A DNA stretch of 32,000 nt from NCBI GenBank assembly GCA_029856525.1, contig JAHQXC010000002.1, forward strand, positions 1 to 32,000, written 5' to 3'. This document shows, piece by piece, positions 1-32,000 of the stretch; positions within the stretch are counted from its first letter, which is position 1; each line of letters opens with the position of its first letter. The position numbers were made by a program, and so were the translations under genes. This DNA comes from Candidatus Odinarchaeia archaeon. GTDB lineage: Archaea > Asgardarchaeota > Odinarchaeia > Odinarchaeales > Odinarchaeaceae. The notes under the pieces were generated by a model, which saw nothing but the letters and a program-made list of their open reading frames with translations, did not search any database and was not told where the DNA came from.

Positions 1-458
1 TCTAACATTTTTAGCACATCACTCCACTTCCATTTATCCCTATTGCTTAACTCGATTTTCTGCCGGACACTCATCCTAATAAATTTAGCTGTGAATAAAT
101 CAAAGAACGTGTCAATAATGTTTTTAACAGTAGGATCAGAATCATCATAGTGAACGTAGTATACATCCGGCTCAGGGTTTGAAAAACAGATTTTCCCAGT
201 ATCTGTTTTAAACCAGTTTAAAACCGCTAGGAACTCTTTCAAATCATTTTCAGATAAAGTGAGTTTACCGTTAAACTTCGCGTCTACTGGTTTGAAAATA
301 TTTTCTGGAATCCTGTCTGGAATGTTTAACAGCGGTTTATCAAGCTCTCTTAAGACCTCGCCTTTAGAGAGATATCTGTCCTCTGATCTGCCTATTAACA
401 GATCTAAAACCTCTTTTTTAAGACGTTTAAGATTATCACCTATCTCTTCCATGTCCAT
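1..458 (-). CDS. Hypothetical protein, 5' part only (runs off the left edge); probably co-transcribed downstream of pelG
   Basis: Translated by hand: ATG at 458 (or 452), 5 nt after the pelG stop, then 152 open codons to the window edge (MDMEEIGDNLKRLKKEVLDLLIGRSEDRYLSKGEVLRELDKP...KWKWSDVLKML). It is missing from the ORF track because there is no stop in the window. No family recognised. Confidence 0.75.
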   Translation of the reverse strand, partial: MDMEEIGDNLKRLKKEVLDLLIGRSEDRYLSKGEVLRELDKPLLNIPDRIPENIFKPVDAKFNGKLTLSENDLKEFLAVLNWFKTDTGKICFSNPEPDVYYVHYDDSDPTVKNIIDTFFDLFTAKFIRMSVRQKIELSNRDKWKWSDVLKML

Positions 459-463
459 CCATC

Positions 464-2062
464 CTAAAGAAGAGTTGAATAAGCTCTATACGGGAACTCC
501 ATAATATTCTTTTTTACTAATTGGAGTCCTATCACTGTTCCTAGTATGAAAGCTGAGATGTAACCTAAAACAGCGAAATAAACTGATCCGCTTATAATGG
601 TTAGTAGCGGGCATAATACAATATTAGCCATGAATGTTAAAAGCATAAGCCAAACGTTTAAAGAATGCTGTTCAAGGTACATTAAACCTAAATAGCAGAG
701 GATTGTAGCAGTGTGGAAGATTACGCCTATCGTAGCCATTCTAAAAACGAATAACGCTGCAGGCATAGTGAAACCGAGTATTGTAATCTTAGGAGTTAAA
801 GGATCGCTTAAATTCAGAAAAATAGAGATAATATTTTCACCGAATATATTCAAAACTATCGTAAACCCTAATATCACCAACATTGAAGTGACCACCAGCT
901 TTCTGAAGAATTTATAAAAACTCTGGAGGTTTCTCTCTAAACTTGGAAGAGGGTCTTTATAGGTTCCTGAAACCGCTCTCTGAAAGTTAGGTGTAAATAA
1001 CTCCATTAAAACAGCGATTAAGCCAACTCCCGGGATCAGAATCCATTGAGCTATATTTATACCGGTCTCGTAAAAGACATTAAAAGCTAAAAATAAGCCG
1101 GCTGTAGCCTGCCCTGAAACAAACCAGACGAAGAATCTATCCGCCCATAGCGTGGCGAAATATAACATGTTTGCTAAAAATAAAGCTATAAAATTTTTGA
1201 GACTACTAGCTACAGTAACTTCACCGTGTTTTCCAAGATTTTTAACTTCACTTATATCATGTTCTATTTTCATTAAAAGCTGGCCGAACTCTTTAACAAG
1301 CTTCTGATATTCTTCTAAAAATATTTCCCCTTTCTCGAAACGGATTCTTATATCTTCTAATATTTTGAAAAGCGCGACTCTTCTAGCAGCTAACTCAGCG
1401 GCTACATTCTTACCGGTTTTCAATATAACATTAAGATATATGAATGTGCCGATTGAAGCTGAGAAAAACCCTAAACTTTGGAAAATGATAACTCCGCTCA
1501 CCCCGAAGTTTAAAGCTCCGAACACGGATAAAGCGTATCCGATGATGCTTCCAGCAGCGAATATTACAGTTAACTGGCCGAATTTCCTTAACCCTATTAT
1601 AGGGGCTACAGCAACCCATAAAAATGAGAGAGCGGAGAACTGGAGTGCGAAGAGCAGGCTATTAGATAAACCGCCTGTGAGCATATTTTCAACAACTATC
1701 GCTATAACAGCTGACATTAGACAGAGCACGCCAGTTAGCGCGTATATTTTTAAAGTAAATCGCGCAGCTGTTTTATTATCGCCTATAGCGATTTTATCTA
1801 AAACTATTTTAGTTTCTAAAGCTTGAAAGCCGGCTGTTGAAATTAAGCTTAGAGGGGTTGCTAAACTTATTATTAGACCTAAAGTAGCTCTCTCAGATGG
1901 AAGGAGAGCGGAAGCTATATAATATCCTGTAATTGTGGAGCATACTATTACTAGAAGCCATGGGCCGTTAGCTAGAAGACTATAAGATAGAAATCGGCCT
2001 ATAAGCTTAATTTTACTGTCCTTTCTACTTTCAACCTGGACTTCGCTTATACCGGTTTCCAT
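464..2062 (-). CDS. pelG: Pel exopolysaccharide transporter PelG-like protein (multi-pass membrane) with a charged central insertion
   Basis: About 12 hydrophobic segments. N-terminal YSLLANGPWLLVI and the post-loop MLYFATLWADRFFVWF and AQWILIPGVG segments match PelG motifs as I recall them (GPW; LWxDKxxFW; IIPG). Adjacent to a clear pelF. SD GGTGA 6 nt upstream of ATG. Confidence 0.8.
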   Translation of the reverse strand: METGISEVQVESRKDSKIKLIGRFLSYSLLANGPWLLVIVCSTITGYYIASALLPSERATLGLIISLATPLSLISTAGFQALETKIVLDKIAIGDNKTAARFTLKIYALTGVLCLMSAVIAIVVENMLTGGLSNSLLFALQFSALSFLWVAVAPIIGLRKFGQLTVIFAAGSIIGYALSVFGALNFGVSGVIIFQSLGFFSASIGTFIYLNVILKTGKNVAAELAARRVALFKILEDIRIRFEKGEIFLEEYQKLVKEFGQLLMKIEHDISEVKNLGKHGEVTVASSLKNFIALFLANMLYFATLWADRFFVWFVSGQATAGLFLAFNVFYETGINIAQWILIPGVGLIAVLMELFTPNFQRAVSGTYKDPLPSLERNLQSFYKFFRKLVVTSMLVILGFTIVLNIFGENIISIFLNLSDPLTPKITILGFTMPAALFVFRMATIGVIFHTATILCYLGLMYLEQHSLNVWLMLLTFMANIVLCPLLTIISGSVYFAVLGYISAFILGTVIGLQLVKKNIMEFPYRAYSTLL

Positions 2063-2098
2063 TAATTTTCACCTTGAATTTTGTAGTCTAACAATATA

Positions 2099-2141
2099 CT
2101 TAATATAGTTTTATATTAAGAATAGTATTATAAATATAATA
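2099..2141. promoter_or_regulatory. Divergent pelG/pelF promoter region with two perfect inverted repeats
   Basis: CTTAATATA-GTTT-TATATTAAG (2099-2120, 9-bp arms) and TATTATA-AA-TATAATA (2126-2141, 7-bp arms, TATA-like on both strands), in the 114-bp gap between head-to-head genes. Confidence 0.5.
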
Positions 2142-2176
2142 AAGTTTTGCGAGAAGCTGTTTAAAGGTGGGTTAAG

Positions 2177-3604
2177 TTGAGGGATCTCAGAGTCTGCATG
2201 GTTACCGAGGGAACATACCCGTATTTTGTAGGCGGCGTAAGCTCCTGGGTTCATAGATTAATCACCCAGCTAAAACATATTAAATTTGACATACTCGCTA
2301 TTATACCCCCAGGTGAATTAAAAGAGAAATACCAGCCTCCGCCGAATCTCGAAAACATTTACAAGATACCTATAACAGACGAGCAGAAGTTCACGCAGCC
2401 ACGTCTTAAAACAGGGGAGTATTACGATAAATATATTAGAACAGTGAAATGGCTCCACCAGTATCTTAACGAAGAGGATTTTAACAATGCTTCAGAGTAT
2501 GTGGTGAAACTTTACACTCAGCTTGAAAACGATAAACCACGGTTCTGGGCTAGTAAAGTAGGCTGGGAGTATTTAAAAGAACAATATTATAAAAGAGAAG
2601 ACCCTCCTTCTATGATCGAATGGATACTAGCTTGGAAGGACACGCATATTCCTCTGCTAAATCTATTAGCTAACAGTATACCGGAAGCTGATATCTACCA
2701 TGGAACCAACAGCGGTTACGCTGGTTTCCTCGCAGTTATAGGAGGACTCAAATATAATAAACCTGTTGTCATCACCGACCACGGAATATTTCTCAGAGAA
2801 CGGTTAATGGAGTTAACTAAGGCTAAAGTGAAAGGTTTAGCTGAAGAAATGTGGCTGGATGTCTTAACAGGGTTAAGTAGATTCATATACATGAACTGTA
2901 CGCTTGTAACTTCAGTTTGCAATTATAACGTTAACTGGGTTACAGAGAAGCTTAGAATCCCTAAAGATAAATTCAAAGTCATATATAATGGAGTGGACCC
3001 TGAAAGATTAAAACCTGTAGAAGTGCCTAAACCACCATACAAAGTGGTTGGAAGCATCAGCAGAATTCACCCGATTAAAGATATTAAAATGTTTATTAAA
3101 GCCGCGGAGATTGTTTCAAAAAAAGACGGAAACGTGAAATTCTTCGTAGTCGGGCCTGTAGATGACCAGAAATATTATAAAGAATGCTTAAACCTTATTA
3201 AAAAACTCGGTTTAACCGAAAACTTTATTTTCACAGGTTCCAGGGGAGAAGACATATTATACTGGTATAATTTATTCGATATATTCGTGTTAACAAGCAT
3301 CTCCGAGGGTTTTCCGATGTCAACTATCGAGGCGATGGCGTGCGGTACACCGGTAATAGTCACAGATGTCGGTGGAGCTGCTGAACCTGTTGAAGGATGC
3401 GGTTACGTTGTACCATCAGGAGATGCTGAGCAACTAGCAGAGAGAATACTTGAAATAATTCAAAACAAAGAGTTAGCTGAGAAATTATCTGAAAACGCTA
3501 GGAGAAAAGTTGTAGAACAGTTCTCGCTTCCAAAAATAATGGAGGAGTATAGTAAAGTATACCAACAGATTTCCAAGCAATCCGCAGGTCTCCCTGAAGA
3601 ATAG
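2177..3604 (+). CDS. pelF: GT4 family glycosyltransferase PelF (DUF3492 N-terminal region plus GT-B C-terminal domain)
   Basis: N-terminal VCMVTEGTYPYFVGGVSSWVHRLI is the PelF/DUF3492 signature. Also TDHGIFLRER, SRIHPIKDIKMFIKA and the EX7E motif SISEGFPMSTIE. TTG start with SD GGTGG 6 nt upstream. Confidence 0.88.
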   Translation: MRDLRVCMVTEGTYPYFVGGVSSWVHRLITQLKHIKFDILAIIPPGELKEKYQPPPNLENIYKIPITDEQKFTQPRLKTGEYYDKYIRTVKWLHQYLNEEDFNNASEYVVKLYTQLENDKPRFWASKVGWEYLKEQYYKREDPPSMIEWILAWKDTHIPLLNLLANSIPEADIYHGTNSGYAGFLAVIGGLKYNKPVVITDHGIFLRERLMELTKAKVKGLAEEMWLDVLTGLSRFIYMNCTLVTSVCNYNVNWVTEKLRIPKDKFKVIYNGVDPERLKPVEVPKPPYKVVGSISRIHPIKDIKMFIKAAEIVSKKDGNVKFFVVGPVDDQKYYKECLNLIKKLGLTENFIFTGSRGEDILYWYNLFDIFVLTSISEGFPMSTIEAMACGTPVIVTDVGGAAEPVEGCGYVVPSGDAEQLAERILEIIQNKELAEKLSENARRKVVEQFSLPKIMEEYSKVYQQISKQSAGLPEE

Positions 3605-3786
3605 AGGTTTCCCTCTCAAATCCAATCTGTAGTAGCTATCATAGTGAGATAAAAAGTATTGTTTAAGGTGACGGTCACAAACTTTTACCGGAGTGAGACG
3701 CTTACATAAAAGTTAAAGACAGCTAGCAGAAACAACGAAAAATAAAAAAAGAGGTTAACTAAAATCTATAAAATATTAGAAAGGGG

Positions 3787-4473
3787 TTAGATGGAAACCC
3801 CCTCATCAGGTTTGAACATAGGTTCAAGCGGGCTGGATTCCTTTTTCTCAACAGTTTTAGCTAACTTTTCTTTTTTAGGTAGAATATAACCACCGATTTT
3901 ACCGCCTACAGCCCCTGTAATCAACGCGATAATCACGTTTATTATAAGAGCGAGGATAATAGGTTGAAGAATACTAGCTATTAAAGTAGAAATATCGAAG
4001 CCGCCGCCGAAACCTGAGAGTATGAATGTGATCAGCGAGTCAACTAAGCCTCCTATTACCGGAGCGCTTAAAATAGCTATTATATCAACGCCTGCAGGCG
4101 GACTTGTTATAAGCGACATTAATTGCGCTTGAACAGTAGGATTACTCATCACGGTGAAAGCGCTTAAAACACCGAACCCGGCCATTAAGAGAAAACCGAA
4201 AAAGAGAGTCGAAATAGCTACAGCGACACCACCTTTCCCTGAACCAGCTATTAACCCGCCTACTAAAGCAGCGCCTACTAGAATAGAGATATGTATAAGA
4301 TCATCGTAAGGCCCGAGTAAAGCGTAAAATTCGGTTAAAATAATTGTTAAGTTTACTCCGAAAACAGGGTTAAACCATGTGATAAGCATAGCGTAGCCTT
4401 CTGGTAGAAACATAAGAGTTAAACCGAAAATCATCGCCATTGATATAATCCAGCCTAATAGCTTGCTACCCGT
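3787..4473 (-). CDS. Hypothetical Gly-rich multi-pass membrane protein
   Basis: Five to six hydrophobic helices with GxxxG-rich stretches (GAALVGGLIAGSGKGG, GAVGGKIGG) and a charged C-tail. The ORF track starts at GTG 4563, inside the structured element. The only strong SD (GGAGGTG, 4480-4486) points to an in-frame ACG at 4473, giving (M)GSKLLGWIISM. The start is uncertain. Confidence 0.7.
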   Translation of the reverse strand, partial: TGSKLLGWIISMAMIFGLTLMFLPEGYAMLITWFNPVFGVNLTIILTEFYALLGPYDDLIHISILVGAALVGGLIAGSGKGGVAVAISTLFFGFLLMAGFGVLSAFTVMSNPTVQAQLMSLITSPPAGVDIIAILSAPVIGGLVDSLITFILSGFGGGFDISTLIASILQPIILALIINVIIALITGAVGGKIGGYILPKKEKLAKTVEKKESSPLEPMFKPDEGVSI

Positions 4474-4530
4474 TATAAACACCTCCGTGAAGTTAAACAA
4501 TTTTTGAAGTGAACTACCGCTATCTAAATC

Positions 4531-4690
4531 CGGTGGCTTGTAACCTCGCACTGAACCGTTCACAAGTACACTGTGAGAGGTTGAGGCTGGTTCACATCAG
4601 CCCAACTCCCCATCATATAGTCGAGGAGCCTGCTACCTATATTCACGCCACCGAATTCATCCACCGCTTAAAAGCGGCGGTCTTCTAGCG
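4531..4690 (-). mobile_element. Orphan IS200/IS605-like terminal hairpin fused to a predicted structured (pseudoknotted) RNA; no transposase or TnpB/IscB in the window
   Basis: GC-rich island in an AT-rich gap. The minus strand reads AGAAGACCGCCGCTTTTAAGCGGTGGATGAATT, a hairpin resembling IS200/IS605 ends as I recall them. It is followed by a ~123-nt unit closed by a 7-bp stem (4531-4537/4647-4653), with a long internal hairpin (4575-4611), a stem ATATAG/CTATAT (4637-4642/4615-4620) and a CCTCG/CGAGG pairing (4622-4626/4544-4548). Confidence 0.55.
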
Positions 4691-4765
4691 GTGAAATTTA
4701 TAAAATTATGTACTGTTAAAAAGAAATATAATGATATCGTAAATCTTCATGGAAAAGTTTAGATT

Positions 4766-6285
4766 CTAAGATTCAGCCATCAGCTTGTTGATCGCTTCTA
4801 TTATAGCTTCAACACCGGCGATAACAATATCCTCGCTAGAGCCTCTTGAAGTAAAGCTTCTCTTTTTTTCATCCTCTATAGTCACGATTGTTTCAGCTAC
4901 AGCCTGAGTCCCCCCTGTGATAGCTTCCAGCCTAAACTCTTTAAGCTTGAAGGGGGCTACCTCTTCGCTCGCGTTTCTTATAGCGTTTATTGCAGCATCT
5001 ATCGGGCCAACCCCGTTCGCGGCGACTATAACTGTTTTACCGCCTATGTGAAGTTTAACAGTCGCAGTCGGGTTTATTTTATTACCTGTCACAACCAGTA
5101 TATCCTCTAGCTTAATCTTCTTCATATGAGGTGGTAGACTTTGAATCACAGATCTAGCTATTGAACTAATATCCGCCTCTGTAACTGTGATTCCCTTATC
5201 TCCTAAAGCCTTTATTTTATCAACGATTATCCTCAACTGCTCAGGTGTATATTTAAAGCCTAAATTCTCCAGAATTTTCCCTACCCCGTGAGCTCCACTC
5301 TGCTTGCCTGCTACAATCCTGCTTTTAGCCCCTATCTCCTCAGGGGAGATAGGCTCATACGTCATAGGAGATTCTATAACACCGTGAGCGTGGATACCGC
5401 TTTCATGTGAGAACGCGTTAGCGCCTACAACAGCCTTATTAGGAGCTAAAGGAACACCGGTCAACCTCATTATTTTCTGAGATGTTTCATAAATTTTAGA
5501 GTAATCTAAGTTGAGTTTAACACCGTACATATATTTTAAAGCCACCGCTACTTCTTCAAGAGCAGCGTTACCAGCTCTTTCACCTAGACCATTCATACAG
5601 CAATGAGGTTGAACAGCCCCCTCCTCTATTCCAGCTAAAGTATTAGCTACAGCTAAGCCCATATCATTATGACAGTGAACTGAAATATTAGCTTTAGTAA
5701 CACTTTTAACCTCGCTAACTATTTTCTTCATCGCAATAGGGATCGCCACGCCTACAGTATCAGGTATATCTAGATAGGATGCTCCGGCTTCGGCGACTTT
5801 AGTAAACACTTCTTTTAAAAATTCGAGTCTAGTCCTCGTAGCGTCTTCAGCTGAGAATTCAACTTCAATACCATGATCTCTAATATATTCTACAGCCCAA
5901 ACAGCTCTCTCAACAACCTGCTCAGGATCCATGTGAAGCTTATACTTCATGTGAATATCACTGGTGGCTATAAAAGTGTGAATCCTAGCCACATTACAGT
6001 CTATAGCCTTATCGATATCTTCTTTTTTAGTTCTAGCTAAAGCGCATATCTTAGCTTTAAGACCCTCATTAGCTATCTGTTTAACAGCTTTAGCCTCACC
6101 CTCGCTGGAAATCGGAAAACCAGCCTCTATCACATCCACTTTAAGATCGTCTAGAAGATGTGCGATCTCGATTTTCTCATCGATTGTTAAAGCAACACCT
6201 GGAGTCTGCTCCCCGTCTCTTAGAGTAGTGTCGAAAATATATACTTTCTCAGGTAAATTATTAAAGGAGAAAGATATTCCTCCAC
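4766..6285 (-). CDS. leuA: 2-isopropylmalate synthase / citramalate synthase family (LeuA/CimA) with C-terminal regulatory domain; frame break near the 5' end
   Basis: The frame continues upstream of the ORF-track start through KVYIFDTTLRDGEQTPGV (the DRE-TIM signature). HCHND, GERAGN and HESGIH motifs are present. That frame has no ATG/GTG/TTG before its upstream stop (6317-6319). A natural N-terminus (GTG 6285, MEEYLSP...) lies in another frame and joins if one base is added at about 6263-6265. LeuA versus CimA specificity cannot be resolved by eye. Confidence 0.85.
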
Positions 6286-6365
6286 GCCAACACCAACACC
6301 TACCGTTATAACACCTTTAAAAATATGTGAAACCCTATATTAATATTATTATTCTTCACAAGCAG

Positions 6366-6737
6366 TTATATTAACCTTATAAGATGAGATGGACAATTAT
6401 TTTTACAATCCGTGGAGCCGAAGCCGGGTACCGGGACCCCGGAAAAAAATATTTTTTTAACAAGTTCGCATTCAGTTAAAACCTCGTCTTCAATAATACA
6501 GACCCCTTTAAGCTCAGCGTATTTTGAAGAAAGCAAGTAGTCTATATGCCAGTGATTCCTCTTATGAACTCGTAGATGCCTTATAACTCTATTCAATAAT
6601 TCACCGCTATTCCCTTCACCTTTACCTGAACCAGCGTAAACGTAGAACCCTTTCTTAAAGCTAACAGAGCCTAATGAGCCTATTTTAAGCTGAAAATTCC
6701 TTCGAACATAGATTAAAAGATAATAAACTCCTTTCAC
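6366..6737 (-). CDS. DUF123 / GIY-YIG nuclease-like protein
   Basis: KGVYYLLIY, GSLGSVSFKKGFYVYAGSG, RVIRH, HWHIDYLL and GFGSTDCKNNCPSHL are typical of DUF123. Probable start is GTG 6737 (SD AAGGT 6 nt upstream); the ORF track gives 6770. Confidence 0.8.
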   Translation of the reverse strand: MKGVYYLLIYVRRNFQLKIGSLGSVSFKKGFYVYAGSGKGEGNSGELLNRVIRHLRVHKRNHWHIDYLLSSKYAELKGVCIIEDEVLTECELVKKIFFSGVPVPGFGSTDCKNNCPSHLIRLI

Positions 6738-7193
6738 ACTCTTACCTTCTAGAATACTACGATAATTCACTTAATAGTAACCTGGCGTAGGCTACCAGGC
6801 GGTTACATACCTGTTTTAAGTGTAAGCTGGTTTACAGGCAGCCTGTCGACGAGTATAAAAGATTCAGGGTATCGGCTGGTGGGTAATTTAACGTCTCTAA
6901 GAGAATATTAAAGATCAGAGTCACCTTCACGTGAACCTGCTCCTCTTTTAAGTAAAGTTGAAACACCGGTCGGAACAGTCAACCGTCAGCAAACTCTAAA
7001 TAGCATTCTACGATATTTAAGATTAACCGATATTCAGCTCTATACGCTAGCATACAGCGCTCGCCTACAGATTTAAGATAAAAGTTTAAGGAAGTTGAAG
7101 CCGCTAGCTCGGAGATCAACCCTGATTTAAAAATATTATTAAATGGTGAATAGCATTATTTAATTAAGAGAAAATAGAATGGTGGATTGGTAA

Positions 7194-7967
7194 ATGAATG
7201 ATTTTCAAATTAAACAGTTTTTAAAAATCGATCCTGACGCGTTAAAGAATCCTATAGCCATAGTTGGTATGCCTGGTATAGGTAATGTGGGTAAAAATGT
7301 TGTTTTAACATGTATTGAAAATTTGAAAGCTGATAAGATTTTAGAAATATTTTTCCCGGATTTTCCTGCTCAAGTATTAGTAGACGATAATTCACTTTTA
7401 GAAATACCCTCAGCTACTATTTATTACCATAAATCTGAAGAAAAGGAGCGGCATCTATTCTTTTTAACAGGGGACTATCAGCCTTCAACAACTAAAGGAA
7501 TATATGAATTTTCAGAGAGAGTAGCTCAAATATTCTATAATTTTAGAGTAAAACTTGTAATAGCGGCAGGAGCTTTTATGACGAACACTCAAGTTTTAAC
7601 ACCTAAAATTCATGTTTCCGCCACGTCACCTGAAACCCTCCGCGTATTCCTCTCATATAAAGATGCGGTTATAATGGATTACGGTACTATAAGCGGGGCT
7701 AACGGTCTAATACCTGTAATCGCCTATAAGAAATTCGGAATAGAGGGGGCGTGCCTGCTAGCTGACACAAACCCTTTAGGTATGATAGACCCGCTGGCTT
7801 CGAAAACAATTTTAGAACTTCTTAACTATGTGTTTAACTTAGACATTGATTTAAAAGGTTTACTAGCTCAAATCAAAAATATGGAGGAGTTATTAGAGGA
7901 GATAAAAACCCAGTTTACACAGAGAAAACCATCTGAAGATTTAAAACGCCAATCCTATATTAGTTAA
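7194..7967 (+). CDS. PAC2 family (proteasome assembly chaperone-like) protein
   Basis: NPIAIVGMPGIGNVGK, FPDFPAQV, LTGDYQP, ISGANGLI, GIEGACLLADT and DPLASK, followed by a C-terminal coiled coil and the YIS end typical of archaeal PAC2 proteins. Confidence 0.8.
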   Translation: MNDFQIKQFLKIDPDALKNPIAIVGMPGIGNVGKNVVLTCIENLKADKILEIFFPDFPAQVLVDDNSLLEIPSATIYYHKSEEKERHLFFLTGDYQPSTTKGIYEFSERVAQIFYNFRVKLVIAAGAFMTNTQVLTPKIHVSATSPETLRVFLSYKDAVIMDYGTISGANGLIPVIAYKKFGIEGACLLADTNPLGMIDPLASKTILELLNYVFNLDIDLKGLLAQIKNMEELLEEIKTQFTQRKPSEDLKRQSYIS

Positions 7968-8061
7968 CCGCTCACTACTCTGTAAATTAAAATCTAGTAT
8001 AGCAAATCTTTATAAAACATGAATTAATTTAAAAGAAGCCTATCAATAATGGACGGTTAGG

Positions 8062-8424
8062 TTGATGAGTCTAAGGCTGATCGTTGAAAAATTAATTAAA
8101 CTATATGAAGAGTTTGAAACTTTCTATAAGAAAAATGTTTTTCTCAAACTTTTAGGTTCAGCTATAGTTCAAGTTAAGGTCACAGATACAGGGGAATGCT
8201 TTAACATAGTAATAGGGAAGCGCTTAAGCTTGGAGAATTGCGGTTTAAGAAAAGAGAATATTATTTTAACAGGGGACTTTGAAACTTTGAAAAATATTTT
8301 AGATAAGGGGAGTGGTGCATGTTATAGAAACCATGAAAGAGAGGGGCGTGTAAAGCTTAAAGCCTGTAATCTTAAAGGGAGAGTGTTTTTATCACGATTT
8401 AAGAAAGCGGTTAACATTGTGTAG
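8062..8424 (+). CDS. Small protein, SCP2 (sterol carrier/lipid-binding)-like fold suspected
   Basis: The pattern AIVQVKVTDTGECFNIVI...ENIILTGDFETLKNILDKG resembles the SCP2 / alkyl-sulfatase C-terminal domain. Judged by eye only. Confidence 0.45.
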   Translation: MMSLRLIVEKLIKLYEEFETFYKKNVFLKLLGSAIVQVKVTDTGECFNIVIGKRLSLENCGLRKENIILTGDFETLKNILDKGSGACYRNHEREGRVKLKACNLKGRVFLSRFKKAVNIV

Positions 8425-8480
8425 TTTCATAACAAAATTAATAAGCTAGTAAAGCTAAATTAATTCGAGCGTGTTTTAAT

Positions 8481-8846
8481 ATGCCATTAGGGTTGATCGT
8501 GATAAAATGGGATAATAAACTTGGAGGCGTAGTGGAGGCTAGATATCTTAGAAGAGGCTGGATACCGCCGTCGCTGCCTACAACCCTTCTATCCATGCAT
8601 TTCCCGAGTATGAAAATAGATCAGAGTGGAGTCGACTTTGTGAAAACGAAGATAGGTAACATTAGAGTTTTAAGCTATTTTATGGGTGAGAAAACTAAAA
8701 AGTCGATAGCACTAATACTCGAAGACGCGGAGAACCCGGAGTCTTTCAAGGATAAAATAGTGAAATTATCAGAAAAAATAAGCGCGGAAACAGGAGATTA
8801 CATTTGTAAACTATCAAAATATTACTCGGAGGTTTTTGAAAAATAG
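8481..8846 (+). CDS. Small Asgard-type longin/uDENN-like domain protein
   Basis: N-terminus MPLGLIVIKWDNKLGGVVEARY resembles the MPxGLxxxxWDxxxGxxxxxxYP start I recall from Asgard longin-like proteins. The predicted beta-beta-alpha-beta-beta-beta-alpha order and 121-aa size fit a longin fold. Confidence 0.55.
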   Translation: MPLGLIVIKWDNKLGGVVEARYLRRGWIPPSLPTTLLSMHFPSMKIDQSGVDFVKTKIGNIRVLSYFMGEKTKKSIALILEDAENPESFKDKIVKLSEKISAETGDYICKLSKYYSEVFEK

Positions 8847-8888
8847 CTTTAAACTATACTTAATTATGAGAGAATTAGTATAGGAAAG

Positions 8889-9539
8889 CTAAAAGTTTAT
8901 TTTAGAGTAGAGTTCGTGTAGACTGCGAATAGTGTATTCTTCTCTAATATGACCTTTTATATCATCTCTAATAATTCTAAAAGTTTTCACACCCGCTTTT
9001 AAACCAGCCTCAAGGTCTATTTCAAGATCCCCTATGAAAACAACCTCTTCTTTTTTAAGTCCAAGACCTTCCAGACACCATAAAACACCCTGCGGCTCAG
9101 GTTTCGCGTAATCCTGTTTCTCGGTTCCGAGAATGATAATAGTTTGAAATAAATCTCGGAGGTTGAAGGCCTCTAATTCAAGTTCAACAACCCTTCTAGA
9201 AGAGTTACTTACCAATCCTAGTTTATAATTTAACGCTAACTGTTTTAAAACTGTAACATCTTCGAAAACTTTTATTACACCGGACTTTATTAATCTAAAT
9301 CGAAGATTATAATCTTTTTCATCGAAGACTCTCCAAAAATCAATAGGATCCCTTACACCCCATTTTTCAAGAATATCGCGATGCCTCCTTCCACTGCGCC
9401 AGAATTCGTCTAAAACAATATTTTTAGTATTCAACTTAAGCTCCCTTAAAGTCTCTAAAAGAATTTTATTCAGTAAAGTTATACCTGGACTTTTAATAAG
9501 AGTACCGTCTAAATCAAAGATTAAACCTTTAACCGTCAT
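8889..9539 (-). CDS. HAD superfamily hydrolase (phosphoglycolate phosphatase-like)
   Basis: Motif I IFDLDGTL, motif II VSNS, motif III KPEP and motif IV IGDLEIDLEAG. Likely start is ATG 9539 (MTVKGLIFD). Confidence 0.88.
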   Translation of the reverse strand: MTVKGLIFDLDGTLIKSPGITLLNKILLETLRELKLNTKNIVLDEFWRSGRRHRDILEKWGVRDPIDFWRVFDEKDYNLRFRLIKSGVIKVFEDVTVLKQLALNYKLGLVSNSSRRVVELELEAFNLRDLFQTIIILGTEKQDYAKPEPQGVLWCLEGLGLKKEEVVFIGDLEIDLEAGLKAGVKTFRIIRDDIKGHIREEYTIRSLHELYSKINF

Positions 9540-9658
9540 AAACTTCACACTGTTAAAGATCAAAGATAATTTGAAACCCCGTAGATGATTATTCAAACCC
9601 ACTATTTTAATTTAGTATAAAAATGAGGTGTAAACCAGTTTAATATAATATTTTTTTC

Positions 9659-11626
9659 CTAGTAGAATATTAACGTTAGAATAGTGTTAGCTAACCCGCC
9701 TATGAGAAAAGCGATTGTGATCGTGGCGACAGGGATAATGAACGCGTATTTTAAGCCAAGTTCTCTTCCTATAACTGCGAATGTAGCGATACATGGAATA
9801 TATAAACTGATAACTAGCGCGAAAACGATTAAATTAACCGGTGTTAAAACCGTTAACAGATTGCTTGTACCTAACACCTCTATAAGCATGATAGCTGCTA
9901 ACTCTTTTCTTAAAACGCCGAAGATTAATACGACACCGGTCACGGCAGGTAAACCGAGAAGGCCGACGGTTAACGGCGCGAAGATGCTGGAGATGAAGGT
10001 TAACAAGTTAAAATATTTTAAACCGCCTAGCAGAATGCTTCCGATTATGATGATAGGTAGCGCGACTGTTAAGAAATCTTTTATTCTAAGCCAGGTTTTC
10101 TTTAAAATATTTTTAATTTGAGGAGTACGGTAAGGCGGTATCTCCATAACTAAACCTGTTTTTTCTCCTTTTAAAACCTTGTTTAAGAGATAACCTGAAA
10201 TAAAGACTATTACTATAATACATGCGAACAGTAATATTACAGGTATTACACCTATATATGATCCTATAATAGCTAGTATAACTGATATTCTAGCTGAGCA
10301 CGGGATAAGAGTGATTATAAAAGAGGCGATAACTCTTTCTCTTTTAGTTGCTAGAATCCTTGTACTCATAATAGCTGGTACACTGCAGCCTAAACCCATC
10401 ATAAGCGGGATCACAGATTTACCGTGTAAACCAAGCTTATGCATAACGCTATCGGTTAGAAAGGCTATTCGAGCAAGATACCCGGTGTCCTCAAGTAAGC
10501 CTAAAATTATATAAAATGTGAAAACATATGGTAAAACTATTGAGAGAGTGGCTTCAACACCGAGGGTTAACCCCTCTATGAAGACTGTGTTAATCATGTT
10601 ATTTGAGATGAGATTAGATATATTTGATATTAAAGGTTTTATAGCTGTATTCCATCCGAGTGAAAAAAGCTCTTCCAGAAAGCCGCCTCCGAAGATTAGA
10701 AATAAAAGTAACCCTGTTAAAACAGCTATCATTACAGGTATACCGGTTAACGGTCTTGTTGTTATTAAATCCAGTTTATCTTTAAAGCTTTGAACAGGTT
10801 TATGAAACTCTTTCACAATACTAGCTATATGCGTCGCTAAAGCGTTACGCTCCTTCATTATGCGAACAATAGAACTTTCACCGTGCTCGGCTTCGATTAA
10901 ACTCGTTAATTTAATCGCTTCCTCATATATGGTAGGTGAAGTGTCTTTAACCTGTTCGAGGATAAGCGGGTCTTTTTCAAGTATTCTAATAGCGATCTCT
11001 CTTTCTGGGAGATTAAACTTAACTCTAAAATTATTTTCTTTAAGCAATTTTACTAAAGAATCTATTATCTTCTCTATGTCTTTGCCAAATTGTAATCGAA
11101 TGGGTTTCAGAATAGTTTTCCCCTCGTATACTGATATAACTATTTTTATAAGCTCGTCTACGCCGTAACCGCGAATAGCGATAGTCGGCACTACAGGAAT
11201 ACCTAAAAGCTGGTGGAGTTTATTGTAATTTATTTTAATCCCTTTTTTTTCAGCTTCATCAATCATGTTTAAGCATATAATCATCGGGGCTTCCAGTTCT
11301 AATAATTCAAGTGTGAGAATGAGGTTACGTTCGAGATTAGATGCGTCGACAACGTTTACAATTATAGATTTATCTTTTAGCTCAAGTATTTTGTTACGTG
11401 CAACTATTTGCTCGATTGAACCTGTTCCGAGAGAGTAAACTCCAGGTAAATCTAGTATTTTAAATTCGAATTCTTTCAACTTAGAGTAACCCTCTGTGAA
11501 ATCGACTGTTGTCCCCGGGTAGTTTGAAACAGTAACACCCATACCTGTCATATTATTAAATAACACTGATTTACCAATATTCGGGTTACCTACTAACAAG
11601 ATTATAGGAGTTTTTTTAGATTCCAT
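9659..11626 (-). CDS. feoB: Ferrous iron transport protein B
   Basis: G1 GNPNIGKS, G2 NYPGTTV, G3 DLPGVYSL, DASNLERNL and G4 NMID, followed by a membrane domain with LEDTGYLAR, GLGCSVPA, PCSAR, MEIPPYR and YIPCIAT. Confidence 0.95.
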   Translation of the reverse strand: MESKKTPIILLVGNPNIGKSVLFNNMTGMGVTVSNYPGTTVDFTEGYSKLKEFEFKILDLPGVYSLGTGSIEQIVARNKILELKDKSIIVNVVDASNLERNLILTLELLELEAPMIICLNMIDEAEKKGIKINYNKLHQLLGIPVVPTIAIRGYGVDELIKIVISVYEGKTILKPIRLQFGKDIEKIIDSLVKLLKENNFRVKFNLPEREIAIRILEKDPLILEQVKDTSPTIYEEAIKLTSLIEAEHGESSIVRIMKERNALATHIASIVKEFHKPVQSFKDKLDLITTRPLTGIPVMIAVLTGLLLFLIFGGGFLEELFSLGWNTAIKPLISNISNLISNNMINTVFIEGLTLGVEATLSIVLPYVFTFYIILGLLEDTGYLARIAFLTDSVMHKLGLHGKSVIPLMMGLGCSVPAIMSTRILATKRERVIASFIITLIPCSARISVILAIIGSYIGVIPVILLFACIIVIVFISGYLLNKVLKGEKTGLVMEIPPYRTPQIKNILKKTWLRIKDFLTVALPIIIIGSILLGGLKYFNLLTFISSIFAPLTVGLLGLPAVTGVVLIFGVLRKELAAIMLIEVLGTSNLLTVLTPVNLIVFALVISLYIPCIATFAVIGRELGLKYAFIIPVATITIAFLIGGLANTILTLIFY

Positions 11627-11660
11627 TTAAACCACTTATAAAATCATTCAGTTTAAAAAT

Positions 11661-12209
11661 TCAAAGCTTTCTTACAAGTATGCGGTGAGTTATATTCCTG
11701 CTTAAAGCTACTTCAAAACCGCTTATCTTCAAGATGGTTGTTCCACCGAATCTAGATTTAGCAGTTACCTCAGCTTTAACACCGGGTATTATCCCTATAC
11801 AGAGAAGCTGTTTTTCGATTATAGGGTTACCTGGTAGAATTTCAATTATTTCAACTTTAGCAGGGGGATCAACTTCCATAAGACGTTGAAACTGTTCCCC
11901 GCCAATTTTCTTTTCCTTAAAGGTCTGTGATTCTTTACTACTAGAATTAGAGAGGATCATGTTATTAGGATTCTCACTTAATTTTAAAACAAGTTCACGC
12001 CCTTTATTAGTAAGATGGATTCTCCCCCGCCAGTTAACCTTTATCAGATTCATTTCTTCAAGTAGGCGGAGGGTTTTCATAAAATCCTCTCTGTCTTTTA
12101 TATTTAACCTGTGTTGAATAGAGTCTAACGAAGTGTTTTTCCAAACTGATTCCGACTTGTATAACTCTTCGAGTATTTTACATAATCCGCTGGTAGGGGG
12201 CTGATCCAT
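11661..12209 (-). CDS. Winged-helix + FeoA domain fusion protein
   Basis: C-terminal FeoA (KQLLCIGIIPGVKAEV...GFEVALSRNITHRILV). The N-terminal LRLLEEMNLIKVNWRGRIHLTNKGRELV is a winged-HTH wing motif. Likely start is ATG 12209 (GTGG 5 nt upstream). Directly upstream of feoB. Confidence 0.75.
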   Translation of the reverse strand: MDQPPTSGLCKILEELYKSESVWKNTSLDSIQHRLNIKDREDFMKTLRLLEEMNLIKVNWRGRIHLTNKGRELVLKLSENPNNMILSNSSSKESQTFKEKKIGGEQFQRLMEVDPPAKVEIIEILPGNPIIEKQLLCIGIIPGVKAEVTAKSRFGGTTILKISGFEVALSRNITHRILVRKL

Positions 12210-12269
12210 ATAAACCACGGCTGATTAGTTAACATGACCGAAATATATTTATATGCCTCTATTTATAAG

Positions 12270-12310
12270 TATTTCGTATATCCGAAATATTCATATTCGT
12301 ATAACCGAAT
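12270..12310. promoter_or_regulatory. Tandem palindromic operators, probable DtxR-family binding sites
   Basis: TATTTCG-TATATC-CGAAATA (12270-12289) and ATTCG-TATAAC-CGAAT (12295-12310) share the core TTCGTATAWCCGAA at 13/14 identity, 23 bp apart. They lie in the divergent feo/dtxR gap, just after TATA-like TTTATAAG (12262-12269). Confidence 0.65.
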
Positions 12311-12312
12311 TC

Positions 12313-12984
12313 ATGATGAAAATGAAAAAAGAAGATAACCTAACTCACATGGCCGAGGATTATATAGCAATAATCTACAGGCTCCATGAGAAAAAGAACA
12401 CACTCGTAAAAATATCTGATCTCGCAGATTATCTACCGAATTCTCCGAGCACAATCACTGAAATGATTCAAAGATTAGCGGCTAAAAAATATTTAGATTA
12501 TGAACCTTTTAAAGGGGTTAGATTATCTCAAAAAGGAATTCAGCTAGCTGAAAAAATATTAAGAAGACATAGAATAATTGAAAGGTTTTTAACAGATATT
12601 TTAGATTTAAGCCCTGCTGAAGCTCACAACGAAGCATGCAAACTAGAGCATACAGTTTCACCTATAATCGAAGAGAGACTTTACAATGTTTTACATAAAC
12701 CAGTCACATGCCCTCATGGAAATGAGATAAACACTAAAATGAAGGAATCTCATCTAGCGGACATGTATAGTTTAAATGTTAGCGAGAGCGCTGTGATAAA
12801 AAAATTCATAGACGAAAGAGAGGAGATATTAAAGTCAATATATAGTTTAGGATTACAGATAGGAGTGCATTTCAAAATTATTAGAAAAGATGAAGATAGA
12901 ATTCTTATAAACATGGAAAACAATAAGTCGGTTCTATTAGATCGAAAACTAGCTGAAACAATACTCGTTGAGAGAGTTACTTAA
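12313..12984 (+). CDS. dtxR: DtxR/MntR/IdeR family metal-dependent transcriptional regulator with C-terminal FeoA-like domain
   Basis: EDYIAIIY, ISDLADYL...PSTITEMIQRL (HTH), RRHRIIERFL, EACKLEH (Cys/Glu/His metal ligands) and CPHGN. Start is ATG 12313, 12316 or 12322; the longer ORF-track start overlaps the promoter. Confidence 0.88.
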   Translation: MMKMKKEDNLTHMAEDYIAIIYRLHEKKNTLVKISDLADYLPNSPSTITEMIQRLAAKKYLDYEPFKGVRLSQKGIQLAEKILRRHRIIERFLTDILDLSPAEAHNEACKLEHTVSPIIEERLYNVLHKPVTCPHGNEINTKMKESHLADMYSLNVSESAVIKKFIDEREEILKSIYSLGLQIGVHFKIIRKDEDRILINMENNKSVLLDRKLAETILVERVT

Positions 12985-13744
12985 CTGTTCTTTTAGCGAT
13001 TAAAGCCGCGCTTATCCCAGCTGAAACACCGTTATCAATGTTAACTACAAGAAGACCTGTCGAACAAGATTGAAGCATAGAGTATAAAGCAGCTTTACCC
13101 TTCCCTCCCTCCCCATACCCTGTTGAAACAGGTACACCTATCACAGGCACGTCCACAAGCCCAGCGACCACTGAAGCTAAAGCTCCTTCCATACCAGCTA
13201 CCACAATAATACATGCGACATCAGCTTCGATCATCTTCTTAATAGCCGGGAAAAGCCGGTGGACACCAGCTACACCTACATCATAAGCGGAGATCACATT
13301 ACAATTCATGTACTCTAAGATCATTTTACACTCTTCTGCGACGGGGATATCACTAGTCCCAGCGGTTATTAACCCGACGGCTGGCTTCCGAGCTTCACTA
13401 TTAATTTTATTATTAAGGATTATTATCATTCTAGCTTTTTCATTTAAAACAAGTTTTTCACTTGGAAAAATATTTTTCAACGCTTCAAACTGTTCAGCGC
13501 TAAGTCTAGAAATAATCACGTCCCTCCCCTTAGCGTCAAGTGTTTTCACTATTTCGATTAGGTCTTCAAAAGCCTTTCCCTCCGCTAATATCACCTCAGC
13601 AGCTCCTTTACGAACAGGTCTATTAATATCGATAACCGCGATCTCCCCTATTCTTTCAACAGCATCCATTTTTAAAAGTCTCTCTGCTTCCTCTAAAGAT
13701 ATCTGATTCCGCTTATACTTTTCTAAAATATCTCTAATACTCAT
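12977..13744 (-). CDS. larB: Nickel pincer cofactor biosynthesis protein LarB (AIR carboxylase-like)
   Basis: RKGAAEVILAEGK, ITAGTSDIPVAEE, DVGVAGVHRL, VAGMEGALASVVAGL, PVIGVPVSTGYG and CSTGLLVVNIDNG. Confidence 0.92.
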   Translation of the reverse strand: MSIRDILEKYKRNQISLEEAERLLKMDAVERIGEIAVIDINRPVRKGAAEVILAEGKAFEDLIEIVKTLDAKGRDVIISRLSAEQFEALKNIFPSEKLVLNEKARMIIILNNKINSEARKPAVGLITAGTSDIPVAEECKMILEYMNCNVISAYDVGVAGVHRLFPAIKKMIEADVACIIVVAGMEGALASVVAGLVDVPVIGVPVSTGYGEGGKGKAALYSMLQSCSTGLLVVNIDNGVSAGISAALIAKRTVK

Positions 13745-13813
13745 AACACACCCCTAAATTTTTATTTACAACTTGATTAGATTATAAGGGATAATTTTTA
13801 AGGAAGCTTTAAG

Positions 13814-15076
13814 ATGAATCGAAATAAAATCCTTTTCATAGATACTAGTTTAAGCGGCTTATCAGGGGACATGTTTCTATCCGCTTTAATAGACATGGGA
13901 TTCGAAGAGAAGAATCTACAGGAAGTCTATTCGATTATAAAAAAGTCTTACAATCACCAGGTTTTCAAAGGGTTTAAGTTAACTTCAACAATAAGAAACG
14001 GGTTGCAAGCTAAAATATTATCCACGGAGATATCCGAGCAGTATCATGGTGTCGAGATAGAAGTTTTTAAAGAGATATTTTATAAAAGCCTTGAAAAAAC
14101 AGGTTTAAGAGAAGCCTACAAGAATTACGCTTCAAAAGTTGTTGAAGATTTAATTAACGCTGAGAAAAAAATTCATCAACAAGATAACGGTGAAAGCATA
14201 TACTTACATGAATTAGCTTCACCGGATACTATTTTCGATATTATAGGTGTCTCAGCAGGACTCCAATATTTTTCAATACTTGAAGAAGCTGAAGTATACG
14301 CTACACCGATACCTGTTGGAGGTGGCAGTGTTAAAATTTCACATGGAATTCTCAGGGTCCCGGTTCCGATTGTCACCGAGCTTCTCAGAAAGTACAGTAT
14401 CCCCTTTAACCTCGGCCCTGTTGAAGGAGAGCTTTTAACACCGACAGGCATAGTTTTGATAGCTAACTTGAAGCCTATATTTCAAACTATACCTGACTAT
14501 TTAACGATTCTTTGTGAAGGTTACGGTGCTGGTAACCGGCTTATTAAAAACTTCCCTAACGTTTTAAGACTGATATTATTTAATAAAATAGGCGGCAGCA
14601 TACACTTTCTAGAAAACGATTATGTAATATTACTTGAAACGAATTTGGATGATATTACAGGGGAGAGATTAAGCTACGCTATTGAAAAAATTATGGAAAC
14701 CGGCGCGTTAGATGTAACAGCTATACCGTGTTTAATGAAGAAAGGGCGCTCCGGATACATTTTAAAAGTACTCTGCACTCTAGAAGACGAGGAGAAAATA
14801 ACATCAGCTGTTTTCAATTATACGAACACGATAGGATTAAGAAGATCTATTTTATTCAGATATAAGCTTAGACGGGAAATGGAAACGTTGAAAGTTAATA
14901 TTAAAGGAGAATTATTCGAGATAAGAGTTAAAGAAGTATACACCGCGCATGGATCTAAAAGATATAAACCTGAATTCGACGATGTTAAATATATCTCGGA
15001 GAAATTAAATCTTCCATTAGATGATGTTTTAAGATTTGTAAATGAAGCTGTTGAAATAAAATTTAAAAAAATTTAA
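13814..15076 (+). CDS. larC: Nickel insertion protein LarC (single, unsplit ORF)
   Basis: SGLSGDMFLSAL, LHELASPDTIFDIIG, HGILRVPVP, ELLTPTG, GYGAG, LETNLDD, MKKGRSG, TIGLR and KPEFDD. Confidence 0.9.
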   Translation: MNRNKILFIDTSLSGLSGDMFLSALIDMGFEEKNLQEVYSIIKKSYNHQVFKGFKLTSTIRNGLQAKILSTEISEQYHGVEIEVFKEIFYKSLEKTGLREAYKNYASKVVEDLINAEKKIHQQDNGESIYLHELASPDTIFDIIGVSAGLQYFSILEEAEVYATPIPVGGGSVKISHGILRVPVPIVTELLRKYSIPFNLGPVEGELLTPTGIVLIANLKPIFQTIPDYLTILCEGYGAGNRLIKNFPNVLRLILFNKIGGSIHFLENDYVILLETNLDDITGERLSYAIEKIMETGALDVTAIPCLMKKGRSGYILKVLCTLEDEEKITSAVFNYTNTIGLRRSILFRYKLRREMETLKVNIKGELFEIRVKEVYTAHGSKRYKPEFDDVKYISEKLNLPLDDVLRFVNEAVEIKFKKI

Positions 15077-15077
15077 T

Positions 15078-16049
15078 TTAAGAATCAGAGTTTTTAATAC
15101 GCCAAAACTGTTTATCAATCCTAGTATTCTTAGACGGGACTTTTTCAATTAAACCTTTCCCTTCTAAAAACTCTAATATCTTTAAAATAGTTGAGTGATT
15201 CTCTAACTTTCTAATATAGCCTTCAAGTTTCACGTTAAAACATTTAAAAACATATTCTTCTATATCTAATAAACTAGCCTTACTATATAAGTTGAAATAT
15301 TCTAAAACCGCTCTACTCCAACACTCCTGTGTTTCTAAAGCAGCGCTTATAGTATTCGCAACATCGTATGTGACTGGGAGATCATGAGCTTGACATATTA
15401 ATTGAGGTTTAAGCTCTTTGAATAATTCTAAGGTGAAAATTCTTTTAGCAAAGGATCCTGTTCGATCAATCATAAACATATTTGGCTTATTAGAATAAGG
15501 GAATAACTCGTCACCTGAAAATAAAATATTATTTTGAGGCATCCAGAAGCATAAATGACCGTTGCAATGACCGTTAGACTCGAGTACAATGATTTTTTTA
15601 TCATCCACGGAGATTACGCTTTTATTCTCGAGTATTCGAGTTGGAGTTAAAGATTTAAAATTTATGTTGATACCTTTATGCCGTAATAGTTGACTAAAAT
15701 TTTTGTTTACTCCGAAGCTTTTAACAAGAATCTCCTCTGAATTTTTCAGTAAATCAGCTGTAGGTTGACTGCAGCAAACAATCCCTCTTGTCTTACTACT
15801 CAACCACTTAAGCCCGCCTAATATATCCGGGTGAGCGTGAGAAAGGAGAATATATGCAATGTCCTCTAAGCTTTTACCTATATTTTTCAGAGCTTCTAGT
15901 ATACTTTTCGGAGTAGAAGTTAAACCAGTATCCACGATTATAACACGTTCATCTACAATAAGATAACTATTAGAGAACCCGATATCACTTCTATACTCCT
16001 CGTAAACTCTGAAAATATCTGATGTAATCTGCTCGTAAACCACTAGCAA
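15078..16049 (-). CDS. MBL-fold metallo-hydrolase with C-terminal winged-helix-like extension
   Basis: NSYLI, IVDTG, SHAHPDILGG (a variant of HxHxDH), GHCNGH, LFSGD and QAHD. The C-terminal TILKILEFLEGKGLIEK resembles a wHTH. Confidence 0.8.
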   Translation of the reverse strand: MLVVYEQITSDIFRVYEEYRSDIGFSNSYLIVDERVIIVDTGLTSTPKSILEALKNIGKSLEDIAYILLSHAHPDILGGLKWLSSKTRGIVCCSQPTADLLKNSEEILVKSFGVNKNFSQLLRHKGININFKSLTPTRILENKSVISVDDKKIIVLESNGHCNGHLCFWMPQNNILFSGDELFPYSNKPNMFMIDRTGSFAKRIFTLELFKELKPQLICQAHDLPVTYDVANTISAALETQECWSRAVLEYFNLYSKASLLDIEEYVFKCFNVKLEGYIRKLENHSTILKILEFLEGKGLIEKVPSKNTRIDKQFWRIKNSDS

Positions 16050-16192
16050 CCCACTCCAAACCGATAAAAATAATTAAGCTAAAAATTCTAAACAGCTAAA
16101 TTATATTCTGCTAAAACAATATATAAACGAGTATTATATTCTAATTTCACAGAGGTAAGCACTACAGAAATATATTATATGAGAGTGGTTTA

Positions 16193-17869
16193 ATGGCTTA
16201 CATTGAAGGAATAGATAAAGGAATGGTTAATTTAAAAATAGATGACATAGAACATAAGAAACCGGCTTCTAAAGATTTTGAACTACGTTTTAAAGGGGTT
16301 TCAGTAGGCGTCACTTATAGTTTTAACATATGGTTGCATGAGCAATATCGGTCTATCTATGGTGATAAGTATCTCTATGGAGATAGTTTTATTAATTTTA
16401 ACTCAGGTCCATTCAGCAGCGATAAACTTGAAAAAAAATTAGAGGACCTACTATATTGGAAAGCGGATAAAATAGACGTTTTAAAAAAAATATCCGGTTC
16501 AAATTGGGGGATTTACTGGTCAGGTGTAACAGGGGGGATTGATAGAATTGATAGAATACTCTTCTCAGAAACGTACCTGAACAGTAACCCGCTTATACAT
16601 TTTGAACTTCAACCTATCGAGTTAATGAACCCTGTAACTCTTAAAATATATGACACTGATTCAAATGAATGGAAGAATTCAAGCAACAATGTTAAAGGTT
16701 ATATTAGAAGACTTCTAACAATTTACAGATGCGGGTTTATAACGATAACATATTTTTTAATTTTAAATTCCGGTAAAAGAGAATGGTTGGAGAGAATCCC
16801 GCATTTAACGTTGAAAAATGATTTAACAGTCGACGAGCTGATATTTATTTTAATTAAAAAATTAAGCAGCTTCAAGCTTAGAACAGGTGAAAAAACCAAT
16901 TTAGATCAGCAGGCTACAATCGACTTTATGAAAATACTTGGAAAAATCTATGACTTAGATGAGCAGGATGTTAAGGAGACAATCAACCATCTTGCTGATA
17001 AAACATCCATCAACTATTATTCTATATGTATATGGGATATAAACTGTAAATGTAAGGAACAGCATACAAACGCCGTGGATATTATTAGAAATCATCCTTG
17101 GGAGATTTACGGTTTAAGAGGGCCAGACCGACAGTGGATGAATAGAAAAGCAGAGTATATAGTCGACTCTATCTCAGACTGGTTTAATCCTTATTCAGAT
17201 ATTGTTTTTAAACCGTTTCCTAGAGTTCATATAGAAGTCACATACCCGCTTATACGGAGGAGAACGCTTATCTCCATGGGGCCTTTCTCACCTCCTCAAA
17301 GACTATGGGAGTTTAGAGTCGTCCAGGAGAAAGTCTTCAGAACCTTCAATCAATTACTCAGCGAGGAGACATCTAAGCTTTCAAAAACACTTAAAGTAGA
17401 AGAGCTGATTGAAACAGTGAAAAACGTAGCTAATATTAGAAGAAGACTTATAGGTGTCTTAGAAGACTTATACTGGATATCTAGCAGTATCAATCATATA
17501 CCTGATCGAAATTATTTAAGCTACGCGCAAATCACAGCTGGTTTAAATAATATGAAAAACACGCTATTCGAGAAAATAAACAATTTAGTTGAAATATCTA
17601 GAGATGAAACTAATATAACTAATCTCGATGTAGGCTCGAGAATGAGCCTTATAAGAACATATGCTTCCGTTCTAAGCATATTCTTAGCTACTATAATAAC
17701 TTTAGCCAGCACTTTATCTAATATTTATATTTGGATGCTAGGGCCGAGGCCGGCAACACTTAGTTTAACAGATCAGATTATGATAATACTGCAGATCTTC
17801 GGATTAAACGCCGCCTTCCTAATACCTATCGTGTTAATAGTTTGGAGGATTTTCAAGAAATTCAGGTAG
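16193..17869 (+). CDS. Hypothetical protein with a large soluble N-terminus, long helices and two C-terminal TM segments (CorA-like topology)
   Basis: 558 aa. A helical/coiled region precedes TYASVLSIFLATIITLASTLSNIYIW and IMIILQIFGLNAAFLIPIVLIVW, then a basic tail. No GMN motif. Confidence 0.6.
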   Translation: MAYIEGIDKGMVNLKIDDIEHKKPASKDFELRFKGVSVGVTYSFNIWLHEQYRSIYGDKYLYGDSFINFNSGPFSSDKLEKKLEDLLYWKADKIDVLKKISGSNWGIYWSGVTGGIDRIDRILFSETYLNSNPLIHFELQPIELMNPVTLKIYDTDSNEWKNSSNNVKGYIRRLLTIYRCGFITITYFLILNSGKREWLERIPHLTLKNDLTVDELIFILIKKLSSFKLRTGEKTNLDQQATIDFMKILGKIYDLDEQDVKETINHLADKTSINYYSICIWDINCKCKEQHTNAVDIIRNHPWEIYGLRGPDRQWMNRKAEYIVDSISDWFNPYSDIVFKPFPRVHIEVTYPLIRRRTLISMGPFSPPQRLWEFRVVQEKVFRTFNQLLSEETSKLSKTLKVEELIETVKNVANIRRRLIGVLEDLYWISSSINHIPDRNYLSYAQITAGLNNMKNTLFEKINNLVEISRDETNITNLDVGSRMSLIRTYASVLSIFLATIITLASTLSNIYIWMLGPRPATLSLTDQIMIILQIFGLNAAFLIPIVLIVWRIFKKFR

Positions 17870-19019
17870 ACGCGGATTCGAAGAAGGCTTGCAATCGTTC
17901 AACACCCTCCTTTAAATCCTCGTCAGGAAGCGCATAGCAAATCCTGAAATTATATTCAGAACCTTCGCCGAATATTGTTCCAGGTGAAACCGCCACATGC
18001 GCTTTATTTAAAAGTTCCATCGCTAAAGTCTCAGAGTTAAGCTTACATCTATCACGTGGAAATATGTAAAATGCTCCCTGAGGGACAGGTGTTTCTAATC
18101 TGGAGATCTTCTTCAAACCTTCTATAATAGTATTCCTTTTTCTCAAAGCTAACCCCACAACAGTTTTAACATACTCCTTATATTCAGATAATATGTCTAA
18201 ACACGCTTTTTGCGCGAATGTGACAGGGGCGGTTACAGTATGCTGCTGTACTATATTCATTCTATCAATAATATTTCTAGGCCCCGCAGCGAAACCAACC
18301 CGCCAGCCAGTCATAGAGAATACTTTAGAAAAACTATCAGTGAGAATAGTCTTCTCAAAACCGTTGCTAATAGCAGCCGGACTGTAATGAACATGACCGT
18401 CATACGTGTAAGCCCAGTCGACTTCATCCGAGAGAATATAAAACCCTTTCTCTACAGCTAAATCTACGATAAACTTTAAATCGGATTTATCTAGCACACC
18501 GCCGGTGGGATTATTCGGCGTGTTTAAAACTACTAATTTAGTTTTCCTGGTGACAGCGTTTTGAAAACGCTCATGGTTAATCTTGTAAAGCGGATCGGTT
18601 AAAACCTCTCTAATATTTTTTATACCTAGAAGCATTGGAATAGCTTTAAAACTACTCCAGAACGGTGTTAAAAGAATAACTTCATCGCCTGGTTTTAGAA
18701 GAGATGCGAAAACGCAGTAAGATGAAAACTTCGACCCAGGGGTGACGATTATTTCCTCAGGATTATAGGAGACACCTCTAGTTTCTTCGAGAAAGAGTTT
18801 CAACCCTTCTCTTAACTCGAGAAGACCCTTAGTAGGAGAATACCTATTATACCCTTCTAACACAGCTTTACAAGTAAAATTCACAGCGTTTTCAGGCGGA
18901 TCGAAACACGGCTCAGCTAAGTCAAACCGGATAACCTTAACGTTATCCCTCCTCTCAACAAGCCTAACCATATCAGTTATAGATACAGGGGAGATTGGAA
19001 TATCTTTTTTACTCCACAT
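17862..19019 (-). CDS. PLP-dependent aminotransferase class I/II (aspartate aminotransferase-like)
   Basis: YSPTKGLLELRE, VTPGSK, LNTPNNPTGG, ILSDEVD, SFSKVFSMTGWRVG (PLP lysine), PQGAFY and PGTIFG. Likely start is ATG 19019 (SD GAAGGTGG). Confidence 0.9.
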   Translation of the reverse strand: MWSKKDIPISPVSITDMVRLVERRDNVKVIRFDLAEPCFDPPENAVNFTCKAVLEGYNRYSPTKGLLELREGLKLFLEETRGVSYNPEEIIVTPGSKFSSYCVFASLLKPGDEVILLTPFWSSFKAIPMLLGIKNIREVLTDPLYKINHERFQNAVTRKTKLVVLNTPNNPTGGVLDKSDLKFIVDLAVEKGFYILSDEVDWAYTYDGHVHYSPAAISNGFEKTILTDSFSKVFSMTGWRVGFAAGPRNIIDRMNIVQQHTVTAPVTFAQKACLDILSEYKEYVKTVVGLALRKRNTIIEGLKKISRLETPVPQGAFYIFPRDRCKLNSETLAMELLNKAHVAVSPGTIFGEGSEYNFRICYALPDEDLKEGVERLQAFFESAST

Positions 19020-19100
19020 TAAACCACCTTCCAATAGTAGAAAATAAAATATAAATAAATCTATTCGCAAAATTAATAGAAAAATTATTTTAAAAGGCTG

Positions 19101-20366
19101 ATGAAAATGGGCTCGAAAGAAATATTCGAAGCAGCTTCGAAAAGTATCCTACTAAAAGATCCATATGTTAAGAAAATCTGGAATCTTATAAACGATAAAA
19201 CCTTATTTAATAAATCACCGGATTATCTTAAAGCGCTTAGAAAAAGTCTATTAAGAGAAGCCTTAGACTTTTTTTCTAGGAGAAGCGAATACTACCAACA
19301 GACCTTTGAGAAATTAAATATTAACCCGAAGAATGCGGATTTTACAGATTTAGCGAAGCTAGCTGTTCCAGCTGATATGCTAAGAGGTGAAGGGCATAAA
19401 CAGTTCCTGATAAGGGATGTTGAGCAGGGAGGGGAATACTTTACCTCAAGTGGAACCACAGGTAAAACACCTGTTAAAATATATAGAAGCCCTTTGGATC
19501 TGGCTATAATGATTAAAGCTAACACCGATCTATTTGAATATGTTTACGGAGATGTTTTAGAGCAGGGTAAAGGTATAGCTTTATTCATGGCAGCCCCGGA
19601 GTTAAGATATAAATTAAGTTTCGTAGCGTTCGTTGATCTCACACTCGACAATAAAAATATTCCATTATTATATGGAATGAATCTTGTTCGAAACAAAGAC
19701 GGTACAACTGACTGGCAGAGACTTGAGTTAAATAAAGAGAATGTGGTGAAATTTTTGAAAAGTCGAGAGGAGCCTAAACTGTTTTTCACAGCACCGGCAG
19801 GCGTCTATCTTATGGCGGATAAATTCGATAAAATGAACTTCTTAAAAAAGCTAATATACAGGATAGCCACTACAGCCCCCCCTGTCAACCTAGGAAAAGG
19901 GGGGGTGATTGTAACCGGAGGGGGAACTAAAGGGTTTACAAATCTGCCGTCATATGATAAGATTGTGGAGCTTTCAAGAAAATATTTTAAAGCTAAAAAT
20001 AAAGCAGGGGAGGAGCACCCAGCACCTTTCATGGATGTGCTAGGGATGACGGAGACTTTAACCGCGTTAATAGATCGATTCGGTGTTATGAATAAAATAC
20101 CACACCCCTTATCCCACGTTTTCCTATTAAAACCTAGTACATTTGAGTTAATAGAAGATGATGAAGGGCAGGAAGGCGTGTTAGGTATATTCAACCCGTT
20201 TACAACATCATGGCTTGAATTATTCTATCCAGGTGATTTCATGAAAGCTCACAGCTCTAATCGATATTACGGTAAAGAATACACTTATGTTAGAAGATTC
20301 ACCCCTGAAGAGGGCTGGGAGCTTCAAAGAGCATGCGGGGGAACACTAGAAGAGATGATGAGATAA
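19101..20366 (+). CDS. LuxE-like acyl-protein synthetase (adenylate-forming)
   Basis: FTSSGTTGK (adenylation A3 loop), VTGGGTKG, DVLGMTE, GVLGIFNP and YPGDF, plus C-terminal LQRACGG matching the LuxE acylated Cys (RGC). Start is ATG 19101 or 19107. Confidence 0.75.
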   Translation: MKMGSKEIFEAASKSILLKDPYVKKIWNLINDKTLFNKSPDYLKALRKSLLREALDFFSRRSEYYQQTFEKLNINPKNADFTDLAKLAVPADMLRGEGHKQFLIRDVEQGGEYFTSSGTTGKTPVKIYRSPLDLAIMIKANTDLFEYVYGDVLEQGKGIALFMAAPELRYKLSFVAFVDLTLDNKNIPLLYGMNLVRNKDGTTDWQRLELNKENVVKFLKSREEPKLFFTAPAGVYLMADKFDKMNFLKKLIYRIATTAPPVNLGKGGVIVTGGGTKGFTNLPSYDKIVELSRKYFKAKNKAGEEHPAPFMDVLGMTETLTALIDRFGVMNKIPHPLSHVFLLKPSTFELIEDDEGQEGVLGIFNPFTTSWLELFYPGDFMKAHSSNRYYGKEYTYVRRFTPEEGWELQRACGGTLEEMMR

Positions 20367-20382
20367 AACAGAGGCTTAGAAG

Positions 20383-21852
20383 ATGAAGTTAACTCCTTTA
20401 GCACCTATGAGCATAAGAGATTTTATTAGAAAAACAGTAGGAGACATAGAGGTATTAGAGCTTAGCGAAAAAAGTTTAGATGAAATCTTAAAAGAATTTA
20501 AATCGATTCAATCCTCTTTAGCAAAAACACCTATAGAAGAAAGGATTAAAATATTCGACAAGCTCGGTTTAATTTGGAGAAGAAAATTAGATAACGGTGA
20601 ACTTGAAAACTTGAAGAAAACGCTATCAGAATTGACAGGTTATAGTGAACACCTCATAGAGTTAGAGTTTAATCTAGTCTCCTATCTGTTAAACGAAGCT
20701 AATATTAGGCGTAATCTGGAAGCAGCTTTCAATAATGGAGTGGAAGGCCTTAGCAAATTCATTAAAATCGCTGAAAACGAGTACTTTAAGTATATGCCGG
20801 CTGGGCCTGTGTTCATAATAAGTTCAGGTAACTCTCTTATACCCCCACTTATCCCAACCACTTTATCGCTGGTAACAGGAAATTTAACAATACTTAAACC
20901 ATCTATTTCAAATTATCCCGGTGTTATTGAAGTTTACAGAAATCTAGAGGAGATTGCGAAAAATGATAAGACAGCGGAGACCATTCTCTCAGCGATAGTC
21001 ATCAGCTATTTCACACATGACAGCCCGGCACTCAAGCATCTTTTAACTAAAACCCCATTAGGAGTTGTTAATTTCTGGGGAGCTGAACCTGCTAGAACTG
21101 TGATAGCTAAACTTGTAGCAGAAAACCAATATCATCCACGCCTTATAGTGAACGGCCCTTTAACAGGTTTAGCGATAATAGACTCAGAGTCAGCTAACCT
21201 AGCAGCTAAAGAACTGGCGTTAAACATGATCTTATACGATCAGCAACTTTGCAGTTCACCTACGCAAGCAGTTTTTATAGGTAAATTAGAAGAAGCGGTT
21301 TCATTCGCTGAAAGTGTAGGGCGATACCTAGACCTTATCGGCGATAAAATTAAGATGAAAACTAAAGACTCTGCGCTTTACCTTCTGCAAACCGCTAGAC
21401 GAGCATTACAGTTTAAGGGAGTTAAAATACTGTTCTCAAATAAACACGACAACCCTTGGACTATAATAGTATCAAAAGAGAAAAGTAGTTTACAATCGTT
21501 ATCAGAAAGCCTACCAGAGTTTAATATCTATAATAGGAGAAGATTCATAGAAATAATAGTTACGGAAAAATTAGATGACGCGCTTAAAATAATAGAATCA
21601 GTTCGTTTAAATCCTGCTTTCAAAGAAGTAGATAAAGTTCAATCAATAGGGTTAGCGTTATCCGAGTCTAATAAAAATAAAATAATAGAGGAACTGCCTA
21701 ATACGGGAATATATAGAATCACTACTCTAGCAGATATGTATATGAGAAGCGCTATAGAACCATACGATGGAGCGTCGATACCATTACTTTTCACTTACAC
21801 AGTTTATAGAAGAGATGTTAAACATCCATATGAAATAGCCCAATTATTTTAG
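20383..21852 (+). CDS. LuxC-like acyl-CoA/acyl-protein reductase (ALDH-like fold)
   Basis: PAGPVFIISSGN, LKPS, VNFWGA, NGP and YDQQLCSSPTQ (the LuxC catalytic Cys motif DQxxCxSP). Starts 16 bp after the luxE-like gene. Confidence 0.8.
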   Translation: MKLTPLAPMSIRDFIRKTVGDIEVLELSEKSLDEILKEFKSIQSSLAKTPIEERIKIFDKLGLIWRRKLDNGELENLKKTLSELTGYSEHLIELEFNLVSYLLNEANIRRNLEAAFNNGVEGLSKFIKIAENEYFKYMPAGPVFIISSGNSLIPPLIPTTLSLVTGNLTILKPSISNYPGVIEVYRNLEEIAKNDKTAETILSAIVISYFTHDSPALKHLLTKTPLGVVNFWGAEPARTVIAKLVAENQYHPRLIVNGPLTGLAIIDSESANLAAKELALNMILYDQQLCSSPTQAVFIGKLEEAVSFAESVGRYLDLIGDKIKMKTKDSALYLLQTARRALQFKGVKILFSNKHDNPWTIIVSKEKSSLQSLSESLPEFNIYNRRRFIEIIVTEKLDDALKIIESVRLNPAFKEVDKVQSIGLALSESNKNKIIEELPNTGIYRITTLADMYMRSAIEPYDGASIPLLFTYTVYRRDVKHPYEIAQLF

Positions 21853-21866
21853 GAAGTGAGTTTAAA

Positions 21867-22862
21867 ATGAAAATCCTTGTAACAGGGGCCTCAGGTTTTT
21901 TAGGAGGCCACTTAGTTGAAACTTTAGCGAATAAAGGATATAAGATAATAGCTATGGTAAGAGAGACCAGTAATATAGAATTAATAAAAGACTTAGTATT
22001 CGAATTCAGATATGCTGATTTAAGTGAACCTGAAACTATCGTCGAAGCTGTTAAAGGCGTTGACGTTATAATCCATTTAGCAGCCTACTATACTTTTCAC
22101 GGTTCCAGCAAACTATATGAAAAAATTAACGTTGAAGGAACAAGATATTTAGCTGAAGCTGCTTTAAAAAATAAAATTCAACACTTCATCTACTGTAGTA
22201 CAACCGAAGTTATAGGCCCTGTTAAAAATCCCCCGGGAGATGAAAACACTGAACCTAACCCTACTTATGAATACGGGAGATCGAAACTAAAAGCGGAGAA
22301 GATAATTAAAGAATATGGTTTAAAAGGCGTAAATTATACGATTATACGACCCTCAGGAATATATGGGCCTAGAAACGTTAACGACGTATCATACTGGACA
22401 ATCACATCTTTCGCTAAAAACTCTATAGGCACACGATTTATTATAGGTAGCGGTGAAAACCTAGTTCAGTTCGTTCATGTAAAAGATGTTGTTGAAGGAT
22501 TCACTTTAGCATTAGAAAAAAGAGACATATCAAGTAGACAAACATATATTATCAGCGAGGATAAAGCTTACACATATAAGCAAGTATATGAAATTCTAGC
22601 AGATTTAACCGGTAGAAAACCGCCAAGCAAGCATATACCTAAAACATTAGCTAAAATTTTAATAGCGCCTATACAAGGAGTAAATAGAATACTCGGTAAA
22701 GAGAATTTTTTATATCATATTAGCACCGTTGACTCTGTCTGCTCTGATAGAGCCTATAGTATTGAGAAAGCTAAACGAGAATTAGGTTATACTCCCAGAT
22801 ATGATTTGAGAACAGGGTTGAAGGAAACAATCGAATGGTATACTAAAAATGGATATATCTAG
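21867..22862 (+). CDS. NAD-dependent epimerase/dehydratase family extended SDR (3-beta-HSD-like)
   Basis: TGASGFLG, HLAA, NVEGT, CST, YGRSK (YxxxK) and RPSGIYGP. Third gene of the luxE-luxC run (14-bp gap). Confidence 0.88.
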   Translation: MKILVTGASGFLGGHLVETLANKGYKIIAMVRETSNIELIKDLVFEFRYADLSEPETIVEAVKGVDVIIHLAAYYTFHGSSKLYEKINVEGTRYLAEAALKNKIQHFIYCSTTEVIGPVKNPPGDENTEPNPTYEYGRSKLKAEKIIKEYGLKGVNYTIIRPSGIYGPRNVNDVSYWTITSFAKNSIGTRFIIGSGENLVQFVHVKDVVEGFTLALEKRDISSRQTYIISEDKAYTYKQVYEILADLTGRKPPSKHIPKTLAKILIAPIQGVNRILGKENFLYHISTVDSVCSDRAYSIEKAKRELGYTPRYDLRTGLKETIEWYTKNGYI

Positions 22863-22863
22863 T

Positions 22864-24396
22864 TTAGAGTAAATAGATTACATTCGATAAAGCTAATGCG
22901 ACGGTTGACAGCAATAGCATATTAGAGATTATTTGGCTAAACCAGCTCATAGAAACGTGAGAGAAAATTGTGCTAACAACCGTAGATACAGATATCAGAA
23001 TCACCATTAAATTTAATCCGAGTAAGAGAAAAGAAACATTTTGTTGAAGAATAAGAGCGACTATAAATAATTGAACTAGAAGAGAAGAAACTGTGATGAG
23101 AATTTGAAGAGTACAAGATAATATAGTAGATAACCATCCTGAACCTAGTGTGCGCTTAATTAAACCTCTGAAAAACAGCTCATAAAAGAAGAACACGCAG
23201 AAATACGCTGGGAGATATAGAAGTAAAAAAATCAATTTAACAGAAGCTGTTGAGAAAGTCGAAGCTGTATTAAAGCCGACGCTGGTATAAAATAATATTA
23301 TAAGAGAGATTCCGACGGTAAACCCTATTATAAGGTTTTGAATAAAATTTTCTCCAAGGTTATTTTTAGATTCTCGTATAAATGCGCGCCAATCAAGCCG
23401 TCTTCTAAAAATAATTAAAGCTAAAGCCCCTAAGCTGATAGAGTTTCCTAAAAATAGAGAAGTAATAAAGTTTGTGAAAAGCAGAGGGCTTATAATGAAA
23501 AAAACAGGGGATAATAATAAAGTTAAAGCAGCCCCACAGAAGCTAGCGATTATGAAACCTGAGCTGAGGTATAGAAGAGTTTCACACTTAATTTGCAGCT
23601 GTCTGACATCTGTTTCAACACGTTTTTTAGTATTAATATTTTCCAATAAAATATGAGCGGCGGGCAGAATGATCATTAAACCGGCGATTAGAGTTGAGAA
23701 AACTGAAGCCCCTATTAAATCAGAGTTAATAGTGGAAGATTCCTCTATCCCTGAAACAGCCCTGGTTACCCATTTAACAACCTCATTTATAATAACAGGT
23801 TTATATAAAATATTAAGATGATCGGAAGAATCATCTATGAAAAGCTTTTTTTCAGATCCACCTGCGAAGTATGTAATACCCGGTTCCCCTGTATTATTAA
23901 TAGAGTTATAAAATGCGTTGATAACAGCTTGATTATCAATTATGAAATCTCCTTCAGAGATGATGAGAAGAAGGTTCCTAGGAGTAGTAAGATTAACAGA
24001 GTTCGAGGAGATAGCTGGGGCTATTCCGATAGTTGCAATAGGTTGAAGAATTTTACTCATGTTAACCGCTACACTCCCACCCATACTGTGACCTATAAAA
24101 ATAAGCTGACTTATATTACCTATTTTGTGAAAGATAAGCGAATCTAATACGGCTTGAATATCAATGTCGAAGCGGTTTATATCACTCATGCTTCCCCCGC
24201 TATCGCCATGCCCTCTCAGATCAATTAACACGCTAATAAAATTTCTTTCAGCTAAAGCAAGCCCTATCATCTTCATCATTTTTCTGTTACCTGAAAATCC
24301 GTGAATTAGAAATATGAGAGGGGCTTCATTGCTAGTAGAAGGTTTTTTAATAATATCGAATACTATTGGAACACCGTCATCGGTTACGGCGTGCAT
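22864..24396 (-). CDS. Alpha/beta hydrolase fused to a multi-pass C-terminal membrane domain; true N-terminus probably extends upstream
   Basis: IHGFSG, DLRGHGDS, nucleophile elbow GHSMGG, SEGD and DHLNILY, followed by about 8-9 TM segments. The frame stays open for 42 more codons to 24522 and encodes a signal-peptide-like stretch with no canonical start. Confidence 0.82.
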   Translation of the reverse strand: MHAVTDDGVPIVFDIIKKPSTSNEAPLIFLIHGFSGNRKMMKMIGLALAERNFISVLIDLRGHGDSGGSMSDINRFDIDIQAVLDSLIFHKIGNISQLIFIGHSMGGSVAVNMSKILQPIATIGIAPAISSNSVNLTTPRNLLLIISEGDFIIDNQAVINAFYNSINNTGEPGITYFAGGSEKKLFIDDSSDHLNILYKPVIINEVVKWVTRAVSGIEESSTINSDLIGASVFSTLIAGLMIILPAAHILLENINTKKRVETDVRQLQIKCETLLYLSSGFIIASFCGAALTLLLSPVFFIISPLLFTNFITSLFLGNSISLGALALIIFRRRLDWRAFIRESKNNLGENFIQNLIIGFTVGISLIILFYTSVGFNTASTFSTASVKLIFLLLYLPAYFCVFFFYELFFRGLIKRTLGSGWLSTILSCTLQILITVSSLLVQLFIVALILQQNVSFLLLGLNLMVILISVSTVVSTIFSHVSMSWFSQIISNMLLLSTVALALSNVIYLL

Positions 24397-24595
24397 AGTT
24401 AAACATGGATTATTAATATTAACACTAACTAAAACTGTTAGTGAAGGTGTTAAGATAATTAAACCGATTAGAATAGAGGCTAAATGAGCTTTTTTAAATT
24501 TGAAAACACCTCTCCAGTTTTTTCAAATATTGAATTATCATTATAATAAGCATTTATAATTTATAAAATTTTTATGAAAAAATAGGGGAGTAGTT

Positions 24596-25189
24596 TTATT
24601 CTTTCTTCTGCCATGGACCTAGCGGTAATACTGTTCTATTATACATTCCATTTAAGATTATTCCAGCGGCTGTATACATTGCACTGGCACCGCATACTAT
24701 GCCCTCTAAACCTGTGATTGTTAAGACCAGTGTGCTTCCAGTGAGATATATTACAGTGTTTGAAATAGCGAGCAAGTAGAATAGAATAGCTAAGCTACCT
24801 AGCACAAATGATAATGCTTTAGTAGTTTTAAATGAGCCTACAAAGAATATTGTGGTGAAAACACCCCAAACAAGCATTGTCCAAGCAAGGTCTATAACTG
24901 TAATAGTCGGGAATAACCCCATTGAACTAAGAGATAAAGCGGTAGCTAAACCTATCCAGAATAAACCGTAAGAGCAGAAAGCTGTTCCACCGAATGTGTT
25001 ACCTTTTCTAAGATCGATTATACCAGCTATTACTTGAGCTAAACCACCGTAAAAGAATCCGTAGCCGATAGCCATCGTATTTGCAACACCTAATAAACCT
25101 AGGTTATGTAAATTTAGTAATACAGTCGTTAAACCGAAGCCGAATAATCCTAGCGGACTAGGATCAGCCCATGTTTGTTTTTCAGACAT
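24596..25189 (-). CDS. satP: Acetate uptake transporter, GPR1/FUN34/YaaH (SatP) family
   Basis: ADPSPLGLFGFGLTTVLLNLHN, FFYGGLAQVIAG and GNTFGGTAFCSYGLFW. Start ATG 25189 with SD GGAGGT. Confidence 0.92.
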   Translation of the reverse strand: MSEKQTWADPSPLGLFGFGLTTVLLNLHNLGLLGVANTMAIGYGFFYGGLAQVIAGIIDLRKGNTFGGTAFCSYGLFWIGLATALSLSSMGLFPTITVIDLAWTMLVWGVFTTIFFVGSFKTTKALSFVLGSLAILFYLLAISNTVIYLTGSTLVLTITGLEGIVCGASAMYTAAGIILNGMYNRTVLPLGPWQKKE

Positions 25190-25488
25190 TAATTTAACCT
25201 CCGAATAGTGGTTAAATATTGTCAGTTTAGCGTTAAATATATAATGTTTACGATTATTTTCGCTCAGCACAGTAAAGCATATGAATTTAAGCGTATGAGA
25301 CTAGCAGTGGTGAAATTAGTTCCAGCGGTTTATCAGCCAGTTAAAGTTGAGGATATTTCCTCTTACTATAGATTTAGTAGGTTTACTGGTTAACTATGTC
25401 AGGTTCTAGTTTGAATCTTAGTGGAAAAGTTTTTTTATATAAAAGTCTGAAATTAATAATTATTTAGATTATTTTGAAGGTGAATTAT

Positions 25489-26760
25489 TTGGAGAAAACC
25501 TCGAATATAAGCGGATTTTATAAATTGAATATCGCTCAGAGAAGGCGTGTGGTTAAAGAATTTGCAGGTTTAACCGATGAAGATTTAGAGCTTCTTGGAG
25601 ATATCAACGATCCGTTAACTAGTATAGCTGATAAAATGATTGAAAACGTTATAGGAACCACTAGGATTCCTTTAGGGATAGCGGTTAACTTTCTTATAAA
25701 CGGGAAAGATTATCTTATTCCCATGGCTATAGAGGAGCCTTCAGTGGTTGCGGCGGCTTCTAACGCGGCTAAAATCGCTAGAATAAGAGGCGGATTCACA
25801 GCCACCAGCACCGATCCTATCATGATAGGTCAAATCCAGGTACTCGACGTTAAAGATCCTCATGCTAAAAAATTTGAAATTTTAAAACATAAAACAGAGC
25901 TTCTCCAAATAGCTAATGAACAGGACCCTGTTCTAAACAGATTCGGTGGAGGCGCTAAAGACATAGTTGTGAGAGTGATTGAATCTATAAGAGGACCTAT
26001 GCTTATCATACACCTACTTGTAGATACAAGGGATGCTATGGGAGCGAATGCAGTTAATACTATGTGTGAAGCGCTCACTGATAAAGTAGCTCAGATAACA
26101 GGGGGGAGAGTTGGTCTACGGATTATTTCAAATCTTGCAGTTTACCGGTTGTGCAGAGCTAAAGCGATATTCGATAAAGAAGCTTTAGGCGGAGAAGATG
26201 TGGTTGATAAAATATTAGACGCATATGCTTTCGCTGAAGCTGATATATTCAGATGCGCTACGCATAATAAAGGTATTATGAACGGGATAACAGCGTTAAT
26301 GTTGGCGACTTGTAATGATACTAGGGCTGTAGAGGCGGGGGCGCATGCTTACGCTGCTTTAAACGGCGGGTATAAACCTCTAACACGATGGGAGAAAGAT
26401 AGCGAAGGGAATTTGGTAGGTTCAATAGAGTTACCTATGGCTGTAGGTCTGGTGGGAGGCGCGACTAAAGTTCATCCGATAGCGCAGCTAGCTATAAAAA
26501 TTTTAAATGTAAAAACAGCTAACGAGTTAGGGGAGGTTGCAGCTTCACTGGGTTTAGCTCAAAACTTCGCGGCGATTAGAGCTTTAGCCACCGAGGGTAT
26601 TCAGAAAGGACATATGCGGTTACATGCCCGGAATATAGCGATCACAGCCGGGGCTAGCGAGGATATCGTGGATAAAGTGGTTGAGGAGCTTGTTAAAATC
26701 GGTAAGATTAGAGTGGATATAGCTGAGAAGATTATTAAAGAGTTGCAACAATCTAAATAG
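25489..26760 (+). CDS. mvaA: Hydroxymethylglutaryl-CoA reductase, class II ('degradative' type)
   Basis: ISGFYKL, ENVIG, PMAIEEPSVVAAAS, DAMGAN, THNKGIMNG, DTRAVEAG and GIQKGHMRLH. Likely start is TTG 25489 (SD GGTGA 5 nt upstream). Confidence 0.93.
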   Translation: MEKTSNISGFYKLNIAQRRRVVKEFAGLTDEDLELLGDINDPLTSIADKMIENVIGTTRIPLGIAVNFLINGKDYLIPMAIEEPSVVAAASNAAKIARIRGGFTATSTDPIMIGQIQVLDVKDPHAKKFEILKHKTELLQIANEQDPVLNRFGGGAKDIVVRVIESIRGPMLIIHLLVDTRDAMGANAVNTMCEALTDKVAQITGGRVGLRIISNLAVYRLCRAKAIFDKEALGGEDVVDKILDAYAFAEADIFRCATHNKGIMNGITALMLATCNDTRAVEAGAHAYAALNGGYKPLTRWEKDSEGNLVGSIELPMAVGLVGGATKVHPIAQLAIKILNVKTANELGEVAASLGLAQNFAAIRALATEGIQKGHMRLHARNIAITAGASEDIVDKVVEELVKIGKIRVDIAEKIIKELQQSK

Positions 26761-27814
26761 AGTCTAAGAGTTCACGCCAAGATACATGATCGTAAACCAT
26801 TTTCTTTGTTAAATTTATCCTAGAAGTGTCTGATGGTTTAATCTTACCCGTAAGGCCCTCGAGAATTTTAACAGTGGAATATGTGTCGTGAGGAACCATT
26901 ATCACAGTAATGTTTTTTTCACTAGCTTTAACTAACACTTGCTCTGAAGGCCTCAAGTTCCCGGTTAACACTATAACAGAGGCGTTAGTCTCCACAGCTG
27001 CGGATATTATATCAGCTCTATCCCCGCCTGTTATAATCGCATTATTCCCGCTTCTTCTAAAATATCTTAGAGACGACTCTGTTTGCATGGCGCCTATGAA
27101 AATGTTTTCGATAACGCGATTGATATCGCCTTTAACAAGCACTTCTCCTTCCAACAGCTCTAAGAGTTCTCGAACTGTAGGTGAGGAAATCTCATAGCTT
27201 CTAGGTATTACCCCCCAGACTTTAACACCATGCCTGTTAAGTAGCTCGGTGTACTCGCCTTCAGCTTTCTCCATCATATATGGTGGGATCTGATTTAAAA
27301 CAGCGCCTACTAGTTGAACGCCACGCATATCTAGAATACTTTTATAGAACAGTATCTTCTCAATAGAGCTGTCGCTTACACCCCCTGAGATAGCTAGAAC
27401 CTTTGAGTTTAAAAGTTCAGCTATATCTATATTATTTAAATTAAATGCCGTCATGGTTTCAGGTGAAACACCGCCTTCAACTATTATTATATCAGAGTTC
27501 TCCGATAGTTTACCGTATTGTTTCAAGATCATACTCCTTAAATCTGCAACATCTCGTTTAGCGTAAACACTTAAATAGTTAGGTTCAATTAAAATAGGTG
27601 TTAACTCATCTAGGGTAAAAGGAAGTTTTAAAGTCTCTTTCATTAAGAGAACATCAGGATCTACAGCTCCTTCTGTAACAGATGTTTGAGGTCGACCGAC
27701 AGGACGGAAATAGCTTACTTTAAAACCGTTCTCCACTAAGACCTGGGATAAACCTAGTATGAAAGCTGTTTTACCTGAAAACCCTTCCCATGAAACTACA
27801 AATAAGGATTTCAT
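26753..27814 (-). CDS. Phosphotransacetylase-family N-terminal-like protein (AAA_26/BioD-like + DRTGG domain), no catalytic PTA_PTB domain
   Basis: GFSGKT, SYFRPVG, IIIVEG, GAVLNQ, IFIGAM, AIITGGDR (DRTGG) and VIVLTG. Start ATG 27814 (SD AGGTGA). Confidence 0.82.
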   Translation of the reverse strand: MKSLFVVSWEGFSGKTAFILGLSQVLVENGFKVSYFRPVGRPQTSVTEGAVDPDVLLMKETLKLPFTLDELTPILIEPNYLSVYAKRDVADLRSMILKQYGKLSENSDIIIVEGGVSPETMTAFNLNNIDIAELLNSKVLAISGGVSDSSIEKILFYKSILDMRGVQLVGAVLNQIPPYMMEKAEGEYTELLNRHGVKVWGVIPRSYEISSPTVRELLELLEGEVLVKGDINRVIENIFIGAMQTESSLRYFRRSGNNAIITGGDRADIISAAVETNASVIVLTGNLRPSEQVLVKASEKNITVIMVPHDTYSTVKILEGLTGKIKPSDTSRINLTKKMVYDHVSWRELLDSI

Positions 27815-27834
27815 ACTATCACCTATAATTTTTT

Positions 27835-29949
27835 TCAAATATATAAAGACATTTTAACATCTACAGCGATACAGCCCTCACCTTTATTATAAACGAATAA
27901 AGGATTAACATCCAACTCTGATATAACTGGAAACTCTTCTACTAATTGTGAGACGGCTAGAATAGTTTTAATAACCGCATCTATATCAGCAGGCTGCTCT
28001 CCTCTAACACCTTTAAGTAGATTATACACTTTAGTCTCTTTTATCATTTCTTCAGCGTCGTTAAAAGTAACTGGAACTATTCTAAAAGCAACATCTCTTA
28101 GAAAGTTAACATATACTCCTCCAAGCCCGAACATTAGTAGATGACCGAATTGAAGATCCTTATTAACCCCGATTATAACCTCTTTACCTTTCTCAACATA
28201 CTCGTATACTTCAACCCCGTATATTCTAGCATTAGGGAAAAGCTTATGCGCGTTAGCGACCATGCCTATGAAGATTTTTCTCACGTCTTCTTCATTCTTC
28301 ACGTTTAAAGCAACACCGCCTACATCAGATTTGTGAATTATATCAGGGGAGGCTATTTTCAAAGTAACAGGGTAACCGATCTCGGCAGCAGCCTCACAGG
28401 CTTCTTCACTATTGGAAGCTAGATGAACTTTAGGAGTTTTAACATTGTAAAAACTTAATATTTCGCAGGCTTCACTGGATAGCAGTGTTCTTCGATTTTC
28501 ACTTAAAACTCTCTTAATTATTTCACGAATAGGTTCCTTATCCACTGGAATCTTAAATTTTCTATGAGACATCTTCTTTTCACGAATAAGCTTATATCTT
28601 GTTAAAGCCGCTATGCTTTCAACCGCGTCCTCTGGGAAACTGAAGACAGGTATATTATTCTCGGATAAAATTCGTTTAGCTTCAGCTACCTGCTCACCGC
28701 CTATTAGGGAAAAAGCAACTGGTTTATCTATCATACTGGTAAGCTTAACTAATTCTAAAACTGTTTCAGTTGGTTTAGTTGTAGCCTGAGGTGTTAAAAT
28801 AATAATTAGAGAGCTGACGTTATCGTCATCTTTAAGCGTCTCTAAAGCCTTATAATATCTTTCAGGCTGAGCGTCGCCTAGGATGTCTACGGGATTATAA
28901 ATAGACGCGTTTGGTGGCAGCCGTTCTCTGAGATTATTCAAGGTCTCATTTTTAAGCTGAGCTAGTTTTAAACCGTGTTTTTCACACGCATCCGTCGCTA
29001 TAATTCCAGGGCCGCCTGCGTTGGTTAAAATACAAATAGAGTTATCTTTCGGAAGCGGTTGAGTTGAGAATACTTTCGCATAGTTGAATAAATCGGATAT
29101 AGTTTCAACCTGTAAGGCTCCGAATTGTTTAAACACAGTTTCATAAGCTATCCTGCTTCCTGCAAGAGACCCTGTATGAGAGGCAGCTGCCCTCTGCCCT
29201 GCCGTTGATGAACCTGACTTTAAAACTAGCACAGGTTTTATTTTAACAGTTTTTTTAAGAGATTTAATGAATTTACCACCGTCTTTAACATCTTCAATAT
29301 ATAATAATATAACCTTCGTGTTATTATCAGCGGCTAAGGCGTTGATGAAATCTGATTCATCTAAGTCTGCTTTATTACCTAAACTTATCACTTTACTAAA
29401 GCCTATTCTATTCTTAAAAGACCAGTCTAGTATCGCTGTTCCCAGAGCTCCGGATTGAGAGATGAACGCTATATTCCCTTTCAGAGGCATCTGAGCTGCG
29501 AATGAAGCGTTTAAAGGTGTGAAAGTGTCTATAACTCCAAGGCAGTTAGGTCCAAGTAAGTTCATCTTATATTTTTTACATATATCTTTAAGCGCTCTCT
29601 CTCTTTCAGCGCCCTCTTTTCCAGTCTCCTTAAACCCAGCGGATATCACTACGAGATTTTTAACCTTACTAGCACCACATTCTTCAGCTACTTTAACAAC
29701 GCTCTCAGCCGGTATCACTATTACAGCTAAGTCTATTTCATCGTTTATCTCACTTATATTAGAATACACTTTTAAGCCGAGAATCTCTTGATAATTAGGG
29801 TTCACAGGGTAAACTCTCCCCATGTAACCGTATTTTATTACATTCTCTAAAATATTATAGCCTAGTTTACCTGGCTTAGAAGAAGCCCCTATTATAGAAA
29901 CAGATTTAGGGTTAAATAACGTTGACAGGAGAATGTCAGGTTTATGCAT
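27835..29949 (-). CDS. Acetate--CoA ligase (ADP-forming) family, fused alpha-beta subunits
   Basis: IIGASSKPGK, GPNCLG, SQSG, SLGNK, AASHTGS (phospho-His), TNAGGPG, NPVD, LKIASPDIIHKSDVGGV and ELDVNP. No GNAT domain. Confidence 0.93.
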   Translation of the reverse strand: MHKPDILLSTLFNPKSVSIIGASSKPGKLGYNILENVIKYGYMGRVYPVNPNYQEILGLKVYSNISEINDEIDLAVIVIPAESVVKVAEECGASKVKNLVVISAGFKETGKEGAERERALKDICKKYKMNLLGPNCLGVIDTFTPLNASFAAQMPLKGNIAFISQSGALGTAILDWSFKNRIGFSKVISLGNKADLDESDFINALAADNNTKVILLYIEDVKDGGKFIKSLKKTVKIKPVLVLKSGSSTAGQRAAASHTGSLAGSRIAYETVFKQFGALQVETISDLFNYAKVFSTQPLPKDNSICILTNAGGPGIIATDACEKHGLKLAQLKNETLNNLRERLPPNASIYNPVDILGDAQPERYYKALETLKDDDNVSSLIIILTPQATTKPTETVLELVKLTSMIDKPVAFSLIGGEQVAEAKRILSENNIPVFSFPEDAVESIAALTRYKLIREKKMSHRKFKIPVDKEPIREIIKRVLSENRRTLLSSEACEILSFYNVKTPKVHLASNSEEACEAAAEIGYPVTLKIASPDIIHKSDVGGVALNVKNEEDVRKIFIGMVANAHKLFPNARIYGVEVYEYVEKGKEVIIGVNKDLQFGHLLMFGLGGVYVNFLRDVAFRIVPVTFNDAEEMIKETKVYNLLKGVRGEQPADIDAVIKTILAVSQLVEEFPVISELDVNPLFVYNKGEGCIAVDVKMSLYI

Positions 29950-30111
29950 ATCAACTCATCATTATTATATTAAAGTTTCATATATCTATTAGACCTTTAT
30001 TGTTTTAGTGAACTGCCTGGAGGGCATGCTCAGCATCTATAATCAACTAAATTAGAATGCTATATATTAGCTTTATTCACTTACTCTATTCTAAAAATAG
30101 TGGACACCGGT

Positions 30112-30504
30112 TTAAAGTGTTAGAATAATAACACCGACGATTATTATCAGGATTCCTAGAATCTCCCGCCAACTTAACTTCTCTTTGAGAAATCGGTTAC
30201 AGTAAAAAGCTGTGAAAATATATGTAGTTGATAAGACTGGGACGATTACACTAACCTGGTAACGGGAGAGAGCCATTAAGAATATCAGCCAGGCTGAAAG
30301 TTGAAGAATTATAGCCAAAGCCATATCCTTGTTAAGCAGTTTTTTAACATTTCCTTTAAAATCTTTTTTAAACTCTTGAACTTTTATTTCTCCAACAGGC
30401 ATCGTCGCCTTCTTAAAAAGAAGTGTAGCTACACCGAATATGGCTGATGCGAGTGTAGCTAATAATATGCTAACAAGGAGGTTTTCTAAAGGTATTTGAA
30501 ACAT
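30112..30504 (-). CDS. Half-size EamA/DMT family transporter subunit
   Basis: Four TM. ALSRYQVSVIVPV...FLKEKLSWREILGILIIIVGVIIL is the EamA C-terminal pattern. The ATG overlaps the upstream gene's stop (TAATG). Confidence 0.78.
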   Translation of the reverse strand: MFQIPLENLLVSILLATLASAIFGVATLLFKKATMPVGEIKVQEFKKDFKGNVKKLLNKDMALAIILQLSAWLIFLMALSRYQVSVIVPVLSTTYIFTAFYCNRFLKEKLSWREILGILIIIVGVIILTL

Positions 30505-30932
30505 TAGGAGTGTTCACCTCTCACCTCATTATTAAGCTGTTTATTATTCGAGAAATGGCTTAACAAGTAGATTCCTAATATAATGATAAATATTCCTATA
30601 GTTTTAGGAACCGTTACGCTTTCACCTAGCAAAATATTTGAGAGAACAACTATCGTGATATAAGAGGCCCCGCCTGAGAGAGGATTAATTATTGAAGCTT
30701 TACCTTTAGATAAAGCTATAACATATACTATGCTCCCTACGAAGGCTAAACTCATTCCAAGTAGAAAATGCCAGTTTAGAAGTAATGAAAACCATCCTAT
30801 AATATCATAGAATAAAAAATTATTAAGGCCGGCCGCCTCCATGCTAATTTTTATAAGCGGATCTCCGAACCCGATTAAACCTCCAGCTAAGGCGGCTACA
30901 GCCTCGTTTTTAACCGTGTTAATCAGCCTCAA
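30504..30932 (-). CDS. Half-size EamA/DMT family transporter subunit (start TTG 30932 or ACG 30917)
   Basis: Four to five TM. ALSKGKASIINPL...LLGESVTVPKTIGIFIIILGIYLL. Confidence 0.78.
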   Translation of the reverse strand: MRLINTVKNEAVAALAGGLIGFGDPLIKISMEAAGLNNFLFYDIIGWFSLLLNWHFLLGMSLAFVGSIVYVIALSKGKASIINPLSGGASYITIVVLSNILLGESVTVPKTIGIFIIILGIYLLSHFSNNKQLNNEVRGEHS

Positions 30933-30939
30933 AAAAGAA

Positions 30940-32000
30940 TCAAGTTTTATAAATGAATCTCTCCCATGATTTCACTGTAGGAAGTTCTTCTGGCATGCCT
31001 TTCCTCTTTCGAATTTCGAGGATCTTAGGTACTTGAAGATTTTCAGGTAAAGGCTGGAATCCGATGAACTCGTATCCGAAGAATGCTTTACCGGATGTTG
31101 CGCTTCTAAACTCATCCGCTATTCCAAGAGTTTCAGCTGTGGGGATTGATGCTGTTATAACAGCTGTATCCTCCTCCGCCTCCATGCTGGTGATTTGACC
31201 TCTATGTTTATTAACCACTTTAATGATTTCGCCCTCAGTTCCTAAAGGCGTCTTAATATTAACTTTAAGAACAGGCTCGTAAAGTTTAGGTTCACCGGTG
31301 AGAAAACTGATATTAAGGGCGGATGAAACCATTCCCGCTATCTCATGATAACCTGTGTGAGCTGGATCAACGTGAACAGTCGCATCGGTCATAACAACTT
31401 TAAGATTCATAACAGGCTCTTTAGCGAGGGTTCCACCGTTTATAAAATCTCTGAAAACGGATATAATATAGGATTTTATTCTCTCCAGTCTCTGCACACC
31501 ACTAGTATTATCTATGAAGACGCTTGTCCCGTAAATATCCCATATCTTTCTCACTAGTTTAGCATCCCAGTTAGCTTTCATTCTAAGAATATCCCCTCTC
31601 ACCTTAGCATCCTGTTCTATTGTAACCTCACCCTTCTTTATAAGCTCAACTGTAGTCTCGTCTAAAGGTTCGATGTAAAGTTTTATACGGTTATGTCCGT
31701 TCGGAGACTTTGTATGAATTTCAATCCCCTGCTTTGTAGCCTTCTCCCTGTATACTATGACAGGCGGGCTTACGTTTATCGGAACTTGATCGTTTATTCG
31801 CTTGGTTAAAATTTCAATTTGAAGAGGGTCGATGCCACTGAGAATATATTCACCACTCTCCTGGTTGAATTTAAACTCGGCGGTTGGATCAGCCATAATC
31901 CATTTAGATACAACTTCACCTAGCCTAGCTAAATCCTGGGGGTCAACAGGTTTTATACTCTTACTTACCACAGGTTCAGCTACATAAGTGATTTCTTCGA
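30940..32000 (-). CDS. Elongation factor EF-2 family protein, domains III-V (5' part outside window); divergent aEF-2p-like paralog
   Basis: The frame is open to the right edge (..EEITYVAEPVVSKSIKP). It contains EF-2 motifs ADPT, SPPVIVYRE, KSPNGHNRI, GTLAKEP, LYEP and FRSATSG. The conserved GMGELHLE reads GIDPLQIE, and the diphthamide loop HRGPAQ reads HTGYHE. Confidence 0.85.
   Translation of the reverse strand, partial: EEITYVAEPVVSKSIKPVDPQDLARLGEVVSKWIMADPTAEFKFNQESGEYILSGIDPLQIEILTKRINDQVPINVSPPVIVYREKATKQGIEIHTKSPNGHNRIKLYIEPLDETTVELIKKGEVTIEQDAKVRGDILRMKANWDAKLVRKIWDIYGTSVFIDNTSGVQRLERIKSYIISVFRDFINGGTLAKEPVMNLKVVMTDATVHVDPAHTGYHEIAGMVSSALNISFLTGEPKLYEPVLKVNIKTPLGTEGEIIKVVNKHRGQITSMEAEEDTAVITASIPTAETLGIADEFRSATSGKAFFGYEFIGFQPLPENLQVPKILEIRKRKGMPEELPTVKSWERFIYKT

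What the first reader, a model, noticed from the sequence alone, without database searches (positions are those of the whole stretch)
464..3604. Pel exopolysaccharide synthase core (pelF + pelG) in an apparent Asgard archaeon
Seen: strong PelF and PelG signature motifs side by side with intact catalytic-type motifs (EX7E, RxxPIKD), but arranged head-to-head. Established: Pel is a cationic, GalNAc-rich biofilm polysaccharide made by a PelDEFG complex in Pseudomonas and in Gram-positives such as Bacillus cereus, under c-di-GMP control through PelD. Inference: this archaeon may make a Pel-like polymer for biofilm or syntrophic adhesion using a rearranged system, possibly without c-di-GMP control. 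I know of no characterised archaeal Pel system but cannot search the literature.
Basis: partly seen in the sequence, partly recalled or inferred. Interest (0 to 1): 0.8.

Follow-up and report, generated by a model that had tools for sequence, protein, structure and literature searches.

The report
Asgard-type PelF/PelG polysaccharide gene pair
An Odinarchaeia (Asgard archaeon) genome carries a real, conserved pair of genes related to the bacterial Pel biofilm-polysaccharide synthase (PelF) and exporter (PelG). The pair belongs to an old Asgard-only branch that lacks the bacterial c-di-GMP control parts, and public annotation and one paper had already flagged it.

Summary
Window 2177-3604(+) encodes a GT4 glycosyltransferase that passes NCBI's PelF model (231 bits, cut-off 100) and has DUF3492, RxxPxK and EX7E. 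Window 464-2062(-) encodes a membrane protein whose only Pfam hit is PelG (81.7 bits, cut-off 29). The two genes are head-to-head, 114 bp apart.

The genome is Odinarchaeia (Asgard). The pair is not a recent bacterial import:
- PelF and PelG each sit in Asgard-only clades (PelF 99/97 support).
- They co-occur in the same 6 of 400 Asgard species genomes.
- They are under strong purifying selection (dN/dS about 0.05-0.07).
- They lie in a five-gene module conserved across Odinarchaeia.

I found no PelD, PelE or GGDEF protein, so c-di-GMP control is unlikely.

The genome has a second, divergent pair elsewhere: PelF2 plus a 1297-aa deacetylase-like ectodomain fused to a PelG-like domain. An earlier agent of this scan had already reported that locus. 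In sister Asgard lineages PelF, PelF2 and PelG cluster with a Ras-family GTPase and a TackOD1 protein.

The polymer and its role remain untested. NCBI already names these proteins PelF/PelG, and Russum et al. 2021 noted the Odin PelG homologue. Verdict: a new variant of a known kind, of moderate interest.

The parts
2177..3604 (+). pelF1: cytosolic GT4 glycosyltransferase of the PelF family (DUF3492 N-domain plus GT4 C-domain), 475 aa from a conserved TTG. The public gene call starts at ATG 2198 and gives 468 aa.
   Evidence: NF038011 scores 231 bits against a cut-off of 100, and DUF3492 scores 206 bits. RxxPxK and EX7E are present. It lies in an Asgard PelF clade with 99/97 support. dN/dS is 0.06-0.07. 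The TTG and the GGTG upstream are conserved.
464..2062 (-). pelG1: multi-pass membrane protein of the PelG / EPS-E family (MOP flippase superfamily), 532 aa, with a ~65-aa cytoplasmic helical insert at about residues 215-280.
   Evidence: PF16933 is the only Pfam hit, at 81.7 bits against a cut-off of 29. Hydropathy gives 9 merged hydrophobic blocks. In 1.84 billion representatives only 7 clusters match at E<1e-30, and all that carry a name are Asgard. dN/dS is 0.05-0.07.
2063..2176 (.). Shared divergent intergenic region (114 bp, AT-rich) with long blocks invariant across four Odin species. It is the presumed back-to-back archaeal promoters or regulatory site for pelG1 and pelF1.
   Evidence: Alignment A5 shows, for example, AAATATAATAAAGTTTTGCG invariant at about 2132-2151. 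The promoter function is inferred, not shown.
3..458 (-). orf161: soluble 161-aa protein of no known family, starting 5 nt downstream of pelG1 on the same strand. The contig end cuts it here to 152 aa. It is followed in relatives by a ~425-aa coiled-coil protein with a C-terminal winged-helix domain.
   Evidence: It has orthologues next to pelG in all Odinarchaeia loci, including the one whose PelF is 57% identical. dN/dS is 0.07-0.085. The fold is confident (pLDDT 83.7) but unmatched. It has no Pfam or NCBIfam hit.
3787..4563 (-). Glycine-rich 4-6 TM membrane protein of no known family, convergent with pelF1. The true start is probably about 30 codons inside this ORF, because relatives are 218-230 aa.
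   Evidence: It is kept next to pelF in all Odinarchaeia loci, although the gene beyond it differs (leuA here, an aminotransferase in L109). It is 43% identical to the L109 orthologue. dN/dS is 0.11-0.13. No family was found. The link to Pel rests on conserved neighbourhood only.

Best explanation
This is a functional Asgard-type PelF/PelG pair. PelF1 is a cytosolic GT4 enzyme that builds a sugar polymer from a UDP-sugar at the inner face of the membrane. PelG1 is a MOP-family membrane protein that takes the polymer across the single archaeal membrane to the cell surface. By analogy with Pel, the sugar would be UDP-GalNAc or UDP-GlcNAc.

The pair belongs to an old Asgard-specific lineage of the Pel machinery and is not a recent bacterial import. 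It works without the bacterial PelD/PelE/c-di-GMP switch. In Odinarchaeia the two genes share one divergent promoter region. They travel with three lineage-specific genes that are candidate accessory or regulatory parts: orf161, a coiled-coil winged-helix protein, and a small membrane protein.

The other conserved parts of the Asgard system lie at two other loci of this genome. These are the paralogue PelF2, a deacetylase-like ectodomain fused to a second PelG-like domain, and a Ras-family GTPase with a TackOD1 protein.

Shown: family membership, phylogeny, conservation, co-occurrence, and that PelD/PelE/GGDEF were not found. Inferred: polymerisation and export, the sugar, the surface or biofilm role, and any role of the neighbouring genes.
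For: Family membership.

Genuine archaeal context:
- The same gene order is seen in 4/4 genomes of the genus, including a closed 1.418-Mb genome.
- The window carries archaeal genes such as PAC2, DUF123, HMG-CoA reductase and EF-2.
- GC is an even 0.35-0.42 across the window.

Phylogeny:
- The 21 Asgard PelF1 sequences form one clade (99/97). It is not nested in any bacterial phylum and is separate from a TACK-archaeal clade. The AU test rejects a single archaeal clade, p=0.002.
- The PelG tree has the same shape.
- Bacterial PelGs match this PelG only at E~1e-7, against E<1e-30 for Asgard PelGs.

Co-occurrence: PelF over its cut-off and PelG are found in exactly the same 6 of 400 Asgard species genomes.

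Selection: dN/dS is 0.05-0.07.

Conserved neighbourhood: the five-gene module is kept down to 54-57% identity, with different flanking genes.

No bacterial switch: no GGDEF, PelD or PelE was found.

Rest of the system:
- PelF2 scores 194.7 bits on NF038011, and the Asgard PelF2 paralogues form one clade at 95.
- The C-terminal domain of the 1297-aa protein is a PelG homologue by hhalign (98.7%, E 1.8e-16).
- That protein shares an invariant HSxxH motif with the Heimdall deacetylase-PelG fusion. The fusion hits Polysacc_deac_1 at 28.7 bits against a cut-off of 23.1.
- In L016/L108/L107 the Ras GTPase, TackOD1, PelG, PelF2 and PelF genes are clustered.
Against: - No experiment or transcript data exist for any archaeal PelF/PelG.
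- In B. cereus and S. intermedius, pelD and pelE are each required (PMC7112168, PMC12345266). A pair without them may work differently or make something else.
- Substrate cannot be read from a GT4 sequence. The presence of two PelF paralogues in Asgard archaea hints at a polymer that differs from homopolymeric Pel.
- The PelD/PelE HMMs were built from Proteobacteria. They also miss PelD/PelE in Gram-positive-type and Bacteroidota-type loci, so very divergent equivalents are not excluded.
- The own genome is 93% complete.
- The accessory role of orf161, the coiled-coil protein and the membrane protein rests on neighbourhood alone.
- The deacetylase assignment of the Odin ectodomain is weak. The best PDB profile hit is PdaC at E 0.024, and Pfam reaches 19 bits in two orthologues but found nothing in the own genome's copy.
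Confidence: 0.7

Rival explanations
1. The pair makes a different glycoconjugate. Candidates are a cell-envelope or S-layer-associated glycan, or a heteropolymer built by PelF1 and PelF2 together. In that case 'Pel' is only a family label, and the product is not a GalNAc-rich, partly deacetylated Pel-like exopolysaccharide.
For: - Asgard genomes carry two conserved PelF paralogues.
- PelD and PelE are absent.
- Asgard PelG is very far from bacterial PelG, at E~1e-7.
- No GH114/PelA-hydrolase-like gene was found in the Odin genomes.
- Only a few members of the PelF family have a known product (PMC7112168, PMC12345266).
Against: - PelF and PelG always co-occur and co-evolve, as in bacterial pel loci.
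- A deacetylase-like ectodomain is fused to PelG in Heimdall and to a PelG-like domain in Odin. This fits the export-then-deacetylate logic proposed for B. cereus PelA_DA-PelG (PMC13254593).
- A GalE-like epimerase lies near PelF2 (195.9 bits, below its cut-off of 262.3), as in many Gram-positive pel loci (PMC7112168).
Confidence: 0.22
2. The pair is a recent horizontal transfer from bacteria, or a bacterial contig mis-binned into an archaeal MAG.
For: - The Pel machinery is overwhelmingly bacterial.
- PelF/PelG is patchy in Asgard archaea, in 6 of 400 species genomes and 3 of 85 genera.
- TACK archaea carry a separate PelF clade that sits among bacteria.
Against: - The same locus is present in a closed Odin genome and in 4/4 congeners, flanked by archaeal housekeeping genes.
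- GC does not differ from the surroundings.
- The nearest PelF and PelG relatives are all Asgard.
- The Asgard clades are deep, well supported, and not nested in any bacterial phylum.
Confidence: 0.03
3. The pair is a decaying relic with no current function.
For: - The bacterial partners PelD and PelE are missing.
- The system is scattered over three loci in Odin.
- Odin genomes are small (~1.4 Mb).
Against: - The reading frames are intact and the catalytic motifs are kept.
- dN/dS is 0.05-0.07 at dS of about 1-1.8.
- The genes are retained in all four species of a streamlined genus and in deeper Odinarchaeia.
- The promoter region is highly conserved.
Confidence: 0.03

Closest known systems
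Gram-positive pel operon, pelDEA_DAFG (Bacillus cereus ATCC 10987; Streptococcus intermedius). PMC7112168, PMC12345266, PMC13254593.
   Same: - It operates across a single membrane.
- It has a PelF-family GT4 with DUF3492 and a PelG-family exporter.
- It has an extracellular, membrane-anchored deacetylase proposed to dock on PelG. In Asgard archaea the deacetylase-like ectodomain is fused to a PelG-type domain, in Heimdall and at the second Odin locus.
- A GalE-like epimerase lies near one locus.
- In the PelF tree the Asgard clade lies on the Gram-positive/Bacteroidota side, not the proteobacterial side.
   Different: - No PelD or PelE was found, and there are no GGDEF proteins in the genome.
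- pelF and pelG are head-to-head here. In nearly all bacterial loci examined pelG follows directly downstream of pelF.
- PelG is extremely divergent.
- A second PelF paralogue is conserved across Asgard archaea.
- The neighbours are different: orf161, the coiled-coil winged-helix protein and the small membrane protein in Odin, and a Ras-family GTPase with TackOD1 in sister lineages.
Pseudomonas aeruginosa pelABCDEFG (PelDEFG inner-membrane complex; c-di-GMP receptor PelD)
   Same: The PelF catalytic-type motifs are present (R-x4-K and E-x7-E). The PelG family exporter is present. The overall logic is the same: a cytosolic GT4 plus a MOP-type membrane protein.
   Different: - There are no PelA hydrolase, PelB or PelC equivalents, as there is no outer membrane.
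- There is no PelD, PelE or c-di-GMP.
- The proteobacterial PelF clade is the most distant branch of the family from the Asgard clade.
Other Asgard PelF/PelG loci already named by NCBI annotation (Heimdallarchaeota JBHIFL01; 'Asgardarchaeia' JBNGVH01/JBNGVI01), and the EPS-E homologue noted in Odin by Russum et al. 2021 (PMC7997004)
   Same: They belong to the same Asgard PelF1, PelF2 and PelG clades. All lack PelD and PelE in the loci examined.
   Different: - In those lineages the genes are clustered with a Ras-family GTPase and TackOD1 (L016, L107, L108), or with a coiled-coil protein, TackOD1 and a deacetylase-PelG fusion (Heimdall).
- In Odinarchaeia the system is split over three loci, and pelF1/pelG1 are divergent with their own conserved neighbours.

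Membership tests
PelF (NCBIfam NF038011; GT4 with DUF3492 N-domain) | Scores above the curated equivalog cut-off over the full model length | tested here: met
   231.1 bits against a cut-off of 100, covering model positions 2-489/489. All other GT4 equivalogs score far below their own cut-offs.
PelF (NCBIfam NF038011; GT4 with DUF3492 N-domain) | DUF3492 N-terminal domain joined to a GT4 (Glycos_transf_1) C-terminal domain | tested here: met
   PF11997 scores 206 bits over residues 5-255, and PF00534 scores 135 bits over residues 280-443.
PelF (NCBIfam NF038011; GT4 with DUF3492 N-domain) | Retaining-GT4 catalytic-type motifs R-x4-K and E-x7-E | tested here: met
   RIHPIK and EGFPMSTIE are present. 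In the numbering of the 468-aa public gene call (P0012), K294, E370 and E378 are invariant and R289 is >=90% conserved in 18 diverse PelFs. That these residues matter for P. aeruginosa PelF is from my memory of the literature and was not checked here.
PelF (NCBIfam NF038011; GT4 with DUF3492 N-domain) | Falls inside the PelF clade rather than with generic GT4s | tested here: met
   The PelF family is split from four other GT4s of the same genome with 98-100 support. The window protein lies in the Asgard subclade, 99/97.
PelF (NCBIfam NF038011; GT4 with DUF3492 N-domain) | Uses UDP-GalNAc to make an alpha-1,4-GalNAc polymer | not testable with these tools
   This needs an enzyme assay or product analysis.
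PelG (Pfam PF16933; TCDB EPS-E 2.A.66.6) | Scores above the Pfam gathering threshold across the model, and no other MOP/MATE/Wzx family scores better | tested here: met
   81.7 bits against a cut-off of 29, covering model positions ~29-451/452 in two stretches. It is the only Pfam family at E<=0.01. NCBIfam returned no family.
PelG (Pfam PF16933; TCDB EPS-E 2.A.66.6) | Multi-pass (12-TM) MOP-type topology | tested here: inconclusive
   A crude hydropathy scan gives 9 merged hydrophobic blocks, which is compatible with 11-12 helices. No dedicated topology predictor or structure model was run.
PelG (Pfam PF16933; TCDB EPS-E 2.A.66.6) | Encoded next to, and co-inherited with, a PelF gene | tested here: met
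   The genes are adjacent here. The same 6 of 400 Asgard genomes hold both. The PelF and PelG trees have the same shape.
Complete Pel system (PelDEFG synthase complex plus PelA-type modification, c-di-GMP control) | PelD: membrane GAF plus degenerate-GGDEF c-di-GMP receptor | tested here: not met
   There is no GGDEF (PF00990) in four Odin genomes or G009, and the control rang in 8 of 14 genomes. A PelD HMM from five proteobacterial loci finds 21 bacterial loci but nothing in the own genome, best E 0.3. PF16963 found nothing, but its control was silent. A very divergent analogue is not excluded.
Complete Pel system (PelDEFG synthase complex plus PelA-type modification, c-di-GMP control) | PelE: small membrane/TPR-like scaffold | tested here: not met
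   A PelE HMM from four proteobacterial loci finds ~24 ORFs in the bacterial loci. Its best hit in the own genome is at E 0.02, which is not significant. Sensitivity is limited to proteobacterial-type PelE.
Complete Pel system (PelDEFG synthase complex plus PelA-type modification, c-di-GMP control) | Extracytoplasmic polysaccharide deacetylase (PelA / PelA_DA) | tested here: inconclusive
   None is present in the window. Elsewhere in the genome (C119) a 1297-aa protein has an ~800-aa ectodomain with an invariant HSxxH motif. Its similarity to CE4 deacetylases is weak (PdaC E 0.024), and Pfam Polysacc_deac_1 reaches 19 bits in two orthologues but nothing in the own copy. This ectodomain is fused to a PelG-like domain. 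The Heimdall fusion passes the Pfam cut-off, 28.7 against 23.1.
Complete Pel system (PelDEFG synthase complex plus PelA-type modification, c-di-GMP control) | Operon order: pelF immediately followed by pelG on the same strand | tested here: not met
   The genes are head-to-head here and in all Odinarchaeia loci. In nearly all of the ~65 bacterial loci with a PelG hit, pelG follows directly downstream of pelF on the same strand.

The most novel reading that the evidence does not exclude
In Asgard archaea a Pel-like surface polysaccharide machine (PelF1, PelF2, PelG and a deacetylase ectodomain) is switched by a eukaryote-like Ras/Rab-family small GTPase acting through a zinc-ribbon TackOD1 protein. 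That pair would take the place of the bacterial c-di-GMP/PelD switch. Odinarchaeia would keep the same parts but scattered, with orf161 and the coiled-coil winged-helix protein as local adaptors.

Evidence that does not exclude it:
- The GTPase-TackOD1-PelG-PelF2-PelF genes are clustered in three 'Asgardarchaeia' loci, and TackOD1 sits next to the PelG fusion in Heimdall.
- All 6 PelFG genomes have TackOD1.

Evidence that weakens it:
- TackOD1 is in 107 of 400 Asgard genomes, so it is not Pel-specific.
- In Odin the GTPase-TackOD1 pair is ~60 kb away from pelG1.
Probability: 0.15. Interest if true: 0.85.

Novelty: new variant of a known kind. Interest (0 to 1): 0.55.

Why it matters
Pel is one of the main bacterial biofilm polysaccharides. 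Its known synthase needs PelD and PelE and, in the best-studied species, c-di-GMP.

An old, conserved Asgard branch of PelF/PelG that lacks all three raises two points. It suggests a minimal or differently wired version of the machine. It also suggests that some Asgard archaea, the closest prokaryotic relatives of eukaryotes, can make a Pel-like surface polymer. Such a polymer could matter for the cell-cell attachment and syntrophy that these organisms appear to depend on.

The natural fusion of a deacetylase-like ectodomain to PelG supports the docking model recently proposed for B. cereus PelA_DA-PelG (PMC13254593). The fusion is seen in Heimdall and at the second Odin locus.

The gene-neighbourhood link to a Ras-family GTPase in sister lineages gives a concrete, testable candidate output for Asgard small GTPases.

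The limits are clear. Everything here is sequence-based. The gene names are already in public annotation, and the PelG homologue in Odin has been mentioned in print.

Tried and rejected
- Complex prediction of PelG1 with orf161 returned 'no answer' (score 0.00). This is not evidence either way.
- The structure of orf161 was predicted with confidence (pLDDT 83.7). Foldseek against the PDB and the ESM-Atlas shape search gave no credible match. The Atlas feature search gave nothing.
- The small membrane protein next to pelF1 has no Pfam or NCBIfam hit. Its Atlas hits are only weak leads.
- The look-up of encoding contigs with the 475-aa PelF found no exact record.
- Expression: no RNA holder is listed among public runs. 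One DNA run holds the stretch and is probably the source sample.
- The PF16963 (PelD_GGDEF) genome search found nothing, but its control set was silent, so it counts for little.
- The sigma-70 and terminator scan is not meaningful for an archaeon and was not used.
- The epimerase in the window at 21867-22862 was considered as a UDP-GalNAc supplier. It scores best as HpnA-like and far below the GalE cut-off, so it was rejected as part of the system.
- A single archaeal origin of PelF (Asgard plus TACK) was considered. The AU test rejects it at p=0.002, but the grouping was named after I had seen the tree.
- TackOD1 as a Pel-specific subunit was considered and rejected. It occurs in 107 of 400 Asgard genomes, against 6 with PelFG.
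- Literature: I found no paper on an archaeal Pel system. The 'archaea' hits for PelF/PelG concern the bacterial partners of ANME.

Full report
**What is in the window.** The window is the first 32 kb of contig C14 of a 1.32-Mb, 93%-complete genome.

- ORF 2177-3604(+) is 475 aa and ORF 464-2062(-) is 532 aa. They are divergent, with 114 bp between them.
- The 475-aa protein passes NCBI's PelF equivalog model: NF038011, 231.1 bits against a cut-off of 100, full length. Every other GT4 equivalog is far below its own cut-off. It has Pfam DUF3492 (206 bits) plus Glycos_transf_1.
- RIHPIKD and EGFPMSTIE (EX7E) are present. Their key residues are invariant or nearly so in 18 diverse PelFs.
- The 532-aa protein has PelG (PF16933, 81.7 bits against 29) as its only Pfam hit at E<=0.01. 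The match is split by a ~65-aa cytoplasmic insert. It has no MATE/Wzx-type hit.
- The TTG at 2177 and a GGTG just upstream are conserved in four species. The ATG at 2198 used by the public gene call is not conserved.

**Whose genome.** Near-identical homologues are labelled Candidatus Odinarchaeia/Odinarchaeota.

- One congener is a closed genome of 1,418,269 bp.
- The window's other genes are ordinary archaeal ones: PAC2 proteasome chaperone, DUF123, LeuA, FeoAB, HMG-CoA reductase, ADP-forming acetyl-CoA synthetase and EF-2.
- GC is even across the window.
- The same order is found in 4/4 genomes of the genus: coiled-coil ~425 aa, orf161, pelG | pelF, small membrane protein, leuA.
- Contamination or mis-binning is excluded.

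**Origin.** Word-based and exhaustive searches give the same picture.

- PelF hits fall from Odin (54-100% identity) to a block of Asgard proteins (38-43%, 376-432 bits). Only then come bacteria and TACK archaea (<=34%, <=285 bits).
- For PelG, only seven 50%-identity clusters out of 1.84 billion proteins match at E<1e-30. All that carry names are Asgard. Bacterial PelGs appear only at E~1e-7.
- A careful ML tree (58 rows, LG+C20) separates the PelF family from other GT4s of this genome (100/99). It recovers one Asgard clade (99/97), with Odinarchaeia sister to Heimdall plus 'Asgardarchaeia'. It also recovers a separate TACK clade (100/99).
- An AU test rejects joining the two archaeal groups (p=0.002). 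The grouping was named after I had seen the tree.
- The PelG tree has the same internal shape.
- Among 400 Asgard species genomes, PelG and PelF (over its cut-off) are found in exactly the same six: four of this genus, G009 and G028. I searched PelG with the Pfam model and again with an Asgard-trained profile.
- The pair is therefore old, co-inherited and patchily kept in Asgard archaea. It is not a recent bacterial import.
- dN/dS of 0.05-0.07 at dS of about 1-1.8 shows that both genes are maintained.

**What is missing and what replaces it.** In bacteria PelD and PelE are needed together with PelF and PelG (PMC7112168, PMC12345266, PMC13254593).

- No GGDEF domain is found in four Odin genomes or G009, and the control rang in 8 of 14 genomes.
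- HMMs that I built from proteobacterial PelD and PelE recover those proteins in 21-24 bacterial loci. They find nothing in this genome. They would miss very divergent forms.
- No GH114-type hydrolase is present in the Odin genomes.
- Odinarchaeia instead keep a five-gene module even at 54-57% identity and with different flanking genes (locus L109). Its members are a coiled-coil protein with a C-terminal winged helix, orf161, PelG, PelF and a glycine-rich 4-6 TM protein.
- orf161 starts 5 nt after pelG. It folds confidently but has no known fold or family.
- The 114-bp intergenic region has long invariant AT-rich blocks, consistent with shared divergent promoters. That reading is an inference.

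**The rest of the Asgard system.** A PelF profile found a second hit in this genome, on contig C119.

- PelF2 is 436 aa and scores 194.7 bits on NF038011.
- Next to it lies a 1297-aa protein with a signal peptide, an ~800-aa ectodomain and ~11 TM helices.
- Its C-terminal domain is a PelG homologue by profile-profile comparison: 98.7% probability, E 1.8e-16, 436 columns.
- Its ectodomain shares an invariant HSxxH motif with a Heimdall 1383-aa protein that is a Polysacc_deac_1-PelG fusion. Direct deacetylase similarity of the Odin ectodomain is weak.
- A GalE-like epimerase lies nearby, scoring 195.9 bits, below its cut-off of 262.3.
- PelF2-type paralogues from four Asgard lineages form one clade at 95. 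In L016, L107 and L108 the paralogue sits next to PelF1, and in L016 and L108 also next to PelG.
- In those loci a Ras-family GTPase (Pfam Ras 166-191 bits) and a TackOD1 zinc-ribbon protein sit immediately upstream.
- In this genome that pair is on contig C118. In the closed genome it lies ~60 kb from pelG1.
- TackOD1 is in all six PelFG genomes but also in 101 others, so it is not Pel-specific.
- After finding these loci I checked the scan's earlier notes. Another agent had already described the C119 locus and the GTPase-TackOD1 pair on other pieces of this genome. My results agree with theirs.

**How it most likely works.**

- Shown: the two families, their Asgard-specific ancestry, co-inheritance, purifying selection, and that PelD, PelE and GGDEF were not found.
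- Inferred, by homology with characterised Pel systems (PMC7112168, PMC13254593): PelF1 polymerises a UDP-sugar at the membrane. PelG1 passes the chain across the single membrane. A membrane-tethered deacetylase-like ectodomain, here fused to PelG2, may modify it outside the cell.
- Inferred from neighbourhood only: control comes from lineage-specific neighbours rather than c-di-GMP.
- I put 0.7 on 'functional synthase-exporter pair making a surface or secreted polysaccharide without c-di-GMP'.
- Within that, I put roughly even odds on the polymer being GalNAc-rich like Pel. Asgard archaea keep two PelF paralogues, and their PelG is very divergent.

**Novelty.**

- NCBI annotation already names these proteins PelF/PelG in Odin, Heimdall and 'Asgardarchaeia' MAGs.
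- Russum et al. 2021 noted an EPS-E (PelG-family) homologue in Odin and suggested biofilm export (PMC7997004).
- The Gram-positive Pel paper does not mention archaea. I found no paper on an archaeal Pel system.
- What this analysis adds:
  - the Asgard-only clades and their strict co-occurrence;
  - the absence of the bacterial switch;
  - the conserved Odin module;
  - the picture of one ancestral Asgard gene set (PelF1, PelF2, PelG, deacetylase ectodomain, with a Ras GTPase and TackOD1 nearby) that is clustered in some lineages and scattered in Odin.
- I class it as a new variant of a known kind, with interest 0.55.

Noticed in passing
G000 contig C119 (locus L105:6361-12573), outside the window: This is a second Pel-like locus in the same genome. 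PelF2 (436 aa) scores 194.7 bits on NF038011. A 1297-aa protein there has a C-terminal TM domain that is a PelG homologue (hhalign 98.7%), and its ectodomain carries a CE4-like HSxxH motif. An integrase-like protein with a double zinc ribbon lies between them. A GalE-like epimerase and a KaiC-like ATPase lie upstream. An earlier agent of this scan had already reported this locus.
   Followed up: yes
G000 contig C118 (locus L106:3715-5540); also L016:7937-9543, L108:3473-5076, L107:5967-7580: A Ras-family small GTPase (184 aa) lies directly upstream of a TackOD1 zinc-ribbon protein. In three 'Asgardarchaeia' loci this pair sits immediately next to PelG, PelF2 and PelF. In Odin it is at a separate locus. 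TackOD1 occurs in 107 of 400 Asgard genomes.
   Followed up: partly
L017:6464-10615 (= G028 contig C38; Heimdallarchaeota JBHIFL01): This is a natural fusion of a Polysacc_deac_1 ectodomain to a PelG domain (1383 aa). It follows PelF, a 606-aa coiled-coil protein and TackOD1. It acts as a 'Rosetta stone' for the PelA_DA-PelG docking model of PMC13254593.
   Followed up: partly
L031, L066, L091 (Hecatellales, Thaumarchaeota and Thermoproteales MAGs): TACK archaea also carry PelF-family genes, and L031 has pelG directly downstream. These form their own clade among bacterial sequences, separate from the Asgard clade, which suggests a second, independent archaeal acquisition.
   Followed up: partly
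L029, L032, L047, L028, L039, L063, L055, L035, L077 (bacterial PelF loci): Many Bacteroidota-, Chloroflexota- and Acidobacteriota-type pel loci have a second PelF-like GT4 just upstream of pelF. These form their own clade (SH-aLRT support 90), distinct from the Asgard PelF2 clade. Two-GT4 pel loci therefore seem to have arisen more than once.
   Followed up: partly
window:2177-2198: The public gene call for this PelF starts at ATG 2198 (468 aa). The upstream TTG 2177 and a GGTG Shine-Dalgarno-like motif are conserved in four species, while the ATG is ATA in the others. The longer 475-aa form is therefore likely.
   Followed up: yes
window:12977-15076: Divergent AIR-carboxylase-like (LarB-like) and nickel-insertion (LarC-like, PF01969, 329 bits) genes lie here. 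This suggests synthesis of the nickel-pincer cofactor. They sit next to an iron-uptake cluster (FeoA, FeoB and a DtxR-type repressor at 9659-12984).
   Followed up: no
window:16193-17869 and 19101-20366: Two sizeable ORFs (558 aa and 421 aa) have no Pfam hit. The second precedes a LuxC-like acyl-CoA reductase (20383-21852) and an HpnA-like SDR epimerase/reductase (21867-22862), which may form a lipid- or alcohol-forming cassette.
   Followed up: no
G000 contig C14:34853-35389 (just beyond the window): Another Ras-family small GTPase gene lies on the same contig, ~31 kb from pelF1. The genome holds at least a dozen Ras-like hits.
   Followed up: no

Follow-up and report, generated by a model that had tools for sequence, protein, structure and literature searches.

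A probable LuxE–LuxC–SDR operon for CoA-independent carboxylic acid reduction in an Odinarchaeota genome

What would an acid reductase of the LuxE–LuxC type do in an archaeon? The question is raised by three consecutive genes in a 32,000-nucleotide stretch of an archaeal genome (contig JAHQXC010000002.1, positions 1 to 32,000; hereafter the window). Among relatives with a name, the closest are MAGs labelled 'Candidatus Odinarchaeota archaeon' (88–91% identity), which marks the genome as Odinarchaeota-like. A sequence-only reading had described the genes as a luciferase-less operon for fatty-acyl reduction. On balance, they probably form a single operon for the CoA-independent reduction of a carboxylic acid to an aldehyde and further to an alcohol, gained laterally by one Odinarchaeota genus. 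The locus comprises the following features:

19101 to 20366, plus strand: LuxE-like gene (gene 1), open reading frame of 421 amino acids
20383 to 21852, plus strand: LuxC-family gene (gene 2), open reading frame of 489 amino acids
21867 to 22862, plus strand: extended SDR gene (gene 3), open reading frame of 331 amino acids
19020 to 19100, no strand assigned: AT-rich divergent intergenic region with candidate promoters, between an aminotransferase gene and the LuxE-like gene, read from the sequence

The three genes are co-oriented, and their coordinates leave 16 nt between the first and second and 14 nt between the second and third, as had been described. The database gene call starts gene 1 two codons later, at ATG 19107, and yields 419 residues. 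For the divergent aminotransferase, the in-frame ATG at 19019 is the more likely start, giving 385 residues as in the Odinarchaeota relative L005. In approximately 60 of 80 loci, which span at least eight archaeal lineages, the LuxE-like, LuxC-like, and SDR genes are collinear in this order, with flanking genes that vary by lineage. On the basis of the short gaps and of an order that is kept while the flanks differ between lineages, the three genes probably constitute one operon.

By sequence and fold, gene 2 encodes a clear LuxC-family acyl-thioester reductase, predicted from a match to PF05893 over model positions 5–392 of 401 (E = 1.9e-32; 113.1 bits, cut-off 21). The top Foldseek match of its AF2 model (pLDDT 92.6) is LuxC 7xc6_A (TM 0.80/0.82, rmsd 3.5 Å, E = 2.4e-22), followed by ALDH6A1 and GapN at approximately 1.7e-17 (TM 0.6–0.7), such that LuxC surpasses the best ALDH by five orders of magnitude in E value. 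The score against the LuxC equivalog model NCBIfam NF052251 is 46 bits, below the cut-off of 750; the protein is thus a member of the LuxC family and not an orthologue of the luminous-bacterial LuxC. The active site motif is located as follows:

21235 to 21261, plus strand: YDQQLCSSP with the catalytic Cys290 (21250 to 21252), aligned with YDQQAC of Photobacterium phosphoreum LuxC (7xc6_A)

Residues Y285, Q287, Q288, L289, C290, S292, and P293 are invariant in 25 sequences. The cysteine of the P. phosphoreum motif is Cys296 in the numbering of PMC9157457.

The gene 1 product is most likely a LuxE-like self-acylating, carboxylate-adenylating enzyme, as predicted from its architecture, in which a PaaK-like ANL N-domain is followed by a Cys-bearing tail of 17–18 residues and no C-terminal subdomain. 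It has no Pfam match, PF04443 included, even at E = 10, and a genome search for PF04443 likewise misses it. Its score against the NCBIfam LuxE model NF052244 is 14 bits (cut-off 550), and a precomputed PF04443 match is found in only 2 of 120 clusters of its homologues. Of the two profiles proposed for checking the pair, the LuxC model therefore recognizes its target (113.1 bits), while the LuxE model does not. The best PDB sequence match of the gene 1 family profile is LuxE 7xc6_E (E = 3.3e-4), and hhalign against P0171, a PF04443 member (144 bits), gives a probability of 98.3% and E = 1.7e-14 over 337 columns. The first full-length outgroup matches of the profile search carry PF04443, as do 83 of the 100 nearest clusters in the Atlas. 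As judged by these profile comparisons, the protein is homologous to true LuxE-family proteins over its full length. Its putative catalytic elements are:

19446 to 19466, plus strand: P-loop (A3) adenylation motif SSGTTGK, residues 116–122, with S116, S117, G118, and T119 invariant
19929 to 19931, plus strand: Lys277 in TGGGTKG, invariant, counterpart in the alignment of the catalytic LuxE Lys238
20292 to 20297, plus strand: Arg398-Arg399 (VRR), aligned with Arg354-Arg355 of LuxE, both invariant
20334 to 20336, plus strand: Cys412 in QRACGG, candidate acyl-carrying cysteine, invariant in 21 sequences

The lysine and arginine assignments derive from HMM alignments, which set TGGGsKG opposite ITGGGWK of LuxE and 'vyvrrl' opposite 'IVRRL'. 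The Lys238/Arg355 catalytic pair of LuxE is matched by K277 and R399, with R398 corresponding to R354. The role of Lys238 in LuxE has been described, and mutagenesis of R354/R355 has been reported (PMC9157457). Invariance was judged from alignments of 21–25 relatives from several phyla, in which the adenylation loop, the C-terminal cysteine, the DQQLCSSP motif, and the YxxxK motif of the SDR, all recognized in the sequence-only reading, are unchanged. The tail reads RRFTPEEGWELQRACGGTLEEMMR and holds Cys412, the tenth residue from the C-terminus, the same position as that of LuxE Cys364; residues 410–418 are disordered in the model (pLDDT <50). LuxE Cys364 sits in a flexible C-terminal motif, TRxxKGCxLS (PMC9157457), unlike the QRACGG context of Cys412. 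The LuxE HMM alignment ends before reaching Cys412, and the spacing from arginine to cysteine is 13 residues, compared with 9 in LuxE.

A complex model of the gene 1 and gene 2 products supports, but does not show, that the two proteins bind each other. It scores 0.61 (best of three controls, 0.02), a level that 58 of 80 solved complexes attain, as do 2 of 110 mismatched pairs; at least 69% of contacts recur between runs, with a partner pLDDT of at least 83. Since the LuxC–LuxE complex 7XC6 has already been solved, this score may reflect likeness to 7XC6. The predicted interface takes in a conserved motif of the LuxE-like protein, residues 88–98; neither its tail nor Cys290 is reported at the interface. 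A natural LuxE-like::LuxC fusion of 884 residues also exists (P0134). The LuxE-like gene is kept in three Methanomethylicia genomes with no detectable LuxC-like gene.

Gene 3 encodes an extended SDR that matches PF01370 (E = 3e-48, 164.7 bits) and harbors the following residues:

21885 to 21905, plus strand: GxxGxxG motif GASGFLG, with G7, G10, and G13 conserved
21960 to 21962, plus strand: Arg32, invariant, typical of NADPH users
22272 to 22274, plus strand: catalytic Tyr136 of YGRSK, conserved
22284 to 22286, plus strand: catalytic Lys140 of YGRSK, conserved

Together with conserved S111/T113, Tyr136 and Lys140 complete the S/T-Y-K set of extended SDRs. The score against the HpnA model TIGR03466 is 179 bits, below its cut-off of 367.65, and scores for SdmB and OleD also lie below their cut-offs. 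The best PDB match is 3wj7_A (E = 1.3e-48, full length), an entry titled only 'putative oxidoreductase', which we take to be Gox2253 of Gluconobacter oxydans and, presumably, an aliphatic aldehyde reductase. Gox2253 has been termed an aldehyde reductase (PMC13692258). Gene 3 shares the GxxGxxG motif, the S/T-Y-K triad, and the arginine after strand 2 with 3WJ7 and with HpnA-like and 3-beta-HSD-like SDRs, and its clade also contains steroid and sugar-nucleotide enzymes. Because the family is this broad, assigning gene 3 as a probable NADPH-dependent aldehyde reductase is conjectural and leans on the gene context.

From this architecture, it is proposed that the LuxE-like enzyme would adenylate the acid with ATP via the SSGTTGK loop, Lys277, and Arg399 and then move the acyl group to its own Cys412 on the flexible 18-residue tail, which would take the place of the C-terminal subdomain with which PaaK-type ligases handle CoA. 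Carried on the tail, the thioester would reach Cys290 of the LuxC-like reductase in the complex, where NADPH would free the aldehyde. As a weaker proposal, the extended SDR with its invariant Arg32 may then reduce this aldehyde, yielding the alcohol. Functional analogues are the carboxylic acid reductases (CAR, A-PCP-R) and the fatty acyl-CoA/ACP reductases (FAR), which use ATP and NADPH to convert acids to aldehydes (and alcohols) via a protein- or cofactor-bound thioester; CAR relies on a phosphopantetheine arm together with an R domain of the SDR type, while CoA or ACP thioesters are the starting point for FAR. In contrast, the predicted carrier here is a cysteine of the enzyme itself, and the reductase is of the ALDH fold.

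[quoted passage not shown] In both, the adenylating subunit has no ANL C-terminal subdomain and combines a cysteine on a short flexible tail with a Lys/Arg active site pair, the partner has an ALDH fold with a YDQQxC catalytic cysteine, and the genes are adjacent, although the complex is only predicted here. However, there are several differences. The cassette contains no luxAB, luxD, or luxG, its order is LuxE–LuxC–SDR, and it has a putative aldehyde reductase gene attached. The LuxE-like protein falls outside PF04443, is approximately 48 residues longer than LuxE, and has another tail motif. Unlike luminous bacteria, the hosts of the cassette are anaerobic archaea. The window lacks luxAB and luxD, as had been noted, and LuxD has no match across the 93%-complete genome. 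The three luciferase-like PF00296 matches in the genome lie on other contigs, unlinked to the cassette, and are Mer-like F420 oxidoreductases. LuxCE-type pairs outside bioluminescence are also found as luciferase-less luxC/luxE homologues in flagellin glycosylation islands (PMC7874193, PMC4875605); compared in outline only, these are bacterial, canonical Pfam members that lie amid fatty-acid synthesis and sugar-modifying genes.

The substrate may be an aliphatic acid of hydrophobic character, either fatty or isoprenoid, an assignment that is tentative, with a fatty substrate being plausible. An unlikely alternative is a small polar or functionalized acid (amino, hydroxy, sulfo, or dicarboxylic), from which the cassette would make a semialdehyde or an alcohol destined for a cofactor, a solute, or a central intermediate, with no lipid pathway involved. 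The LuxE-like protein is 58–91% identical among archaeal phyla, resembling core more than secondary metabolism, and the cassette is kept in small genomes (1.3–1.5 Mb). Lipid-carrier, acyltransferase, and wax-synthase partners are found in the loci of no lineage, and ComB-like phosphatase, aminotransferase, and branched-chain amino acid genes occur nearby in some. [quoted passage not shown] The nearest solved SDR, which we take to be an aliphatic aldehyde reductase, likewise argues for an aliphatic acid. Replacement of the aspartate-to-homoserine route fails here, since two Semialdhyde_dh genes are present in the genome.

It is also conceivable, at a rather low probability, that the aldehyde is the true product, either as a signal or reactive intermediate or, through the neighboring aminotransferase, as the precursor of an amine, while the SDR modifies a different group of the same molecule or only detoxifies excess aldehyde. 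Related archaeal LuxE–LuxC pairs that lack the SDR lie beside V4R and KaiC-like sensor genes, the fused protein sits in a radical-SAM/carbamoyltransferase cluster, also without an SDR, and two loci (L016 and L038) hold the first two genes only. Yet the SDR is collinear in approximately 60 of the 69 loci possessing the LuxC-like gene and is separated from it by 14 nt here. The divergent aminotransferase is an aspartate-type class I/II enzyme, not an omega-transaminase, and adjoins the trio only in Odinarchaeota.

A CoA-based pair, in which a PaaK-type acyl-CoA ligase would feed an acyl-CoA reductase in a CoA-dependent acid-reducing or aromatic/short-acid pathway, is improbable. The nearest solved folds of the gene 1 model (Foldseek, VIA) are indeed CoA ligases, namely PaaK1, BT_0428, and 2-hydroxyisobutyryl-CoA ligase; PaaK-family structures (2Y27, 2Y4O, BT_0428 4R1M, and HCL 6HE0) match its N-domain best and share the P-loop, with Z scores of 25–26 and an rmsd of approximately 3.1 Å over 310–330 residues. 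LuxE 7xc6_E is absent among the matches listed, which may be due to the LuxE part of 7XC6 being reported as fragmentary (PMC9157457). Weak N-terminal NCBIfam matches to FlxY, DVU_1553, and PaaK outscore LuxE, several homologues are labelled 'phenylacetate-CoA ligase' by JGI, and LuxC possibly also accepts acyl-CoA (PMC9157457). However, the fold match is to the N-domain only (model residues 31–404 against 6–333 of PaaK1). PaaK-family enzymes form CoA thioesters and have a C-terminal subdomain of approximately 100 residues, while the LuxE-like protein is coupled to LuxC and stops 18 residues past its N-domain in a cysteine tail; it thus lacks the subdomain on which CoA thioesterification depends in ANL ligases (PMC9157457). 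The invariant tail cysteine and the LuxE-type Lys/Arg pair also argue against CoA, as does the profile, which places the protein nearer to LuxE than to PaaK; its score against the PaaK equivalog TIGR02155 is 16 bits (cut-off 646). Grouping of the pair with PaaK-type ligases and generic ALDHs is not observed, given that gene 2 passes PF05893 with 7XC6 as its best match and gene 1 aligns over its full length to PF04443 members.

Outside Asgard archaea, the three genes keep their order in Methanomassiliicoccales, Methanomethylicia, Nitrososphaeria, Brockarchaeota, Sulfolobales, and further lineages. In a set of 400 Asgard genomes, the gene 1 subfamily occurs in all four of one Odinarchaeota genus and in none of the other 396, and it was not found in three genomes of the same order. 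The genome encodes few acyl-activating enzymes and no detectable acyl-CoA dehydrogenase at 93% completeness; its endogenous fatty-acid metabolism thus looks minimal. An Asgard-specific fatty-acyl reduction pathway that would bear on how fatty-acid lipids evolved on the way to eukaryotes, as the host, an HMG-CoA reductase gene two genes downstream, and LuxC-family genes in 67 of 400 Asgard genomes might suggest, is very improbable and largely refuted by the distribution, with the Odinarchaeota sequences falling inside TACK thermophiles in the tree, the HMG-CoA reductase, aminotransferase, and hydrolase neighbors conserved within Odinarchaeota only, and LuxC-family genes common enough in Asgard that their mere presence is not unusual.

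Of the sequence-only interpretation, the reduction of an acid to an aldehyde with ATP and NADPH, and probably to an alcohol, by a LuxE/LuxC-type pair and an SDR is retained. Its relevance to how the closest lineage to eukaryotes metabolizes fatty acids is not: within Asgard, the gene 1 subfamily is limited to one genus (4 of 400 genomes), whose sequences nest with those of TACK thermophiles in the tree, and the trio is conserved in TACK and Methanomassiliicoccales as well. Being common to many non-Asgard archaea, the cassette says little about eukaryote origins. It forms a self-contained module in numerous archaea, which are anaerobic and for the most part thermophilic or sediment-dwelling, and the Odinarchaeota genus probably acquired it by lateral transfer.

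The genome harbouring the window spans 1.32 Mb and is 93% complete, and the window proteins share 88-91% identity with their counterparts in MAGs named 'Candidatus Odinarchaeota archaeon'. Its genes for a LuxE-like protein (E, gene 1), a LuxC-like reductase (C, gene 2), and an extended SDR (S, gene 3) are separated by gaps of 16 nt (genes 1 and 2) and 14 nt (genes 2 and 3). Every motif quoted for these proteins in the sequence-only reading is found where it was placed, so that observation is confirmed. The trio is a real, conserved LuxCE-type putative acid-reducing cassette and not an Asgard or eukaryogenesis feature. The cassette and its neighbours are as follows.

17862-19070, - strand: aminotransferase ORF, divergent from gene 1, listed start TTG 19070
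19101-20366, + strand: gene 1, LuxE-like protein, 421 aa
20383-21852, + strand: gene 2, LuxC-like reductase, 489 aa
21867-22862, + strand: gene 3, extended SDR, 331 aa
22864-24396, - strand: 510-aa protein with an alpha/beta-hydrolase domain, convergent with the SDR, 1 nt past its stop
24596-25270, - strand: SatP/YaaH-family channel
25474-26760, + strand: HMG-CoA reductase
26753-27838, - strand: DRTGG/AAA_26 protein
27835-29949, - strand: ADP-forming acetyl-CoA synthetase-like protein

The aminotransferase most likely starts at the in-frame ATG 19019, from which it has 385 aa, the same length as its orthologue at L005, a locus of an Odin relative. This start leaves an AT-rich spacer of ~81 nt, a putative divergent promoter region, before gene 1. 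In the 510-aa protein, the alpha/beta-hydrolase domain occupies the first ~170 residues, and the other ~340 have no family match; the gene is kept in a second Odin relative, L006 (63%), and missing in L005. A 558-aa ORF (16193-17869, +) has an 88% counterpart in a single other Odin genome (L005); it belongs to no Pfam, NCBIfam, or Atlas family and does not stand beside the cassette in the other fetched loci. Directly downstream, 24596-29949 forms an acetate-related cluster. Elsewhere in the window, FeoB (9659-11626, -) lies near a DtxR-type iron repressor::FeoA domain fusion (12253-12984, +), and PelG-like (464-2062, -) and DUF3492/GT4 PelF-like (2177-3604, +) genes stand head to head.

By its sequence, gene 2 is assigned to the LuxC family, as had been proposed, yet not as an orthologue of the luminous-bacterial LuxC. 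It scores 113 bits against the Pfam LuxC model (PF05893; cut-off 21) and 46 bits on the luminous-bacterial LuxC equivalog model, against a cut-off of 750. The AlphaFold model of gene 2 (pLDDT 92.6) finds its best structural match in chain A (LuxC) of 7XC6, the solved LuxC-LuxE complex of P. phosphoreum (TM 0.80/0.82, E 2.4e-22), with an E five orders better than those of generic ALDHs. In the sequence alignment, YDQQLC290 lines up with YDQQAC, the catalytic motif of P. phosphoreum LuxC, in which the cysteine is numbered Cys296 (PMC9157457).

The LuxE kinship claimed for gene 1 stands in architecture and profile but not at the level of Pfam, where the protein has no match even at E=10. Its NCBIfam matches are N-terminal and all weak (FlxY, DVU_1553, PaaK, and LuxE). 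The closest folds to its model (pLDDT 82.9) are PaaK-family CoA ligases (Foldseek E ~1e-13; VIA Z 25-26). Only the N-domain of PaaK is matched: residues 31-404 pair with PaaK1 residues 6-333, and the 17-18 residues that follow are modelled as a disordered tail that ends the protein. This tail harbors Cys412, which is invariant in the alignment of relatives and is the tenth residue counted from the end, a position that it shares with LuxE Cys364. In addition, Lys277 aligns with LuxE Lys238, and Arg398/Arg399 align with LuxE Arg354/Arg355; all are invariant among relatives, and the LuxE residues have been validated by mutation (PMC9157457). Gene 1 has the architecture by which Tian et al. define LuxE (PMC9157457).

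Searched against PDB sequences, the gene 1 family profile finds LuxE best (E 3.3e-4), with PaaK at 0.099, and hhalign pairs gene 1 with one PF04443 LuxE member at 98.3% probability over 337 columns. An exhaustive profile search of 1.84 billion representatives yields 72 clusters that match the family and no more, and the full-length outgroups that come first are PF04443 LuxE members. The LuxE chain 7xc6_E falls outside both the Foldseek and the VIA top 50 entries for the gene 1 model; this chain is fragmentary in 7XC6 (PMC9157457), which may explain its absence, and the absence is thus not evidence against LuxE kinship. On the basis of architecture and profiles, gene 1 is therefore assigned to a divergent family that is sister to LuxE; it lies below the Pfam threshold and so is no member of PF04443. 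As judged from sequence and model, the predicted enzyme would resemble LuxE in every testable respect.

E and C are adjacent in 69 of the 76 E-bearing loci, and P0134 is a natural LuxE-like::LuxC fusion of 884 aa. The modelled E-C complex scores 0.61 (best of 3 controls, 0.02) and passes a mark that 58 of 80 solved complexes attain, as do 2 of 110 mismatched pairs; contact agreement between runs is at least 69% and partner pLDDT at least 83. The predicted interface takes in a highly conserved segment of E, residues 88-98. Because the like complex 7XC6 is already solved, this pass may reflect that likeness; the model supports, rather than shows, binding of E to C.

A different, undescribed biosynthetic context of the E-C enzyme pair is an archaeal operon (L095:668-8655, +) in which the 884-aa LuxE-like::LuxC fusion is encoded together with a carbamoyltransferase, two unknown proteins of 399 and 369 aa, and a radical SAM/SPASM protein. 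On the metagenome contig of protein P0135, an unknown gene and the genes for a V4R protein and two KaiC-like ATPases come after a distant E-C pair.

Gene 3 is an extended SDR (PF01370, 165 bits) with a GxxGxxG motif and Ser/Thr-Tyr136-Lys140; Arg32, located after strand 2, is invariant, and an arginine in this position in SDRs points to NADPH. Its nearest NCBIfam models are of the HpnA, SdmB, and OleD types, and it falls under the cut-off for all. In the PDB, only 3wj7_A is related over the full length (E 1.3e-48); we take this entry to be Gox2253. In a recent preprint, Gox2253 is called an aldehyde reductase (PMC13692258), and from context we infer the same activity for gene 3.

Homologues of E that are 58-91% identical occur across archaeal lineages: Odinarchaeota, Methanomethylicia/Methanosuratincola, thermophilic Nitrososphaeria, Brockarchaeota, Bathyarchaeota, Methanomassiliicoccales, Methanofastidiosia, Archaeoglobales, Thermofilales, and Sulfolobales/Desulfurococcaceae. 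Carriers of the trio are digester and gut methanogens, hot-spring TACK archaea, and one Odinarchaeota genus. The E-C-S order is retained in ~60 of 80 fetched loci, the exceptions being mostly contig ends. Three Methanomethylicia genomes have E without any detected LuxC-like gene, two of these E sequences lying on long branches, and C is unlinked in two Sulfolobales genomes.

Clustering of all ORFs within ~8 kb of the cassette in the 80 loci reveals no gene besides the trio that is common to different lineages. A conserved fourth gene is thus rejected, the candidates being lineage-specific or scattered: a MenA-like UbiA prenyltransferase gene and a radical SAM gene adjoin the cassette in Methanomassiliicoccales only, and ABC-2 transporters are scattered among the loci. 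Likewise, the HMG-CoA reductase, aminotransferase, and alpha/beta hydrolase genes are rejected as partners of the cassette, as these neighbours are kept solely within Odin. In Methanomethylicia, the cassette is followed on its own strand by genes for a glutaredoxin and for a ferredoxin-thioredoxin-reductase::rubredoxin fusion (L008:11789-12666; likewise L007, L009-L011, L021, L024, L027, L042, and L078). Both still adjoin an orphan LuxE-like gene in three genomes without LuxC and SDR, and they may connect the Cys-dependent enzyme to thiol redox.

Among 400 Asgard genomes searched, the E subfamily is present in all four genomes of the window's own genus and is found nowhere else, including three other genomes of the same order. 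LuxC-family genes of other subfamilies, often scoring much higher, occur widely in Asgard, in 67 of the 400 genomes and 30 of 85 genera. The trio synteny extends well beyond Odin. In a maximum-likelihood tree with moderate backbone support, the Odin sequences form a single clade within a TACK-rich group of Methanomethylicia, Nitrososphaeria, Brockarchaeota, and one Archaeoglobales row. The most economical reading is that this Odin genus gained the cassette laterally, the direction of transfer being inferred because the tree is unrooted.

The description of the cassette as lacking luciferase and luxD is borne out genome-wide (93% complete): LuxD is not found, and the three luciferase-like matches are unlinked Mer-like F420 oxidoreductases. 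The genome also yields no acyl-CoA dehydrogenase and just three AMP-binding matches, one under the family cut-off; therefore, endogenous fatty-acid metabolism looks minimal. The suggested bearing on fatty-acid metabolism near eukaryotes is not upheld: a link to eukaryote-type lipids is unsupported, and the cassette, because it is not an Asgard trait, is uninformative on eukaryogenesis.

Replacement of the aspartate kinase/ASA dehydrogenase/homoserine dehydrogenase route by the cassette is rejected, since two Semialdhyde_dh genes are present in the genome. A polar substrate is possible. Weak hints favour an aliphatic hydrophobic acid, namely the proposed covalent-tail mechanism, hydrophobic residues at the few LuxC cleft positions that can be mapped by hand in gene 2 (nine positions reachable in a 28-bit alignment), and the nearest solved relative of the SDR. 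It is conceivable, if rather doubtful, that the trio forms a so far undescribed archaeal route, shared by many lineages, in which free long-chain fatty or isoprenoid acids are reduced independently of CoA to alcohols or aldehydes destined for a lipid, for salvage, or for signalling. Were this so, anaerobic archaea would own dedicated handling of hydrophobic acids, and the very high conservation of E would reflect an obligate E-C channelling complex.

A full-text literature search (LuxE/LuxC or acyl-protein synthetase in archaea; LuxC in Asgard) returned no study of the cassette. If the biochemistry holds, the trio would constitute a compact thermostable system that needs neither CoA nor phosphopantetheine to turn carboxylic acids into alcohols. 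Identification of its substrate would close a gap in our picture of archaeal metabolism and could provide a useful biocatalyst.
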